Shown: in pieces, positions 1 through 49,713 of the stretch
Layout: every line of letters starts with the position of its first letter
How positions within the stretch are numbered: the stretch's first letter is position 1
Source: a phage
Length of the DNA: 49,713 nucleotides
Reading direction: 5' to 3' (one strand)
Sequence record: NC_130088.1
Program-made: the position numbers and the translations under genes
The notes under the pieces: generated by a model
Seen by the model: only the letters and a program-made list of their open reading frames with translations
The model's database searches: none
Told to the model about the DNA's origin: nothing

Positions 1-17
1 TGCAACGCCAAAAGATA

Positions 18-40
18 ACCCGCCTTGCGCGGGTTTTTTT
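18..40 (+). terminator. Rho-independent terminator-like hairpin (ACCCGCC..GCGCGGG) plus T-run
   Basis: GC-rich dyad followed by TTTTTTT; near-identical hairpin recurs at 16233-16257. Confidence 0.55.
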
Positions 41-46
41 GTGTCT

Positions 47-68
47 GTAATTTAGCTGTAATTTAGCT
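47..68 (+). repeat. Perfect tandem duplication of an 11-bp unit GTAATTTAGCT (x2) upstream of the small terminase gene
   Basis: Direct reading: 47-57 and 58-68 identical; a related single-copy context occurs near 14117. Confidence 0.8.
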
Positions 69-100
69 ATAATCATGCCTCAACAATGGAGGATTCTATT

Positions 101-625
101 ATGTCGAAAAAAACAGAAGCGCCAGCGGCTGAAAGCCTGAATTTTAAGAAACTATGGAATAAGCAATATTCAGATCTCATTGGCACTAAACTTGATAAGC
201 GCACAACGCTAACGCCAGAGCAGGTTATGAATTTGATTGTTCAGTATTTTGAATGGGCTGAATCAAACGCAATAAAGGCTGGTGAAACTGCCACATTTCA
301 GGGGCGTGTTTATCAGGACACGATTCACAAGCCACGCATTTTCACATGGGAAGCGTTGAAGTTGTTTTGTGGTTTTTCCGGCACAGCACTAGCGAAATGG
401 AAATTAAAGCCTGGTTATGATGTTGTAATTGAATTTGCTGAATCGGTAATTAAAGAACAAAAATACCAGTTAGCGGCAAACGGAATGATTAACAGCACAA
501 TGATCGCAAAAGAGCTTGGAATTGATAAGGGCGACACGTTCAATATTAGTGCCAATGCTGAAACGGAAGTTAACACGGAAGAAGCAATGAAAAACGCCGT
601 CGCAAGCGTTCTAAGTAAAATTTAA
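101..625 (+). CDS. Putative terminase small subunit
   Basis: Position immediately upstream of the large terminase; GGAGGA SD before ATG at 101; no motif recognised, assignment by synteny. Confidence 0.45.
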   Translation: MSKKTEAPAAESLNFKKLWNKQYSDLIGTKLDKRTTLTPEQVMNLIVQYFEWAESNAIKAGETATFQGRVYQDTIHKPRIFTWEALKLFCGFSGTALAKWKLKPGYDVVIEFAESVIKEQKYQLAANGMINSTMIAKELGIDKGDTFNISANAETEVNTEEAMKNAVASVLSKI

Positions 626-636
626 AGGTGAATGCT

Positions 637-2208
637 ATGTTGATTTGGGAAGATTTAACAAAACTTGAAAAGCTGGCTATTAAGGAATTAAGCACACACG
701 ATTTTGATACTTTCGTTAAAATCTGGTTCCCGATCCAGCAGGGAGAAAAATGGATTCCTAACTGGCACCACCTTTATATTGCAAGGGCAATTGATGAAAT
801 TATTGAAGGTGTGCGCAAAGATACCATTTTTAACGTAACGCCAGGTTCAGGCAAAACAGAATTACTTTCGATCCACTTTCCGCCTTATTCATATTTGAAA
901 TTGAACAAGGTGCGAAATCTGAATATTTCGTTTGCTGATACACTGGTTAAACGTAACAGCAAGCGTGTGCGCGATCTGGTTAACTCGCGAGAATGGCAAG
1001 AGCTTTACCCCGCAAAAACTGGTACAAGCAAGGATGATGAATTCCAGATCCTTAATGACGCTGGCAAAGTTCGCCTGGAAATGATTAGTAAATCAATGGG
1101 CGGTCAGATTACTGGTAGTCGTGGCGGTTACATCACTCCAGGCGTTTATTCAGGTTGTGTGACGCTTGATGATCCAGAAAAGCCGGATGATATGTTTTCG
1201 AAGGTGAAACGTGAGCGCGGTCAAATGATCGCAAAGAACACAATTCGATCACGTCGCGCACATTCAGAAACGCCGATTATCGTTATTCAGCAGCGTCTAC
1301 ACGCGCAGGATATGACATGGTTTCTGATGAATGGCGGAATGGGTATTGAATTTGATCAGATATCAATTCCGGCGATGGTTACAGAGGAATACGGGAAATC
1401 GCTTCCTGATTGGTTACAGCCTCATTTTGAAAAAGATGTGCTTTCGTCTGAATACATCGTTATTGACGGCGTGAAGTATTATTCTTTCTGGCCTAGCAAG
1501 GAAAGCATTCATGATCTTAAAGCGCTACGCGATGCGGATTTGTACACGTTCCTTTCTCAGTATCAGCAAGAGCCAATTGCTCTTGGCGGTAACGCAATTA
1601 ACGTTGGATGGTTCCAGTATTACGGAACCGGAGAAAAATCAACGATGCCAAAACCGGATCGCTTTGATTATACGTTTATTACAGCAGATACCGCTCAGAA
1701 AGAAGGTGAGCTAAACGACTACAGCGTTTTATGTTATTGGGGCATGTTCAAAGGCCGTATATATTTTATTGACGGTGTGCGCGGAAAATGGGAAGCGCCA
1801 ATGTTAGAAACACAGTTTAAAGCGTTTGTTAAACAGTGCTGGAACCGTAACAAAGAATGCGGAAACTTGCGTAAAATTTACGTGGAAGATAAAGCGAGCG
1901 GTACAGGTTTGATCCAGAATTGCCGCAAAGCATTTCCGATAGAAATTACGCCAGTGCAACGCGATAAAGACAAAGTAACGCGCTGCATGGACGCTCAGCC
2001 AGTGATCAAGAATGGTTATGTTGTATTGCCTGAATCGCATCACATGCTTGCTGAATTTCTGGCAGAGGCGGCGGCATTCACTTATGATGATAGCCATCCT
2101 CATGATGATATTATGGATAACCTTTTTGATGCTGTTAATATTGAGCTTAACCTTGCTGATAATGCGGTTGATAGAATGAAGCGTTTAGCTGGATTAGCGA
2201 AGCGTTAA
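637..2208 (+). CDS. terL: Terminase large subunit
   Basis: About 520 aa with N-terminal P-loop-like VTPGSGKTE, acidic nuclease-like C-terminal half, position before portal. Confidence 0.8.
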   Translation: MLIWEDLTKLEKLAIKELSTHDFDTFVKIWFPIQQGEKWIPNWHHLYIARAIDEIIEGVRKDTIFNVTPGSGKTELLSIHFPPYSYLKLNKVRNLNISFADTLVKRNSKRVRDLVNSREWQELYPAKTGTSKDDEFQILNDAGKVRLEMISKSMGGQITGSRGGYITPGVYSGCVTLDDPEKPDDMFSKVKRERGQMIAKNTIRSRRAHSETPIIVIQQRLHAQDMTWFLMNGGMGIEFDQISIPAMVTEEYGKSLPDWLQPHFEKDVLSSEYIVIDGVKYYSFWPSKESIHDLKALRDADLYTFLSQYQQEPIALGGNAINVGWFQYYGTGEKSTMPKPDRFDYTFITADTAQKEGELNDYSVLCYWGMFKGRIYFIDGVRGKWEAPMLETQFKAFVKQCWNRNKECGNLRKIYVEDKASGTGLIQNCRKAFPIEITPVQRDKDKVTRCMDAQPVIKNGYVVLPESHHMLAEFLAEAAAFTYDDSHPHDDIMDNLFDAVNIELNLADNAVDRMKRLAGLAKR

Positions 2209-2221
2209 TGTGTAAAATCAA

Positions 2222-2247
2222 AGGCTGGAATATTCCGGCCTTTTTTA
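2222..2247 (+). terminator. Imperfect hairpin GGCTGGAAT/ATTCCGGCC plus T-run
   Basis: Dyad plus TTTTTT; near copy of the hairpin at 5894-5916. Confidence 0.4.
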
Positions 2248-2261
2248 TTATGGGGGTATTT

Positions 2262-3557
2262 ATGAGCGACAAGGTAAAGGCCATTACTAAAGAAGATGGT
2301 TACAACGAAATTTTCGGATCTAAAGATGGAACGTTTAGGCCAAATGCTTTTTACATGCAAAGTGCGGCATTTAAAACGTTATCGCAATTTTATGAAGAAG
2401 ATGGAATGGCGCGGCGCATTGTCGATGTTATTCCAGAAGAAATGGTGACGCCTGGTTTTAAAGTTGACGGCGTGAAAAATGAAAAGTCTTTTAAATCGCG
2501 CTGGGATGAATTGCGATTAAACGCTAAAATTATTGATGCGCTTTCATGGTCGCGTTTATTTGGCGGTTCTGCAATTCTTGCTGTTGTTGCTGATAACAGA
2601 ATGCTGAAATCACCTGTAAAGCCTGGTGCACAACTTGAAGATATTCGCGTATATGATCGCTATCAGATCACCATTCAGGAACGTGAAACTAATGCGCGGA
2701 GTGTTCGTTACGGTGAGCCGAAACTTTATAAGATCTCACCTGGCGGAGATATACCGGAATTCTTTGTTCATTACTCGCGTATTTGCATCATTGATGGTGA
2801 GCGCGTATCTAATGAAAAACGCCGTCAAAATGATGGTTGGGGCGCAAGCATTTTAAACAAGCGTTTGATTGAGGCGATTGTTGATTATAACTATTGCCAG
2901 GAATTAGCAACTCAATTGCTACGCCGAAAACAACAAGCAGTATGGAAAGCGCGTGATCTGGCTTTGATGTGCGACGATGAAGAAGGGCGCTATGCGGCGC
3001 GTTTGCGTTTGGCTCAGGTTGATGACGAAAGCGGAGTTGGTAAGGCAATTGGTATTGATGCCACCGATGAAGAATATGAGGTTCTCAATTCTGACGTTTC
3101 CGGCGTTCCAGATTTCTTGCAGGAAAAGATTGATCGAATTGTTGCACTAACTGGCATTCATGAAATCATCCTCAAAAATAAGAACACTGGCGGCGTTTCA
3201 GCGAGTCAAAACACGGCGCTAGAGACTTTCTATAAGTTAATTGATCGCAAGCGCGGAGAGGATTACAAGCCGATTCTTGAATTCCTTTTGCCGTTCATGA
3301 TCTCAGAAGCGGAATGGTCGATTGAATTCGAGCCGTTAAGCGTTCCGAGTGATAAGGATAAAGCTGAAATCATGGCTAAAAACGTTGAGTCAATCGTTAA
3401 GCTGAAAGCAGAGCAAGCGATCGATCTTAAAGAAACGCGAGATACTTTGCGATCAATCTGCCCTGACATTAAAATTAGTGATGGTGACAACATTGAACTA
3501 CCAGATCCAGAAGAACAGGAACCGGAACCAGGAACGGAGGAATTAAACAATGAATGA
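2262..3557 (+). CDS. Portal protein
   Basis: About 430 aa, directly downstream of terL, acidic C-terminus; start moved to ATG after GGGGG SD. Confidence 0.75.
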   Translation: MSDKVKAITKEDGYNEIFGSKDGTFRPNAFYMQSAAFKTLSQFYEEDGMARRIVDVIPEEMVTPGFKVDGVKNEKSFKSRWDELRLNAKIIDALSWSRLFGGSAILAVVADNRMLKSPVKPGAQLEDIRVYDRYQITIQERETNARSVRYGEPKLYKISPGGDIPEFFVHYSRICIIDGERVSNEKRRQNDGWGASILNKRLIEAIVDYNYCQELATQLLRRKQQAVWKARDLALMCDDEEGRYAARLRLAQVDDESGVGKAIGIDATDEEYEVLNSDVSGVPDFLQEKIDRIVALTGIHEIILKNKNTGGVSASQNTALETFYKLIDRKRGEDYKPILEFLLPFMISEAEWSIEFEPLSVPSDKDKAEIMAKNVESIVKLKAEQAIDLKETRDTLRSICPDIKISDGDNIELPDPEEQEPEPGTEELNNE

Positions 3558-4290
3558 TGTCTCATGGAGATTTCCAGAGGCAACGAGGCGCGACGTTGAT
3601 CGCGCCTTACAATTGCTTGTGAGGGATCTTGTTGTAAGAATGCGCCGTAACACAAAGCGCCTTAAATTTGATGATCAGGTTAGTGAGGCGGCGGCAGATA
3701 ATGAATCATACGCAGAGGAATTAATTTCAGCATTCATCGCGCTACTGCCAACTTTCGCGATATCCATCTATAAATTCAACTCAAAGGAATTTATCAGGAT
3801 CGCAAATAAGACAGGAGGCAAGAATAATTTAGCCGTCCTGTTGCTGATTGGTCGAGGTGCTAACGCTGGTGAATCGTGGTACGCGCCTAAATATCACGTA
3901 TGGCGGCAAATGGTGCGCGACTCTATCAGAAAGATGGTTGACAATATTCTTGACGATTGGGAAATGCAAGTAAGGTTAGCCGAATTGCACGAAGCGGATC
4001 AGAAAAGATTAAACGCAATTATCGAAAGGCGATTTAAGGTCTATAAAAATTGGGCGTCACGTCGCACTTCTGGTATAGTTGGCGCTTGGAATAGCGTGTT
4101 AATGTATCAGCGTTGTGTTGATGCTGGCGTTACCCATTATATTTGGCGCGGTCAGTTAGATGATCGCGAGCGTGAAAAACATTTGATGTGGGAAAAGAAA
4201 CGGATCGCCTTAACATCTAATCACGTTTTTCCTGGTGAGGAATTTAATTGTCGTTGTTGGGCGCAACCGGATTGGGAGACAGCAAAATGA
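3550..4290 (+). CDS. Head morphogenesis protein (Mu F-like minor head protein)
   Basis: Follows portal; C-terminal ...FNCRCWAQPD motif typical of Mu F-like proteins. Confidence 0.6.
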   Translation: MNDVSWRFPEATRRDVDRALQLLVRDLVVRMRRNTKRLKFDDQVSEAAADNESYAEELISAFIALLPTFAISIYKFNSKEFIRIANKTGGKNNLAVLLLIGRGANAGESWYAPKYHVWRQMVRDSIRKMVDNILDDWEMQVRLAELHEADQKRLNAIIERRFKVYKNWASRRTSGIVGAWNSVLMYQRCVDAGVTHYIWRGQLDDREREKHLMWEKKRIALTSNHVFPGEEFNCRCWAQPDWETAK

Positions 4291-5396
4291 AAAAGGTGCA
4301 ACGTTTTGATAGCGTAAGAGTAAAGGCGCATTTTGATGAACATGGTTTTTTAGTTGATCGGCCTATTGTAGCGCGGATTGGTTTGCAGATTTACCAAACG
4401 CCATTTGGAGAGCGTAGGGAGTTCAGGCCAGCAAGTGAAGTATTCAAGGCTGATTCACTGGCAACCTATGCAGGAAAACCAATCACAGTAGGTCACGTCA
4501 CCGTAACGCCGGAAAATGCGCGTAATGTTGTTGTTGGTACTTGTTCAGGCGCTGGCATTCCAAATGGGATCGGAGTTGAAGCGCCTTTGAATATTTACGC
4601 AAAGGATGCAATTGAAAGCGCGAAGAAAAAACAAACGGCTGAAATCAGCGTTGGCTATACTTCAATTGATATTGATAAGCCAGGTTGGGGGTCTAATGAA
4701 ACGGGCGAATACATCTTTGAAGAAGATCTAAAAGATGGTGAGCAGCCGCCGAAAGATTGGGTTAAGTTTGATGCGCTACAAACAAACATTAGCGTAAACC
4801 ATATCGCGCTTGTTTTTAAAGGTCGTGCAGGAATTGCAAAATTGAATCTTGATAGCGAGCAGGAATTCCCGTATGATACTGACGTTAAATTAAATAAAGA
4901 GGACGAAGTTATGACCGTTAAAATTAAACTGGATGGTGCTGTTGAATTTGACGTACCAAAAGAGGTTGCTACCTTTATCGAAACCGTAAAGGCAGATGCT
5001 GAAAAAGCCAAAACCAAAGCCGACAGCCTGGAGGCAGAGCGTGACGCGCTACAGTCGAAAGTTGACGGCATTCCGGCGCAGATTGAAGAAGCAGTGAAAA
5101 AAGCAAAAGCTGACGCTGATGAACATGCCGCACTGGTCGCTACCGCTTCCGAAGTTGGCGTAAAATGCGACGGACTAACAGCCAAAGAAATTAAGATCGC
5201 ATATGTGAAAGAGGTCATGGGTAATGACATTAGCGCAAAGGCTGATGCATATATTGATACCGCTTTTGATATCGCGAAAGAATCTGATAAAATGGCGGCT
5301 CAACGTATTGCACTGAAAGGCGATTCAGCAAAAGAAAAAGAAGATGGCGCGGATTCTGTTTTAAATCCTTCCGCGCGTCTGAACAAAGCTAAATAA
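4287..5396 (+). CDS. Putative prohead protease / scaffolding protein
   Basis: ATGA overlap with upstream gene; globular N-terminal half and Ala/Lys/Glu-rich coiled-coil C-terminal half typical of scaffolds; position between head morphogenesis and capsid genes. Confidence 0.5.
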   Translation: MKKVQRFDSVRVKAHFDEHGFLVDRPIVARIGLQIYQTPFGERREFRPASEVFKADSLATYAGKPITVGHVTVTPENARNVVVGTCSGAGIPNGIGVEAPLNIYAKDAIESAKKKQTAEISVGYTSIDIDKPGWGSNETGEYIFEEDLKDGEQPPKDWVKFDALQTNISVNHIALVFKGRAGIAKLNLDSEQEFPYDTDVKLNKEDEVMTVKIKLDGAVEFDVPKEVATFIETVKADAEKAKTKADSLEAERDALQSKVDGIPAQIEEAVKKAKADADEHAALVATASEVGVKCDGLTAKEIKIAYVKEVMGNDISAKADAYIDTAFDIAKESDKMAAQRIALKGDSAKEKEDGADSVLNPSARLNKAK

Positions 5397-5408
5397 GGAG
5401 AAAATATT

Positions 5409-5897
5409 ATGGCTCAGATTTCAGCAAGTTATCATGTTGCAATGGCTCGCGCCTTGCCTGGTCAAGTTTCCGACACTTCCGCGTATAACATCGACGGAGC
5501 TTGTGTTCTTGAGAATGCAGCAGGCAATCAGAATAAGCCTGTTTTTGTTGGTGTGGCGGTCCAGCATGGCGGCGTTGACGCCATGGGCAATAAGCTGATT
5601 AAGCCGATGGCGGCAAGCGGCAAGGCTTACGGCGTTGCTATTCGATCCAACTTCCAGACCACATCTAAAGATGGTCGCATGGTTTATGAAGCTGGTAGCG
5701 GAATTAACGTAATGACTAAAGGGCGCGTTTGGATGTTATCTGTAGAGTCGGAAGCGCCAGCATTCAAAACAGCTATCAAACTTGATGATTCAGGACAGGT
5801 TGATTTAACGTCTGGATTAATTGAAACCACTTGGATCGCAACTGGAGACTTTACGGAATTCCAAGGTCTAAAACTCGTTGAGGTTCAACTGGTATAA
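5409..5897 (+). CDS. Head-module protein, paralog A (possible decoration/structural protein)
   Basis: 162 aa; shares blocks (YNIDG, GRVW/GRIW, C-terminal VQL) with the next gene. Confidence 0.45.
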   Translation: MAQISASYHVAMARALPGQVSDTSAYNIDGACVLENAAGNQNKPVFVGVAVQHGGVDAMGNKLIKPMAASGKAYGVAIRSNFQTTSKDGRMVYEAGSGINVMTKGRVWMLSVESEAPAFKTAIKLDDSGQVDLTSGLIETTWIATGDFTEFQGLKLVEVQLV

Positions 5898-5916
5898 TAA
5901 TAAGGCCGGATTATTC
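5894..5916 (+). terminator. Perfect hairpin GGCCGGATTATTCCGGCC plus T-run
   Basis: 18-bp palindrome followed by TTTT. Confidence 0.6.
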
Positions 5917-5940
5917 CGGCCTTTTATATATGGTGGTTTT

Positions 5941-6381
5941 ATGTCTGATTACGGTTCTATAATAGGTATAGTTGAAAATGGGTGCTTGGTAGATTCAAGC
6001 CTTTATAATATAGATGGCTCGCCAGTTATGGATGTTTCAGCCGTGATAGGTAAGGCCGTATGTGTTGATCGCATATCTTGCGGTTACAAAATAATCAGCC
6101 ACAATTTTAATGAAAACTCAAAGCATTACGGAATCGTTACGCGTGATTATATTGATTTTTGCAAAGAATATTACGACGCCGGAGATCCTGTTAACGTAAT
6201 AACTCATGGTCGAATTTGGGTAATCACTCAGGACGAACAGGATATTCCATCGTATAAAGATCCTGTTTTTGTTAAAGACAATGGCTCTATATCAACAAGT
6301 GGATTTCCTACTAGTTGGTTTTTTACTGGCGAATACGTAAGATATTCACACGGATATATTTTACTATCAGTTCAGTTGTAG
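5941..6381 (+). CDS. Head-module protein, paralog B
   Basis: 146 aa from ATG after GGTGG SD; paralogous to 5409-5897. Confidence 0.45.
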   Translation: MSDYGSIIGIVENGCLVDSSLYNIDGSPVMDVSAVIGKAVCVDRISCGYKIISHNFNENSKHYGIVTRDYIDFCKEYYDAGDPVNVITHGRIWVITQDEQDIPSYKDPVFVKDNGSISTSGFPTSWFFTGEYVRYSHGYILLSVQL

Positions 6382-6430
6382 CGTGCTAACACAAAAAACA
6401 CTTGAACGTTTAACAAAAAATGCTATATTA

Positions 6431-6454
6431 AAGCCGTTATTGTGACGGCTTTTC
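6431..6454 (+). terminator. Hairpin GCCGT..ACGGC plus TTTT
   Basis: Dyad plus T-run before capsid gene. Confidence 0.4.
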
Positions 6455-6470
6455 TATGAGGGGAAATATT

Positions 6471-7448
6471 ATGTCTAAAGAAAAAATTAAATTTGATGAA
6501 TTTGAAGCGTCTGTGATTTCTAATCACCTGCAACTGCAAGGCGCTAAAAACGATGCGTCTGATATGGGGATTTGGACGGCTCAAGAGCTACACAAAATTA
6601 AGTCTCAGGCTTATGAGAAAGAATATCCGGCAGGTTCCGCACTGCGTGTATTCCCTGTAACGTCCGAGCTTTCCGATACTGATAAAACTTTTGAATACCA
6701 GACTTTCGACAAAGTAGGTCACGCAAAAATCATCGCTGATTATACTGATGATCTGCCAACTGTTGACGCGATGATGACTTCTGAATTTGGTAAAGTGTTC
6801 CGCCTTGGTAATGCGTTCCTGATTTCCATTGACGAAATCAAAGCAGGTCAACGCACTGGCAAGAGCCTTTCCACTCGCAAGGCAAACGCCGCACAGAATG
6901 CGCATGATCAGCTTGTCAATCACCTGGTTTTCAAAGGCTCTAAGCCGCACAAAATTATCAGTGTGTTTGAACATCCGAACATCGCAACTATCAACTCCGC
7001 AGGTTGGAACAACGCCGCAGGTACTGGTAAAAAGCCGGAAACAGCACAGGATGAATTAGAGCAAGCGATTGAAAAAATCGAAACGCTGACCAACGGGCAG
7101 CACCGCGCTACTCACATTCTGATCCCGCCGTCAATGCGTAAGGTTTTGAGCGTTCGTATGCCGGAAACCACCATGAGCTATCTTGATTACTTCAAGCAGC
7201 AGAATGGAGGTATCACTATCGAATCCATTTCCGAGCTTGAAGATATTGACGGCGCAGGGACTAAAGCGGCGCTGGTTTACGAAAAAGATCCGATGAACAT
7301 GAGCATTGAGATTCCAGAAGCGTTTAACATGCTGACCGCGCAACCTAAAGACCTGCATTTCAAAGTGCCTTGCACCTCTAAATGTACTGGCCTGACGATT
7401 TACCGTCCGTTGACGCTGGTTCTGATTAAAGGTCTTGTAGTAGGCTGA
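6471..7448 (+). CDS. Major capsid protein (probable)
   Basis: 325 aa, strong SD GAGGGG, strong terminator directly after, position in head module. Confidence 0.65.
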   Translation: MSKEKIKFDEFEASVISNHLQLQGAKNDASDMGIWTAQELHKIKSQAYEKEYPAGSALRVFPVTSELSDTDKTFEYQTFDKVGHAKIIADYTDDLPTVDAMMTSEFGKVFRLGNAFLISIDEIKAGQRTGKSLSTRKANAAQNAHDQLVNHLVFKGSKPHKIISVFEHPNIATINSAGWNNAAGTGKKPETAQDELEQAIEKIETLTNGQHRATHILIPPSMRKVLSVRMPETTMSYLDYFKQQNGGITIESISELEDIDGAGTKAALVYEKDPMNMSIEIPEAFNMLTAQPKDLHFKVPCTSKCTGLTIYRPLTLVLIKGLVVG

Positions 7449-7464
7449 TAATTCAATTAATATA

Positions 7465-7491
7465 GGGAACCGTTAAAAGGTTCCCTTTTTT
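7465..7491 (+). terminator. Strong rho-independent terminator (GGGAACC..GGTTCCC plus T6)
   Basis: Perfect 7-bp stem and T-run after capsid gene. Confidence 0.7.
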
Positions 7492-7509
7492 ATATATGGA
7501 GAAAAACAA

Positions 7510-7782
7510 ATGGCTAAAGAAAAAGAAATTACACTGGTTAACACTGGCGTTGCACTGATTATTATTGATCGCGTTGACGTTATGCCAGGTAAAGAAATTA
7601 CCGTTGCGGAAAGCGTGTTAGAGCGTCAAGGCACTAAAGCACTTATGGCAGAAGGTAAGCTAACAATCAAAGATAACAGCGATCTCAATGCTGAAATCGT
7701 TGAAGCGTTTAAGAGCAAGCGCAAAAAAGATCCGAACGAAGGCAAGACAAAAAAAGAGCTTGAGGACGGCGGCGAGTATTAA
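7510..7782 (+). CDS. Small head-associated protein (hypothetical)
   Basis: 90 aa, SD GGAG, flanked by terminators. Confidence 0.4.
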   Translation: MAKEKEITLVNTGVALIIIDRVDVMPGKEITVAESVLERQGTKALMAEGKLTIKDNSDLNAEIVEAFKSKRKKDPNEGKTKKELEDGGEY

Positions 7783-7787
7783 TTAAT

Positions 7788-7814
7788 AAAGGCGCTTATT
7801 TAGTGCCTTTTTTA
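7788..7814 (+). terminator. Hairpin AGGCGC..GTGCCT plus T-run
   Basis: Dyad plus TTTTTT. Confidence 0.5.
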
Positions 7815-7827
7815 TTGGGGGTAAATC

Positions 7828-8232
7828 ATGAATGATATTGAGATCTTAGAGCAGATTTATAAACTTGCTCCAGCATTTAAAAAAGTAGATCCTGAATTGA
7901 TTCAGGCATGGATCGAATTAGCAAAAGATTTCGTTTGCGTTAACCACTTCAAAGACAAGTACAATCGCGCTGTTGCTCTTTATACGTTGCACCTGATGAC
8001 TCTTGACGGCGCAATGAAACAGGAAGGTGAAAGCGTAGAAAGCTACTCGCATCGTATAGCGTCATTTTCCCTGACTGGTGAGTTTTCTCAGACATTCAGC
8101 AAAGTTAGTGACGACACAAGCGGTAACACGTTGCGCCAAACGCCGTGGGGTAAAATGTATGAAGTTCTTAACAAGAAAAAAGGCGGCGGATTTGGCCTTA
8201 CAACTGCCTTTCGTCGGAGGTGCTCACGATGA
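7828..8232 (+). CDS. Head-tail connector / head completion protein (by synteny)
   Basis: 134 aa, SD GGGGG, translationally coupled to next gene. Confidence 0.4.
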
Positions 8233-8600
8233 ATTATGAACAAATCAGATCTATGGCATCGGCTGGAATTAATTTTTTTAGCGATGGAACTGGTGAATTT
8301 GATTGCATTACTCAGCCTGGAAGCGTTGAAATTGTTGGCGGTATTGAGGTTGAAAAACCTGAAATAAAGGTGAAGATTAAAGGTCTTGTGAGAGCACCAC
8401 GGACGCGAGAAGTTGACGGAGAGACAATTAGAGTTACCGACAAGTTAGGCGTTTTTAATGCTGATGTAGAGCTTAAAAACGGATATCAGATTGATATCGA
8501 CGGCGAGCGTTATGTTATGGTTGAAACAAGACCAATCAGACCAACAAGCATTACCGTTGCTTACCGTCCAATAATGCGGAGGGTTGCGGTTCATGGCTGA
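8229..8600 (+). CDS. Head-tail joining protein (by synteny)
   Basis: ATGA overlap, SD GGAGG. Confidence 0.4.
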
Positions 8601-9033
8601 TTATTCGATCCGAGAATTTCATGGCAATGTTGATAAATGGATCGAGCAAGTAGAAAGCGGATTGAATGACGTGATTCAGATTTTTGGTGAAAAGGTTCAC
8701 GGCGCATTAGTTGATATTGCGCCAGTGGACACAGGACGATTCAAAGCCAATATGCAGATCACAGCAAACAAGCCGCCTCTTTACGCGCTCAATCAATATG
8801 ATCCTGATGGTGAGAAAACAAAGGCGGAAGGTCGCAGGACGCTTTATGCTTTATTGCATGGCGGCGGCGCTATTAAATCAATATACTTTTCCAATATGCT
8901 GATTTACGCTAATGCTCTTGAATATGGTCATTCAAAGCAAGCGCCAGCGGGGGTATTTGGTATTGTTGCGATCCGGTTGCGCTCTTACATGGCGGAAGCG
9001 ATAAGGGAGGCGAGAAAGAAAAATGCACTATGA
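8593..9033 (+). CDS. Head-tail joining / tail attachment protein (by synteny)
   Basis: Overlapping start, SD GGAGGG. Confidence 0.4.
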   Translation: MADYSIREFHGNVDKWIEQVESGLNDVIQIFGEKVHGALVDIAPVDTGRFKANMQITANKPPLYALNQYDPDGEKTKAEGRRTLYALLHGGGAIKSIYFSNMLIYANALEYGHSKQAPAGVFGIVAIRLRSYMAEAIREARKKNAL

Positions 9034-9412
9034 ATTATCTGTTGCGGCAAGAATGGCGCTGGCTCAAGAATACGAAAGCGAATATATGATCGCTTATGAA
9101 AACGTTGAATTTACGCCACCAAAAGGCGGCGGCATTTGGCTGAAATATGACTACAAAGAAGCAGATACAATAATTCATGATCTGAAAAGGAAATGCATTA
9201 GTTATATTGGAATGGTTCAGATCGGAATTGAATTCCCGCCAGGATCAGGAATTGATAAGGCTCGCAAGCTGGCAAAAAATATTGCTGATTTCTTTGAAGA
9301 TGGTAAAATGCTTGCGAATGGTTATATTTCAGAAGGTGCGAAAGTGCATCCAGTTCAGAAATCAGAATCAGGCTGGTTTTATCCAGTACGTTTTTATGTT
9401 CGTTACGATTAA
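9023..9412 (+). CDS. Tail completion protein (by synteny)
   Basis: 129 aa, SD GGGAGG. Confidence 0.4.
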   Translation: MHYELSVAARMALAQEYESEYMIAYENVEFTPPKGGGIWLKYDYKEADTIIHDLKRKCISYIGMVQIGIEFPPGSGIDKARKLAKNIADFFEDGKMLANGYISEGAKVHPVQKSESGWFYPVRFYVRYD

Positions 9413-9426
9413 TAAAGGGGGCTATT

Positions 9427-10086
9427 ATGCACTTACCTAACGGAGCACAGATTTTTATTGAGAATACTCGCGGCTCAGAAATCAAAGCAACAGCAATCAG
9501 CAACGCAACAGATCCGGTGTTTACCGCGTCTAATACTGGCGGATTGAAAAAAGGTGATTATGTGATTGTCACTGTATCAACATGGGGTAAACTTCTTGAT
9601 CGTGTACTGCGAGTTAAAGAGGTTAGCGATAACACAAGTTTCACGCTTGAAGGTATCGACACCACTGATGAAAACGTTTTTCCGTCCGGCGCTACTGGTA
9701 GCGTTATGAAAATTGAATCATGGACAGAGATCCCATGCGTACAGGACTTGGGGCAGGACGGCGGCGAGCAGCAGTATTACAATTACCAGTGCTTGAGCGA
9801 TGACCAGGAGCAGCAGTTACCAACCTATAAAAGCGCGGTGTCACTGACTTACACCTTTGCGCATGAGTACGATAATCCGATTTATCCGCTCTTGCGTAAG
9901 GCTGACGAATCCGGCGACGTTAAAGCATTGCGCATGTATGTACCAAAAGCAAAAGAAATGCGACTTTGGGCTGGTGTGCTTTCTTTCAACGAGATCCCAC
10001 AAACGGCGGTAAACGAAATGGAAACCGTTTCTTTGTCGGTATCCCTGAAAGGTCGCTTTACTTTCTTGCCTTCTACTCAGGCTTAA
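9427..10086 (+). CDS. Major tail protein (probable)
   Basis: 219 aa, precedes chaperone G/GT and tape measure; followed by terminator. Confidence 0.55.
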   Translation: MHLPNGAQIFIENTRGSEIKATAISNATDPVFTASNTGGLKKGDYVIVTVSTWGKLLDRVLRVKEVSDNTSFTLEGIDTTDENVFPSGATGSVMKIESWTEIPCVQDLGQDGGEQQYYNYQCLSDDQEQQLPTYKSAVSLTYTFAHEYDNPIYPLLRKADESGDVKALRMYVPKAKEMRLWAGVLSFNEIPQTAVNEMETVSLSVSLKGRFTFLPSTQA

Positions 10087-10090
10087 TTTA

Positions 10091-10117
10091 AAGGGGCGCA
10101 TTGCGTCCCTTTTTTAT
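10091..10117 (+). terminator. Terminator hairpin with embedded TTGCGT -35 and TAATAT -10 17 bp downstream
   Basis: GGGGCGC..GCGTCCC plus T6; TTGCGT-17-TAATAT. Confidence 0.5.
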
Positions 10118-10157
10118 TTGATGTAATATCACCTCAATATTTAACCACTCAGGAGAA

Positions 10158-10478
10158 ATGACAATGGCTAAAATGAAATTGACTCTTGCCCCGCTTCCAG
10201 ATTTCAAACTTCCAGTTAAATTTGTATTGCCGGATGGTAACGAGCAAAAAATTGTGTTTACCGTTAAGCATAAAAAGGCCAGCGAGATTCAAGAGCTTTA
10301 CCAGAAAGAAGGTATTAAAGATTCTGAATTCATCATGAATGTTGCCGTGGGTTGGGATCTGGAAGAAGAATTCAACGAAGAAAACGCGCAACTGTTAGTT
10401 GATTATTATCCTGGCGCGGCGCTGGCTCTTATGGGATCTTATTTAAGTGCGCTGGCAGGGCAACGCGTAAAAAACTAA
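10158..10478 (+). CDS. Tail assembly chaperone (lambda G-like)
   Basis: 106 aa acidic protein immediately upstream of tape measure gene. Confidence 0.65.
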   Translation: MTMAKMKLTLAPLPDFKLPVKFVLPDGNEQKIVFTVKHKKASEIQELYQKEGIKDSEFIMNVAVGWDLEEEFNEENAQLLVDYYPGAALALMGSYLSALAGQRVKN

Positions 10479-10795
10479 AAAGGGCGGTTTATCTGTATTA
10501 TCAGAAACCGCCGACAGATGCAGAATTGCAAGCCGTAGGATTAACCCGCGCAGACTATGAAGGAGAAGATCCGCCAGAGGTCATATTTGATGAAAGTATG
10601 ATGCAATCATGGGATATATTTTGCGCGATGGGTACACAGTGGCGTAGTGCTGGCGCTGGTGCTTACGGTTTTGATTATAATGTTTTGCCTATGTTATTCA
10701 GAATCTATAAAATAGACGATGAAGAAATGGCCTTAAATGACTTGCGCATCATGGAACAAAAAGCACTGGAAATGATGCAAGCAAATAACAAATAA
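10158..10795 (+). CDS. Tail assembly chaperone GT-like fusion made by -1 programmed frameshift at A_AAA_AAC (10469-10475)
   Basis: -1 frame is open from before the slippery heptamer through 10795; no independent SD/ATG for the downstream ORF. Confidence 0.5.
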
Positions 10796-10818
10796 AGCGC
10801 CTACGGGCGCTTTTTTTA
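10795..10818 (+). terminator. Hairpin AGCGCC..GGCGCT plus T7
   Basis: Dyad plus T-run. Confidence 0.5.
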
Positions 10819-10832
10819 TGAGGGTAAAATAT

Positions 10833-13742
10833 ATGGCTGAACAATTTGCAGGTTTAACACTTGGCGTGAACGTCGAGCAGTTAAACAAAGCTGTTAAGTC
10901 GTTACAGGACTTTAAAAAAGCCAACGACGAAGCAAAGAAAGGCGTTGAGAGCTTTGTTAACGAGGAAGAAGTTGCAAAGCAAAAGGCTAAACAGTTAGCC
11001 GATGAATTAGCGAAACAGAGCCGTGAATTTAAGAGAATTCAGGATACAGTTGATCCGACAGCGGCAAAAATGCGCAAGCTGTCACAGGCAGCAAGTGATC
11101 TTGATAAGCTATGGCAAAAAGGGATTGTACCTGATGAAACATTCTTCCAATTAGGGAGCATGTTGGAAACTCAGATCAGTAAATTGGAGCGCAACAAAAA
11201 GGCGCTTACGGAAGAAGGCCGCGCAGCGTTGGAAGAATCACGCGCCAAAGAGAAAGCAGCGGCAGCAGGAAAGAGCTTCCTTGCGGATCTAGAATCACAA
11301 GCGGCGGCTCTTGGAAAAACCAAATCTGAATTACTGGAAATGAAAGCGGCGCAACTTGGCGTAAGTGCTCAGGCCGCACCATTCATTGCACAGCTTAAAG
11401 CGCAAGAAAAACAGATGAAGTTAACCGGAATTAGCGCAGGGCAATATAACCAGGCAATGCGAATGCTTCCGGCTCAGATCACTGACGTTGTAACGTCGCT
11501 GGCTTCCGGTATGCCTGTTTGGTTGGTTGCAATCCAGCAGGGTGGACAGATTAAAGATTCTTTCGGCGGTGTTGGTAATACGTTTAAAGCGCTGTTGTCG
11601 TTTCTGAATCCGGTAAACGTTGGCCTTGCCGCATTAGCCGTTTCAATGGGTGCTCTTGTTAAGGCTGGTTATGATGCGTATAAATCGCAACGTGACTTGC
11701 AAGAGGCGTTGGTGCTGACTGGTGGATATGCTGGCACAAGCGGCGCACAGTTCGATAAGCTGGCGCAGGACATTAATAACAGCACTGATGCGACGATAGG
11801 AAACATCCGATCCATCGCAACAGAGCTTGCAAAATCCGGCAAATTCACTATTGATCAGATTAAATCGATCACAAAGACTACCGCTCAGTGGTCAACGGTA
11901 ACGGGTGAATCAAGCGATAAGATTACTGGTTACTTTGATAAGATTGCTGGCGATCCGGTTAAAGGTCTTGCAGAGCTAAACGAGCAATTCAACTTTTTAA
12001 GCGAAGGGCAGTTAACTTATATTGCAGACCTGGAGAAAACGAAAGGAAAAACGGAAGCAGTGACGGCGGCGACAAAGTTATTTGCTGATGTTATGGATCA
12101 GAGATTAGCTAAACTGGCAGACTCCGCAACGCCATTAGAAAAGATGTGGACGAACATTAAAAAATGGGCGTCAGATGCTTGGGGATGGGTTGGAGATCAC
12201 ACGCTGGCGGCGCTTAACCTGATTATCGACGTTGTAGCCGGAACGGTTGAGCAGGTTAGATACTTGCTTAATCAGGGTGATATTCTCATTGGTGAATTTA
12301 TTGTGTCGGCAACTAAGACGATGCAAAAAATACCAGGTCTTGATAATGTTGGCGATTCTGTAATTTCGCAACAACAGAAGATCATTAATAACGCCAAAGA
12401 GAACAACAAGGAGTTATTAAAATCAATTGCCGAACGTAACGAGCGAGTCAAAAAAGGCGAGCAGGGTTACATTGACATGATGAAAAATCGTGCGGCGGTT
12501 GAACAGCAATATGCTACTAAAACAAAGGAGAATGTCAGGAAGGAAGCCGAGGAATTAGCCAAACGCGATAAAAAGCAAAAGGCTGAAAAAGTTAAGGTAT
12601 CGGCTGGCGATAAGCTGGAAGAACAATATCAGCGTGATATCCTGGCGTTAGAAACTCAATTAAGAGTTTTGAAAGAGCATAAGACGATCACTGATACCAT
12701 AAGCCAGCAACGTAAATCTTTATGGGCTGAACAGGCTAAAATTCAGATTCTGCAAGAAGCCTCAACAAAGCGGCAACTTACTGATGAAGAAAAAAGCATT
12801 TTAGCCAACAAAGATAAGATCCTGGCGATGGCTGAACAAAAAGCTATTTTAGGAGATCAGATTGTTGCACAAACGCGACTTAATCAGTTGCAAGATAGCT
12901 CAATCAAGTTTATCCAGCAGCAGAAAGCAGCAACAGAAGCACTAGCCAAAACCAGAGGGTTAAGTGAACGTGAAGCAGCAAGAGCGGCGGAACGTGCAAA
13001 GGTTGAGGCTGATTATCTTGCCAAAGGAGGCAAGGAAGGAGATCCGCAACTCACCGCAATGATGGATGCATTAGACAATCGCTATAAAGAGGAAGATGCT
13101 AAACGTGCTGATTGGTTGGCTGGCGCTAAAAATGCCTTTGCGGAGTACGGCGAGGAAGCAATGAACATGTATGATAATATCGGCAACATTGCGAGCCAGG
13201 CGCTAAACGGCCTATCGCAACAAATGGCTGATTTTTTGACTACTGGACAAGCAAACTTCAAAGACTTTGCAAAATCGATCATTAGCCTTATTGTTCAGAT
13301 GATCACAAAGATGGTTATCTTCAATAGCATTTCCGGCATGATGGGCGGCTCAACCTGGACGCTTGGAAGCCTTTTAAGCGGTGCTGGTTTTGCTGGCGGC
13401 GGTTATACTGGCGACGGTGGCAAATATGATCCGGCTGGCGTTGTTCATAAGGGTGAGTTTGTTTTCACCAAAGAGGCAACGCAAAGAATCGGAGCTAAAA
13501 ACCTGTATCGCATGATGCGAGGTTATGCAAACGGCGGTCAAGTAGGAAGCGTGACAACTGGCGGCGCTGGCATCAATCGCGGTGCATCGCAATTTGCATT
13601 TGGTGATATCAACGTTAACATTGACAACGGTCAAGATCCAAAAGGGATGGAAACTGGTATCAAGATGATTTTCACTGAAATGATTCAACGGTCATGCTCG
13701 CAAGGTGGCGAGGTTTATAATTTTGTTCATGGGAGGGCTTAA
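10833..13742 (+). CDS. Tail tape measure protein
   Basis: About 970 aa, long coiled-coil Ala/Lys/Glu/Gln-rich, Gly-rich C-terminus, position after G/GT. Confidence 0.85.
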   Translation: MAEQFAGLTLGVNVEQLNKAVKSLQDFKKANDEAKKGVESFVNEEEVAKQKAKQLADELAKQSREFKRIQDTVDPTAAKMRKLSQAASDLDKLWQKGIVPDETFFQLGSMLETQISKLERNKKALTEEGRAALEESRAKEKAAAAGKSFLADLESQAAALGKTKSELLEMKAAQLGVSAQAAPFIAQLKAQEKQMKLTGISAGQYNQAMRMLPAQITDVVTSLASGMPVWLVAIQQGGQIKDSFGGVGNTFKALLSFLNPVNVGLAALAVSMGALVKAGYDAYKSQRDLQEALVLTGGYAGTSGAQFDKLAQDINNSTDATIGNIRSIATELAKSGKFTIDQIKSITKTTAQWSTVTGESSDKITGYFDKIAGDPVKGLAELNEQFNFLSEGQLTYIADLEKTKGKTEAVTAATKLFADVMDQRLAKLADSATPLEKMWTNIKKWASDAWGWVGDHTLAALNLIIDVVAGTVEQVRYLLNQGDILIGEFIVSATKTMQKIPGLDNVGDSVISQQQKIINNAKENNKELLKSIAERNERVKKGEQGYIDMMKNRAAVEQQYATKTKENVRKEAEELAKRDKKQKAEKVKVSAGDKLEEQYQRDILALETQLRVLKEHKTITDTISQQRKSLWAEQAKIQILQEASTKRQLTDEEKSILANKDKILAMAEQKAILGDQIVAQTRLNQLQDSSIKFIQQQKAATEALAKTRGLSEREAARAAERAKVEADYLAKGGKEGDPQLTAMMDALDNRYKEEDAKRADWLAGAKNAFAEYGEEAMNMYDNIGNIASQALNGLSQQMADFLTTGQANFKDFAKSIISLIVQMITKMVIFNSISGMMGGSTWTLGSLLSGAGFAGGGYTGDGGKYDPAGVVHKGEFVFTKEATQRIGAKNLYRMMRGYANGGQVGSVTTGGAGINRGASQFAFGDINVNIDNGQDPKGMETGIKMIFTEMIQRSCSQGGEVYNFVHGRA

Positions 13743-14089
13743 TGTTAGATGAATTTACCTGGTGTACGCAGATTCAGAGCGGCGGCGGTGTAATGACAAC
13801 TACCAATAACGACAGGGAAGTTGTTTTTGGTAACGGCTATCGCCAAAAGGCATCTTCTGGATTTAACACGGAAAGGAGGGAGTTTTCTATTGTATATGTT
13901 GGCAATGATTATAAGGCTGTTAAAGCATTTATGACGGATCACAGGTTAAAGCCTTTCTTGTGGAAAACTCCAGACGGTAGTTTTGGGTTGTTTACCGTAA
14001 AAGCCGGAACGGTTGGACTAACACCAATTAGCCGAACCGCTCAGGAAGTCAAAGCAACTTTTACGGAAGAATTTACATCAATGCGATAA
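13742..14089 (+). CDS. Minor tail protein M (lambda gpM-like)
   Basis: 115 aa; blocks FGNGYRQ, FLWKTPDG and TFTEEF resemble lambda M as recalled from memory. Confidence 0.75.
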   Translation: MLDEFTWCTQIQSGGGVMTTTNNDREVVFGNGYRQKASSGFNTERREFSIVYVGNDYKAVKAFMTDHRLKPFLWKTPDGSFGLFTVKAGTVGLTPISRTAQEVKATFTEEFTSMR

Positions 14090-14093
14090 ATCA

Positions 14094-14117
14094 AAGCCGC
14101 CTTGTGCGGCTTTTTTA
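14094..14117 (+). terminator. Terminator hairpin GCCGCC..GCGGC plus T6 with embedded TTGTGC -35 and TATAAT 17 bp downstream
   Basis: Dyad plus T-run; TTGTGC-17-TATAAT. Confidence 0.5.
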
Positions 14118-14155
14118 TTGTGTCTATAATGGTGCTTTATTGGAGGGCATAAAAT

Positions 14156-14914
14156 ATGGCTGAAAAACAGATCAAAAAGACTTTTGAAAATTGTCTGCAA
14201 TCGCTTTTTCCTGGTGAGATTATTACTCTTATCGAGGTTGACGGCACGAAATTTGGTGCTCAGGTTTACCGATTTCACGCTGAAAATATCGCATACACGC
14301 CAGAGGAATTAATGCAAGCGCGTGAAACTGGAATATTGCCTCCGAAAGATATTAAGTTTCGCGGTGAAATTTACGGGGCGCGGCCTTTTGGCATCACAGG
14401 GATCGGATTTACCAGTAACGGGAAAGCAGAAAAACCACAATTAGCGCTTTCTAATTTAGATAGCCGTGTATCCGCTTTAATCAGATCCTATAATGGCATG
14501 ATGCAAGCAAAGGTTACAATATGGGTTACATCGGCTGATTTAATTGATGATGAAGGTAATGTGGAGGACGGCGCATATAGAAAGTTGGTTTATTATATTG
14601 AGCGTCCGAATTTTGTTAATCAGACAGTTGCACGTTTTGAATTAACATCACCTTATGATATGGATGGAATTATGATCCCGCCACGACTTACGCAAAGCGT
14701 TTGTTATTGGGCGCAACGTGGATGGTATAGAAGCGGTAAAGGTTGCGGATATAACGGATCTGCAATGTTCGATAAAGATAATAATCCTGTAACAGATCCG
14801 AGTAAGGATTATTGCGCCGGAACGGTAACAGCTTGCAAATTGCGTTTTGGTCCTGAAAATGAATTAGATTTCGGCGGAGCGGCTGTTGCTTCACTGTTGA
14901 GGAAAAACCAATGA
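14156..14914 (+). CDS. Minor tail protein L (lambda gpL-like)
   Basis: 252 aa, C-terminal cysteine cluster as in Fe-S containing L proteins; synteny. Confidence 0.75.
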   Translation: MAEKQIKKTFENCLQSLFPGEIITLIEVDGTKFGAQVYRFHAENIAYTPEELMQARETGILPPKDIKFRGEIYGARPFGITGIGFTSNGKAEKPQLALSNLDSRVSALIRSYNGMMQAKVTIWVTSADLIDDEGNVEDGAYRKLVYYIERPNFVNQTVARFELTSPYDMDGIMIPPRLTQSVCYWAQRGWYRSGKGCGYNGSAMFDKDNNPVTDPSKDYCAGTVTACKLRFGPENELDFGGAAVASLLRKNQ

Positions 14915-15633
14915 TTAATGCAAAAATTAAACTTGAAATTATGCGACACGCTAATGATGTTTATCCTAATGAATGTTGCGGCCTGGTAACTCAAAAATCA
15001 CGCGTCCAGAAATATCACCGGATCGATAACGTAAGCAAAGAGCCGGAAAAGCATTTTGAAATGGACGCGACACAATACGCAGAGGTTGAGGATAGCGGCG
15101 CGGATATTATCGCCATAGTTCACAGCCACACAGGGGAAGGGGCAACAACAATCCCTAGCGCACACGATTTGTGCATGTGTGATGAAACTGGTGTTTCTTG
15201 GGTTATCGTTTCGATACCAGAAGGAGACATGAGAATCATAGAGCCACAATCACGGCCTTTGATTGGTCGCCCCTGGTCGCTTGGTGCTTATGATTGTTGG
15301 GGTCTTATTATGGCATGGCATAAAGAGCAAGGCGTGATCCTGAATGATTTCCGCAAGCAGTATGAATGGTGGAAGCCGGAACATGGCGAAAACCTTTATC
15401 AAGATAATTACTTGAAAGAAGGTTTTATAGAAACAGGTGAACCGCCAAAGCCAGGTGATATGATCATAATGCAGTTGCAAGCGCCAGTATGGAACCACGC
15501 CGGAATTTATTTAGGCAACAATCAACTATTGCATCATGCATTCGGCAAGTTGTCGCGAGTTGATTTATATTCTGGATGGTATCAGGAACACACAACAATG
15601 ATTTGCAGACATAAGGATCTGAAAAATGAATAA
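14911..15633 (+). CDS. Tail assembly protein K (MPN/JAMM plus NlpC/P60-like)
   Basis: HSHT..H..D metal motif and Cys/His peptidase-like C-terminal half; ATGA overlap with L. Confidence 0.75.
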   Translation: MINAKIKLEIMRHANDVYPNECCGLVTQKSRVQKYHRIDNVSKEPEKHFEMDATQYAEVEDSGADIIAIVHSHTGEGATTIPSAHDLCMCDETGVSWVIVSIPEGDMRIIEPQSRPLIGRPWSLGAYDCWGLIMAWHKEQGVILNDFRKQYEWWKPEHGENLYQDNYLKEGFIETGEPPKPGDMIIMQLQAPVWNHAGIYLGNNQLLHHAFGKLSRVDLYSGWYQEHTTMICRHKDLKNE

Positions 15634-16225
15634 GGTTATCAACGTAAAATTATCAGGCTCATTAGGTCGCCGCTTTGGTGTTTTCCATAAATACGCCGTT
15701 GAGAGTTGGCCTGAATGCGTAAGGGCATTATCAAGCCAGGTTGAAGGATTCAAAGAATTTATGCAAAGTGAAATCGGATCAAAGATGAAATTTGCAATTT
15801 TCGTTGATGGTAAAAATGTTGGTCTGAATAATGATAGCGCATGGCGTTGCGCTCGCGAGGTTCGAATTGTTCCGGTTCCAACAGGTTCAAAAAGCGGCGG
15901 TTTATTTCAGGTTGTTTTGGGTGCTGTTATTATGGTTACTGCGTTTTTCACTGGTGGTGCATCGCTGGCGGCTATGGGTGCTTTTTCATCGGCTGCATTT
16001 ATGATGGGTGGCGCAATGGCTCTTGGCGGAGTAATGCAGATGATTAGCCCACAACAAGGAGGAATGAGAATGGAGAGCCAAAGCGCAGCAAATAAACCAT
16101 CATATGCGTTTGGTGGTGCTGTTAATACTACGGCGGCAGGTTATCCGGTTCCGTTGCCTTATGGTTATAGAACTGTTGGAGGCGCTATATTCAGTGCTGG
16201 CTCATACGCAGAAGATAAACTTTAA
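15626..16225 (+). CDS. Tail assembly protein I (lambda gpI-like)
   Basis: 199 aa, Gly/Ala-rich hydrophobic C-terminal half, overlaps K. Confidence 0.65.
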   Translation: MNKVINVKLSGSLGRRFGVFHKYAVESWPECVRALSSQVEGFKEFMQSEIGSKMKFAIFVDGKNVGLNNDSAWRCAREVRIVPVPTGSKSGGLFQVVLGAVIMVTAFFTGGASLAAMGAFSSAAFMMGGAMALGGVMQMISPQQGGMRMESQSAANKPSYAFGGAVNTTAAGYPVPLPYGYRTVGGAIFSAGSYAEDKL

Positions 16226-16232
16226 TTATATA

Positions 16233-16257
16233 AACCCGCCGTTGCGCGGGTTTTTTG
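16233..16257 (+). terminator. Terminator hairpin with embedded TTGCGC -35 and TACAAT 17 bp downstream
   Basis: CCCGCC..GCGGG plus T6; TTGCGC-17-TACAAT. Confidence 0.55.
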
Positions 16258-16306
16258 TTACATGTACAATGGCAGCACGTTTAAATAGCACAAAAGGTTA
16301 AAAGCT

Positions 16307-19300
16307 ATGATCAAAAATATGATAACTGGCAGTAAGGGCGGTTCTTCAAAGCCTCATACACCTGTTGAAATGGAAGATAACCTAATTTCAATTAACAGGA
16401 TCAGAATTCTTTTAGCTGTTTCTGATGGTGAAGTTGATCCAGACTTTTCATTGAAAGATTTATATTTTGATGACGTTCCGGTTATGAATCATGATGGTTC
16501 ACTAAACTTTCAGAATGTTAAGGCAGAATTCAGACCAGGGACGCAAACGCAGGATTATATTCAGGGGTTTACTGATACAGCCAGCGAAATTACAGTTGCT
16601 CGCGATCTGACAGCCGCAACGCCTTATATTATTTCCGTGACTAATAAAAACCTTTCCGCGATCCGTATTAAAATTTTAATGCCGCGAGGGTTTACGCAGG
16701 AGGATAACGGAGATTTAACAGGCGTTCGCGTTGAATATGCAGTTGATATGGCTATTGATGGCGCTGAATATAACGAGGTTTTGCATGATGTGATCGAAGG
16801 TAAAACAATGAGCGGTTACGACAGAAGCCGCAGAATTGATTTACCTGCTTTCAATGAGCGTGTTTTATTGCGCGTTCGTCGCCTGACAGACAGCACGTCA
16901 GCGAGAGTTACCGATCTGATTAAAATGCAAAGCTATGCGGAAGTTGTAGACGCTAAATTTCGTTACCCATTGACTGGTTTAGTATATGTTGAGTTTGACA
17001 GCGAATTATTCCCTAATGCGTTGCCGAATATCAGCATTAAGAAAAAATGGAAAATCATTAATGTTCCGTCAAATTATGATCCTATTTCCCGCACTTATTC
17101 AGGGTCATGGGATGGAACATGGAAAAAGGCATGGAGTAATAACCCTGCTTTTGTTCTGTATGATTTGATTACCAATCAGCGTTACGGACTCGATCAAAGA
17201 GAATTAGGCATCGCGCTTGATAAATGGAGCATTTACGAATGTGCGCAGTATTGCGATCAGATGGTTCCAGACGGTAAAGGCGGAACAGAGCCGCGCTATC
17301 TTTGCGACGTTGTGATCCAGAGCCAGGTAGAAGCGTATCAGCTTGTGCGTGATATTTGTTCAATCTTCCGTGGAATGAGCTTTTGGAATGGTGAGAGCCT
17401 TTCAATCGTGATCGATAAGCCTCGCGATGCGTCATACATCTTTACTAATGACAACGTGGTTAACGGCGATTTCAGCTACACGTTTGCCAGCGAGAAAAGC
17501 ATGTACACGCAATGCAACGTGACTTTCGACGACGAACAAAACATGTATCAACAGGACGTTGAGGGTGTTTTTGAAACAGAGGCAGCGTTACGTTTTGGAT
17601 ATAACAGTACGTCAATAACTGCTATCGGTTGCACACGACGCAGCGAAGCCAACCGCCGTGGACGCTGGATTTTAAAAACCAACGTCAAGAGCACAACAGT
17701 AAACTTTGCTACTGGCCTGGAAGGTATGATCCCAACGGTAGGCGATGTAATTGTTGTTTCGGATAACTTCTGGTCAAGCGCTTTGACGCTGAATCTATCA
17801 GGTCGATTGATGGAGGTTAACGGGTTGCAGGTGTTCACGCCGTTTAAGGTTGACGCAAGAGCAGGTGATCGCATTCTGGTAAATAAGCCGGATGGTAAGC
17901 CAGTTGGTCGAACCATTGCGCGTGTGAGTGATGACGGTAAAACGCTAACGCTAAACACGACATTTGGCTTTGACGTTCAGCCGGATACCATTTTTGCAAT
18001 TGAGCGAACAGATATTGCACAGCAACGATATGTTGTAACCGGAATCACTAAGGGTGACGGTGATGAAGAATTTACCTACAACATAACGGCTGTTGAATAC
18101 GATCCTAACAAATACGATGAAATTGATTATGGCGTAAACATTGATGACCGTCCGACTTCAATCGTGCAGCCTGACATTTTGCCAGCACCGCAAAACGTCA
18201 AGATCGAATCTTATTCGCGAGTTGTTCAGGGTGCGAGCGTGGAAACAATGCACGTTTCATGGGATAAGGTTGAATATGCAAGCCTTTATGAAATGCAGTG
18301 GAGAAAAGACAATGGCAACTGGAACAACACGCCGCGCACAGCCAACAAGGAAACGGAAGTTGAAGGTATTTACGCAGGAAACTATCACGTAAGGGTTAGA
18401 TCTGTTGCAGCTAATGGTTCAGCGTCTGGATGGTCAGCAATTGTTAGCGCCGGATTAACTGGCAAAGTTGGCGAGCCAGAAAAGCCGATTAACCTTACAG
18501 CGTCTGACAATGAGGTTTTCGGCATTCGCGTAAAATGGGGTATGCCGGAGGGTTCTGGTGATACAGCTTACATAGAGTTGCATCAAGCGCCGAACGGTGC
18601 TGATGGTCATCCTATTGTTGATGAAGCAACGCTCTTAACGCTGATACCGTTCCCGCAATATGAGTATTGGCATTCAATACTGCCAGCGGGTCATGTTGTC
18701 TGGTACAAGGCAAGGGCAGTTGACAAAATCGGGAATGTGTCTGATTGGACTGACTTTGTGCGCGGCATGGCTTCCGACGATACGAGCATTATCACGGATC
18801 ATATTAAGGTCGATATTGAAAATTCTGATGGATATAAGTGGTTACAGGAAAACGCAATAAAGGCCAATGATAAGATCCACAGCACAGCGGAATCAGTGAT
18901 TGAAAACGCATTAGCGAATGATAAAGATGTGCGACGTATGCGAGTTGAAAACGGCAAGCGTAAAGCGGAGTTCTTGCAATCGCTGAAACTCATTGCAGAC
19001 GAAACAGAAGCAAGGGTAACGCAGGTCACTCAAATGAGTGCGCAATTTGACGAGAAATTAACGGCTCAAAATAGCGAATTGAGAGAGGTAATTGCTAACA
19101 GCACTGAAACCATTAGCCAAAGGATTGATCAGCTTACAGCTACGTTTGAGAGCGAAATTGATGGTGTTAAGCAGGATATCAAAGCACAGATAACTGATGT
19201 TAACCAGGCAATCACCAATGAAGCGGAAGCGCGAGCGTCAGCGGATAGGGCGTTATCAACTCAAATTGGTGATACCCAATCAGCGGTTAACCAGAAACTT

Positions 19301-20083
19301 GATTCATGGGTTAACGGTACAAGCGTTGGTGCGATGTACGGCGTTAAGTTGGGGATCAGGTATAACGGGCAGGAATATAGCGCAGGCATGGCGCTTTCTC
19401 TTGTCGCTGATGGTGGAGGAGTTAAATCACAATTCCTGTTTGATGCTGGACGATTCGCGATCATCAACAATGCTCAAAGCGGAGCCTTTACATTGCCGTT
19501 TGTAGTTGAGAATAACCAGGTGTTTATCAATAGCTTGCTTGTGAAAAACGGCTCTATTGGAAATGCTCAGATTGCGGATCAGATTAACTCTAACAACTGG
19601 CAGAGCGGCGCGGCTGGATGGATGATTAATAAGAATGGTTATGCTGAATTTAACCAGATAACGGTAAGGGGTACGGTGTACGCAAACGCCGGATCATTCA
19701 CTGGTAACGTTTACGCTACAGATGGTTGGTTTAGGGGTACTGTTTACGCTGAAAAAATTGAGGGTGACGTTGCAAAGGCTGTTGTTCTTCCGTTTAACGG
19801 ATCGGTTCACATTCCGGCGGTTAACTACAACAGACATCTTGTGATCCCTTATGTTGGTATTCATGGGTACACATATTCAGGTGGTACATGGGGCGGCGGT
19901 ACTGTTTGGGTTGATTCAACATATGGCGGTCGCCTTGCTAACGTTCAGGCAACTGCAATGCATGGCGGATCAAGTGGTTATGTTCTGTTGCCAGCAGGTA
20001 ACGCAACTACGCTTTCATATGGTGGAAATCTAAACCACGCAAACGCAGTACCGATCTTAACAGTTCTGCTATTCAAAGCATAA
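16307..20083 (+). CDS. Tail tip / host specificity protein J-like central fibre
   Basis: 1258 aa directly after M-L-K-I; Gly-rich C-terminal receptor-binding-like region. Confidence 0.85.
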   Translation: MIKNMITGSKGGSSKPHTPVEMEDNLISINRIRILLAVSDGEVDPDFSLKDLYFDDVPVMNHDGSLNFQNVKAEFRPGTQTQDYIQGFTDTASEITVARDLTAATPYIISVTNKNLSAIRIKILMPRGFTQEDNGDLTGVRVEYAVDMAIDGAEYNEVLHDVIEGKTMSGYDRSRRIDLPAFNERVLLRVRRLTDSTSARVTDLIKMQSYAEVVDAKFRYPLTGLVYVEFDSELFPNALPNISIKKKWKIINVPSNYDPISRTYSGSWDGTWKKAWSNNPAFVLYDLITNQRYGLDQRELGIALDKWSIYECAQYCDQMVPDGKGGTEPRYLCDVVIQSQVEAYQLVRDICSIFRGMSFWNGESLSIVIDKPRDASYIFTNDNVVNGDFSYTFASEKSMYTQCNVTFDDEQNMYQQDVEGVFETEAALRFGYNSTSITAIGCTRRSEANRRGRWILKTNVKSTTVNFATGLEGMIPTVGDVIVVSDNFWSSALTLNLSGRLMEVNGLQVFTPFKVDARAGDRILVNKPDGKPVGRTIARVSDDGKTLTLNTTFGFDVQPDTIFAIERTDIAQQRYVVTGITKGDGDEEFTYNITAVEYDPNKYDEIDYGVNIDDRPTSIVQPDILPAPQNVKIESYSRVVQGASVETMHVSWDKVEYASLYEMQWRKDNGNWNNTPRTANKETEVEGIYAGNYHVRVRSVAANGSASGWSAIVSAGLTGKVGEPEKPINLTASDNEVFGIRVKWGMPEGSGDTAYIELHQAPNGADGHPIVDEATLLTLIPFPQYEYWHSILPAGHVVWYKARAVDKIGNVSDWTDFVRGMASDDTSIITDHIKVDIENSDGYKWLQENAIKANDKIHSTAESVIENALANDKDVRRMRVENGKRKAEFLQSLKLIADETEARVTQVTQMSAQFDEKLTAQNSELREVIANSTETISQRIDQLTATFESEIDGVKQDIKAQITDVNQAITNEAEARASADRALSTQIGDTQSAVNQKLDSWVNGTSVGAMYGVKLGIRYNGQEYSAGMALSLVADGGGVKSQFLFDAGRFAIINNAQSGAFTLPFVVENNQVFINSLLVKNGSIGNAQIADQINSNNWQSGAAGWMINKNGYAEFNQITVRGTVYANAGSFTGNVYATDGWFRGTVYAEKIEGDVAKAVVLPFNGSVHIPAVNYNRHLVIPYVGIHGYTYSGGTWGGGTVWVDSTYGGRLANVQATAMHGGSSGYVLLPAGNATTLSYGGNLNHANAVPILTVLLFKA

Positions 20084-20096
20084 AAGGAGGTAAATC

Positions 20097-20135
20097 AATG
20101 CCCTGGCTTAACGGTCGGGGCATTTGTTTTCTTTT
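20097..20135 (+). terminator. Putative terminator after J (stem AATGCCC/GGGCATT plus T-rich tail)
   Basis: 7-bp stem, 14-nt loop, TGTTTTCTTTTG tail. Confidence 0.35.
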
Positions 20136-20487
20136 GTTCCATGATGTTCACAACTTAATCCGGCGTAAAATTGAAAACGTCTTGATAACAAAAAGAACAA
20201 ATGAAATATCTATATAATAACATACACTTAGAGTTTAATTATTATTATATATATCTATTTGTATTCTTCTTGTTTCTATTGTTCTCTATGGTTTGTGGTT
20301 GTTGTGTGTTTTGTATTGGTTGATGGTTATATATCACATGGTATGTATTTATATATGGTATGCGGCGTAAATGCGTGAACAATGTAACACAAAAACAACA
20401 ATCAGTAAAATCATAAACTTACGATGTGATTTTGTTGTCAGTGCCTACTTTGAACGTATGCAAAACAAAAAGAACACATAAAACATA

Positions 20488-20515
20488 TTGACTACATGAA
20501 ACATTCGCATATAAT
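20488..20515 (+). promoter_or_regulatory. Near-consensus sigma70 promoter TTGACT-16-TATAAT (early promoter A)
   Basis: Hexamers read directly; A-rich UP-like tract upstream; precedes the exonuclease gene. Confidence 0.7.
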
Positions 20516-20543
20516 GCAGACATACCAACGAGAGGATGACCAA

Positions 20544-21599
20544 ATGAGCGATTTTAAAGTTTACACCTTTGACCAGTTAACCAACGGTGAATATCACGAT
20601 CCGAAAGGCTGGGCGGCTGAATACGTTAGCGGTTCAAGCCTGGCAGAAATCTTTGCAAGTTGTCCGGCAGCATGGAAATACAGACCACGCGAGGAAAGCA
20701 AAGCGCTTGTTTTCGGTACGCAGTCACACACAAACTTCCAGAGTAGTGAGCTATTCGCAAAAGAGTACCGCAGAGCGCCAGCGCCGGAAGATTATGAAAA
20801 CCTGATTACGAGCCAGGCAGCATTGGCAGCGAAATTAAAATCTTTTGGCCTGACTGGTACAAGCGGTAAAACGTATCCAGATCTGATTAAGATGATGGTT
20901 GATTGTGGTGAGGATCTAAATGTGCAATGGCTCATTGAAATGATCGCAGAAAGCCAGGCGCGAGCGGATAACGTTGAATTGGTTCCGGCTAAAGATTACG
21001 ACGCTTGCGTTACCATGCGCCGCGTACTGGAAAGCATACCTGAACACAACGCTTGCATGAATAGCCCAACAGCACAACGCGAGCTATCAATTTTCGGCAC
21101 TATAAAAGGCGTGAAAGTCAAAGTAAGGCTTGACCATGTTGATATTTGCAAGGATGTGCTTGCAACGGTGATTTCCGGCTATGACGGTGAAGGGAATCCG
21201 GTTTATGAAACCACGCGATTTGATGAAGCGATTGTGATCACTGATTATAAAACAACGTCAAGCGCTAACCCGTCAGAGTTTGCAAGGCTGGCATTCAATC
21301 ACGGATACTACTTGAAAATGGCATTGCAGCATGACCTATTCAAGAAAGCGTATCCAGAAGAAACGCGCCCCGTAGTAGTCAGATTGCTGGCGCAGGAAAA
21401 GAAAGAGCCTTATTTACCGATTGCATACCGCATGACAGACGAACAATTGAAGATCGGACGTCTGCAATACATGAGCGTTATCAACCAGTTTGCAGAATGC
21501 CAGGCTAATGACGTTTGGCCTTCATATGCAAACGGTGAGCCGGAAATTGACCTGCAAACGCCTGATTGGGTACGCAGACAATACAAAGGTTTTTTATAA
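20544..21599 (+). CDS. Putative recombination exonuclease (PD-(D/E)XK-type)
   Basis: 351 aa; D..D(V) and ITDYKT motifs consistent with a PD-(D/E)XK nuclease; followed by Erf-like and SSB genes. Confidence 0.5.
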   Translation: MSDFKVYTFDQLTNGEYHDPKGWAAEYVSGSSLAEIFASCPAAWKYRPREESKALVFGTQSHTNFQSSELFAKEYRRAPAPEDYENLITSQAALAAKLKSFGLTGTSGKTYPDLIKMMVDCGEDLNVQWLIEMIAESQARADNVELVPAKDYDACVTMRRVLESIPEHNACMNSPTAQRELSIFGTIKGVKVKVRLDHVDICKDVLATVISGYDGEGNPVYETTRFDEAIVITDYKTTSSANPSEFARLAFNHGYYLKMALQHDLFKKAYPEETRPVVVRLLAQEKKEPYLPIAYRMTDEQLKIGRLQYMSVINQFAECQANDVWPSYANGEPEIDLQTPDWVRRQYKGFL

Positions 21600-21600
21600 A

Positions 21601-21642
21601 TAGCACTTTTTGCTAAAACAGCCATTCGATGCGTGGTATACT
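21601..21642 (+). promoter_or_regulatory. Conserved 19-bp box plus -10-like TATACT (class-2 promoter-like unit)
   Basis: TAGCACTTTTTGCTAAAAC, 21-nt gap, TATACT. Confidence 0.5.
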
Positions 21643-21674
21643 ACACGCATCAACCAACAAGAGAGGAAATAAAA

Positions 21675-21965
21675 ATGGAACAGCAATTCAATGAACAAGA
21701 CACTCAAGACGTGCGCGATCATGTAGGCGGATTTGTAAGCGCATTAGGCATTATGCAACGCCAGTTCTTACGAGTAATTGATCCAAGCGAATCACCGGAA
21801 ACTCTTGAATACGTTCGCAAGGTTGCATATTCGATTGATAGCGTTGTGTTAACAGTTCTTCAAATGGAGAATAACGAAGAACACCGCAAGATGATTAATC
21901 AGGCAAGTGAAATCATGATCCAGAATTTGATTGATTATCACAACGAGAACAAAGAAAAGCATTAA
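21675..21965 (+). CDS. Hypothetical protein
   Basis: 96 aa from ATG after AGAGAGG SD. Confidence 0.4.
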   Translation: MEQQFNEQDTQDVRDHVGGFVSALGIMQRQFLRVIDPSESPETLEYVRKVAYSIDSVVLTVLQMENNEEHRKMINQASEIMIQNLIDYHNENKEKH

Positions 21966-22011
21966 TTAACACGGCGGCGCAAGCCGCCATTATTAAACCG
22001 GAGTCAATGAA

Positions 22012-22674
22012 ATGAAATTTTCCGATCAAAACGCAAACGTAATTAAGGCATTGTTTGAGGCGCGTCAGTTATTCACAAAAGTAAAAAAGGATAAGCAAAA
22101 CACGCACCTGAAAAACAAATATGCAACTCTTGACAGCGTTCTTGATGCTATTATGCCTGGCCTTACTGATAAGGGTTTATTCCTTACTCAAGATCAGAAA
22201 GTTGGCGAAGATTTGAAATCAATGACGGTTTTAACTCGCTTCATTCACGTTGAATCAAATGAATGGGTTGAATATAGTTTCACGTTGCCAATGCAGAAAT
22301 TAGATCCGCAAGGTGGCGGCTCAACAAACAGCTATGCGAGACGTTATGCACTTTGTACCGCTCTTGGACTGGCAACAGCTGACGATGACGCAAATCTTGC
22401 CACCAAAAACGCGCAGGATTGGAAAAAAGATCTTGATGCTTGCGATAACCTTACAGACTTGCAAGAAACGTTTAAAACGGCTTACAAGCAATCTGACGCA
22501 GCAAACCGCCGAATCATTAAAGAGCATTACGACAAGCTGAAAGCAAAAATGGAAATCGGAAAGGCTCGTGGTTTTAATCCGGCTGAACCAGCGGCAAATG
22601 TTGCGAAGAATGAAAAAGTTGAAAACAAACCGCAACAGGAAGTAAAATCACAGTCTATCACTGACTTTGAATAA
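22012..22674 (+). CDS. Erf-like single-strand annealing protein (probable)
   Basis: 220 aa between exonuclease and SSB; sequence pattern consistent with the Erf family as recalled. Confidence 0.5.
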   Translation: MKFSDQNANVIKALFEARQLFTKVKKDKQNTHLKNKYATLDSVLDAIMPGLTDKGLFLTQDQKVGEDLKSMTVLTRFIHVESNEWVEYSFTLPMQKLDPQGGGSTNSYARRYALCTALGLATADDDANLATKNAQDWKKDLDACDNLTDLQETFKTAYKQSDAANRRIIKEHYDKLKAKMEIGKARGFNPAEPAANVAKNEKVENKPQQEVKSQSITDFE

Positions 22675-22675
22675 T

Positions 22676-22706
22676 TTATCGCGGGGCGATAACGCCCCGA
22701 TAAGGA
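22676..22706 (+). promoter_or_regulatory. GC-rich hairpin (CGGGGCG..CGCCCCG) directly upstream of the SSB ribosome-binding site
   Basis: Perfect 7-bp GC stem with ATAA loop, no T-run after it. Confidence 0.35.
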
Positions 22707-22712
22707 AATAAA

Positions 22713-23138
22713 ATGCACGTAATCACCGGAGAAATTCGCAAAGAGCCATTTGTAAAGCAAGGCGCAAACGGCACATTATACATCGTTGAGCTTTCGGAGT
22801 CATTTAAAGATCGTGAAGGTAATCGACAATACACCAATTACAAATTCTTCTTTAATGCTAAAAGCGACGGCATGAATAATTGGTATCGTGAAGCATTTCA
22901 GCAGGGTAAAGTTATTTCTGTATCATGCGATCAGTTACGCATTGATAGCCAGGAATACAACGGGCAGATTTATAACACATTGACGGCGGCGGGCTTTCCT
23001 AATCTTTTATTCAGTCAACGCGGAGAAGGGCAAGCGCCACAACAGCAGCAACCTCGACAGCAACAACAATCGCCACGCCAGCAAGCGCCTCAAAACAACG
23101 AGCCGCCTATGGATTTTGATGATGATATCCCATTCTGA
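22713..23138 (+). CDS. ssb: Single-stranded DNA-binding protein
   Basis: 141 aa; Gln/Pro-rich linker and acidic C-terminal tail MDFDDDIPF characteristic of SSB. Confidence 0.85.
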   Translation: MHVITGEIRKEPFVKQGANGTLYIVELSESFKDREGNRQYTNYKFFFNAKSDGMNNWYREAFQQGKVISVSCDQLRIDSQEYNGQIYNTLTAAGFPNLLFSQRGEGQAPQQQQPRQQQQSPRQQAPQNNEPPMDFDDDIPF

Positions 23139-23140
23139 TA

Positions 23141-23172
23141 AAAGAAAAGGAGCCGAAAGGCTCCTTTTTTAT
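23141..23172. terminator. Bidirectional terminator (AAGGAGCC..GGCTCCTT flanked by A-run and T-run)
   Basis: Between convergent ssb and tail-fibre genes. Confidence 0.7.
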
Positions 23173-25541
23173 TACTTAGCAATCTGAATAAACATTGATT
23201 GCATTTCCTCGATCATCTTTTTCATTTCTGCTACTTCATTTTTTAGCTCATTGATTTCATCTTGTTGCTTCTGAATGGTTTCATTCTGCTTATCTGAATC
23301 ATCAATCATTTCATTAATTGCGTTAACCAAAAGAGCAGTTACACCGCCATAGCTAACACCTAAATATTCTGAATCTGAAATCTTGTAAACCGCTTCCGGT
23401 AAAACAGTTTGCACGTCTTGAGCTATTACACCAGCCTCCTCAGAATAGAAAGAATATTCATCTTCATCAAGATTGTTGCGCTTAAAATAAGTGTAACCTT
23501 TTATTGATTTCACTTTTTCTTTAGCGCTTTCAATCTCTTTTAGGTTTGCTTTCAGGCGAATATCGGAAGTGTTAACCCATTGCACAGCAGACGCATAACC
23601 AGCATCGTTAAACCCATAAACAGCGCCCCTTACATTAAAATGAGCCTCGCAACCTCCAGCGCTATATCTGACAACATCAAGACCAGCAGCCCAATCGCCA
23701 CCCCATCGAACAACCTTAAAGACGTTTGCGGCAGCATCATCACCAGGTAACTCAACAAGAAGGCCGCAAGCACGATCGCGCCAAGCATCCCAACCTCCAG
23801 CGGCAATCTGACCACCAATTAGCGCATTACCGCCGCCAGTTCTAGCACCTGAAACTCTAATGCCGTTAGCGTTATTATCAACAGGCCATATATTTAAAAG
23901 TCCGTTAAGGTGCATGTTTTGAGCATCGAATGAAGACACATTTCTACCGTTGCACATTACTTGCAAAATGCCATCACCGCCCCACTTAAAGCCTGTATCA
24001 GTGTCACCAATTACTAACGCATTACTTCCAAGCGCATTACCAATACCCCTACCGATAACTATTGAATTGTAATTTAGCGCGTTGCCACTTTCATCAAACT
24101 GATAATAGTTTGTGTCGCCACCTTCTCTAGTTACTTGAATAGTTGCCTTTGCAATCCCACCCTGAATTTCGTTGTAAATTCTTGAGTATGAAAGCTGTAC
24201 ATTTTCTGGACTTTTGTTTATTAAATAAAGAATTCCAGAGTTTGCAGAGTTTGCAGAGTTTTTTTCTGTTAGGCTTATTCCTCTAAAAACAGGAATGTCA
24301 GTTTCACCAATGCCAAAGTTATTCCTTGCTTGGCTTACGTTTGCTGCACCTGTGCCGCCCTGTAGAATTCCAAGAGGAATATACTGTTGCGATGCGATAT
24401 TCCAGTAACCCCAACCATCGTTACCAACTGTAAGGTATTTGATCTTATCCGGCGACCGAATAAACGTTTCACCATCGCCCTGATCAAATCGGTCAATCTG
24501 GAAATTAATTCTTGCTTGCGTTACGTTTTCCGCACCAGTACCGCCAGCACCAACAGAAAGAGCGGATGTGCTGTTATCGCTATTTCTTGCAACTCGCCAC
24601 TCGCCGTTGTTTGCGATCCGTAATTCATAAGTCCATGCAGGGTTACGAAATGAGTTATAATCACCTGGATTTTGACCCTTAACTGAATTAACAGCCTCAA
24701 CTTTCAGCGCCTCCCTTGCTAAATCTTTATTAGCAAGATCATTAAGATTCTGATCCTTATGCAGAAGGTTTTCAGGGTTAACTTGTTGTGCCCATTGGCG
24801 AGCTTCATCACGCGCAGTTTCAGCGCCTTGTTTAGCGTTTCCGGCTGCAACGTTTGATTGTTCAGCGGCAAGTTGTGATTCCTTTGCTGCATCGCGAGCA
24901 TTAACAGCCTCGTTTTTAATTGATCCAATTTCAGCAACGGCGCTATCTTTTATTTGTTGCGTCTGCGTTTTTATTGCGTCAGTGTCTGCCTTAATCTGAT
25001 TGGTTTCATTGACGGCAGCATCCTTAATCTGTTGAGTTTCTGCAATCGCAGTATCTTTAATTTGCGTAGTCTCAGAAACAGCGGCATCCTTAATAGCTTG
25101 CGTGTCGTTTTTTAATTGCTCAGTTGCGGCGCGATCTGCATCCGTTTTTTGTGCGGAAGACTCAGCGCGAGCAACAAGATCCTGTAATGTTTTAAGGTCA
25201 AAGTTTTTGAAGAATTCAATTGCTTCCTCAATAACCGTTTCTTTACTTTGGTAATATCTCAGCGTTTCCGCTACATCTTGCGCCATTCCATCGACAGTTA
25301 GCGAGTCATTCAACAGGATTACATAATTTCCGTTTGCTACTGGCTCGCCGTCAGTCTGGATCGCTTTCATTTCCGTGTCGCTTACAATATCGCTGATAAC
25401 CGCCAGCTTTAAAGGCGTGGTTAAAAAAACGATTGTTGCGCCAGTGCGAATAAGAGAAAGCGGCTCACGCCATTTTGTGCCAGTACCAGTGATAACGCCT
25501 TGTGCGTCCATTGCAGCCGTACCAGTGCGATATAAAGCCAT
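23172..25541 (-). CDS. Tail fibre protein with C-terminal intramolecular chaperone (S74-like) domain
   Basis: 789 aa; N-terminal anchor, repeated IKDxAVxET coiled-coil units, Gly-rich beta-helix-like region, C-terminal SDIRLK... chaperone-like block. Confidence 0.75.
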   Translation of the reverse strand: MALYRTGTAAMDAQGVITGTGTKWREPLSLIRTGATIVFLTTPLKLAVISDIVSDTEMKAIQTDGEPVANGNYVILLNDSLTVDGMAQDVAETLRYYQSKETVIEEAIEFFKNFDLKTLQDLVARAESSAQKTDADRAATEQLKNDTQAIKDAAVSETTQIKDTAIAETQQIKDAAVNETNQIKADTDAIKTQTQQIKDSAVAEIGSIKNEAVNARDAAKESQLAAEQSNVAAGNAKQGAETARDEARQWAQQVNPENLLHKDQNLNDLANKDLAREALKVEAVNSVKGQNPGDYNSFRNPAWTYELRIANNGEWRVARNSDNSTSALSVGAGGTGAENVTQARINFQIDRFDQGDGETFIRSPDKIKYLTVGNDGWGYWNIASQQYIPLGILQGGTGAANVSQARNNFGIGETDIPVFRGISLTEKNSANSANSGILYLINKSPENVQLSYSRIYNEIQGGIAKATIQVTREGGDTNYYQFDESGNALNYNSIVIGRGIGNALGSNALVIGDTDTGFKWGGDGILQVMCNGRNVSSFDAQNMHLNGLLNIWPVDNNANGIRVSGARTGGGNALIGGQIAAGGWDAWRDRACGLLVELPGDDAAANVFKVVRWGGDWAAGLDVVRYSAGGCEAHFNVRGAVYGFNDAGYASAVQWVNTSDIRLKANLKEIESAKEKVKSIKGYTYFKRNNLDEDEYSFYSEEAGVIAQDVQTVLPEAVYKISDSEYLGVSYGGVTALLVNAINEMIDDSDKQNETIQKQQDEINELKNEVAEMKKMIEEMQSMFIQIAK
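24236..24260 (-). repeat. In-frame 9-bp tandem repeat (CAGAGTTTG x2.8) encoding NSANSANS within the tail-fibre gene
   Basis: Direct reading. Confidence 0.8.
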
Positions 25542-25582
25542 AATTTCACCTCATAGCATTTTTTGTTAAAATAGGTCATGTA

Positions 25583-25611
25583 ATTATGCTACAGCCATTT
25601 GTTACATGCAA
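25583..25611 (-). promoter_or_regulatory. Sigma70-like promoter TTGCAT-17-CATAAT for the tail-fibre gene
   Basis: Read on minus strand; GAGGTG SD follows. Confidence 0.55.
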
Positions 25612-25634
25612 TAAAAAACCCCGCCGAAGCGGGG
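25612..25634 (-). terminator. Rho-independent terminator (CCCCGC..GCGGGG plus T-run on minus strand) after the primase gene
   Basis: Perfect 6-bp GC stem, A6 on plus strand. Confidence 0.65.
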
Positions 25635-25701
25635 CATCGTTAACGACAACGAGAAGTCAATGAAACAGATTCATCGAAAAGTGTTAGTAGCAGGATGAAT
25701 A

Positions 25702-26628
25702 TTATAATAAGTCACTTGCCTTGTAAAGCCTCCGCTCTATTCCATTTTTGAATTTACCGTTAATTGGTAACATTACGTCTAATTCGCGATCATCAGCAGC
25801 AATCAAAGTATCGCGATCATTAGCATGGCACACAACGCGCATTTTGCGATCACCTTTGTAGCGATACGCTACTATTTCAAGATTCGACGCAGAAAAACAA
25901 GCCCACACCTCTTGTCCAGTTGCCAAGTGGATGTGTTGCGCATCAATCCAATCAACGCAAAGGTAAATTGTTTTGTCAGTCTTGCCAGTTACTGCAACAG
26001 AGCCTCGCGTATAATCCTTAGCGTAAAAACTGCTTTGACCTTCCTCATTGACGAAAAGAATATTACACATATCATCGTCCAATTCATCACTATGCACTAG
26101 GTGGCAAGGAATGGCGTGAATATGTTCGCAATATCCGTTGTCGTGAGTTTTTACGCCAACTTGATACGATTCGCCGCCTAATGGATAAAACGCCTCAAAA
26201 ACGCTTAGATTTGTTATTTCCATGCGTTCAGTTTTATCCATAACCTCAACACATTTTTCATGAGTTGCTTGCGATCCGAAATTGTAACCGGAGTCACGTT
26301 TTGCCGCTTTGTTAGCCTTGTTGACAACCTCAACCGGAACCAGGTTTAACCATTCGCCTAGAGTGTCGATTGCTTCACTGTAATTTTCACCACGTATGCG
26401 CATGAATAATCCGATCCCTGAATCATTCCCGCATTGGTTGCAAATGTTGCCGCCGTCGCCTTTCTCGTTGATTTTGTCCGTCCATCTGAAACGGTCTTTA
26501 CCTCCACAATAAGGGCATGGTTGATGCTTTCCGTTAAAGGTTAATTGAGGAATATCACAAAGTTTCATCAATGCCGCTTGCCACATTCCGCGCATCTTTG
26601 GGATCACTTCTTCTTTCTGGTAATGCAT
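25702..26628 (-). CDS. DNA primase (zinc-ribbon plus TOPRIM-like)
   Basis: CPYCGG..C..C zinc ribbon at N-terminus, acidic DxD-like motifs later; GGAGG SD. Confidence 0.6.
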   Translation of the reverse strand: MHYQKEEVIPKMRGMWQAALMKLCDIPQLTFNGKHQPCPYCGGKDRFRWTDKINEKGDGGNICNQCGNDSGIGLFMRIRGENYSEAIDTLGEWLNLVPVEVVNKANKAAKRDSGYNFGSQATHEKCVEVMDKTERMEITNLSVFEAFYPLGGESYQVGVKTHDNGYCEHIHAIPCHLVHSDELDDDMCNILFVNEEGQSSFYAKDYTRGSVAVTGKTDKTIYLCVDWIDAQHIHLATGQEVWACFSASNLEIVAYRYKGDRKMRVVCHANDRDTLIAADDRELDVMLPINGKFKNGIERRLYKASDLL

Positions 26629-26645
26629 TTCTCAACCTCCAAATA

Positions 26646-26676
26646 AAAAAACCTGGCACGATGATAAACCATGCCA
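26646..26676 (-). terminator. Terminator hairpin (CCTGGCA..TGCCAGG) with T-run on minus strand
   Basis: Dyad plus A7 on plus strand. Confidence 0.55.
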
Positions 26677-26687
26677 GGCCGGAATTT

Positions 26688-27296
26688 TTAGCAATCAGTG
26701 CTATCGACGGAAATCACAACGCGTTTCTTCTGATTGGCTTCCTTTGCTTTGCGCCGTTCTTCTTTCGCCTTATCGCGTTCAGCTTTGCGCCGCGCTTTCT
26801 CCTTCTCGCGTTCTTCTGGACTCATAGACCGCAACGGATCGTAAGGCCGCACAAATCCTCTTGCTTCCGCCTCCTCTTTGGTTACAAATCGCATCAGCTT
26901 TCTGTTGCTGCAACGATTCTCTAATGGCTTGCCGTTATTATCAAATTTGATATCTGGACGGCAATATGAAGCGCGGAAGCCGTTAAAACCTTTGCGTCTG
27001 TAATCTTTCTGGATCAGTTCAGCGCCTTTAGTTGAAATCATGCCGCGCTCTTTCCATCCCCATACTGTTTTAAGGTTAACGCCAATTTCACGCGCCAGGG
27101 CAGCGCAACCGCCATAAGCGCTAACCACTTCATCAAGCCTAGCTTTTAATCCTGCCCTTACTTCTTCCTTTAGTACCAGATAACCGCTAACAGGTGCGCG
27201 GCGCTTCCTGTCTTTACCACGCCTTACGCCGTTGTTACCATTGATTGTGCGTTTGTCGATTTCTCCCGTTGAGGCCGCAATTTTGATTTCGCTCAT
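26688..27296 (-). CDS. HTH DNA-binding protein with basic Lys/Arg/Glu-rich C-terminal tail
   Basis: HTH-like segment GGCAALAREIGVNLKTVWGW; AGGTGA SD; divergent from helicase gene. Confidence 0.45.
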   Translation of the reverse strand: MSEIKIAASTGEIDKRTINGNNGVRRGKDRKRRAPVSGYLVLKEEVRAGLKARLDEVVSAYGGCAALAREIGVNLKTVWGWKERGMISTKGAELIQKDYRRKGFNGFRASYCRPDIKFDNNGKPLENRCSNRKLMRFVTKEEAEARGFVRPYDPLRSMSPEEREKEKARRKAERDKAKEERRKAKEANQKKRVVISVDSTDC

Positions 27297-27307
27297 ATTT
27301 TCACCTA

Positions 27308-27349
27308 TAGCACTTTTTGCTAAAACTATTGAGTAAGTTTGTGTATGAT
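27308..27349 (+). promoter_or_regulatory. Conserved 19-bp box plus TATGAT (class-2 unit) upstream of helicase
   Basis: TAGCACTTTTTGCTAAAAC, 21-nt gap, TATGAT. Confidence 0.5.
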
Positions 27350-27384
27350 ATGGTGCAAATGGCATTTAGTCAAAAGGATAAGTA

Positions 27385-29358
27385 ATGATTCCTAACATTG
27401 AAAAACAGATTGAAGAACTTGGAGCGGAAAAGATAAAGGCAATACAAAAACGCTTCACAGTTGGTGAAATTGTGCCTTACGAATATCAATGCGTTGCATA
27501 CGTTGAGATCGCAAAGCGTTTAAGCCGTTATGAACATCCGTTTTTTGTTAAGGCGGCTGTATCGGCAGGTAAAACAATCATCTTTGCTATGGTTGCGGCT
27601 CAGTGCCGTAAAATGGGGTTGAAAGCGTTATTTCTGGCGCGTCAATCTGAAATTGTGGATCAGGATTCAAAAGAGATTAGCGCCTTTGGTGTTCCGAATT
27701 CCGTTTATTGCGCTGGCCTGAATACCAAAAGCGCTTATTTCCCGATTGTTGTCGGATCGGAAGGCACTGTAATTGGTGGATTGAATAAAGCGTTGGGTGA
27801 TTACGTCCCGCAAGTTTTAGGTATAGACGAATGTCATCAAGTCAACTGGAATGATATTGTTGAAGCCGAGGAAAACGGCGAAAGCATAGAGCAAATGATG
27901 ACACCGAAAGGTGAACCAGTTGAAGGCAATCCGTTGCTGATTGGTTCAGGCCGCGCACAATACACCATTATCATTGCAGAAATGCGCCGCCGTTGTCTTG
28001 AGACTTACGGTCATCAGTTGCGTATATTTGGAATGACCGGATCTGAATATCGCGGAATTGAGCCGATACTTGTCGAAGATAAAAGAATTCCTGGGTTTTG
28101 GCGTGAGCAGATCACAAACATTGATACTGATTACCTGGTAAAATTTGGTTCAGTTGTTCCCACTTATTTTGGCAATGTTGGTGATTTGGGTTACGACTTA
28201 TCAGAATTTACGCCAGTGAATGAATTTGGCGTTGCTGATTATGACCAGAAGCAATTAAAGGCCATGAGTGACAAGATTCACCAATCAGGAACCATGACGC
28301 AGAAAATAATGCAGATGGTTCACGAGGTGATGAAAAACCGCTTGTGCGCTCTTGTTACTTGCGCTGACGAAAGGCACTGCAAAGAGGCGGCGGCGGCGCT
28401 TCCGCCTGGCACGAAATATCACATTATCACCGGAAAAACTGGAGAGAAACAGCGGCGCTTATGGCTTGAGGATGCATATGAAGGGCGCGTTAAATACATC
28501 TTCCAGGTTCAGGCGCTAACAACTGGCGTGAACGTTCCTCCGTGGGATACTTCTGTTATTTTGCGCAAGATCGGAAGCCTGACGCTATTAACTCAGCTTT
28601 TGGGGCGCGGTATGCGTCAATTAAAAACTTACCATAAAGAAGTATTGGGAATGCACAAAACAGATCATCTTGTTTTGGACTTTTCCGGCACGATGTTTGA
28701 AATGGGTAATTTGTATTTCGATCCGATGTTAGAGCAAGCGCAATTCCAGTTACGTAAATCACAGGACAAAGATCCGAAATATTGCCCGATTTGCGGTACA
28801 GAAAATTCATTCTATGCTCGCCGTTGCATTAATGAGGATGAAAACGGAAATCGTTGTGAACATTTCTGGACGTTCCAGGAATGTGAGGATCAGATTGATG
28901 ACCGCACAAAGAAAGTTATTGTAAAAGGTTGCGGCGCAAAAAATGACGTTGCGGCGCGTGTATGCCGTTGCTGTAATGTTCAGTTACGCGATCCAAATGA
29001 TAACTTATCCGGCAAGATGTACCGTAAAAACGATTGGTGCGACGTGTTAGATTTTAATGTGACGCTGACAAAAAACCAGGCTGGCGTAATATTCTGCTAC
29101 ACGTTACGTGATAGTGGCGGCGTAGAATTCAGGGCATACGAAAAATATTTCCCTGAATCAGAACACAAGATATGTAAAACGCTTTGGACAAAGGCGGTTA
29201 GAACACATGTTATAGATCGCCAAGCCGCAAACTTTATGATCACTTGCCGCAATGCAATTAAGATCATGAGTTATGCGGGGCAAATATTGCCGCCAAAACG
29301 TGTTACCCATCGCAAGAACACAAAGAAAGAAGATTTGATCGCACAGAAGGAGTTTTAA
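27385..29358 (+). CDS. SF2 (DEAD/DEAH-like) helicase with C-terminal zinc-ribbon motifs
   Basis: Walker A SAGKT, DECH box, CxxC..CxxC clusters near C-terminus. Confidence 0.75.
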   Translation: MIPNIEKQIEELGAEKIKAIQKRFTVGEIVPYEYQCVAYVEIAKRLSRYEHPFFVKAAVSAGKTIIFAMVAAQCRKMGLKALFLARQSEIVDQDSKEISAFGVPNSVYCAGLNTKSAYFPIVVGSEGTVIGGLNKALGDYVPQVLGIDECHQVNWNDIVEAEENGESIEQMMTPKGEPVEGNPLLIGSGRAQYTIIIAEMRRRCLETYGHQLRIFGMTGSEYRGIEPILVEDKRIPGFWREQITNIDTDYLVKFGSVVPTYFGNVGDLGYDLSEFTPVNEFGVADYDQKQLKAMSDKIHQSGTMTQKIMQMVHEVMKNRLCALVTCADERHCKEAAAALPPGTKYHIITGKTGEKQRRLWLEDAYEGRVKYIFQVQALTTGVNVPPWDTSVILRKIGSLTLLTQLLGRGMRQLKTYHKEVLGMHKTDHLVLDFSGTMFEMGNLYFDPMLEQAQFQLRKSQDKDPKYCPICGTENSFYARRCINEDENGNRCEHFWTFQECEDQIDDRTKKVIVKGCGAKNDVAARVCRCCNVQLRDPNDNLSGKMYRKNDWCDVLDFNVTLTKNQAGVIFCYTLRDSGGVEFRAYEKYFPESEHKICKTLWTKAVRTHVIDRQAANFMITCRNAIKIMSYAGQILPPKRVTHRKNTKKEDLIAQKEF

Positions 29359-29360
29359 AA

Positions 29361-29768
29361 ATGGTTACTGATAAAGGCGATTATCTGGAGTATTACGACA
29401 AATCAGATCCAGATGACAGAAAAGAGGAAGCGCACCAGGTTGATTCTTATTCATGGTTAACATATGAGTTTCCAATGTGGCTTGTTTGGCACACTAAAAA
29501 CGAAGGGAAGAAAACAATAGGCACAGCAGTAAAGGATCAGCAAGCAGGTGTAAAAAAGGGAGTAAGCGACATTCTAATCCTGACTGGTTTTATTGGCTGC
29601 AAATATGCATTCATTGCAATTGAGCTTAAACGAGCCAACAAGAAAGGAACTAAAGTAAGCCAGGAACAAAGGGAATTCTTGCGCCGCGTTAGGGAATGCG
29701 GAGGATTTGCCGCAGTATGCTATGGTGTAGATCAAGTAAAATTGGCTATCGCAGACGCTACAAAATAG
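29361..29768 (+). CDS. VRR-NUC domain nuclease
   Basis: 135 aa; D..IELK PD-(D/E)XK-like core; directly follows helicase. Confidence 0.55.
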   Translation: MVTDKGDYLEYYDKSDPDDRKEEAHQVDSYSWLTYEFPMWLVWHTKNEGKKTIGTAVKDQQAGVKKGVSDILILTGFIGCKYAFIAIELKRANKKGTKVSQEQREFLRRVRECGGFAAVCYGVDQVKLAIADATK

Positions 29769-29808
29769 CACTTTTTGTTAAAACAGGCGCGACGGAATGC
29801 GCCATAAT
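29766..29808 (+). promoter_or_regulatory. Conserved 19-bp box plus CATAAT (class-2 unit)
   Basis: Box starts at the TAG stop of the upstream gene. Confidence 0.5.
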
Positions 29809-29839
29809 GCACACATCAGAACGAAACGGAGAATTAACC

Positions 29840-30118
29840 ATGAAAAAGATGTTATCAGTAGTTGCTTTATCACTTGCCATTGTCGGTTGCATGGATAAAC
29901 CAAAAACATATATTTGCGGAAATGAAGCGTTTGAGGTTACAAGCGAATATATGAAAGTTGTGCAAGGTAAAAGCACAGGCGTTGTAATGGATAATATCAG
30001 CAAAAATCAATATAAGCTGTTTACGCCAATTGGAACGGCTTTTTACACTGTTAACGATAGCACCATTGATATTAAAGTTGGCGTTTATCAGAACACTCTA
30101 ACTTGCGAGGTAAAATAA
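29840..30118 (+). CDS. Small lipoprotein, candidate superinfection-exclusion protein (Cor/Llp-like)
   Basis: 92 aa; signal peptide with lipobox AIVGC; GGAG SD. Confidence 0.5.
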   Translation: MKKMLSVVALSLAIVGCMDKPKTYICGNEAFEVTSEYMKVVQGKSTGVVMDNISKNQYKLFTPIGTAFYTVNDSTIDIKVGVYQNTLTCEVK

Positions 30119-30119
30119 A

Positions 30120-30860
30120 ATGGCTAAGGATTTTCAGGACAAAGCAACCATTGATACTTTTGAGCCGGAAATGGATTTTCATGAACTGCAACACGGCAGA
30201 TATTCAGATATTGCTTTACGTTCAGGCGGTCATTATCAGCCAGTTAGAGAAAACCCATTATTTAAGGTTAGCGGCAACCGTTATGCAGGAAGTAAAACGC
30301 CGGACGTAGTGCGCGACTTGTGGGAAACTCCAGATGAAATTGTTGAATACCTTGCTGAACGTTACGGCAAATATGATCTTGACGCAGCAGCAACGGAAGA
30401 TAATAAAAAATGCGATAAATTTTACAGCAAAGAAACAAACTGCTTAAAGCGTTGGTGGGGTAGCAATAAGCACGTTTGGTTAAATCCACCATACAGCAAT
30501 CCAGATCCATTTATCAAAAAAGCAATTGAGCAGATGGAACACGGAAACCAGATTGATATTTTACTTCCGGCTGATAATTCAACTGCATGGTTTAGTGACG
30601 CACAAAAACACGCGGCAGAAATTATCTGGATTACTGGTGAAACCTGGAAGGATGAAGAAGGTCGCGAATATTCCAGAACTGGTCGAGTAGCGTTTATTTC
30701 TGGCATGACAGGTGAGCCAGTTAGCGGAAACAATAAAGGTAGTGTAATTTTTATCATGCGCCAATTGGAAGAAGGTGAGCAACAGCAAACGCACTATGTG
30801 AAGATTAGCGACATTTGCCCTTCCGTAAAAAATAAACGAGCCAAAGCGCGGAGTATTTAA
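30120..30860 (+). CDS. dam: N6-adenine DNA methyltransferase (phage Dam-type)
   Basis: NPPY motif (LNPPYSN) and overall pattern of phage N6-adenine methyltransferases. Confidence 0.8.
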   Translation: MAKDFQDKATIDTFEPEMDFHELQHGRYSDIALRSGGHYQPVRENPLFKVSGNRYAGSKTPDVVRDLWETPDEIVEYLAERYGKYDLDAAATEDNKKCDKFYSKETNCLKRWWGSNKHVWLNPPYSNPDPFIKKAIEQMEHGNQIDILLPADNSTAWFSDAQKHAAEIIWITGETWKDEEGREYSRTGRVAFISGMTGEPVSGNNKGSVIFIMRQLEEGEQQQTHYVKISDICPSVKNKRAKARSI

Positions 30861-30861
30861 A

Positions 30862-31092
30862 ATGAGCATTCGATTAGCCGATCACATGAAATGGGATTTA
30901 TTTGTCGGTATGACAATTCGCTTACTTGATAAGCATGGTTATAACGATGATAAAATGGAGTTGATAAACTGCCTGGATATGACATTTGACGAAATCAAAG
31001 TTGCGCCTTTGTACATGTGGGAAAGAAAAATTGAGCACGACCTGATACAATACAAACGCAGAGAGGGCGCACGATTTTTCAATGTGAAATAG
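30862..31092 (+). CDS. Hypothetical protein
   Basis: 76 aa, overlapping start/stop with dam. Confidence 0.4.
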   Translation: MSIRLADHMKWDLFVGMTIRLLDKHGYNDDKMELINCLDMTFDEIKVAPLYMWERKIEHDLIQYKRREGARFFNVK

Positions 31093-31142
31093 CACTTTTT
31101 GTTAAAACCCGCTACGGCGGGTTTTGTATTATGTGCTTAACG
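31090..31142 (+). promoter_or_regulatory. Conserved 19-bp box plus hairpin plus TATTAT (class-2 unit)
   Basis: Box begins at the TAG stop; CCCGC..GCGGG hairpin in spacer. Confidence 0.5.
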
Positions 31143-31162
31143 GAAAACAAGAGGATTTAAAA

Positions 31163-31327
31163 AATGAAAATCGTAAACGTCGAATACTTCAAAGATGCGC
31201 AATGGCTGGCTAAAGAATCATTGTTTATGCTTGATCGCAAAAATCCAAAGGTTATTGCACAAATACTTTGGAATGACGCAATGGAGTTACTTAAAAAGGC
31301 TTACGGTTATGAAAGTGAAGAAAGGTA
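31163..31327 (+). CDS. Small hypothetical protein (54 aa, below ORF-track cutoff)
   Basis: ATG with AAGAGGA SD; continuous with neighbouring operon. Confidence 0.35.
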
Positions 31328-31551
31328 AAAAGGAAACTTGGGAGCTTGCTAAAAAAGGCGGTCTTGATGAAGGGATCGCCAAAATAGCAAAGTATTTCGA
31401 TATTAAAGACGTGTGCGTTATTGTTGGTGACGAAATGGCGTATGTTGAAGAAAAGCCGCGACGTGTTCACCGTGTTCCAGCAATACCAACAACAATCGAC
31501 TATAAAGAAGTTATTAACAAAACCAAAGAGCAGAAGAAATATTACAAATGA
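31309..31551 (+). CDS. Hypothetical protein
   Basis: 80 aa from internal ATG (MKVKK...). Confidence 0.35.
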   Translation: MKVKKGKKETWELAKKGGLDEGIAKIAKYFDIKDVCVIVGDEMAYVEEKPRRVHRVPAIPTTIDYKEVINKTKEQKKYYK

Positions 31552-31634
31552 GATACATTTCTGTTATTTTGTTGCCGCCTGTTATCGCTTGGGTTATTAT
31601 GTACGCCGTTGTTATGAATTAAGAGGATGTTAAA

Positions 31635-32750
31635 ATGAGTTTAAAAAAGATTACCGACGAGCAATTGATCGCTGAACGTGAGGCGGGTTTAAAACTGCGT
31701 GAGATTGCGGAAAAATACGGAATGAGCTTGCGCCAGGTTGAGCACCGCCACAGCAAATTAGCAAAGCGTGGCGAGATCTCAACTATCGGATCACCTGGCT
31801 TTGCGGTAATTGGCGAGTCAAAGTTAGTTGATAAAAACGGCAATACTAAACTAACCTGGATTAAGACGCACAAAGATAAAGACCAGTTAGAGGCAATAAT
31901 GCAAGCGGCTATGGCTGCATTTTCTGGCGAGTTGCCACGCCTGGAACCACAGCCGGAAAAGATTGCTGACTATTCGAAAACCCTTGCGCTATATCCGATC
32001 TTTGATATTCATATTGGTGCAATGGCTCATAAGCATGAAAGCGGCGAGAATTACGACACGGCAACGGCAGAAAAGATCATGAATGAATTCTTTGATTATG
32101 CCGTCGATAAAGCACCGAATAGCGAAAAGGCTGTATTGCTGATTGGTGGTGATATGATTCACAGCGACGGCCTGGAGGCTGTAACACCTGCAAGCGGTCA
32201 CGTTTTGGATCAGGATTCGCGATATGCGAAACTTGTTTATGTTGCCATTCGAGCCACGCGCAGAGCAGTAAGCCGAATGCTGGAAAAACATAAAGAGGTT
32301 GAATTGCAGATCATTGAAGGTAATCACGACCAATCAGGAATGATCTGGCTACGTGCTGCAATGGCGGCGGCGTATGAGAATGAGCCACGCGTAAAGGTTG
32401 ATGTTTCTCCGCGTGTCGTGCATCACACTCAATATGGTAAAACTTTCCTGGCTTATCATCATGGTCACACTGTACGCAAGCCAGAAACGCTTTTAATGAT
32501 GTGTGCAGCGGATTGGCGGGAAGATTTCGGAAACTCCAATTCAATGTATGCGCATGTAGGGCATTGGCATCACCAGACTGTTACAGAAACGAGCCTTGGC
32601 ATTGTTGAGGTGCATAGCACTATGGCAGCAAAAGACGCTTACGCCGCGCGTGGTGGCTGGCGTTCACGTCGCAGGGCGGCGGTAATTATTTATGATAAGG
32701 AATATGGCGAAATAGGGCGCTTTATGTTTTACCCTGAAATGATTGCTTAA
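31635..32750 (+). CDS. Metallophosphoesterase (calcineurin-like) with N-terminal HTH-like segment
   Basis: Motifs D-x-H, GGDMIH, GNHD, GHWHH; N-terminal LKLREIAEKYGMSLRQV. Confidence 0.6.
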   Translation: MSLKKITDEQLIAEREAGLKLREIAEKYGMSLRQVEHRHSKLAKRGEISTIGSPGFAVIGESKLVDKNGNTKLTWIKTHKDKDQLEAIMQAAMAAFSGELPRLEPQPEKIADYSKTLALYPIFDIHIGAMAHKHESGENYDTATAEKIMNEFFDYAVDKAPNSEKAVLLIGGDMIHSDGLEAVTPASGHVLDQDSRYAKLVYVAIRATRRAVSRMLEKHKEVELQIIEGNHDQSGMIWLRAAMAAAYENEPRVKVDVSPRVVHHTQYGKTFLAYHHGHTVRKPETLLMMCAADWREDFGNSNSMYAHVGHWHHQTVTETSLGIVEVHSTMAAKDAYAARGGWRSRRRAAVIIYDKEYGEIGRFMFYPEMIA

Positions 32751-32761
32751 TTAAATTATCA

Positions 32762-32792
32762 AGAAAAAGGCTGGCTAAGTGCTGGCCTTTTT
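32762..32792 (+). terminator. Terminator-like hairpin plus T7
   Basis: Imperfect dyad and T-run. Confidence 0.45.
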
Positions 32793-32861
32793 TTGTTTTT
32801 GTGGTTAACATATTCACACTAATTTTGGCATTGACATTTTAATTTAATTGAGGATCAGATT

Positions 32862-33086
32862 ATGAGAGACTTTCTTTTAATGGCGCAAAACTCTTTCGGA
32901 GGTGCAACGGTAGTTGGAACTTTTACTGGTGAGTTTTTGCTTGCACTTGCTACGTTTATTTTGTTCGCTATTTTCGGCTGTTGGGGCGCATGGCTGAAAT
33001 GGCGTGATAGTAAAGCGATCCGAGAGGCTTTAGATTCAGGGGATTTAAAAACGGCGCTTAATCTACGGCAGAAAGAGAGGGTGTAA
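32862..33086 (+). CDS. Putative holin
   Basis: 74 aa, hydrophobic TM segment(s), charged C-terminus, immediately upstream of and overlapping endolysin. Confidence 0.55.
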
Positions 33087-33580
33087 TGACAATCAAGAAA
33101 GGTATAGCCGCCACCGTCACAGGGGCGGCTTTAATGTTGGCATCGCCTTTGATTGAAGAAATTGAAGGCGTAAAGTATAAGCCTTACAAGGATATTGCGG
33201 GGATCTGGACTGTATGCCACGGCATTACAGGAAAGGATGTGATTCTTGGAAAGGAATATACCAGGCGAGAATGTGACGCGCTATTAGCAAAACACATGAA
33301 AGTAGCGGCTGACGCTGTTGATAAGGCTGTTAATGTTGAAATTCCTTTATCAATGCGAGCGGCTCTATACTCATTCACTTTTAATGCTGGTACTGGCGCG
33401 TTTCGTAAGTCAACCATGCTGAAAAAGATCAACAATGGTGATCTATGGGGCGGTTGTGGTGAGCTATGGAACTGGACATACTACCGGAACCCTAAAACTG
33501 GCAAGAAGGAAAAATCAAGAGGATTGAAGAATCGCCGCGCCGTCGAATATAAATATTGTGTAAGGGATCTGAATAAATGA
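33086..33580 (+). CDS. Endolysin (lysozyme-like) with N-terminal signal-anchor-release-type hydrophobic segment
   Basis: Lysozyme-like block [22 protein letters not shown]; N-terminal hydrophobic stretch. Confidence 0.8.
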
Positions 33581-33966
33581 AAAGAAAATTACTGGCTATT
33601 ATGATGTGCATTGCTCTTTCTGGTTGTTCAGCTTCAAGCGTGTTACCTGGTCTGATTGGTAGCAAGCCTGATATAACGGCACAGGCTGGAGCGGAGAATG
33701 TGAAACAGACTGTTGGTGTAACCGCAAAGCAGGATACATCAAGCAAGCAGGAAACCACATTCAAAGAATCGGCAGTTGGTCAAGTTGACACATCCAATAA
33801 AAAGCAGGTTAGCACTTCAAGCATTAAGGCAGATAACATCACAGCGGAAAGAATAGAGATCAGAAATAATGATGGTCTTAATGTTCCGGCAATCGCAATG
33901 GGTATATTGATGTTTATTGCTGGTATGCTGGCAGGTTGGACACTAAAACGTAATAAGGCGGCATAA
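33577..33966 (+). CDS. Unimolecular spanin (N-terminal lipoprotein signal plus C-terminal TM helix)
   Basis: Lipobox LSGC at N-terminus and C-terminal TM segment; overlaps endolysin stop. Confidence 0.7.
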
Positions 33967-33981
33967 GCCGCCTTTTCTTTT
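33955..33981. terminator. Bidirectional terminator (AAGGCGGC..GCCGCCTT)
   Basis: Between convergent lysis cassette and leftward operon. Confidence 0.6.
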
Positions 33982-34204
33982 AAAAAATATTGTTCATTAA
34001 GTCTTGGAAACTATTACCGCTATAATCCTTTTCCTCAATAATGTGAGCACCTTTCTTTTTTATATCCCACAGCATTTTTTCATATTCGCAGCGGTTAATG
34101 CCAAACGCACTACCATCATCAACATATGCGGTTCCTTTGTTGTTGAAAACGTCAAATGTAACATTAACAACGCGAGTGGTTTTGATGGAATATTTTAATG
34201 ACAT
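33980..34204 (-). CDS. Hypothetical protein
   Basis: 74 aa, preceded by class-2 box and SD. Confidence 0.45.
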   Translation of the reverse strand: MSLKYSIKTTRVVNVTFDVFNNKGTAYVDDGSAFGINRCEYEKMLWDIKKKGAHIIEEKDYSGNSFQDLMNNIF

Positions 34205-34237
34205 TTTGAATTTCCTTTTGTTCGTTTCGATGAAACA

Positions 34238-34280
34238 ACTATACCCGATACAAGATCGGGTGTTTTAACAAAAAGTGCTA
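34238..34280 (-). promoter_or_regulatory. Conserved 19-bp box plus TATAGT (class-2 unit, minus strand)
   Basis: Box/gap/-10 read on minus strand; CATCGAAAC leader follows. Confidence 0.5.
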
Positions 34281-34475
34281 TTCGAATTTTCTTACGTGAA
34301 TAAGCAATTCACCATCTTGATTTGTCAGTTGATGCTCTTGATCTTCAAACGCTCTCATATCACTGTAAAGCAACAGCATTAGCGCATAGACAAAATCATC
34401 ATGCTGAATTTGCATTGCTGAACTTTCTTTCAAAATAAGATCTATCAAATGCTGGCTTGCTGAATAATTCTTCAT
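34278..34475 (-). CDS. Hypothetical protein (start uncertain)
   Basis: ORF overlapping the upstream gene end; may start at an internal ATG. Confidence 0.3.
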   Translation of the reverse strand: MKNYSASQHLIDLILKESSAMQIQHDDFVYALMLLLYSDMRAFEDQEHQLTNQDGELLIHVRKFE

Positions 34476-34791
34476 CGCTCATTTTCTCAATGTTCATCAT
34501 TTCTGAAATGTACACATTTTTATCACCTTCCAGGCTATGCAACTCAAAATTGAAAGGGCGTTTAATTTTGTTCTTACACCAGTATTCAAGATTAATGCCG
34601 TCCAAATATCCAAAACCCATAAGGCGAGAAATAAACTCTTTACTCACACTTGATGCGAAATAGCGGGGCGTTACCCCCGCATTTTTGGCGAGCCTTTCAC
34701 ATTCACGGTGACGGAATATAAATCTTGCAAACTCTTGGCGATTGAATTTCTCTCTAGACTCGCAAAAGCGATACAGATCTAATAAGAACAT
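34399..34791 (-). CDS. Hypothetical protein
   Basis: 130 aa. Confidence 0.4.
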   Translation of the reverse strand: MFLLDLYRFCESREKFNRQEFARFIFRHRECERLAKNAGVTPRYFASSVSKEFISRLMGFGYLDGINLEYWCKNKIKRPFNFELHSLEGDKNVYISEMMNIEKMSDEELFSKPAFDRSYFERKFSNANSA

Positions 34792-34793
34792 GA

Positions 34794-36374
34794 TTACCCC
34801 ATTAACGCCGGATTGACATAAACAAATTTACCCACGCTGCAAACATAATTCTTTTCTTCAAGCATTGGCAATAATTGTTCCTCAATTCGTTTCATCACGC
34901 CTGATTGACCTGTAAACGGCTTAACCTTACGCGCACTTTCATAGATAGCTCTTGCATTGGTAACGCCTTTATTTTGACGTGAGATCTTAATGATGATTTC
35001 AATTAACTTGCTCATTTCGGCATCATCGCCAGCGTGACCGGAAGCATTCGCGGCGTTGATATATGTTTTGCTTAATTCGCTGAACATCACCAAAGCCTCT
35101 TGCATTGTCTCAACTTCAATTTCTCGCGACTTTTGCGGCGTACCGTTTGGATTAAACCAATTGCGGATCGTGTGCAATACTGACGCAATGCGGATCACTT
35201 GCTTATCCATTTTACCCAAAGCACCACGCAACATTGTATGTGAATATTTCCCGCCGTCTGCTAAATCTGGCTCTAATTGCTGGCGAGCAATATTAAGAAC
35301 ACGCATTGCAGAACGTGACGGCTTCAATACCACATTTTGTTCAGTCATGATGTTATGAATCAACTGGAAATATTGCGCCTTTAATTCTTTATCAACTGGC
35401 GTGTAATCAAGATCACCATTTTCATCAATAAATACACGCTCTCCTAACATTGTTTTTTCACGTACAAGCAAGAAACGTTCACTAACACCAATACCACGCG
35501 CCCCTGCATCCATTATCCCTTTTATCGTTTCATCCTGGGCAATTACGCTCATGCAGCCCAACGCAACAAAACTCATATTATTTTCAGAGTTGGCGCGAGC
35601 TATTGAAACGTGTCCGGCGTCCCATGCTTTTAGAACCAATTCGCTGTTAGTCTTGCGATCACTGTTAGCGTAAGTCAATCCGAGTAAGCTGTTGATGCTT
35701 GTTGCTTCATCTGAAATGACAGCAAAGTTACCCTGGCGATTGTTGATCTTTGCTAAACCTTCCGGCGTGGTGTCTGATACCGGAAAAACGATATCGCACA
35801 TTTTTTCTAACTTTTCCTCTAATTCCTCCTTTTCCTCAAACAACGCCGCTAACTCAGTGCCGGAACGCTCAGCTTTCAATTCCTTTTCAACGCCTTTTAA
35901 TTTCGCTGCGATCTTCTTTCGCTCTTTCTTGCGTTGTTCGTTGATTCGCTCAACTTCACAGACCATTGGCGCAATAGCCAGGCTGTTGATTGCTGATTTA
36001 CCAGTTGATGGCGGCTGACTGGTTACAACATAAAGAGCCGTTGGTTGTTCAGTGTCGTGGTACTCAACTTGGAAGCGTCCAACCATAGCGGCGGAAACGC
36101 AACCTATGAAATGCATATAGGCCGATGATTCAGGAAATTGAACAGATTGCGCAATGCTACGTGACAGTTTACCCACAACATCAACATCATTACCCAAAGA
36201 GATCACAGGATAACGGTCATTAGCGCCGTTGATATCCTTCACAGGTTCCCAAAAGCTGGACGATTGGCGGTAGCCGTTCGACTGAATAGCAACGCGAAGC
36301 GGCGATGTTCCCTGCGATTCTGCAATGGCTATAACTTGTTGAGGTGTCAATTTGTTGGTGTCAAAGTCAAACAT
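34794..36374 (-). CDS. Large hypothetical protein (526 aa) with P-loop-like PPSTGKS segment
   Basis: AAGGAG SD; first gene after class-2 unit at 36402-36444; function not recognised. Confidence 0.5.
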   Translation of the reverse strand: MFDFDTNKLTPQQVIAIAESQGTSPLRVAIQSNGYRQSSSFWEPVKDINGANDRYPVISLGNDVDVVGKLSRSIAQSVQFPESSAYMHFIGCVSAAMVGRFQVEYHDTEQPTALYVVTSQPPSTGKSAINSLAIAPMVCEVERINEQRKKERKKIAAKLKGVEKELKAERSGTELAALFEEKEELEEKLEKMCDIVFPVSDTTPEGLAKINNRQGNFAVISDEATSINSLLGLTYANSDRKTNSELVLKAWDAGHVSIARANSENNMSFVALGCMSVIAQDETIKGIMDAGARGIGVSERFLLVREKTMLGERVFIDENGDLDYTPVDKELKAQYFQLIHNIMTEQNVVLKPSRSAMRVLNIARQQLEPDLADGGKYSHTMLRGALGKMDKQVIRIASVLHTIRNWFNPNGTPQKSREIEVETMQEALVMFSELSKTYINAANASGHAGDDAEMSKLIEIIIKISRQNKGVTNARAIYESARKVKPFTGQSGVMKRIEEQLLPMLEEKNYVCSVGKFVYVNPALMG

Positions 36375-36401
36375 CTAAAAATCTCCTTCTTGTTGCCGCT
36401 A

Positions 36402-36444
36402 ATTATAACGGCAACATTCTACAGCCTTTTAGCAATTCGTGCTA
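36402..36444 (-). promoter_or_regulatory. Conserved 19-bp box plus TATAAT (class-2 unit, minus strand)
   Basis: Box contains the TAG stop of the upstream gene. Confidence 0.5.
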
Positions 36445-36690
36445 TTTGATCGGCTCAACCCTGGCTAATAACTTTCCGTCTATAATGCTATGACATTCAA
36501 GAGTTTTAGGATCGAATGCAAGCGAACGATGGAACGTATGACCAATCAGCAAATATGAATGCTTATCCCTGATGCGATAGACCGTTTCACCTTCCTTTAA
36601 TGACGATATCGCACTAAAAACAACCTTGTAACGATATTTTTGCATAGCCTCAGAACGGTGAGGAATGTAATCTTTTTCCGGTAAACTCAT
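36442..36690 (-). CDS. Hypothetical protein
   Basis: 82 aa. Confidence 0.4.
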   Translation of the reverse strand: MSLPEKDYIPHRSEAMQKYRYKVVFSAISSLKEGETVYRIRDKHSYLLIGHTFHRSLAFDPKTLECHSIIDGKLLARVEPIK

Positions 36691-37049
36691 GAGTATTTGG
36701 CCTCAAACAGATAAGCACCGCCAGCGGCTGAAAATCCAACTTCTTCCCGATACAGAGTGAAACGGTCGCCGTTTTCGTCGAAAACATATCCAGCAACAGC
36801 ACCTAACACGCGGCCTTGTTCGATCTGGTAACGCTTATCGGCTTTGAAAGTTTTCTTGATCTGCATGGAGTGGTTTACCCGTGTGCATTTAATGGTTTTG
36901 GTCTTAACATTTCGGAATGTTAATCCTGTTAAGTTGGCGTGAATCCATTTCCCATCTAACTTAACGAAAGTATCATCATTTTCGTCTACCCGCGCTTTGT
37001 ATAGGCGGTTATCAGATCCGATAAGTTTGATTGATTTGAATTTAGCCAT
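36687..37049 (-). CDS. Hypothetical protein
   Basis: 120 aa. Confidence 0.4.
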   Translation of the reverse strand: MAKFKSIKLIGSDNRLYKARVDENDDTFVKLDGKWIHANLTGLTFRNVKTKTIKCTRVNHSMQIKKTFKADKRYQIEQGRVLGAVAGYVFDENGDRFTLYREEVGFSAAGGAYLFEAKYS

Positions 37050-37081
37050 TTGATTTATCTCCTTTTGTTTTCGTTGAAATC

Positions 37082-37124
37082 ATTATGCCGGATACGTGAT
37101 CCGGCGTTTTAACAAAAAGTGCTA
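37082..37124 (-). promoter_or_regulatory. Conserved 19-bp box plus hairpin plus CATAAT (class-2 unit, minus strand)
   Basis: GCCGGAT..ATCCGGC hairpin in spacer. Confidence 0.5.
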
Positions 37125-37817
37125 TTTCTGATTTGCCAGGCATACAGCAAGCGCAAAGCCGCGCGGAGTGAGTGAGCGGATCAGCTTTGTTCGCTTAGAC
37201 TTGCCGCCGAGCTTTTGCCAGCCTGGATTGTTGTTCCCTGTTGGCAATACTGCGTTTGTATCCGGCATTACAAAGCCGTTACCCGTCCAAAGACAAGTTT
37301 TTTTGGTGTACGCATCGCGAGCGGGAATGATTTCAGGAAAGTGAGGATGTTTATCATCTTCCGGCAACAGACCTCCAAACGCGCAAGGATGAAAGATAAA
37401 ATCAGGTTGCCGCCACATTGACGACAGAACACTAACAGGATTCTCAATCATATATGGAACGTTAAACCGATCCGCAATATTGGCAGCAATCTTTGCCGTT
37501 TCAACCGCCTTTTTCTGGAAGTCTGGATCACGTTCACGCTTTGCTGCAAAGTGACGCGATCCGCTAACAGCTAAATCAGTGCATGGAGGGAATGCAATAA
37601 TAAAATCTGGAGTGCCAAAGACGCGCATCATTGCGTTATGCTGGAATGATAATCCGATCCACTCATTCAAATAAACGATGTTGGGATGAGTCACGCGCAC
37701 TGATTGGTAATCACCATGATCAGCACCGTCGAAATTAAAGCACAGCACTTTGTGACCACGTTCAGCCCACGGCAACGCAGCATAACCAGAACCATCAAAT
37801 AGTGAGAAAATAAGCAT
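37122..37817 (-). CDS. Putative DNA cytosine-5 methyltransferase-like protein
   Basis: FDGSG (motif I-like), FPPC (PC catalytic motif-like), ENP (ENV-like); start set at internal ATG with AAAGGA SD; unusually short for this family. Confidence 0.4.
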   Translation of the reverse strand: MLIFSLFDGSGYAALPWAERGHKVLCFNFDGADHGDYQSVRVTHPNIVYLNEWIGLSFQHNAMMRVFGTPDFIIAFPPCTDLAVSGSRHFAAKRERDPDFQKKAVETAKIAANIADRFNVPYMIENPVSVLSSMWRQPDFIFHPCAFGGLLPEDDKHPHFPEIIPARDAYTKKTCLWTGNGFVMPDTNAVLPTGNNNPGWQKLGGKSKRTKLIRSLTPRGFALAVCLANQK

Positions 37818-38015
37818 GTTTAAATCCTTTCTGTATGACCTTGTAAGGCGTTTTGTTTGTAGGTGTGACAATCGTATTAGTTACGGCCTGAAATCGCGAC
37901 ATAATGCGAAACAGGCCGCTATTTTTTACTTACAGAATGGGCATGTTGTTTTATCACCGCTTCCGCCGTGTTTTGGACAGCAAATTTTTTCGATAGGTGT
38001 CATTTTAAATACTCC

Positions 38016-38258
38016 TTAGAATGGGAAACAGCGCTTGCAAGATGGATCGAAGTTACAACCGCAATCATTGATTATTGCGTTAGGATCAGCAAGCATCACG
38101 CTACTTTCTTGATCCATATCCATAGCGCCTAATGCGTCATCAAGCGTTATTTCAAGATAGGCAACTTTAAGCGCCCATTCCTTGTTGAGTCCAGCCGCCT
38201 CCGCTTCATGTAGGCGAGCAAAGAAAGCATCTTGAACCATATCAACCCCACTTCTCAA
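38016..38258 (-). CDS. Hypothetical protein
   Basis: 80 aa. Confidence 0.35.
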   Translation of the reverse strand: MRSGVDMVQDAFFARLHEAEAAGLNKEWALKVAYLEITLDDALGAMDMDQESSVMLADPNAIINDCGCNFDPSCKRCFPF

Positions 38259-38463
38259 TAAACATGCTCATTTCGTCAATCATCGCGTAAGCATCGCTTT
38301 CAGTCATGCGACGGATTCTTCCGCCTGGGTGTTCGCCAACAGCGTAACCAGTTTTTACGCGGGTAATCGTTAACTGATGGAATCCAGAATCGCGATCCAT
38401 TTTCAAAACTACTTTCCCGTGAGCTTTGACAATGTTCATGATGGATTCAGTTTTCAGTTTCAT
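38242..38463 (-). CDS. Hypothetical protein
   Basis: 73 aa. Confidence 0.4.
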   Translation of the reverse strand: MKLKTESIMNIVKAHGKVVLKMDRDSGFHQLTITRVKTGYAVGEHPGGRIRRMTESDAYAMIDEMSMFIEKWG

Positions 38464-38494
38464 TTTTGATTCTCCATTTTGTTTATGTGAAAGT

Positions 38495-38537
38495 ATGATA
38501 CCAATCAGAGCGTTATCGTTTTTAGCAATTCGTGCTA
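38495..38537 (-). promoter_or_regulatory. Conserved box (GAATTGC variant) plus TATCAT (class-2 unit, minus strand)
   Basis: Box overlaps the last codons (NSTNC*) of the upstream small ORF. Confidence 0.5.
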
Positions 38538-38689
38538 TTTACGGCGATAAACGGATATCCTGTTAAATCTGCATTTCTATAACGTGCAGACCTAACCCAA
38601 CAGCCGCCTTTGCTCATAATTAAAGCGTTTTTATGGCGAATGTTCACGCGGTAAATTCTTCCGGTTTTTATGTTTTTGAAGTAGGTCAT
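38522..38689 (-). CDS. Small hypothetical protein (55 aa, below ORF-track cutoff) ending NSTNC
   Basis: TGATG-type coupling to the upstream gene; hand-translated; C-terminus encoded by the conserved box. Confidence 0.35.
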   Translation of the reverse strand: MTYFKNIKTGRIYRVNIRHKNALIMSKGGCWVRSARYRNADLTGYPFIAVNSTNC

Positions 38690-38919
38690 AATTTAACCTC
38701 ATGATACTCTATAAACTCTTGCACATATGCGCATTCGCGCGGCGACTCCTGGCCTTTTATCACCTCACAGCCACCATTAAACAGATAGCAGTGCTGGCAA
38801 AGGTTGCCACCTGCGTTTTCCTCAGCGATCTGAATTCCGGTACACAAACCGCCACCAAACCTATGAGGAAAATCGTAAGCCTGGCAGCGGCACGTTGCTT
38901 GATTCCGCTTACGTTTCAT
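38686..38919 (-). CDS. Small cysteine-rich (zinc-binding-like) protein
   Basis: 77 aa with about 8 Cys in CxC / CxxC arrangement. Confidence 0.4.
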   Translation of the reverse strand: MKRKRNQATCRCQAYDFPHRFGGGLCTGIQIAEENAGGNLCQHCYLFNGGCEVIKGQESPRECAYVQEFIEYHEVKL

Positions 38920-39200
38920 TAGATGTTCTCGCTAATAAACTGGATAACCTGGCGAAGATGTTTTTCATCTTTAATTAATGCTGGCAATTCTTCCATAACT
39001 TCTTTTTTAAGATAAATGTTTGCATTCCAGGTGAATGAGCCATCACCATTTACGCGGTAAGAGCAAAGCCATTCGCAATCATTATCAGATTCCCAAATGC
39101 ACAGCGTTTCAAATTCTTCAAACTTGTTGTAACCCGTTTCAATGCTTAACTCAATGCCACGTTTGCCAGCGAAGTTAGTAGTTGTTTTTGATACCATCAT
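38919..39200 (-). CDS. Hypothetical protein
   Basis: 93 aa. Confidence 0.4.
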   Translation of the reverse strand: MMVSKTTTNFAGKRGIELSIETGYNKFEEFETLCIWESDNDCEWLCSYRVNGDGSFTWNANIYLKKEVMEELPALIKDEKHLRQVIQFISENI

Positions 39201-39232
39201 TTTAAAATTCTCCGGTTCGTTTCGATGAATGC

Positions 39233-39275
39233 ATTATGCCAAAACAAACCGGATCGCTTTTAACAAAAAGTGCTA
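39233..39275 (-). promoter_or_regulatory. Conserved 19-bp box plus CATAAT (class-2 unit, minus strand)
   Basis: Box/gap/-10, CATCGAAAC leader. Confidence 0.5.
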
Positions 39276-39377
39276 TTTAATTAAAATACGAATACCTTTT
39301 CGCACGCTTTCCGTCGCCTCCGTAATGGTCATTAGCAACAGCAAGAATCCAAGCGTTAGGAATAAAAAATAGCTTCA

Positions 39378-39572
39378 TCAATCACTCTCCATGACAATTA
39401 CAGGCTCCAGGCGCTCAAGCACCACTTTGAAATCGGAGTAAAAAGTAGGGCGACGTTTTGTTAATTCCTCATATGTATCAGTTGCCAGGCAAGCGCGATC
39501 ACCTTCATAGCACACAACTCGCTTACCATTTGCGCGACTGATTGCAACGACGCGATAAGTATTATTGATCAT
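39378..39572 (-). CDS. Hypothetical protein
   Basis: 64 aa. Confidence 0.35.
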   Translation of the reverse strand: MINNTYRVVAISRANGKRVVCYEGDRACLATDTYEELTKRRPTFYSDFKVVLERLEPVIVMESD

Positions 39573-39805
39573 TTCATCACCTCAATTGAATAAATACTTT
39601 CAACTCCTGGCGCGTATAACCGATCTCCATCTTCAGTTATGCAAAGACAAAGGGCAAGGCCGCGATTGTCTGAAATATGCAAGTCATTTTGTCTATCCAT
39701 CAAAATTTCATATTCGCGATCTTCATCAAAGCGCCAAACGCTTAACATGCACTTTCCAGATGATTTAACTTTTACTTTCTTTCCGGCGAAATTTAAACGA
39801 CTCAT
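39569..39805 (-). CDS. Hypothetical protein
   Basis: 78 aa. Confidence 0.35.
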   Translation of the reverse strand: MSRLNFAGKKVKVKSSGKCMLSVWRFDEDREYEILMDRQNDLHISDNRGLALCLCITEDGDRLYAPGVESIYSIEVMK

Positions 39806-40020
39806 TGCGCCACCTCCACAGTTTCAAATACGGTATTGAATGCCAGAAGTTTAAATTTCTTGCCAGGCTCAACCACTGCGATATTCCAGGTAATGCCGCC
39901 GTGATATGCAACCATATCATCAATATCAACAGTAACCTCAGTACCTTTTTTGAACAATCCTTTTTCGTGGCTCGCATCGCGTACAGTAACCACAGTTTCG
40001 AATTGAGTTTGAATTTCCAT
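39802..40020 (-). CDS. Hypothetical protein
   Basis: 72 aa. Confidence 0.4.
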   Translation of the reverse strand: MEIQTQFETVVTVRDASHEKGLFKKGTEVTVDIDDMVAYHGGITWNIAVVEPGKKFKLLAFNTVFETVEVAQ

Positions 40021-40051
40021 CGTTAATCTCCTGATTGGTTTCGATGGGGTA

Positions 40052-40094
40052 ATTATATCAAGATACCCCGATCCGGTTTTAACAAAAAATGCTA
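40052..40094 (-). promoter_or_regulatory. Conserved 19-bp box plus TATAAT inside a hairpin loop (class-2 unit, minus strand)
   Basis: GGGGTA..TACCCC stem around the -10. Confidence 0.5.
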
Positions 40095-40095
40095 T

Positions 40096-40530
40096 TTACA
40101 GCCATTCGCCGGAAACAATGAAATCAGTGAAATCGTCATGATCCAAAATGCTGTGATAGCCAGTGCAATAATCATTTTTAACCATGTTACCACGCAAACG
40201 CACATAATCATCCTTTCGATCCGTAATCCAACGAATAAAGCGAGCGTTACGTTGTGGTATCGTTCCGGCGTAAGCCTCTTTGAATCCAATGTGTGCGATG
40301 AATGCCACAAAGCGGATTTGCAAGCCTGGATTGTCTTTCTTTGCCTCGTTAACCAGGTCGCGGAAGTTTTCACGCGTTGGCTTTACCGGAACCAATTCGC
40401 CTAACTCGATCATGCGGTTGAAGTCTGAAATGCTGGAATATGATTGCATAAACAGCCCATCGCTACCAAACATCACAACTCCGTTTTCGATGAAGTAAGT
40501 TTGTCCGTTGTATTTGTTTGTGTATTTCAT
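40096..40530 (-). CDS. Hypothetical protein
   Basis: 144 aa from internal ATG with GAGG SD. Confidence 0.45.
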   Translation of the reverse strand: MKYTNKYNGQTYFIENGVVMFGSDGLFMQSYSSISDFNRMIELGELVPVKPTRENFRDLVNEAKKDNPGLQIRFVAFIAHIGFKEAYAGTIPQRNARFIRWITDRKDDYVRLRGNMVKNDYCTGYHSILDHDDFTDFIVSGEWL

Positions 40531-40561
40531 CGTGAATTCCTCAGTTAGTTTCGATGAAGTA

Positions 40562-40604
40562 ATCATAGCAATTCGTGACTGATTGGTTTTAACAAAAAGT
40601 GCTA
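40562..40604 (-). promoter_or_regulatory. Conserved 19-bp box plus TATGAT (class-2 unit, minus strand), first unit of the leftward operon
   Basis: Box/gap/-10, CATCGAAAC leader. Confidence 0.5.
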
Positions 40605-40613
40605 TTCATGCAG

Positions 40614-40643
40614 TAGACCGATTGGTCTAGACCGTTTGGTCTA
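40614..40643. promoter_or_regulatory. Operator-like composite palindrome TAGACC-gatt-GGTCTAGACC-gttt-GGTCTA
   Basis: Three GGTCTA half-sites in alternating orientation; a fourth GGTCTA at about 41086. Confidence 0.4.
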
Positions 40644-40700
40644 ATGAACGCATCGTTTTGTGTATCGAACGCATTCATGATCCTGTTACGTGATCGTTAT

Positions 40701-40781
40701 ATGATCAGATGATGATTGATGTGTGAGATTTTGTGATTGAAATTGATTTGATTTGATTAGATTTGAGTAGTGAGTGAGTAG
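40701..40781. repeat. Iteron-like array of short direct repeats (GATT / TGATTGA / GTGAGT units) in AT-rich DNA
   Basis: Direct reading; no ORF. Confidence 0.5.
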
Positions 40782-41247
40782 AAATAATCACACCTTGCCG
40801 ATCAGTGAAAACTTTTCCCGCAAAACATCACTCCAGGCTACGCGCTGTTATCTTCCGTTCATGGGTGTTCACAAATCTATCCGGCGTAGTTCTCCGACGG
40901 TTCTATGTGTTAGCCACACAAAAAGAACAAAATAAAACTCTATATAATAATAATTAAAACAGTAAGTTATCTATATATATGTATTTATTTGTTTCTATAC
41001 TGTTTCTAATGTTCCATATGGTTAGTGGTGGGTGATATATTGTTGATGGTGGTATTTGGTTAATATTTAGCCTATTGCGCCTGGTCTAGTGGTGGATTGA
41101 GAAAAATATATTTATATATAGGAATCCGCGAAAATTCATGAACGTATGAACAGCCAAAGAACGCGTTTTCAATTTCAAGTAAAACATTCACTTACGCTGA
41201 AAATTTGTTCCACTATAGGTATGGAACGTAAGCACACAAAAAACTAC

Positions 41248-41276
41248 TTGACGAGAACAAATGGCGGCGATAATAT
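41248..41276 (+). promoter_or_regulatory. Sigma70-like promoter TTGACG-17-TAATAT (early promoter B)
   Basis: Hexamers read directly; leader and SD paralogous to promoter A. Confidence 0.65.
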
Positions 41277-41312
41277 GCCACAACGAACTAACCAACAGGA
41301 GGATAACCAATC

Positions 41313-41762
41313 ATGGCAACTACCAAAGAGTTTTGCGACAGCTTGCGTGAACTGGCGAAGAAGTTAGCAAGCGGAGAGCTTGATAATTACATCATTGCCG
41401 ATGCTCTTATCGAGGACAATCTCGACGAGCAAGACCGGAAGAAGGTCAACGCCTCATACATTCGCACGATCATGAATCGCGTCCCTGACGTGAAGGAGAT
41501 CGGAACGGTTTCAATTACTCGCACTGATCCGGTTGAGGAAGCGCCAGGGTTTAAGGTGGCAATCAACCGCGAGGCAAAGCGACAGGTATTCACAAAAAAT
41601 GATATTCCTGCACTGGAAAAGCGGATCGGTGAGCGAATCGCCAAGCGACTGCTAAACACAATGCCAAATATCACGGATCTGGAAGGTGAACAACTCCAGG
41701 GCGCGGCAATAGGAATTAAACGTTATCAGGATCTGATTAAGTCATTTGCAACGGGGGAATAA
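41313..41762 (+). CDS. Hypothetical protein
   Basis: 149 aa, SD AGGAGG. Confidence 0.5.
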   Translation: MATTKEFCDSLRELAKKLASGELDNYIIADALIEDNLDEQDRKKVNASYIRTIMNRVPDVKEIGTVSITRTDPVEEAPGFKVAINREAKRQVFTKNDIPALEKRIGERIAKRLLNTMPNITDLEGEQLQGAAIGIKRYQDLIKSFATGE

Positions 41763-41765
41763 ACC

Positions 41766-42014
41766 ATGAATTACGAAACCAAGGAAAATATTGCAAAGGT
41801 AATTATTGGCTCATTGGGTAAAGTTGAGCTAACCCAAAAGCAATGGGAGGAAATACAGGAAATTCACCGTAACATGATCTCGCCGCGAATCATCGTTAGA
41901 TCGAAAGGCAATGAGTTTAAATATGTTGCTGGTTCGCCAGCACTTAAAACGACAGTTAACGTGCTACTCAATAGCGGTGAAGAATTCGAAGTTGTCAAGG
42001 AGCGCGTAGATTGA
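41766..42014 (+). CDS. Hypothetical protein
   Basis: 82 aa. Confidence 0.45.
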   Translation: MNYETKENIAKVIIGSLGKVELTQKQWEEIQEIHRNMISPRIIVRSKGNEFKYVAGSPALKTTVNVLLNSGEEFEVVKERVD

Positions 42015-42110
42015 AAGCATTCGCCTTTGTCGCTGCAATGTGGTGTGTTGTTATTGATAGTACTGGCGTGGCGCTGGTTGTGTTAGGTCTGATTTTGTTG
42101 GGGGTGTTTG

Positions 42111-42224
42111 ATGAATAAGAAACTTTTAGATCATGCCGTGGTGTTCTTTATCGCTGCTGCTGGATTTTCGCTGTTGTCAATTGCTTTTTCAATCCTTGCT
42201 TTTGCCGTGTCAATGCTGAAATGA
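42111..42224 (+). CDS. Tiny hydrophobic peptide (37 aa, single predicted TM helix; below ORF-track cutoff)
   Basis: GGGGTG SD; hand-translated MNKKLLDHAVVFFIAAAGFSLLSIAFSILAFAVSMLK. Confidence 0.3.
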   Translation: MNKKLLDHAVVFFIAAAGFSLLSIAFSILAFAVSMLK

Positions 42225-42247
42225 CGGATTACATCCTGATTGGTAAA

Positions 42248-42290
42248 TAGCACTTTTTGTTAAAACTCAATTGGGGTGGTTTGGCATAAT
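42248..42290 (+). promoter_or_regulatory. Conserved 19-bp box plus CATAAT (class-2 unit)
   Basis: Box/gap/-10, CATCGAAAC leader. Confidence 0.5.
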
Positions 42291-42321
42291 TACCCCATCG
42301 AAACGAAACGAGGAAAACACA

Positions 42322-42480
42322 ATGACTACATTAATCACCTGGGAACACGAAGCAAGCCAGCCAGTAACCCGCGAGTTTGAAACTCTTAGCCAGGCTTATC
42401 TGCTGGCTGCTAACGGTGGTTATTACAAGGCGCAAGTCATTGATGAAATTGGGGTGATTGTTTATGAGTTTAAAGCGTGA
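42322..42480 (+). CDS. Small hypothetical protein
   Basis: 52 aa from ATG after GAGG SD. Confidence 0.35.
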   Translation: MTTLITWEHEASQPVTREFETLSQAYLLAANGGYYKAQVIDEIGVIVYEFKA

Positions 42481-42664
42481 TGTGGCCTACCAGAGTGCAT
42501 ACGGTACGCGCCAATACAAATGGGACGGCGTGAACGTTTGGACTCGCGGATTCCCTGGAGAGATCTGGAAGCAAGCAATTGGCTGGCCTCAACCGAACAT
42601 GACAAAAAATGATTTGGAATACTACGTTAACAAGGGTGAATTTAAGGAGTGTGAAAATGTTTGA
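42464..42664 (+). CDS. Hypothetical protein
   Basis: Overlapping start with upstream gene. Confidence 0.35.
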   Translation: MSLKRDVAYQSAYGTRQYKWDGVNVWTRGFPGEIWKQAIGWPQPNMTKNDLEYYVNKGEFKECENV

Positions 42665-42926
42665 ACTGAAACGCGTAACTGTTGAGATCCTGAATGATGG
42701 CTCTTACGATAGAATGAAACACTTAACCTTCCCGATCCGCATTGAGAATTGCATTGATTACGGTATTGAAGTTGGCATGGTTGACGTTCCTCTTGATGCA
42801 CTTATCGCGGCTGGCTATGACAAAGAGAAGGCCAATGTGCTGATATACCTGATAGCTATGAAAGCGACACACATTTTCCGTTCACCTATGGTGAATGCCG
42901 GATTGTTGATTGAGGTTATAAAATGA
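42657..42926 (+). CDS. Hypothetical protein
   Basis: 89 aa, SD AGGAGTG. Confidence 0.4.
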   Translation: MFELKRVTVEILNDGSYDRMKHLTFPIRIENCIDYGIEVGMVDVPLDALIAAGYDKEKANVLIYLIAMKATHIFRSPMVNAGLLIEVIK

Positions 42927-42987
42927 GCAGTTGGCACAATGAACATGTAATGCAATTCTACCGCCACAGAATAAAGAAAATGATCAA

Positions 42988-43030
42988 TAGCACGAATTGC
43001 TAAAACTAAATCATGGGCATTTGTTATAGT
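42988..43030 (+). promoter_or_regulatory. Conserved box (GAATTGC variant) plus TATAGT inside a hairpin (class-2 unit)
   Basis: GGGCA..TGCCC stem around the -10. Confidence 0.5.
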
Positions 43031-43064
43031 GCCCATCGTTGAGTTAAGCAAAGGAGAATCAACA

Positions 43065-43637
43065 ATGTTAAAAGCGAATGAAATCAACTTCCCGATCATC
43101 TTTAATTTTCCTGCTGATTATACAATGAAGAACATAACATTCGAAAATGATTCAGGCAATGGCACCTGGGCCAATGGGAATAAAAGCGGATTGCCGCTAT
43201 CATATTTCATTAAACAGCATAATGCTCAAAACCCATACAACACAGAGGGTAAGCCATATTTTTACAAAATGGCGGCAAAGAAAGAGAAAAAGCGAGAAGA
43301 TAACGATCTGTTAGATGCGCTGAAATATTTAAATATCAGGACTGGCCATGTTAATTTAAACGGTGCTGTATTTACTGCGTCAGTCGGATCTAAAGATTAC
43401 GATTACATTTGCAAGGTTGAAAATATGCCAGTTGGCGCAGCGCTTTTAGGTGTTCAGCGTGAAAGTGGCGAATGGGACGAGTTGAAATTTAAACCTCGCC
43501 GCATTGAAGTACACGACGATGTTATTTGCTTGCTTTCCGGTTATTCTGGAGGTTACAAGAGCGGCAATAATTACGGCGCTGAAATCAACATTAAGCGCGG
43601 CACTAACGTAAAAATCAAAAACAGCACGAATTGCTAA
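43065..43637 (+). CDS. Hypothetical protein ending NSTNC
   Basis: 190 aa, SD AAAGGAG; C-terminus encoded by the conserved box. Confidence 0.5.
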   Translation: MLKANEINFPIIFNFPADYTMKNITFENDSGNGTWANGNKSGLPLSYFIKQHNAQNPYNTEGKPYFYKMAAKKEKKREDNDLLDALKYLNIRTGHVNLNGAVFTASVGSKDYDYICKVENMPVGAALLGVQRESGEWDELKFKPRRIEVHDDVICLLSGYSGGYKSGNNYGAEINIKRGTNVKIKNSTNC

Positions 43638-43664
43638 AACAGAATTTTGGGCTTGCGGTATAGT
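43622..43664 (+). promoter_or_regulatory. Conserved box (GAATTGC variant) plus TATAGT (class-2 unit)
   Basis: Box/gap/-10. Confidence 0.5.
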
Positions 43665-43696
43665 AAGCCCATACCAAACAACGAGAGGATCACAAA

Positions 43697-44023
43697 ATGG
43701 AATTAGCACGTAACGCGGTTTATGGCTTACACCTTAAAGGCGGCAAAGGCTCAACTTATGCGCACCTTTTTCATGTTAACGAGCGTGGTCAGATGGATAT
43801 CGCAATGTTTGTTGACCAAAGGGTTAAGAAAGGTGGTGAGGGTGATTGTGATACATTCCGACCGGATTTAGTTGAATACGATCACACATACAGTCATGAT
43901 CACTGGATTGGTCACGGTCGCAAGTTTGTAATGGTTAATAGCCACGTTACCGACACAAGCAAAATCACTGCATCGCAGTATAAGCGCATGGCTCGCAAGG
44001 TTATGAAGTTAGAAGCGCAATAG
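43697..44023 (+). CDS. Hypothetical protein
   Basis: 108 aa, SD GAGAGGA. Confidence 0.45.
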   Translation: MELARNAVYGLHLKGGKGSTYAHLFHVNERGQMDIAMFVDQRVKKGGEGDCDTFRPDLVEYDHTYSHDHWIGHGRKFVMVNSHVTDTSKITASQYKRMARKVMKLEAQ

Positions 44024-44063
44024 CACGAAATGTTAAGCGGCCATGTGTGCTGATTGGTACAAT
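44021..44063 (+). promoter_or_regulatory. Degenerate conserved box plus TACAAT (class-2 unit)
   Basis: TAGCACGAAATGTTAAG, 22-nt gap, TACAAT. Confidence 0.4.
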
Positions 44064-44095
44064 GACCGCATCAACCAACAATAGAGGATAGAAAA

Positions 44096-44203
44096 ATGTC
44101 AAAAGAATCAATTAAGCAGTTTCTGAAATACGGCTCTATGATTGTGCTCGCTACCGTTGTGCTGGCTGGCATAGCTTACAGTGTCATCGAATTTGTGGGG
44201 TAA
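44096..44203 (+). CDS. Tiny membrane peptide (35 aa; below ORF-track cutoff)
   Basis: SD AGAGGA; hydrophobic core MIVLATVVLAGIAY. Confidence 0.35.
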   Translation: MSKESIKQFLKYGSMIVLATVVLAGIAYSVIEFVG

Positions 44204-44206
44204 TGG

Positions 44207-44749
44207 ATGTTTAAGATCGAATTGTGGGGGAAGGAATACGCTAATCACTACGTTGCAACAAAACAGCGTTTCGTGATTTTCGACCTGGATGGCACATTGT
44301 CAAATGGTGAGCACCGCTTGCACCTGTTGCCAACGGTTGATTTGCATCTTACTGAAAGCTGGAGTGAGTTTAATCGCGCCGCAAAGGATGATTCACCATT
44401 CATGGATAACATTTCCGTGTGCAACGCCATGTTTGACGCAGGATACCTGGTTATCATCCTAACTGGTCGAAGCGATGAAGTCGAAACGGAAACGCGATCA
44501 TGGTTGGCTGAAAACGGCGTTTCTTTCGATTGGCTGATTATGCGCCGCTCAAGCGATAATCGGAAAGATACCGTAATCAAAGAGGAAGTTTTACGGACTA
44601 TCGGCCTGGAGAATATCGTTGCGTGTTGGGATGACTCGCCAAACGTTATTGCGCACTTGCGCGGCATGGGATTGACTGTTTACCAGGTTATTGACTACGG
44701 CGACCAGTTGCACGATCACTTAAAGTCTCACGGAGTTGAAAAGCTATGA
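44207..44749 (+). CDS. HAD-superfamily phosphatase (possible polynucleotide 3'-phosphatase or nucleotidase)
   Basis: HAD motif I FDLDGT, motif II ILTGRS, motif IV WDDSPN. Confidence 0.7.
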   Translation: MFKIELWGKEYANHYVATKQRFVIFDLDGTLSNGEHRLHLLPTVDLHLTESWSEFNRAAKDDSPFMDNISVCNAMFDAGYLVIILTGRSDEVETETRSWLAENGVSFDWLIMRRSSDNRKDTVIKEEVLRTIGLENIVACWDDSPNVIAHLRGMGLTVYQVIDYGDQLHDHLKSHGVEKL

Positions 44750-44922
44750 AACTAAAATGCATCGGTGAATATCCAGGTTTTACGGTTGGCAACATGTACA
44801 ATGCAACAATCGGAATGGATCACACATTTTGTTATGAATGCTATGTTGTCATTGATGATGATGGTGATTCACGTAGCATTGATTTCGAAACAGAGGATTT
44901 TATAGAGGATCGTTATCTGTGA
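44746..44922 (+). CDS. Small hypothetical protein (58 aa; below ORF-track cutoff)
   Basis: ATGA coupling to upstream gene; acidic C-terminal half. Confidence 0.3.
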   Translation: MKLKCIGEYPGFTVGNMYNATIGMDHTFCYECYVVIDDDGDSRSIDFETEDFIEDRYL

Positions 44923-45019
44923 TTGAAAACTATGATCCAATGGCGTTTGCCTGGGGCGTTGGTGCTTTCGTGGTGGCGGTTGTGATTTGCTTATGGGATA
45001 TAAACCGGATGGATAGATA

Positions 45020-45205
45020 ATGCTTACTGCTTTTTTAATTTTGATTGTCATTATGCTTTACGTTTGCGGCGCTTTCCTGATGCGAGCGCTACTAAAAGAG
45101 GCTGACGCTGATGATAAGGATAGTTGGAAGCCGATTATTTTATGGCCTGGATATATCATCGTGCCGATTTACGAACTAATCCGCGATGGTGAGTTTAAGT
45201 GGTAA
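45020..45205 (+). CDS. Small membrane protein
   Basis: 61 aa, N-terminal TM helix. Confidence 0.4.
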   Translation: MLTAFLILIVIMLYVCGAFLMRALLKEADADDKDSWKPIILWPGYIIVPIYELIRDGEFKW

Positions 45206-45206
45206 A

Positions 45207-45249
45207 TAGCACTTTTTGCTAAAACTTGCTAAGGCACATTTGATAAAGT
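45207..45249 (+). promoter_or_regulatory. Conserved 19-bp box plus TAAAGT inside a hairpin (class-2 unit)
   Basis: GGCACA..TGTGCC stem. Confidence 0.5.
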
Positions 45250-45282
45250 GTGCCTTGTCGAGACAAGCAAGGAGAATGACAC

Positions 45283-45579
45283 ATGAAAGTTTTTATGATT
45301 AAACAGTTTGGAAGCACTGCATATTATATCATCAACGACGAGGGAGATATTTTCATTTCGAACTATCCGACTCTTGAAGTTGGGCGTCATTTCAGAAGTT
45401 CAGTTGACGAAAAAGGAATTATCAATATGGTTGAGTGTGGAATGATGGTTCCCTTCAATAAAGAAGCGGCTGAATTATTCCAGCAATCACAGATCCGAAA
45501 GCGCAACCGCAATATTATTTGCTTTACCGTCGCAATGGTTGTAACTGTTGGCTCAATCTTACTTGGAGTGTGGGCGTGA
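45283..45579 (+). CDS. Hypothetical protein with C-terminal TM segment
   Basis: 98 aa, SD AAGGAG. Confidence 0.45.
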   Translation: MKVFMIKQFGSTAYYIINDEGDIFISNYPTLEVGRHFRSSVDEKGIINMVECGMMVPFNKEAAELFQQSQIRKRNRNIICFTVAMVVTVGSILLGVWA

Positions 45580-45761
45580 TGAATCTTGATAATAAAGTTG
45601 AAACGCAAAAGACGATTGATTATCTGCGTGACCTTGCCGACAAGCTGGAGAATAACCAGATTCATTTAAATGAGATCGTTATTGAATCGCGCAACGTTTG
45701 TTGGAACGTTGAAGAAGAAACATTGACAATGCAAGTTTTAAAGGCGGTAGACAATGGCTAA
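45579..45761 (+). CDS. Hypothetical protein
   Basis: 60 aa from ATG overlapping upstream stop. Confidence 0.35.
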   Translation: MNLDNKVETQKTIDYLRDLADKLENNQIHLNEIVIESRNVCWNVEEETLTMQVLKAVDNG

Positions 45762-46329
45762 AATTATCATCCTTAACGCGCCTCCAGGTGCTGGTAAAGA
45801 CACAATCGGCAAGATGATTTCTTTCTATTCGCCTGGTGAGCAATGCCGCATCATTAGCTTTAAAGAGCCAATGTTTGACATTGCATTAGCTATCCTGGGC
45901 AAAGAGAACTATAAGCGCTTCATGTTGGCTTATGATGACAGAGAGCAGAAAGAAAGGCCGCAAACATTCCTGATGGGTATGTCACCGCGTGAGTTCATGA
46001 TCTGGATTAGCGAGGATGTAATCAAACCTAAATTCGGCAAGGATTATTTCGGCGTAAGGTTTAACCAGAAAGTAAAAGAGTGTGATGCTCCTGTTGTTTG
46101 CACTGATGGTGGTTTTCCAGATGAAATTATCGCTCTAATCAATGCTGGTAATGAGGTTAAGCTATGTCGATTGCATCGCGACGGGTTCACGTTTGCAGGT
46201 GATAGCCGCAACTACATTCGAATCAATCCATATTACCAGAAAAACGGATATAGTGAGCACGATTATAAATTGGTTGATAAGCAACCGAATGTAACTGTAA
46301 AGGAAATTATTAGCGATCACCTTAAATAG
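45754..46329 (+). CDS. P-loop nucleotide kinase (dNMP-kinase-like)
   Basis: Walker A PPGAGKDT near N-terminus; size about 190 aa. Confidence 0.55.
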   Translation: MAKIIILNAPPGAGKDTIGKMISFYSPGEQCRIISFKEPMFDIALAILGKENYKRFMLAYDDREQKERPQTFLMGMSPREFMIWISEDVIKPKFGKDYFGVRFNQKVKECDAPVVCTDGGFPDEIIALINAGNEVKLCRLHRDGFTFAGDSRNYIRINPYYQKNGYSEHDYKLVDKQPNVTVKEIISDHLK

Positions 46330-46369
46330 CACGAATTGCTAAAACTTGCGCAAGGCCATTTGTTATAGT
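46327..46369 (+). promoter_or_regulatory. Conserved box (GAATTGC variant) plus TATAGT inside a hairpin (class-2 unit)
   Basis: GGCC..GGCC stem around the -10. Confidence 0.5.
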
Positions 46370-46409
46370 GGCCTTATTCAAGAGAAGCAACCAATCAGAG
46401 GAATAAGCG

Positions 46410-46607
46410 ATGAAAATCAAATGCACAAAATCAAACACCCTGAATCTGACAGTTGGCGCGATTTACCACATGGAAGAAGGTGTAAACGGGTTTAGCCCAA
46501 CTGTAACGCATGAATACGGCGGTCACTTCTTCTTAAACGGTAAAGACGGATTATCTGTAAACGTTGGCTCTTTCGTACTTGCAGAATTTGAGATCGTGGA
46601 GGAATAA
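46410..46607 (+). CDS. Hypothetical protein
   Basis: 65 aa, SD AGAGGA. Confidence 0.4.
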   Translation: MKIKCTKSNTLNLTVGAIYHMEEGVNGFSPTVTHEYGGHFFLNGKDGLSVNVGSFVLAEFEIVEE

Positions 46608-46609
46608 AA

Positions 46610-46774
46610 ATGTTCTGGATTCATTCGCCGCAAGGGTTGCTTTATGTGCCTGGAGTTGAATTAGAAGAACGACGCGACGGCGACACGGTAAACATCATAA
46701 CGAAGGATTCAAAAGGCCACACTCTTAAAACGTATGTTTTTAACACTCCGGTTAAGGTCGAAAAAGATGATTAG
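46610..46774 (+). CDS. Small hypothetical protein (54 aa; below ORF-track cutoff)
   Basis: SD GGAGGA. Confidence 0.35.
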   Translation: MFWIHSPQGLLYVPGVELEERRDGDTVNIITKDSKGHTLKTYVFNTPVKVEKDD

Positions 46775-46949
46775 ATTTATTGGTTTTGTGGCATTGCTTA
46801 TGTGCGGAATATTGCTTACTGACAATGACACTTGGCAAAGCGCTGTTGGCGGTTTACTTATTTTTCTTGCTGGTGGCATGGTTGGCAGTGATGACGCAGC
46901 AAACAAGAATAAACTTTCCGATCATTTACGCAGAGAGACAAAACGATGA
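46767..46949 (+). CDS. Small membrane protein
   Basis: 60 aa with two hydrophobic segments. Confidence 0.35.
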   Translation: MIRFIGFVALLMCGILLTDNDTWQSAVGGLLIFLAGGMVGSDDAANKNKLSDHLRRETKR

Positions 46950-47191
46950 ATAGAAAAATGCTGGTACGCGCATTCGCGAAGATTGCTAAAAGATGGGGTG
47001 ATTCAGCTAAAACACCTTACACGTTTAGTATGTACGGTTACAAGAATGCTCGCGCATGGGGTCGCATCATTGCAGATAACTATGAATCCGAAATGCTGGA
47101 TGCTTACGCAAGCTGGATTGATACGCCGCTAAATGAATGGGGCCAGGCTGAATATGATTGTTTTGCTGATGAAGAAATTTCTTGTTGGTAA
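46946..47191 (+). CDS. Hypothetical protein
   Basis: 81 aa. Confidence 0.4.
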   Translation: MNRKMLVRAFAKIAKRWGDSAKTPYTFSMYGYKNARAWGRIIADNYESEMLDAYASWIDTPLNEWGQAEYDCFADEEISCW

Positions 47192-47203
47192 GGAGAACAA
47201 AAT

Positions 47204-47701
47204 ATGAAAGCTAAAAATGATTTTTATAACTACCTGACAAAAGGCCGTGACTATACCGTTTTGAATAGCATAGATACTCTTTACCTGGTTGTTGCTGATA
47301 ATGGCGTTAGAGTTTGGCTTGATAAAACTCTTTTCGAAAGCGAGCACCTAAGTAACGCAAAGCGGATCGCAGATGAAGCAAGCGCATTAGCAGAGCGTGA
47401 ACGAATTCGCGATATAGTAGCGGAGCAGGTTAGAAATTCATGTTCACCTGGTGGCGATATCTTCAAATCAATGCGCGGTGAAATGACGGTTGGAATTCAA
47501 GATCGCGTAATTTCAAAGTCAGTTGATTCTGTAATTGAGAATGCGCGATTCAATGCGTTGATTAACTCAGAGCATAACGAATACGTCAAAGTATTAGAGC
47601 AACTGCGTGAAGTGCTGCGAGTGCCGGAAGGTGAAAATATAGTGACTCATGCAAAGGTTGTAAGAGCGTTGGCTGATGCGCTGATTGGCCTGCAAAAATA
47701 G
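47204..47701 (+). CDS. Hypothetical protein
   Basis: 165 aa, SD AAGGAG. Confidence 0.5.
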   Translation: MKAKNDFYNYLTKGRDYTVLNSIDTLYLVVADNGVRVWLDKTLFESEHLSNAKRIADEASALAERERIRDIVAEQVRNSCSPGGDIFKSMRGEMTVGIQDRVISKSVDSVIENARFNALINSEHNEYVKVLEQLREVLRVPEGENIVTHAKVVRALADALIGLQK

Positions 47702-47741
47702 CACTTTTTGTTAAAACTTCCGCGAGGGCATTTGTTAAAGT
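47699..47741 (+). promoter_or_regulatory. Conserved 19-bp box plus TAAAGT inside a hairpin (class-2 unit)
   Basis: Box starts at the TAG stop of the upstream gene. Confidence 0.5.
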
Positions 47742-47774
47742 GTCCTCATTGAAGCGAAACATGGAGATTACGAA

Positions 47775-47978
47775 ATGGCTGTATACACTGGCAAGATGTT
47801 TGAATGTCACAATCCGATTTACGGCGGCAACTATGAGCTAATCATTGATGATGATCGCGTTATTCTTGCTGATGATGACGCTGAAGAATATCACGAGGTT
47901 GTAGCGGATAAGTACGATAATGACGTTATGATCTTGGCAGGAAACAACCGCATCAAGTTTTACGCAGTGGAGGAATAA
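47775..47978 (+). CDS. Hypothetical protein
   Basis: 67 aa. Confidence 0.4.
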   Translation: MAVYTGKMFECHNPIYGGNYELIIDDDRVILADDDAEEYHEVVADKYDNDVMILAGNNRIKFYAVEE

Positions 47979-47981
47979 CAG

Positions 47982-48233
47982 ATGATCGCAATCAACCTAT
48001 CAGAAGAACAAGCGAAATCGTTGCTAAATAGCCTGGGATGGCGTTATGGCTCGGGTGAATATGAGCGATTGGATGTTAAAAGCGATGTTGCAAAAGAGGT
48101 TTTCATCCAGCTTGAGCAGCAATTAATGCCACGCTCAACAAGTGCGGCAGAGTTGGCAGTGTGGCGGCACGAAAACGGATTGAACGAAATGGATGTTGAA
48201 AAGTGGAAGCGTAAAAACGAGGTGTTAGCATGA
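47982..48233 (+). CDS. Hypothetical protein
   Basis: 83 aa, SD GGAGGA. Confidence 0.4.
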   Translation: MIAINLSEEQAKSLLNSLGWRYGSGEYERLDVKSDVAKEVFIQLEQQLMPRSTSAAELAVWRHENGLNEMDVEKWKRKNEVLA

Positions 48234-48556
48234 TTTACATTCACTCTTACGGCGTTGGCAAGTTTGGCAGAAAGCAGATCAGAAACATTCACGACACGTT
48301 AGAAGAAGCGCAAGCACAGCAACGCGTTTTAGGTGGAGTTGTTCAGGCTTTCGAACCAGTGGAAGATCTGGAAATGCAAGAGGCCATAAAGGAAATCGTT
48401 GTTGATGAAGTTTCATGTATAATCGACGAATTGAGCACTGACGCGCCAGGGTTCGCAAGAACATTTGAACCAGGCTCAACAGAATGGGATTGCTGGAAGG
48501 TGAAAACCTTAAACAACATTCGAGCAATCTTGGATGGAAAATTTAACGAAAATTGA
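48230..48556 (+). CDS. Hypothetical protein
   Basis: 108 aa. Confidence 0.4.
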   Translation: MIYIHSYGVGKFGRKQIRNIHDTLEEAQAQQRVLGGVVQAFEPVEDLEMQEAIKEIVVDEVSCIIDELSTDAPGFARTFEPGSTEWDCWKVKTLNNIRAILDGKFNEN

Positions 48557-48569
48557 TAGCTCAAATAGC

Positions 48570-48600
48570 GCCTCAATCGCATTATAAGAGGCGCATTTTT
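48570..48600 (+). terminator. Terminator hairpin (AGCGCCTC..GAGGCGC plus T6)
   Basis: Dyad plus T-run. Confidence 0.55.
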
Positions 48601-48615
48601 TAGGAAGGTGATTCT

Positions 48616-48744
48616 ATGCCTGAATACATAAAACCGTCGCAGTGGTGCGCACAGAAGCAAGAAGAAGCATTAGAGCGCGGCGACACTGACACAGCATTGC
48701 ACTACTTTGAAATGTTTCAACTTTGGAAATCAAGAGGACTTTAA
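48616..48744 (+). CDS. Small hypothetical protein (42 aa; below ORF-track cutoff)
   Basis: SD GGAAGGTG. Confidence 0.3.
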   Translation: MPEYIKPSQWCAQKQEEALERGDTDTALHYFEMFQLWKSRGL

Positions 48745-48745
48745 A

Positions 48746-48973
48746 ATGTTTGGACTTAATGAGGCTGAATACAACATTGTTAAACGCGCTGCAAAAGAGT
48801 GCATGAAGGATCTGAAAGTTGAAGTTACGAGCGGCAACAAATACGATCATATTGCGGCTGGCATTATCACCAAACATCACACGCCAATTTCTACCTTAAT
48901 CACTCGCACAAAGTTTGTATGGCTTGCTGGTTATATAGCTGGTCGATGGGGTAAGCCTGGCGAGTACGAATAA
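48746..48973 (+). CDS. Hypothetical protein
   Basis: 75 aa, SD AGAGGA. Confidence 0.4.
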   Translation: MFGLNEAEYNIVKRAAKECMKDLKVEVTSGNKYDHIAAGIITKHHTPISTLITRTKFVWLAGYIAGRWGKPGEYE

Positions 48974-49155
48974 TAAGCACTTGAATCAATGAAGGTTGAC
49001 GGCGTGTTGTATGATTGGTAGATTAAACGCCGTGAACATAAGAGGCTCAATAGAGCAAAGCGCGGCGCGTTAGCCGTAAAACTAAATCGGATTGGATCGC
49101 AAGGCGAATGACAATCGCGGGAACCGTAACCCGCAACCATTCAGGAGAATTCACA

Positions 49156-49317
49156 ATGCAAAACAAAGAAATCGCAAAGGTAACTATCATCGTCGAGCGT
49201 GACGGAAAGAAAACGCGATACAAGAAGCGATTTAAACAAGGCGAGGCGGTATTAGGCCGGATCGGTGATTTCATGGTGAAATTGCAAGAGGATAAGCCGG
49301 ATGGTATTCAAAGTTAA
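49156..49317 (+). CDS. Small hypothetical protein
   Basis: 53 aa from ATG after CAGGAG SD. Confidence 0.35.
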   Translation: MQNKEIAKVTIIVERDGKKTRYKKRFKQGEAVLGRIGDFMVKLQEDKPDGIQS

Positions 49318-49483
49318 GTTAACTATCAGGCGCATGGGTCGTAATTGCGGATCATGTAAACAAGATTTCGAATGCGAGGTTGCAGCATTTGACGAACATC
49401 ACGCCGTCAACCTTGCAAAGCGTTTATCTGGTGCTAACCCTGAAACGCACCAATTTTCAATCAACTATGTGAGGGCTATATAA
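49301..49483 (+). CDS. Small Cys-containing hypothetical protein (start uncertain)
   Basis: 60 aa with CGSC..C cluster. Confidence 0.3.
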   Translation: MVFKVKLTIRRMGRNCGSCKQDFECEVAAFDEHHAVNLAKRLSGANPETHQFSINYVRAI

Positions 49484-49713
49484 TGCTGATGTTCATTGCG
49501 GGTTTTGGTTTTTGTGCGATTATCTGTTTCTTTCTTTATCTTTGTGTTTCGTGGGGTGTGCAGCGTTGCGTAAAAGACAACGAATTAGTGATCGCCATTT
49601 ACGAAAACAAAACTGATAAATGGAAGATTACTAAAAACTTTGAAAAGATTGCTGATGAAATTGCATTTCGTCGCAAGTTTGGCAAGCCTGGAAGCATCAA
49701 GTATATTGATTGA
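49483..49713 (+). CDS. Small membrane protein (N-terminal TM helix)
   Basis: 76 aa; ends at the last base of the window. Confidence 0.4.
   Translation: MLMFIAGFGFCAIICFFLYLCVSWGVQRCVKDNELVIAIYENKTDKWKITKNFEKIADEIAFRRKFGKPGSIKYID

Follow-up and report, generated by a model that had tools for sequence, protein, structure and literature searches.

A probable hyperplastic arm next to pac in a T1/TLS-like phage, with a Stp-family gene and marbox-like repeat units

What do the many small genes at the right end of a T1-like phage genome do, and how might they be expressed? In this study we focus on positions 41313-49713 of a 49,713-nt phage sequence (NC_130088.1, called the window hereafter), which is 100% identical to Citrobacter phage Devorator (OL539461.1, Tlsvirus). 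The region comprises gp58-gp86 of OL539461.1 (window position = record position + 7); by sequence homology its counterparts are gp01-gp28 in TLS and ST77-ST55 in T1. Being equivalent to TLS gp01-gp28, the arm is thus not new in itself: it has already been sequenced, and it contains one overlooked anti-restriction peptide gene. On balance we think it probable that in this region we see the accessory ('hyperplastic') arm of a T1/TLS-like phage, adjoining pac and expressed early or in the middle of infection, with small anti-defence and takeover genes, marbox promoters and exchanged cassettes. We infer this early/middle timing from the type and position of the promoters. Features lie on the plus strand unless stated otherwise.

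Gene set and coding evidence

The sequence-only reading had described about 28 tightly coupled small genes, and this is borne out. We count 31, all on the plus strand, comprising 28 annotated genes and three unannotated ORFs (a stp-like gene at 42923-43003, a 35-aa transmembrane (TM) peptide at 44096-44203 and a possible 33-aa TM peptide at 44919-45020). Their products range from 26 to about 190 aa, with a median of 67. Start and stop codons overlap at 14 of the 30 junctions (six overlaps of ATGA type, including TTGA and GTGA, four of 8 nt, three 1-nt overlaps TAATG/TGATG and one of 17 nt), and at seven further junctions the genes stand 0-12 nt apart.

Many of the small ORFs could be annotation artefacts or decaying remnants, leaving the arm largely filler between pac and terS, and there are doubtful calls (orf44919, several over-extended starts and the minus-strand gp62, probably spurious with a dN/dS of 0.62 over 13 substitutions) as well as a majority of ORFs without a database function. 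Against this, all plus-strand ORFs for which usable orthologues exist have a dN/dS of 0.04-0.34; this set includes the 26-aa and 35-aa ORFs and leaves out gp65, gp66 and gp67, which have none. By this measure the ORFs in the set are real genes. Moreover, coding density is 91%, Shine-Dalgarno sites and start/stop coupling are seen across the arm genes, and 29 of the 31 products belong to PHROG families, Stp being assigned through Pfam. We therefore regard an arm of filler as very improbable.

The arm opens with gp58 (41313..41762; 149 aa, DUF7174, dN/dS 0.06), which is polymorphic among relatives (98%, ~40% and ~31% alleles), followed by gp59 (41766..42014; 82 aa), a rare accessory gene found in TLS as sole relative. 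Next come two membrane peptides called by hydrophobicity, gp60 (42011..42118; 35 aa, TTG start in a TTGA overlap, phrog_22353) and gp61 (42111..42224; 37 aa). For gp63 (42322..42480; 52 aa, DUF7170) the ATG at 42322 is more likely than the annotated TTG at 42271, which falls inside a promoter unit. The rare accessory gene gp64 (42482..42664; 60 aa) occurs in one relative, and gp65 (42657..42926; 89 aa) has no assigned function. The two-domain gp66 (43065..43637; 190 aa, 31% to T1) has an SH3/KOW-like barrel as C-terminal domain and gave no functional match when one was looked for; its annotated GTG start at 43029 falls within a -10 element.

After the His-rich gp67 (43697..44023; 108 aa), whose alleles in relatives are at 65-77% or ~30%, lies the unannotated 35-aa membrane peptide (44096..44203; TLS gp08, phrog_17726 E 2e-27, dN/dS 0.04), 91-100% identical across 9 loci. 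The rare accessory product gp69 (44746..44922; 58 aa) is very acidic (net -9). The least secure gene call of the arm is the possible 33-aa membrane peptide (44919..45020; GTG start), present at 2 loci, with a dN/dS of 0.27 over few sites and no match in PHROG and Pfam searches. It is followed by the membrane protein gp70 (45020..45205; 61 aa, hydrophobicity), by gp71 (45283..45579; 98 aa, C-terminal TM anchor), carried by about half of the relatives, and by the acidic gp72 (45579..45761; 60 aa), for which the annotated TTG at 45519 is an improbable start.

Further right, gp74 (46410-46607; 65 aa), gp75 (46610-46774; 54 aa), gp76 (46767-46949; 60-aa TM) and gp77 (46946-47191; 81 aa) form a single coupled block (46410..47191). 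In gp78 (47204..47701; 165 aa) an N-terminal SH3-like barrel plus helices is predicted (model pLDDT 63); its 'GntR regulator' label is without support. A second coupled block (47775..48556) comprises gp79 (47775-47978; 67 aa, net -11), gp80 (47982-48233; DUF7180) and gp81 (48230-48556; 108 aa, acidic). The arm ends with gp82 (48616-48744; 42 aa), gp83 (48746-48973; 75 aa, phrog_303), in which three comparisons gave zero non-synonymous changes, gp84 (annotated 49108-49317), whose true start is likely the ATG at 49156, giving 53 aa, gp85 (49301-49483; 60 aa) and gp86 (49483-49713; 76-aa TM, DUF7299).

Putative promoter and hairpin units

Nine punctuating units had been proposed from sequence, and exactly nine gaps exceed 40 nt, each with a hairpin of -13 to -18 kcal/mol (z -2.2 to -6.2). 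Seven carry a 21-bp repeat box (six strong, the one at 44019 degenerate), one is a T-run terminator and one a -35/-10 promoter. There are 21 copies of the box in the window, where chance alone would give 0.37; perfect marbox matches number 22 against 1.8 expected.

Upstream of gp58 lies P01 (41248..41276), a canonical sigma-70 promoter-like TTGACG-17-TAATAT that corresponds to TLS P01 (PMC11447400 Table S1) and has no stable hairpin (fold -4.9 kcal/mol, z -0.9). Unit 1 (42246..42297; -13.8 kcal/mol) combines the repeat, with a perfect marbox core at 42250-42264, a -10 CATAAT at 42285-42290 and the stem TGGGGTG/TACCCCA, which encloses the -10. In unit 2 (42986..43037; -13.8 kcal/mol, z -4.2) the repeat/marbox is followed by the -10 TATAGT at 43025-43030, which lies within the hairpin ATGGGC/GCCCAT. 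The repeat/marbox of unit 3 (43620..43671; -15.8 kcal/mol) overlaps the gp66 stop, and its -10 TATAGT (43659-43664) stands with a hairpin, TGGGCTT/AAGCCCA, whose register is off by 2. Unit 4 (44019..44070; -15.0 kcal/mol), often a recombination breakpoint, has a degenerate repeat with 3 mismatches, the extended -10 TGGTACAAT and an imperfect 8-bp stem, GCGGCCAT/ATGACCGC. The next three units again show a repeat/marbox and a -10 that lies inside a hairpin: unit 5 (45205..45256; -17.7 kcal/mol, z -6.2) with TAAAGT at 45244-45249 and a 12-bp hairpin AAGGCAC.../...GTGCCTT, unit 6 (46325..46376; -13.2 kcal/mol) with TATAGT at 46364-46369 and AAGGCC/GGCCTT, and unit 7 (47697..47748; -14.6 kcal/mol) with TAAAGT at 47736-47741 and GAGGGC/GTCCTC, including one G.T pair. 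Unit 8 (48568..48601; -13.2 kcal/mol) is an intrinsic terminator, GCGCCTC-N13-GAGGCGC followed by T6, also annotated as terminator in Stevie, with a truncated repeat AAATAGC before it and a -10-like ATTATAA in its loop. In unit 9 (48996..49040; -16.9 kcal/mol, z -4.4) the repeat box is absent, and a promoter-like TTGACG-17-TAGATT with TG (48996-49024) has its -10 within the hairpin ACGGCGT/ACGCCGT.

The hairpins covary (0 of 500 shuffles; double-sided changes 75 vs 33), with compensatory stem changes between orthologues. The arm hairpins are without U-tracts, and therefore termination by them is only putative. Using the marbox consensus and class II geometry of PMC12052159 and PMC8811837, we found that the 21-nt repeat matches the MarA/SoxS/Rob marbox consensus perfectly, in forward orientation, with its centre near -40 of an extended -10. 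The repeat units thus look like candidate sites for host MarA/SoxS/Rob. The box-bearing promoters are common to the replication and recombination genes and the arm; the structural genes are without them.

A possible but less favoured explanation is that the box is no host marbox: it could be the site of a phage regulator, or a nut-like RNA element (box plus hairpin) read through from P01, the -10 in the loop being no promoter. The box is indeed far more conserved and uniform than host marboxes, its conservation runs past the marbox core, and two boxes flank the gene of an HTH protein (26688-27365, minus strand), which is the candidate regulator. Furthermore, stem mispairs are 13 G.T against 0 A.C, pointing to a structure formed by the sense strand alone, such as RNA, and the -35/-10 search by German et al. 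gave only three sigma-70 promoters. However, a TAnnnT -10 lies 18 nt past the box in all copies, even where the hairpin is displaced or absent, and TG is often present at -15/-14; both box subtypes are perfect marbox matches in class II position and orientation; and the units stand, promoter-like, 50-76 nt ahead of start codons on both strands.

Under the marbox reading, host sigma-70 RNA polymerase would transcribe the arm rightwards, starting at the canonical P01 and at six or seven promoters of the repeat-box type, which would use no -35 and an extended -10 exactly 18 nt past the 21-bp marbox-like box, with one more -35/-10 promoter ahead of gp84. The arm would then form about nine translationally coupled sub-operons, separated by hairpins that enclose the -10 of the next promoter, and two T-run terminators would close it. 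A terminator at 19..40 (CCCGC-CTTGC-GCGGG, then T7; TLS T28) is located 18 nt past gp86 on the circular map, between the arm and the terS/late genes. The units most closely resemble the PeSL promoter/stem-loop cassettes found in T4-type hyperplastic regions. The marbox match of the known 21-nt repeat and the arm -10 inside a covarying hairpin appear to be undescribed so far.

Recognisable products

Pfam, PHROGs, NCBIfam, PADLOC, PDB profiles and two AlphaFold models recognised only a HAD 3'-phosphatase, a P-loop kinase and a Stp-family peptide. The claim that the first two carry the sole recognisable motifs therefore held in these searches save for the unannotated Stp-family ORF (PF08133). Structure prediction, proposed as a check, gave for two products generic SH3-like barrels and nothing more specific.

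The phosphatase gp68 (44207..44749; 180 aa, Pnkp type, DLDGT motif, PF25109 E 4e-19, phrog_415) matches Pnkp1 (4xrp) and the T4 Pnk phosphatase domain in the PDB; a kinase domain is absent. The kinase gp73 (45754..46329; 191 aa, phrog_139 E 8e-48) is NMP-kinase-like and labelled dNMP kinase, its PDB matches reaching P-loop level only, and the TAG of a repeat box serves as its stop codon. Kinases of this type occur in 1450 phage records, often adjoining a HAD gene. The two enzymes would process nucleotides or nucleic-acid ends, with salvage of host-DNA breakdown products as the likeliest role and repair of nuclease-damaged RNA as a possible alternative.

It is conceivable, if rather unlikely, that the whole arm is mainly a nucleotide-supply or replication auxiliary module, with these two enzymes central and the small ORFs accessory to DNA metabolism. 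The KanT1 paper takes the two kinase genes so, conservation is highest in gp68 and gp73 (57% and 50% identity to T1), their genes adjoin in many unrelated phages, and T1 and TLS break down host DNA and reuse its nucleotides through unidentified early functions (PMC11447400). Such a module explains only 2 of the 31 genes, however; the products include eight membrane peptides and one anti-restriction peptide, and high gene turnover is atypical for metabolic modules.

The unannotated 26-aa Stp-family peptide (42923..43003; PF08133 E 1.2e-8, 35 bits vs a cutoff of 25) is encoded by an ORF in ATGA overlap with gp65, whose final 6 codons are repeat box and whose dN/dS is 0.05; stp is annotated in TLS and Stevie. 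T4 Stp is an experimentally characterised peptide inhibitor of type IC restriction, and its loss-of-function mutations cluster in residues 5-14 (PMC3014915). These residues are identical here, within 13 of 18 identical residues, and by homology we predict that the peptide inhibits type IC restriction enzymes. Since this phage lacks an RNA ligase and the Pnk kinase domain, the Stp/PrrC/tRNA-repair circuit known from T4 is incomplete.

The eight membrane peptides (33-98 aa, single- or double-pass by hydrophobicity) among the 31 products would fit an arm chiefly devoted to membrane-acting, superinfection-exclusion or inter-phage competition factors in place of host-immunity inhibitors. Exclusion proteins such as Cor are known in T1-like phages (PMC13164509), and T4 stp adjoins small membrane genes, e.g. 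ac. Nevertheless, homologues of Cor, Llp, Imm or Sp were not found, PADLOC gave no match, and known Drexlerviridae exclusion genes adjoin receptor-binding genes outside this arm, so that we consider such a role for the arm quite unlikely.

Mosaicism and role of the arm

Gene content is mosaic among phages whose terL is 97-100% identical: several arm genes are missing from most relatives or swapped for 30-40% alleles, and homology breakpoints coincide with gene junctions and repeat units. In TLS and T1, only the first 1-2.8 kb adjoining pac is terminally redundant. About one third of the arm, namely gp66, the HAD phosphatase, the kinase, gp77 and gp83-85, is conserved out to T1; these look like core functions, and in this conservation they differ from typical arms-race genes.

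An anti-defence and host-takeover gene set had been proposed, partly by inference from a 'typical location' of such genes. The plastic accessory region and the Stp homologue agree with it, but no other arm product matches a known anti-defence or takeover protein. With one of 31 products assigned by homology and the rest by inference, this reading is partly supported. AntiDefenseFinder lists nothing for any of 13 BASEL Drexlerviridae, and most Drexlerviridae are reported to be very sensitive to restriction (PMC8594841).

Some 20 small soluble products, several of them strongly acidic, are without assigned function. These most probably bind host proteins, and would serve in takeover, counter-defence or inter-phage competition. 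Related phages would exchange such cassettes at gene junctions and repeat units, as has been described for the PeSL cassettes of T4-type phages.

Gene content and relatives of the right arm

The right arm of the window (41313-49713, gp58 to gp86) is 100% identical over its 8.4 kb to the Citrobacter phage vB_CfrD_Devorator (OL539461.1; window coordinate = record + 7), classified in Drexlerviridae, Tempevirinae, Tlsvirus. The window counts 49,713 nt and the GenBank record 49,712 nt; the window is rotated by 7 nt, so that gp86 ends at its last base, and the gp86 terminator (19-40) and a late promoter-like TTTAGC-N17-TATAAT (about 50-73) fall at the window start. The arm is orthologous to TLS gp01-gp28 and T1 ST77-ST55, blocks of small rightward genes that run from a pac-containing intergenic region to terS. 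It is therefore no discovery but an already known feature of T1-like phages, a group that counts among the most common coliphages and laboratory contaminants. The three regions share gene order, the 21-nt repeats, the pnk and dmk genes and the position between pac and terS, whereas their content varies cassette-wise: Stevie gp87 is missing from Devorator, which has gp59, gp64, gp69 and gp71 variants. In T1, the annotated terminal repeat covers the first 2.8 kb of the block. Ahead of the arm, window 40567-41312 is a 746-bp divergent AT-rich intergenic region between leftward and rightward early genes. It contains a palindrome (40604-40653, GGTCTAGACC repeats) and, near 40740-40770, short repeats of the GATTTGA type. 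The TLS pac/genome start also falls within it, at window 40726 (aligned with TLS coordinate 1), and the region is a candidate pac site and/or origin.

The anatomy described by the sequence-only reading, many small and often overlapping genes punctuated by nine units, holds. With corrected starts, the arm comprises 31 genes on the plus strand, 26-190 aa long (median 67), and 91% of it is coding; genes overlap at 14 junctions, seven more have gaps of 0-12 nt, and exactly nine gaps exceed 40 nt. Three ORFs are unannotated, all on the plus strand: a 26-aa ORF of the Stp family (42923-43003), a 35-aa membrane peptide corresponding to TLS gp08 (44096-44203) and a weaker 33-aa candidate, orf44919 (44919-45020). 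Pooled pairwise dN/dS against relatives lies at 0.04-0.34 for each plus-strand ORF that had orthologues fit for the comparison, the 26-aa and 35-aa ORFs among them; gp65, gp66 and gp67 had none. This range marks the small genes as real. For gp62 (42131-42253, minus strand), dN/dS is 0.62 from 13 substitutions, and this ORF is probably spurious. Five annotated starts in the GenBank record (gp63 42271, gp66 43029, gp72 45519, gp83 48707 and gp84 49108) extend over promoter units or upstream genes and are probably wrong. These genes probably start at downstream ATGs with Shine-Dalgarno sites, that of gp84 probably being ATG 49156, the point where Stevie/TLS homology resumes.

Gene content was compared among relatives with 97-100% identical terL. 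gp59, gp64, gp69 and orf44919 are each found in just one or two of them, gp63 and gp71 in about half, and gp58 and gp67 are present as 30-40% alleles; gp66, the HAD and kinase genes, gp77 and gp83-85 are kept as far as T1. Breaks in nucleotide homology fall at gene junctions in nearly all cases. Of roughly 70 breakpoints, about 9 lie inside repeat units, and a role of these units as the main recombination sites is weakly supported. The arm behaves like an early/middle hyperplastic accessory region.

Products of the arm and a Stp-family peptide

In the 2024 re-annotation of TLS, the arm genes are all hypothetical except 'polynucleotide kinase' and 'deoxynucleotide kinase' (PMC11447400). Likewise, the sequence-only reading had recognised no motif besides the HAD phosphatase and the kinase, and searches of Pfam, PHROGs, NCBIfam, PADLOC and the PDB largely bear this out, the exception being the unannotated Stp-family ORF. 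The Pfam hits were four DUFs and, in gp68, the phosphatase domain HAD_PNKP; PHROGs put a name to two products only, gp68 ('polynucleotide kinase') and gp73 ('dNMP kinase'); and with all products submitted to Pfam, PHROGs, NCBIfam and PADLOC nothing appeared past HAD, kinase, DUFs and Stp. A phmmer search of the concatenated products against all solved structures retrieved Pnkp phosphatase domains only, and searching the PDB with profiles of gp66, gp78 and gp73, built from alignments of 35-51 sequences, yielded nothing of use. All-against-all BLAST gave no significant paralogy inside the arm, and Rfam and tRNA scans gave no RNA genes. Eight products are membrane peptides, and gp69, gp72, gp79 and gp81 are strongly acidic. 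The predicted structure of gp78 has an SH3-like N-terminal barrel followed by helices; a GntR-family regulator label for this protein, which would call for an N-terminal winged helix-turn-helix, was rejected, as it had no Pfam, NCBIfam or PDB profile hit. Literature searches found no usable papers on the four DUF families.

The product of gp68 (44207-44749) is a Pnkp-type HAD 3'-phosphatase: it matches PF25109 (E 4e-19), carries DLDGT at residues 26-30 (DxDxT motif) and aligns with the phosphatase domains of PDB 4xrp, 5uj0 and 1ltq. This 180-aa protein aligns only with residues 190-297 of 1ltq; the N-terminal P-loop 5'-kinase domain is absent and it is not a bifunctional T4-type Pnkp, so that its 'polynucleotide kinase' label is overstated. 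The product of gp73 (45754-46329) is P-loop NMP-kinase-like and matches phrog_139 (E 8e-48); it has no Pfam or NCBIfam model match, and its PDB profile reaches guanylate/adenylate kinases at P-loop level only (E > 0.01). The two genes may encode a split polynucleotide kinase-phosphatase rather than a dNMP kinase and a phosphatase. This conserved core fits nucleotide or nucleic-acid end processing, and an anti-defence or takeover role for it is unlikely. The gp73-type kinase gene is found in 1450 phage records, often adjoining the HAD gene. In many unrelated phages, such as Klebsiella Webervirus and the podoviruses ECBP5 and Pm5460, it lies directly beside the HAD 'Pnk' phosphatase gene.

The 26-aa ORF overlaps the gp65 stop by ATGA and matches the anticodon nuclease activator family PF08133 at 35 bits (cutoff 25, E 1.2e-8); with tblastn it hits stp in hundreds of T-even phages. 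It has the length of T4 Stp, with 13 of the 18 functional N-terminal residues identical and residues 5-14 all identical, whereas its C-terminal 8 residues are unrelated and dictated by the overlapping repeat box. In T4 Stp, loss-of-function mutations cluster in residues 4-14 and the last 8 residues are dispensable; the peptide inhibits the type IC restriction enzymes EcoprrI and EcoR124I and thereby also triggers the PrrC anticodon nuclease (PMC3014915). By homology, the 26-aa ORF is a predicted anti-restriction peptide, which lends direct homology-based support to an anti-defence function in the arm. A complete T4-like tRNA repair circuit of Stp, Pnk and ligase was rejected: unlike T4, Devorator is without a Pnk kinase domain and without RNA ligase 1, the ligase being absent from TLS-type genomes. 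stp is annotated by RefSeq in TLS and Stevie and absent from the annotation of OL539461.1. Moreover, Bas11 (MZ501085) has an 88%-identical ORF that is labelled hypothetical and is missing from the published AntiDefenseFinder table; the BASEL AntiDefenseFinder sheet has no entry for Bas01-Bas30 and none for Drexlerviridae. That this gene was overlooked indicates that, in T1-like phages, even known inhibitors escape current anti-defence annotation.

The proposal that the arm is a host-takeover and anti-defence gene set is thus borne out by Stp homology for one product. For the other small proteins such a role is plausible, although no further similarity to anti-defence proteins was detected, either by sequence (Pfam, PHROGs, NCBIfam, PDB) or in the structure models of gp66 and gp78, whose fold search gave no similarity to a characterised inhibitor.

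Repeat box and hairpins of the punctuating units

The most interesting result lies in the punctuating units and not in the genes. Seven of the nine arm units carry a 21-bp repeat box, a repeat already described in TLS. It occurs in 21 copies within window 16284-47717 (for example at 42246, 42986, 45205, 46325 and 47697 on the plus strand, and at 34282-40606 on the minus strand). A TAnnnT hexamer follows exactly 18 nt after the box in every copy of the window, TLS and T1, often with TG at -15/-14. The seven box units have no -35 element; TTGACG is found only in unit 9, a promoter-like site (48996-49040), and in the sigma-70 promoter-like site P01 ahead of gp58 (41248..41276, plus strand). The C-terminal 'NSTNC*' of Stp and of gp66 is also encoded by the repeat box, which gives the stop codon of gp73 and gp78 as well.

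The MarA/SoxS/Rob site is 5'-gcannwwntgnnaaa-3', and class II sites are forward and centred between -36 and -55 (Trigg et al.); the RamA site at micF is centred near -41 (PMC12052159 / PMC8811837, the pair of marbox sources). Both subtypes of the box match this marbox perfectly (GCAct-TT-t-TG-tt-AAA and GCAcg-AA-t-TG-ct-AAA). Perfect matches number 22 in the window (1.8 +/- 1.5 in its shuffles), 19 in TLS and 20 in T1; six arm units are among those of the window. If transcription starts 7 nt downstream of the hexamer, as inferred, the core runs from -47 to -33 with its centre at -40, and GCAC...AAA reads towards the -10, which would give the box the forward, -35-overlapping geometry of class II. 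In this it resembles the class II MarA/SoxS/Rob/RamA promoters micF and lpxC P2, with a perfect forward box apparently centred at about -40. It differs from host class II promoters in its roughly 19 near-identical copies per phage genome, in the extended -10 that replaces the -35, and in the hairpin around the -10. A MotA-box analogy was discarded, the spacing being about 20 nt and not 12, as was an UP element, for which the position is shifted and the match less specific than that to the marbox.

It is possible that a phage-encoded protein binds the box instead of these host activators. The candidate is the 'transcriptional regulator' at 26688-27365 (minus strand; TLS gp57, T1 ST23), which is flanked by two repeat-box units (26705, minus strand; 27306, plus strand); its Cro/YdaS-like helix-turn-helix match is weak (PF15943, 24.9 bits, below cutoff).

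Each of the nine intergenic arm units forms a hairpin of -13 to -18 kcal/mol; no such hairpin forms at P01. Hairpin segments in the arm lie at 42267-42303, 43007-43043, 43641-43677, 45226-45262, 46346-46382, 47718-47754 and 48990-49045 (plus strand); further segments lie at window 40045-40096 (minus strand) and in T1 units at 1449, 3534, 4343, 4863 and 47118 (the last on the minus strand). In the arms flanking pac, a 9-12-bp hairpin encloses the extended -10; in the right arm, its stem (unit positions 28-36 and 43-51) flanks and partly includes the -10. Elsewhere in the genome, the hairpin lies between box and hexamer or is a T-run terminator; among the nine arm units, only unit 8 (48568-48601) has a T-run. 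In a set of 57 distinct arm units drawn from 13 phages, compensatory changes occur at each of the six core pairs. Paired cells make up 69.6%, while shuffles give 53% (0/500) and slid controls 42-54%. The stems covary between paralogous as well as orthologous copies, the latter with double changes such as ATGGGC/GCCCAT, AGGGGC/GCCCCT and GTGGGT/ACCCAC. Furthermore, the main stem register has 13 G.T and no A.C pairs, which points to a structure of the sense strand only (RNA or non-template DNA) and disfavours a symmetric DNA cruciform.

Taken together, our reading is a tentative one, to which we would give slightly less than an even chance. The 21-nt repeat would be a consensus class II marbox that wires about 19 promoters per genome to Rob/MarA/SoxS/RamA and drives the arm and other early/middle genes. 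The -10 elements of the arm would be buried in covarying sense-strand hairpins that insulate ORFan cassettes, and the roughly 20 small proteins without an assignment would include several new inhibitors of host functions. Neither the hairpin nor the marbox match is mentioned in the TLS paper (German et al. 2024, PMC11447400), and the literature searched has no co-mention of 'marbox' with T1 or Drexlerviridae, which is not proof of novelty; no usable T1-like phage transcriptomes were found there either.

Relation to other early regions and significance

T7 class I and T5 pre-early regions resemble the arm in having small early genes near a genome end that are read by the host polymerase and include an anti-restriction function. 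Unlike in T7/T5, no homologues of phage RNA polymerase, Ocr, A1/A2 or Dmp were detected in the arm products by family libraries or by sequence search of the PDB, and we know of no stepwise DNA entry for T1-like phages.

The closest known analogues of the arm units are the promoter-early stem-loop (PeSL) cassettes described in hyperplastic regions of T4-type phages (Arbiol et al. 2010, PMC2839356; Comeau et al. 2014, PMC4122927). There, clusters of small, non-essential ORFs of unassigned function each follow a repeated composite motif of early promoter and stem-loop. The arm likewise has a repeated promoter and a stable stem-loop upstream of small ORFs in a variable region; in both systems the stem-loop lies between, over or beside the promoter hexamers, and near-identical phages differ in gene content. 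The promoters themselves differ: PeSLs have consensus -35/-10 elements and an AT-rich upstream sequence, whereas seven arm units have no -35 and carry instead the marbox-like 21-bp box and an extended -10. With their -10 elements inside hairpins, the arm units would carry the notion of mobile PeSL promoter cassettes past the T4-type phages.

Host shut-off, host-DNA degradation, gene timing and the 21-nt repeat were all named as open questions in the TLS paper (PMC11447400). The arm is the likeliest location of the first three of these functions and is small enough for systematic deletion. For the repeat, the marbox reading provides a concrete hypothesis of how it could organise early transcription across the whole family. 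If it is true, phage gene expression would be coupled to bile, antibiotic or oxidative signals.

Follow-up and report, generated by a model that had tools for sequence, protein, structure and literature searches.

Small genes and repeats of the rightward arm

The window, i.e. the whole 49,713-nt stretch of DNA analysed here (record NC_130088.1), is the genome of a Tlsvirus phage (T1-like, Drexlerviridae), and its segment 41300-46400 is 100% identical to that of Citrobacter phage Devorator (OL539461). Five small genes of the rightward non-structural arm, called A to E, and one of the leftward operon, called F, are listed in Table 1 with the surrounding features. A preliminary description had proposed these six short ORFs from the DNA letters. 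All of them are present in the sequence, although the end of D had been placed at 45019, one base short of its true position. They had been presented as missed by a size cutoff, which is true of the 60-aa cutoff used in that description but not of the public records, where A-F are annotated.

None of the six genes is thus new, and nearly all of their products are hypothetical proteins in public records, mostly included in PHROGs. The Devorator record has annotations for A, B, E and F. C is annotated in TLS, Stevie and Supreme284 and D in Supreme284, and both lack annotation in Devorator. The Tlsvirus hypothetical proteins TLS gp08 and gp11, Stevie gp61, gp62, gp70 and gp73 and Supreme284 gp72 are products of the same genes as those described here (PHROGs 22353, 17726 and 9755), with 79-100% protein identity, the same position and order and no material difference beyond the annotation of the records. 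TLS gp08 and gp11 are labelled 'putative membrane protein', with the notes '1 TMD predicted using DeepTMHMM' for the C ortholog and '2 TMD' (DeepTMHMM) for the E ortholog. In the same record A is absent, and B is over-extended and devoid of a membrane-protein flag.

Table 1. Features of the window discussed in the text (pN/pS, in-frame values from alignments of related loci; PHROG matches cover the whole profile)
Feature	Position	Strand	Length	Start, stop	pN/pS	Counterparts and remarks
Lysis cassette	~32.9-34.0 kb					Holin gp38 (possible dual start), SAR endolysin gp39, u-spanin gp40
F	39277-39378	-	33 aa		0.23	Devorator gp53; phrog_32259 (E = 5e-29); GGAG 8 nt upstream
A	42011-42118	+	35 aa	TTG, TAA	0.33	Devorator gp60; phrog_22353 (E = 2e-23)
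B	42111-42224	+	37 aa	ATG, TGA	0.26	Devorator gp61, Stevie gp62; no PHROG
21-nt repeat	42246-42266	+				AATAGCACnnnTTGnTAAAAC; closes the module ending in A-B
Stp-like ORF	42923-43003	+	26 aa		0.09	MSSWHNEHVMQFYRHRIKKMINSTNC
21-nt repeat	42986-43006					Module boundary
21-nt repeat	43620-43640					Module boundary
Degenerate repeat copy	44019-44039	+				18 nt from the -10-like sequence
-10-like TACAAT	44058-44063	+
C	44096-44203	+	35 aa	ATG, TAA	0.06	Orthologs TLS gp08, Stevie gp70; phrog_17726 (E = 2e-27)
Phosphatase gene	44207-44749	+				Annotated 'polynucleotide kinase'
D	44919-45020	+	33 aa	GTG, TAA	0.25	Ortholog Supreme284 gp72; no PHROG
E	45020-45205	+	61 aa		0.26	Devorator gp70, TLS gp11; phrog_9755 (E = 7e-33)
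21-nt repeat	45205-45225					Module boundary

The 21-nt repeat, described for TLS without known function (PMC11447400), is present in 18 canonical copies where 0.07 are expected. The degenerate copy and the TACAAT sequence upstream of C have the same layout as the canonical copies. Judging by this layout, 44019-44063 is a putative promoter and might represent the start of a transcription module comprising C, the phosphatase gene, gp69, D and E.

Each of the genes A to E has an SD sequence or a start/stop overlap. The TTG codon of A, preceded by AGGAG 8 nt upstream, overlaps the stop codon of gp59 (TTGA), and B has GGGGG 6 nt upstream of its start and an 8-nt overlap with A. C, the first gene of its module, has GAGG 8 nt upstream, is located directly 5' of the phosphatase gene and ends 3 nt before the ATG of the latter. 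The GTG codon of D overlaps the gp69 stop (GTGA) and its TAA overlaps the ATG of E (TAATG). The phosphatase gene product matches PF25109 HAD_PNKP (4e-19; residues 22-162 of 180), and the domain search yielded only this HAD 3'-phosphatase domain and no match to a kinase domain.

Selection on the small ORFs

A search of the window in six frames yielded 17 small ORFs with a TM-like 19-mer, compared with 2.3 +/- 1.4 in shuffled sequences. For thirteen, gene status is not supported: annotated genes contain most of these, in another frame or in antisense, and four are located in unannotated gaps. Because the window is so rich in such ORFs, hydrophobicity alone is weak evidence of a gene, and it is comparative evidence that decides gene status here. 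Intact ORFs were found in 10-23 related loci for each gene, except for D with 6. For all six, pN/pS is higher in both other frames than in the coding frame, and in at least one of them it exceeds 1. These comparisons indicate that A-F are genuine conserved genes under purifying selection. For A-E, which have SD sequences or translational coupling, this bears out the earlier proposal of micro-genes.

Two starts, 42011 and 42038, had been considered for A. The first codon of the gene is TTG, ATG or GTG in different phages, and we therefore retained 42011, which also has the SD sequence; ATG 42038, devoid of one, was rejected. The nine distinct sequences of A yield pN/pS values of 0.66 and 1.78 in the other frames. 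B is found in 35 phage records, and the protein is 100% identical in 30 of them. Its off-frame pN/pS values are 1.29 and 1.70, but only seven columns vary, and at synonymous sites B has diverged 3-4 times less than its neighbours. Given these few substitutions and low synonymous divergence, the conservation of B could be partly at the nucleotide level or stem from recent recombination. A longer reading of B (TLS gp03) was discarded: the extension is open in only two of eight distinct genomes, so that ATG 42111 is the conserved start. In C, with eight distinct sequences, 15 of the 18 variable columns are at codon position 3.

The candidate with a GTG start near 44919 proved to be the conserved gene D. 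It is rare, being present in only four of 50,697 phage records and at two IMG/VR loci, but its frame is intact in five different settings: upstream of E, upstream of the 21-nt repeat, upstream of each of two further genes and just downstream of the phosphatase gene. It starts with GTG or ATG and stops with TAA, TAG or TGA. E was found at 23 loci in several Drexlerviridae groups. Residues L6, Y14, G17, R22, A23, W42, F59 and W61 are invariant, and diverged relatives (24-50% identity) retain both hydrophobic segments and these eight residues.

Membrane-helix peptides and their soluble neighbours

The preliminary description ascribed a hydrophobic helix to each of the six candidates. This holds for A-E, whose best Kyte-Doolittle 19-mers average 2.29-2.74. 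The best value of F, although it is a genuine conserved gene, is just 0.71, and its product is therefore no membrane-helix peptide. The products of A-E contain uninterrupted hydrophobic stretches of about 19 residues or more, enough to span a bilayer. Position-independent sums on the Hessa scale range from -3.9 to +0.8 kcal/mol. Searches of A-E against Pfam, NCBIfam and the named PHROG families yielded no match.

By their sequences, A-D are essentially one hydrophobic helix each and E is a helix-loop-helix protein. The hydrophobic stretch of A comprises 30 residues, with IDS(T/P)G at its centre; the peptide has K2 at its N-terminal and D34-E35 at its C-terminal end, and an AF2 single-sequence model predicts one helix (2-34; pLDDT 92.7). 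Its topology is uncertain, since its sum on the Hessa scale is slightly positive (+0.81) and in most orthologs Pro-Gly lies midway along the helix. In B, the N-terminus MNKKLLDH is followed by a 28-residue hydrophobic helix with Ser or Ala at 3-4-3-4 spacing (S20, S23, S27, A30 and S34), and in C the charged N-terminus MSKESIKQFLKYG precedes a 22-residue helix. D has an acidic N-terminus, a 19-residue helix with small-xxx-small spacing and the C-terminus DINRMDR. In E, two hydrophobic helices are linked by the acidic loop KEADADDKDSWK and followed by a conserved C-terminal F-K/E-W motif; the AF2 model has helices at 2-33 and 42-55, with a mean pLDDT of 71.

F and the Stp-like peptide, whose best 19-mer averages -0.75, lack such a hydrophobic stretch and are predicted to be soluble, a class apart from A-E. 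The conserved part of F, found at 15 loci, is the polar motif AVANDHYGGDGKRAKR. The Stp-like ORF, which the preliminary description omitted, is also missing from the Devorator annotation and is annotated as Stp in Stevie. It is the sole micro-ORF here with a known family, namely PF08133 Nuclease_act (35 bits for a cutoff of 25, with residues 1-18 aligned to profile positions 1-18) and phrog_6763, 'activator of host PrrC lysyl-tRNA endonuclease' (E = 9e-15). Its pN/pS value is based on twelve distinct sequences. [quoted passage not shown] The corresponding residues of the Tlsvirus peptide, which fit PF08133 above the curated threshold, are identical at 13 of 18 positions to those of T4 Stp. In contrast, the C-terminal eight residues differ, and in the Stp-like ORF the codons of the last five (NSTNC) lie within the 21-nt repeat. 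Membership in PF08133 points to a putative anti-restriction role. As in the setting of T4 Stp, a healing-enzyme domain, the 3'-phosphatase, is encoded nearby (1.2 kb downstream), but unlike there, annotation and domain searches revealed neither an RNA ligase nor a kinase domain.

Small TM-like proteins do cluster, as had been proposed: of the 23 rightward-arm proteins no longer than 100 aa, 7 are TM-like, whereas the leftward operon has 12 proteins of this size and none that is TM-like (Fisher p = 0.036). The region is a mosaic, with A/B and C plus the phosphatase gene common to seven or eight of eight Tlsvirus genomes and D to one or two. A, B and C are core to the genus, E is widespread in the family and D is a rare, shuffled accessory gene. 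At 72 Drexlerviridae loci around the phosphatase gene, we counted at least 18 families of such peptides, and one slot is filled by unrelated 2-TM mini-proteins in TLS and in the window. Such mosaicism speaks for genes of accessory character or with a part in host interaction.

Possible roles of the membrane peptides

On balance, we think it likely that A-E are genuine translated phage genes of the rightward non-structural arm, coding for membrane peptides that alter an inner-membrane protein of the host or of an incoming phage. We infer translation, membrane insertion, early timing and target binding alike. The genes would be transcribed in short modules bounded by the 21-nt repeat. Their translational coupling to neighbouring genes suggests that the peptides are co-produced with soluble module partners, i.e. 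the Stp-like anti-restriction peptide, the HAD phosphatase and a dNMP kinase. Once inserted into the host inner membrane, each peptide would contact its target helix-to-helix and change its activity. This would serve host takeover, or guard the infected cell from superinfection or membrane-based defence, rather than lysis. As profile searches revealed no homology of A-E to characterised proteins, the mode of action is proposed by analogy. T4 Ac and the bacterial small membrane-protein regulators AcrZ, MgrB and SgrT are of similar build, with 30-60 residues and essentially one TM helix, and work through binding to a larger membrane protein, although they are not homologous to A-E. The assumed target of T4 ac is AcrAB-TolC. 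TLS uses TolC as its receptor (PMC11447400), but a TolC link for A-E is speculation. The TLS reannotation paper (PMC11447400) gives no function to A-E, and we found no ribosome profiling, proteomics or genetics in the literature on Tlsvirus.

That some of these ORFs are untranslated, chance hydrophobic frames in spacer or regulatory DNA is extremely improbable. The many TM-like ORFs that are not supported genes, the unusual conservation of B DNA even at synonymous sites and the presence of D in just six genomes would fit such an explanation. However, purifying selection is frame-specific for every ORF, the start codon of A covaries and starts and stops are tightly coupled. Omitting D would leave 97 nt untranslated in an operon that has no other gap, and the other two frames of D contain stops in all six genomes. 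The preliminary description suggested exclusion, lysis or inhibition of host complexes as functions for the peptides, and of these lysis is the least likely. As short TM proteins whose ends are charged, the peptides might be antiholin- or holin-like modulators of lysis timing, but this is very unlikely since the holin, SAR endolysin and u-spanin genes make up a complete cassette, 9 kb away from the closest micro-gene, and we rejected an assignment to holins or antiholins. Moreover, the modules that encode the peptides also contain genes for nucleotide metabolism and anti-restriction.

Superinfection exclusion is possible but doubtful: one or several peptides in the inner membrane would stop the DNA of a second T1-like phage, in the manner of T4 Imm or HK97 gp15, the latter cited as a precedent. 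Like T4 Imm and Sp and HK97 gp15, A-E would be small phage proteins of the inner membrane, made separately from the lysis proteins, and a functional analogy is plausible. The arm that encodes them, outside the lysis cassette, also harbours anti-restriction functions. The presence of D varies among close relatives, as that of competition genes would. However, T4 Imm and Sp and HK97 gp15 are larger (>80 aa), A-E have no detectable sequence similarity to the Imm, Sp, Cor, Llp or gp15 families, and A, B and C, unlike variable morons, belong to the invariant core. Direct reading of A-E revealed no lipobox ([LVI][ASTVI][GAS]C), and they are therefore not of the Cor/Llp type. It is unlikely that the peptides depolarise the membrane or act as toxins for host shut-off, by analogy with type I toxins. 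They would then account for the permeability changes that reportedly occur early in T1 infection (Keweloh & Bakker 1984), but these are usually credited to DNA entry itself. The mechanism of host shut-off in the T1-like group is an open question according to the TLS paper (PMC11447400). A-D generally resemble TisB, Hok, Ibs and Ldr in length, single hydrophobic helix and short charged termini, such as the end of D. In contrast to those toxins, the micro-genes are coupled internal cistrons and not stand-alone genes with an antisense RNA. No Rfam family was found in 38500-46500, there is no homology to toxin families of NCBIfam, and one effect would not require five different peptides.

As matters stand, the analysis changes little: these are conserved hypothetical genes of a well-known class, small phage membrane proteins. 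The practical gain is in annotation, with C, D and the Stp-like ORF to be added to the Devorator record and, in the TLS archetype record, A to be added and B shortened; the minus-strand gp62 is probably spurious. For work on function, the core genes B, C and E are sensible targets, given their strong constraint. Beyond the general role favoured above, we hold it to be a long shot that the core peptides, B above all, are effectors of T1-like host takeover that would bind and disable a conserved enterobacterial inner-membrane complex (e.g. a transporter, the AcrAB-TolC partner of the TLS receptor, or a component of respiration or division), with the variable D and the slot-replacing 2-TM proteins as rapidly exchanged weapons against membrane-based defence or rival phages.

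Coordinates, starts and annotation of the micro-ORFs

All six micro-ORFs claimed in the preliminary description are found in the window sequence: five (A-E) in the rightward arm and a sixth (F) in the leftward operon. D had been placed near 44919-45019; the ORF is there, with its true end one base further. The first codon of A, at 42011, is TTG, ATG or GTG depending on the phage. This covariation identifies it as the start codon and rules out the ATG at 42038, which also lacks an SD sequence. A longer reading of B, corresponding to gp03 of phage TLS (59 aa), was rejected. As this extension is open in only two of eight distinct genomes, A followed by a 37-aa B represents the conserved arrangement. 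The TLS record (L002 1287-1500) leaves A (1287-1394) unannotated and over-extends B to the 59-aa gp03 (1321-1500).

Micro-ORFs, Stp-like ORF and early-region repeats in the window
Feature	Coordinates	Strand	Length	Start, context and product	Devorator annotation
A	42011-42118	+	35 aa	TTG start; AGGAG 8 nt upstream; start overlaps the preceding gene's stop (TTGA)	gp60, hypothetical protein
B	42111-42224	+	37 aa	ATG start; 8-nt overlap with A	gp61, hypothetical protein
C	44096-44203	+	35 aa	ATG start; GAGG 8 nt upstream; next gene's ATG follows 3 nt after its end	
D	44919-45020	+	33 aa	GTG start; GTGA overlap with gp69 stop; TAATG overlap with E's ATG	
E	45020-45205	+	61 aa		gp70, hypothetical protein
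F	39277-39378	-	33 aa		gp53, hypothetical protein
Stp-like ORF	42923-43003	+	26 aa	Encodes MSSWHNEHVMQFYRHRIKKMINSTNC; overlooked in the preliminary description	
21-nt repeat (18 sites)	21599 to 47717, e.g. 42246-42266, 42986-43006, 43620-43640, 45205-45225		21 nt		
Degenerate 21-nt repeat copy	44019-44039		21 nt	Precedes the module of C	

From 41300 to 46400, the window shows 100% identity to Citrobacter phage vB_CfrD_Devorator (OL539461.1; Drexlerviridae, Tempevirinae, Tlsvirus), and Supreme284, Stevie, Sazh and the archetype TLS match this region in mosaic pieces at 90-98% identity. Window coordinates exceed those of Devorator by 7 here and by 6 in the left half, the offset switching between ~20 and 30 kb; thus, the window and Devorator, which is one base shorter, differ by a 1-nt indel. 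The A and E proteins of Escherichia phage vB_EcoD_Mishu are identical to those of the window. A single 22-genome announcement covers both Devorator and Mishu.

The micro-genes had been described as missed by a 60-aa ORF cutoff; each is annotated in at least one relative. A, B, E and F are so in Devorator; C, devoid of a Devorator annotation, is gp08 in TLS, gp70 in Stevie and gp69 in Supreme284, and D is gp72 in Supreme284. The record of TLS gp08 carries the note 'putative membrane protein, 1 TMD predicted using DeepTMHMM', and that of TLS gp11, which corresponds to E, the note '2 TMD'. A, C, E and F each match one PHROG of unknown function, and no PHROG match was found for B or D. By exact-sequence look-up, all but D are present in public protein collections, only as Tlsvirus 'hypothetical protein' entries. 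Searches with A-F of Pfam, NCBIfam, named PHROGs and the PDB identified no relative; LHC, PsaJ, AmoA, HGxxPAAW and pilin-like matches were weak, below cutoffs, and look compositional, as for hydrophobic sequences. A-F are already known, as hypothetical proteins. B and Stevie gp60 have equal lengths and positions, but we rejected them as tandem paralogs because BLASTP gives no alignment. Devorator gp62 (42131-42253, minus strand), antisense to B, devoid of an SD sequence and opposed to every neighbouring gene, is probably a spurious call. No family was found in an Rfam scan of 38500-46500.

Membrane character and evidence for coding

All six peptides had been listed as candidates with a membrane helix. 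This holds for A-E, whose best 19-residue Kyte-Doolittle means range from 2.29 to 2.74. In contrast, F reaches only 0.71, and what is conserved in it is the polar motif AVANDHYGGDGKRAKR; hence, it is not a membrane helix. A has a hydrophobic run of 30 residues with a central IDS(T/P)G, which AF2 (single sequence) models as one helix (residues 2-34, pLDDT 92.7). Most of its orthologs have Pro-Gly at the central site, which may introduce a kink or hairpin. B starts with MNKKLLDH and continues as a 28-residue helix in which small residues are spaced 3-4-3-4, and C has a charged N-terminus followed by a 22-residue helix. In D, a 19-residue helix with many small-xxx-small pairs lies between an acidic N-terminus and a charged tail. 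E has a helix-loop-helix build, with predicted AF2 helices at 2-33 and 42-55 (mean pLDDT 71) and eight invariant residues across relatives with identities down to 24%.

Small ORFs with TM-like 19-mers are frequent in the six frames of the window (17, versus 2.3 +/- 1.4 in shuffled sequences). However, 13 of the 17 are not supported genes, as most lie inside annotated genes, out of frame or antisense to them, and four in unannotated gaps; hydrophobicity of a small ORF was therefore rejected as a sufficient gene criterion. At the sequence level, it is the comparative data, not hydrophobicity alone, that settle that A-F exceed chance. We compared 72 Drexlerviridae loci centred on the phosphatase gene and three further GenBank loci. 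In-frame pN/pS values, from summed pairwise Nei-Gojobori-type counts in which the pairs are not independent, are 0.33 for A, 0.26 for B, 0.06 for C, 0.25 for D, 0.26 for E and 0.23 for F. In each of the six, both other frames have values above the in-frame one, and at least one exceeds 1. In C, 15 of the 18 variable columns are third codon positions. D has the smallest sample (six genomes), in all of which its reading frame is intact, beginning with GTG or ATG and ending with TAA, TAG or TGA, and both other frames have stops. Its context takes five forms: D is followed by E in one, by the 21-nt repeat in another and by one of two unrelated genes in two more, and in the fifth it comes straight after the phosphatase gene. 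B varies in only seven columns, its protein is 100% identical in 30 of 35 phage records, and its synonymous divergence is 3-4 times below that of neighbouring genes. The stretch 42100-42300, comprising B and the adjacent repeat/promoter region, is the least divergent of the 5-kb stretch (mismatch 0.017-0.029 versus ~0.1 elsewhere). This low divergence points either to constraint at the nucleotide level or to a recent sweep by recombination.

Organization of the rightward arm

The rightward arm is made up of short modules with the 21-nt repeat AATAGCACnnnTTGnTAAAAC at their boundaries; the window has 18 copies, with 0.07 expected. The repeat was described for TLS, where its function was listed as an open question (PMC11447400). 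It is always oriented along the direction of transcription. A -10-like hexamer (TATAGT, CATAAT, TATACT or similar), often with a TGn extension, is found 17-18 nt past it, usually inside or just past a hairpin, and is followed by the conserved leader CATCGAAACGAAAC and an SD sequence. No -35 element was found at normal spacing to these hexamers. A scan for the sigma-70 consensus was uninformative, as it gave fewer matches than shuffled sequences. The layout of the repeat suggests putative activator- or UP-type promoters.

A and B are the last genes of the first module, and C is the first of the module behind the degenerate repeat, followed by the HAD phosphatase gene, gp69, D and E. The other neighbours all code for proteins of unknown function. 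The product of the phosphatase gene (44207-44749, plus strand), annotated as polynucleotide kinase, has only a PNKP HAD 3'-phosphatase domain (PF25109); searches of it gave no kinase domain, and the genome annotation lists no RNA ligase. TM-like proteins account for 7 of the 23 proteins of at most 100 aa in this arm, and for none of the 12 in the leftward operon (Fisher p = 0.036), so describing a 'cluster' of small membrane proteins was fair, if modest.

This region is mosaic: in eight Tlsvirus genomes, A/B and C with the phosphatase gene are present in seven or eight, gp69/D in one or two and E in four to six. A heuristic census of the 72 loci gave at least 18 peptide families of this type near the phosphatase gene. 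In the slot between gp75 and gp77, the window has gp76 (46767-46949, plus strand; 60 aa, two hydrophobic segments) and TLS an unrelated 47-aa protein with two TMDs, gp17; judging from these sequences, one mini membrane protein is replaced by a different one. A 410-nt T-rich unannotated gap (20085-20495, plus strand) between the tail-fibre and exonuclease genes harbours overlapping hydrophobic ORFs of low-complexity appearance (20201-20323, 20259-20378 and 20293-20370).

The Stp-like ORF is the only micro-ORF of the interval to belong to a known family. With 35 bits for a threshold of 25, it scores as a member of Pfam PF08133 (anticodon nuclease activator, Stp); it also matches phrog_6763, and 12 distinct sequences give a pN/pS of 0.09. 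The ORF has an annotation in Stevie and U136B and none in Devorator. T4 Stp also has 26 residues, of which the N-terminal 18 form the active part; it inhibits type Ic restriction and also unmasks PrrC. The last five codons and stop of the Stp-like ORF (NSTNC*) come from the 21-nt repeat at 42986, and the NSTNC ending is also found in gp66 (ending at 43637) and the minus-strand gp50 (ending at 38522).

Possible roles of the membrane peptides

The preliminary description was largely right in its observation, for five of the six ORFs, and its functional interpretation as exclusion factors, lysis modulators or inhibitors of host membrane complexes is, by analogy, plausible. Neither the TLS reannotation (PMC11447400) nor the 22-phage announcement contains functional data on A-F, and work on drug-induced permeabilization, abortive infection during phage entry and CapRel/Gp54 provided none on these peptides. 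Gp54 of Bas11, a soluble beta-barrel, was discarded as a relevant comparison. A role of A-E in lysis control is unlikely, since the phage has a complete lysis cassette far away from them. They may act in superinfection exclusion, in depolarization or host shut-off, or in anti-defence. On the best-supported interpretation, A-E would be accessory peptides that are translated and sit in the inner membrane, where, by analogy, they would bind host membrane proteins through putative helix-helix contacts.

Follow-up and report, generated by a model that had tools for sequence, protein, structure and literature searches.

The phosphatase gp68 and kinase gp73 of Citrobacter phage Devorator as candidate members of a nucleotide-supply module

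Citrobacter phage vB_CfrD_Devorator (GenBank OL539461.1; Drexlerviridae, Tempevirinae, Tlsvirus), a T1/TLS-like siphovirus, encodes a HAD phosphatase, gp68, and a P-loop kinase, gp73. On balance, and with considerable room for doubt, we favor a reading in which each protein is an enzyme in its own right within a conserved phage module for nucleotide supply, rather than one half of a split polynucleotide kinase-phosphatase. Both genes are already annotated as CDSs in OL539461.1, as “polynucleotide kinase” and “putative kinase”, respectively, and close relatives label the equivalents pnkP and dmk/dNMP kinase. The gene families, their synteny and both functional ideas, repair and nucleotide supply, are already known from print; nothing found for gp68 and gp73 would surprise a specialist, and the biological payoff is modest. 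What is new is the clear correction of the gp68 annotation to a phosphatase-only protein, the firm placement of gp73 with gp1/Dnk rather than with Pnk, the “Rosetta-stone” fusions of a HAD_PNKP domain to the kinase, the counted gene linkage and an stp gene missing from the annotation.

A sequence-only reading of the window (the whole stretch of 49,713 nucleotides that was analyzed) had described a HAD phosphatase and a GAGKDT kinase lying 1 kb apart. The motifs are indeed present, D26-L-D-G-T30, T86-G-R-S89 and D142-D143 in the gp68 ORF and G12-A-G-K-D-T17 in the gp73 ORF, and 1,004 bp with four small ORFs inside separate the two genes. Chance motifs can be dismissed because both ORFs match real protein families (HAD_PNKP and phrog_415 for gp68, phrog_139 for gp73), and homologues of each number in the hundreds in sequence searches. 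The features discussed are listed in Table 1, with gp numbers from OL539461.1; adding 7 to an OL539461.1 coordinate gives the window coordinate. Window positions 43000–47000 show 100% identity to that record, and the gene coordinates checked all agree with it.

Table 1. Positions of the features discussed, in window coordinates
Feature	Position	Strand	Length	Description
gp37	31635..32750	+		N-terminal HTH and binuclear metallophosphoesterase (“DNA repair exonuclease” family)
T4 Stp homologue	42923..43003	+	26 codons	Putative anti-type-IC-restriction peptide, PrrC activator; unannotated in OL539461.1
gp68	44207..44749	+	180 aa	Predicted stand-alone DxDxT (HAD) 3'-phosphatase, homologue of the T4 Pnkp C-terminal domain
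gp69-gp72	44746..45761	+		Four small ORFs between phosphatase and kinase in Tlsvirus, from the ORF list
Repeated element, one copy	45196..45275	+		Promoter/operator-like; heads the gp71-gp72-kinase unit
Repeated element, other copies	42237, 42977, 43611, 44018, 46316, 47688			The copy at 44018 lies upstream of the HAD gene
gp73	45754..46329	+	191 aa	P-loop kinase, predicted member of the T4 gp1/T5 Dnk deoxynucleoside-monophosphate kinase family

Family placement of the two enzymes

Gp68 matches the Pfam family HAD_PNKP (PF25109) with 69.6 bits against a cutoff of 27.6 (4e-19) and phrog_415 at 1e-68. Its closest solved relatives by sequence in the PDB are the phosphatase domain of T4 Pnkp and, at 1e-8, Pnkp1 (4xrp), which belongs to a bacterial repair system, Pnkp1-Rnl-Hen1. 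When a profile of 20 sequences was aligned with T4 Pnkp using hhalign, the match covered the entire phosphatase domain (residues 152–298; probability 97.6%, E 3e-12) and paired D165 of T4 with D26 of gp68, D167 with D28, R176 with R37, S211 with T86, R213 with R88, D254 with D121, K258 with K125 and D277/D278 with D142/D143. All of these gp68 residues are invariant among the 20 homologues, so that the DxDxT domain carries the full catalytic set of a T4-type Pnkp phosphatase. The T4 residues in this mapping other than Asp165, Asp167, Ser211, Lys258 and Asp278 are essential. Of these five, Asp165 is the nucleophile and Asp167 the acid/base, Ser211 and Lys258 contact the phosphate, and Asp278 binds Mg (PMC3592404). 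Judged by its sequence, gp68 is a phosphatase-only protein of the Pnkp type and, since it contains no P-loop and is too short to hold a kinase domain, the GenBank name “polynucleotide kinase” is a misnomer. Among the best 120 of 519 homologues all are stand-alone proteins of 162–237 aa, and the long contigs that carry them are nearly all of ~50 kb. The same name is wrong for the ~180-aa phosphatase-only proteins in hundreds of Drexlerviridae records, and the practical value of the correction is one of annotation hygiene.

Placing gp73 called for a predicted structure and a wider profile of the family, because searches of PDB sequences with the single sequence and with a 25-sequence profile returned only P-loop noise. 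Scans against Pfam and NCBIfam, two libraries that may hold no model for the family, likewise gave nothing above noise. Gp73 matches phrog_139 at 8e-48, as do the two biochemically characterized enzymes of that PHROG, T4 gp1 (2e-65; query checked against the 1dek sequence) and T5 Dnk (1e-51; query taken from NC_005859), all three at profile positions ~82–266. With hhalign, the profile of the 127-member gp73 family gave a full-length alignment with T4 gp1 (172 columns, probability 92.6%, E 4.5e-7) and one with T5 Dnk over 64 columns spanning the P-loop, SFxKP and RxxKE (probability 96.5%). The predicted structure joins a P-loop core to a helical domain for NMP binding like that of 1dek, and its top structural match is to the T4 gp1/T5 Dnk kinases (PDB 1dek). 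The alignment with the kinase domain of T4 Pnk, on the other hand, is limited to a 27-column P-loop. T4 Pnk has its catalytic Asp35 and Arg38 after strand 2; at this place the 127-member family has no conserved acidic residue and instead shows Lys37, which is 99% conserved. A lysine in place of the aspartate is expected if the enzyme transfers to a phosphate and not to a hydroxyl, and the Asp and Arg after strand 2 of a Pnk-type 5'-kinase are lacking in gp73. The PHROG match, the profile alignments and the structure prediction, three independent lines, place gp73 clearly with the phage dNMP kinases and apart from Pnk. Besides K37, the residues of gp73 counted as invariant include R63, K66, R79, K91, D118, E124 and R152, and ~1,470 phage records carry the kinase. 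Its specificity could nevertheless differ from theirs, given that no curated Pfam or NCBIfam family matches it and that “DGGF” replaces the “DTR” motif of gp1.

Linkage of the phosphatase, kinase and metallophosphoesterase genes

The arrangement of the genes was compared in 80 T1-like viral contigs recovered by a kinase profile search. In 76 of them a HAD_PNKP gene lies upstream of the kinase gene on the same strand and at most 2.7 kb away, and in 22 the two genes abut. The small ORFs gp69-gp72, which match only PHROGs without known function, are missing from the abutting loci when spacing is compared across the 80. A homologue of gp37 is found close upstream of the HAD gene in 21 of the 22 abutting loci, directly abutting it in 20. 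In the Webervirus KpV522 the order is metallophosphoesterase, HAD, kinase, and the stop and start codons of the last two overlap. This order recurs in Aeromonas phage phiA014L (Autographiviridae), where the HAD stop overlaps the kinase start, and, with short intergenic gaps, in the Yersinia myovirus vB_YenM_534. Autographiviridae PM16 and AS51 have the metallophosphoesterase upstream of the kinase, and the HAD gene is absent. Among the 150 cluster representatives listed, P0259 (403 aa) and P0265 (461 aa) combine HAD_PNKP and the kinase in natural fusions, and in both proteins the two halves seem intact. The P0259 gene is carried by a phage contig of 61 kb, where a phrog_704 metallophosphoesterase gene lies directly downstream of it. 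The phosphatase and kinase genes are thus strongly linked in function. The contig that encodes P0265 is just 1.9 kb long and hence offers no gene context.

In Devorator itself gp37 is located outside the HAD-kinase region, although it belongs to the family that accompanies the pair in other phages. Its metallophosphoesterase motifs (DxH, GD, GNHD, HGH and GHxH) are complete and invariant among 24 homologues, and a fold search assigned it to the metallophosphoesterase superfamily, with resemblance to SbcD, Mre11 and the PolD exonuclease subunit, at a level too coarse to tell a nuclease from a generic phosphodiesterase. The gp68 and gp73 genes lie in separate units delimited by a repeated promoter/operator-like element, which was found by a repeat search (families D1–D4) and direct reading of the sequence; a simple sigma-70 scan did not pick it up.

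Nucleotide supply and competing readings

From these placements and contexts we infer the following substrates and pathway. A gp37-type metallophosphoesterase nuclease would degrade DNA; gp68 would then, most likely, strip 3'-phosphates from DNA ends, 3'-dNMPs or 3',5'-bisphosphates (pdNp), leaving products open to further degradation or to the kinase step; and gp73 would convert deoxynucleoside 5'-monophosphates into diphosphates (dNMP to dNDP). Together, the three enzymes would channel degraded host DNA into the dNTP pools of the phage. T1 and TLS are reported to degrade host chromosomal DNA and to recycle its nucleotides through genes still to be identified (PMC11447400); if the proposed role is right, the metallophosphoesterase, the 3'-phosphatase and the dNMP kinase are candidates for this recycling pathway of T1-like phages. 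For T4 Pnkp, the turnover of 3'-dTMP by the phosphatase domain is 24 per second (PMC3592404). Independent support comes from the rV5-like phage inoa, where genes for an NT5C-type 5'(3')-deoxyribonucleotidase, a thymidylate synthase and a ribonucleotide reductase come after a homologue of the kinase gene. The “nucleotide-salvage pair” put forward by the sequence-only reading is thus favored, both by the gp1/Dnk-type kinase and by the DNA- and nucleotide-metabolism contexts of these genes in other phages. Several points stand against nucleotide supply. The characterized members of the gp68 family heal polynucleotide ends for repair. A kinase and a phosphatase working on the same 5'-dNMPs would form a futile cycle, so the model requires gp68 to be 3'-specific. 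In Devorator the two genes occupy separate repeat-delimited units with gp37 11 kb away, and the similarity of gp37 to PdeM is weak (E 0.001, far under the family cutoff).

The same PdeM signal, faint as it is, would favor a role in healing DNA ends. Here the metallophosphoesterase nuclease, the 3'-phosphatase and the kinase would process the 3'-P/5'-OH ends of damaged or defense-cut phage DNA, which would then serve the host polymerase and the NAD-dependent ligase LigA. The conserved order of the three genes is consistent with this, as are the likeness of gp37 to SbcD, Mre11 and the PolD exonuclease subunit, the fact that these phages have no polymerase or ligase of their own, and the occurrence of PdeM-type nucleases, which produce 3'-PO4 ends, in ligase-associated repair operons (PMC7826289). 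Since the phosphatase half fits both, end healing and nucleotide supply differ mainly in the substrate of the kinase: healing needs a 5'-hydroxyl polynucleotide kinase, whereas gp73 has dNMP-kinase motifs and a helical NMP-binding domain, and we consider this explanation unlikely. There is a slim chance that the gp1-like kinase of this clade has been recruited as a 5'-hydroxyl polynucleotide kinase; if so, a dNMP-kinase scaffold would underlie a non-canonical Pnkp, represented by the HAD-kinase pair and by the phosphatase-then-kinase fusions, that heals 3'-P/5'-OH breaks left by host defense nucleases or by the linked metallophosphoesterase nuclease.

A partial variant of nucleotide supply would have the pair balance dNMP pools, gp68 acting as a selective 5'(3')-deoxyribonucleotidase like T5 Dmp or NT5C that clears unwanted mononucleotides, and gp73 driving the wanted ones forward. 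The pairing of a gp73-type kinase with an NT5C-family nucleotidase in rV5-like phages points this way, and for the T4 phosphatase domain deoxynucleoside 3'-monophosphates are very good substrates (PMC3592404). However, in the Pfam scan gp68 has no NT5C match and its HAD_PNKP score far exceeds that for any nucleotidase family, and to fuse two opposed activities on one substrate would be wasteful if their specificities were the same, which makes pool balancing a doubtful proposal with little probability.

The remaining possibility, a split Pnkp for the repair of tRNA, would follow T4, where Stp blocks the type IC restriction enzyme and unleashes the anticodon nuclease PrrC: gp68 would remove the 2',3'-cyclic phosphate, gp73 would phosphorylate the 5'-OH of tRNA-Lys and a ligase would reseal the break. 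The completeness of the Pnkp-type catalytic residues of gp68 suits such a role. So does a peptide encoded 1.2 kb upstream of gp68 that the sequence-only reading had not recognized, MSSWHNEHVMQFYRHRIKKMINSTNC, identical except for one residue to the annotated stp product of phage TLS. It matches the Stp PHROG, phrog_6763, over residues 1–23 (9e-15), and stp loci of T4-like phages are 72% identical over residues 1–18 (tblastn), so that both the length of ~26 residues and the conserved N-terminal region of T4 Stp are found in it. Stp is, however, present in just 14 of the 80 T1-like kinase-carrying loci and has no association with the phosphatase (Fisher p 0.54), and the idea that it travels with the phosphatase-kinase pair was rejected. 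The Stp homologue is taken as context only, with no joint action with gp68 and gp73 implied.

A ligase is also lacking, and the statement of the sequence-only reading that no RNA ligase was recognized was borne out by each search. When the unassigned proteins of the genome were scanned with Pfam and PHROG, neither an RNA nor a DNA ligase turned up, and the ORFs of 190 aa or more are all either assigned to something other than a ligase or matched to a PHROG without known function. Five ligases used as phmmer queries on all ORFs of 40 aa and longer gave E > 0.5 throughout, and the KxDG motif is confined to tail fiber, portal, capsid/scaffold and primase ORFs. No hidden RNA ligase was found among gp37, gp44, gp47, gp57, gp58, gp66 and gp78. 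Gp66, encoded between Stp and the HAD protein, matches only a PHROG without known function and showed no 2H (HxT/S) motifs by eye. The genome thus holds no Rnl1- or Rnl2-type partner for a T4-type Pnkp.

The HAD-kinase fusions do reproduce the domain order of mammalian PNKP, phosphatase then kinase, which speaks for tRNA repair. The E. coli RNA ligase RtcB seals 3'-phosphate ends; removal of the phosphate would therefore be no help to sealing by the host, which counts against it. The Acinetobacter phage Acibel004 argues in the same direction, as its gp1-like kinase gene sits 3 kb from an RNA_lig_T4_1-like gene; the latter, a below-cutoff match, adjoins a separate AAA_33/zeta-type P-loop kinase that is itself just below the cutoff. 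The comparison of PNK and dNMP kinase profiles, in which gp73 falls with the dNMP kinases and resembles T4 Pnk at the P-loop only, is decisive on the kinase side: such a clear grouping was the kinase part of what the sequence-only reading had named as evidence against its own proposal of two Pnkp halves for tRNA repair, and on that side the proposal is refuted. Of that interpretation, the salvage part is favored and the split-Pnkp part fails on the kinase side, in a genome with no ligase. We regard tRNA repair as improbable. The connection between Stp, PrrC and the “polynucleotide kinase” of Tlsvirus was drawn in the Stevie genome paper (PMC4319613), and it was this name, together with Stp, that led authors to assume a T4-like capacity for tRNA repair, which these genomes cannot supply because they encode neither a Pnk-type kinase nor a ligase.

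Comparison with known systems

Gp68 belongs to the same DxDxT acylphosphatase fold family as the C-terminal domain of T4 Pnkp (gene pseT; PDB 1ltq, 5uj0). The two have in common the nucleophile, the acid/base, the Ser/Thr and Lys contacts and the Mg-binding Asp pair, and three further T4 residues, R176, R213 and D254, are kept. Gp68 differs in its length (180 aa, with no N-terminal P-loop kinase domain, against 301 aa), in a ~16-residue insert downstream of DxDGT, in having no companion RNA ligase encoded and in the different kind of its partner kinase.

Gp73 shares with T4 gp1 and T5 Dnk the GKD(T) P-loop, the SFxKP/AGPIK segment, the DRE/RxxKE motif, the (T/P)D...E segment, the helical NMP-binding insert and the PHROG. 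It is 50–60 residues shorter, with ~15% identity in the structural matches and 22% in the hhalign alignment, and has “TDGGF” where the other two have “PDTRQ” and “TDVRF”.

As in the T4 Stp/PrrC/Pnkp/Rnl1 circuit, a Stp homologue with the HNEHVMQFYR N-terminal core and a Pnkp-type phosphatase are encoded in the same arm of Devorator. In contrast to that tRNA restriction-repair circuit, Devorator has neither a Pnk-type kinase nor an RNA ligase, and across the phage family the pair dispenses with Stp.

A further parallel in gene content is the “DNA repair exonuclease - PNK - dNMP kinase” block of Webervirus and other Drexlerviridae, noted in a 2026 paper that proposed an enhanced nucleotide supply (PMC13164509). 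All three families are present in Devorator; in Tlsvirus the block is dispersed, with the metallophosphoesterase beside the lysis cassette and the HAD and kinase genes in the early arm, parted by four small ORFs.

Repeated element and small genes of the early arm

The boundaries of the gene clusters in the early arm are the sites of a reiterated element of 54–72 nt, which contains the palindrome TAGCA-N5-TGCTA and, about 22 nt downstream of it, an extended -10. The -10 takes the form TGnTATAGT, TGnTAAAGT or TGnCATAAT, and a short inverted repeat overlaps it. Judged from its sequence, this element looks like a repeated operator and promoter, and it was not picked up by a simple sigma-70 scan. 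The Stp homologue and gp66, the product of the ORF between Stp and the HAD phosphatase, share the C-terminal residues NSTNC because both ORFs extend into the element.

Features of the early arm (window coordinates)
Feature	Position (nt)	Strand	Length	Sequence
T4 Stp homologue	42923-43003	+	26 codons	MSSWHNEHVMQFYRHRIKKMINSTNC
Hydrophobic ORF, unannotated	44096-44203	+	35 aa	MSKESIKQFLKYGSMIVLATVVLAGIAYSVIEFVG
Reiterated element	42237, 42977, 43611, 44018 (partial), 45196, 46316, 47688	+	54-72 nt	

The Stp ORF is not annotated in GenBank OL539461.1, and the equivalent gene is annotated in TLS. Among the tblastn matches listed, the stp position lacks an annotated feature ("none" or an unannotated record) in 18 of the 20 non-T4-like records. 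The 35-residue ORF has a good ribosome-binding site, stops 3 nt short of the start codon of the HAD gene and corresponds in position to TLS gp08.

Host labels of related records and bacterial copies

Proteins 93–96% identical to Devorator gp68 and gp37 (homologues P0121 and P0391) are found in the 49,190-bp record of "Streptococcus phage MBBL140", and further T1-like and rV5-like genome deposits bear the names "Campylobacter phage A139/A142/C2" (search matches H69, H97 and H98). Either these host labels are wrong or the records derive from contaminating coliphages, one of which is probably the case. Homologues of the HTH-metallophosphoesterase gp37, 65–67% identical and in some cases named "Rrf2 family transcriptional regulator", are also carried by E. 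coli contigs of 165–457 kb (P0445, P0452, P0454, P0458 and P0460), presumably as prophage-borne copies.

Kinases and phosphatases in other phages

In a 61-kb phage, the gene of a natural HAD-kinase fusion (P0259) is followed by those of a metallophosphoesterase, a PAPS-reductase-like protein and a Dam-type methyltransferase (contig L005, 9340-12436). 3'-Phosphoadenosine 5'-phosphate, which would be set free by a PAPS-reductase-type enzyme, is a further conceivable substrate for a 3'-phosphatase.

The 142-residue "putative phosphatase" of Acinetobacter phage Acibel004 (locus 7009-8338) gives near-cutoff Pfam matches to P-loop kinases of the AAA_33/zeta-toxin type, and its gene adjoins one with a below-cutoff match to Rnl1-like ligases; it may be a mis-annotated kinase belonging to an RNA repair module.

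The gp1-like kinase of rV5-like phages is directly followed by an NT5C-family 5'(3')-deoxyribonucleotidase, annotated as "hypothetical" in Escherichia phage inoa, and then by thymidylate synthase and ribonucleotide reductase (inoa, 4004-5205). This couple is a second, independent pairing of a kinase with a HAD phosphatase.
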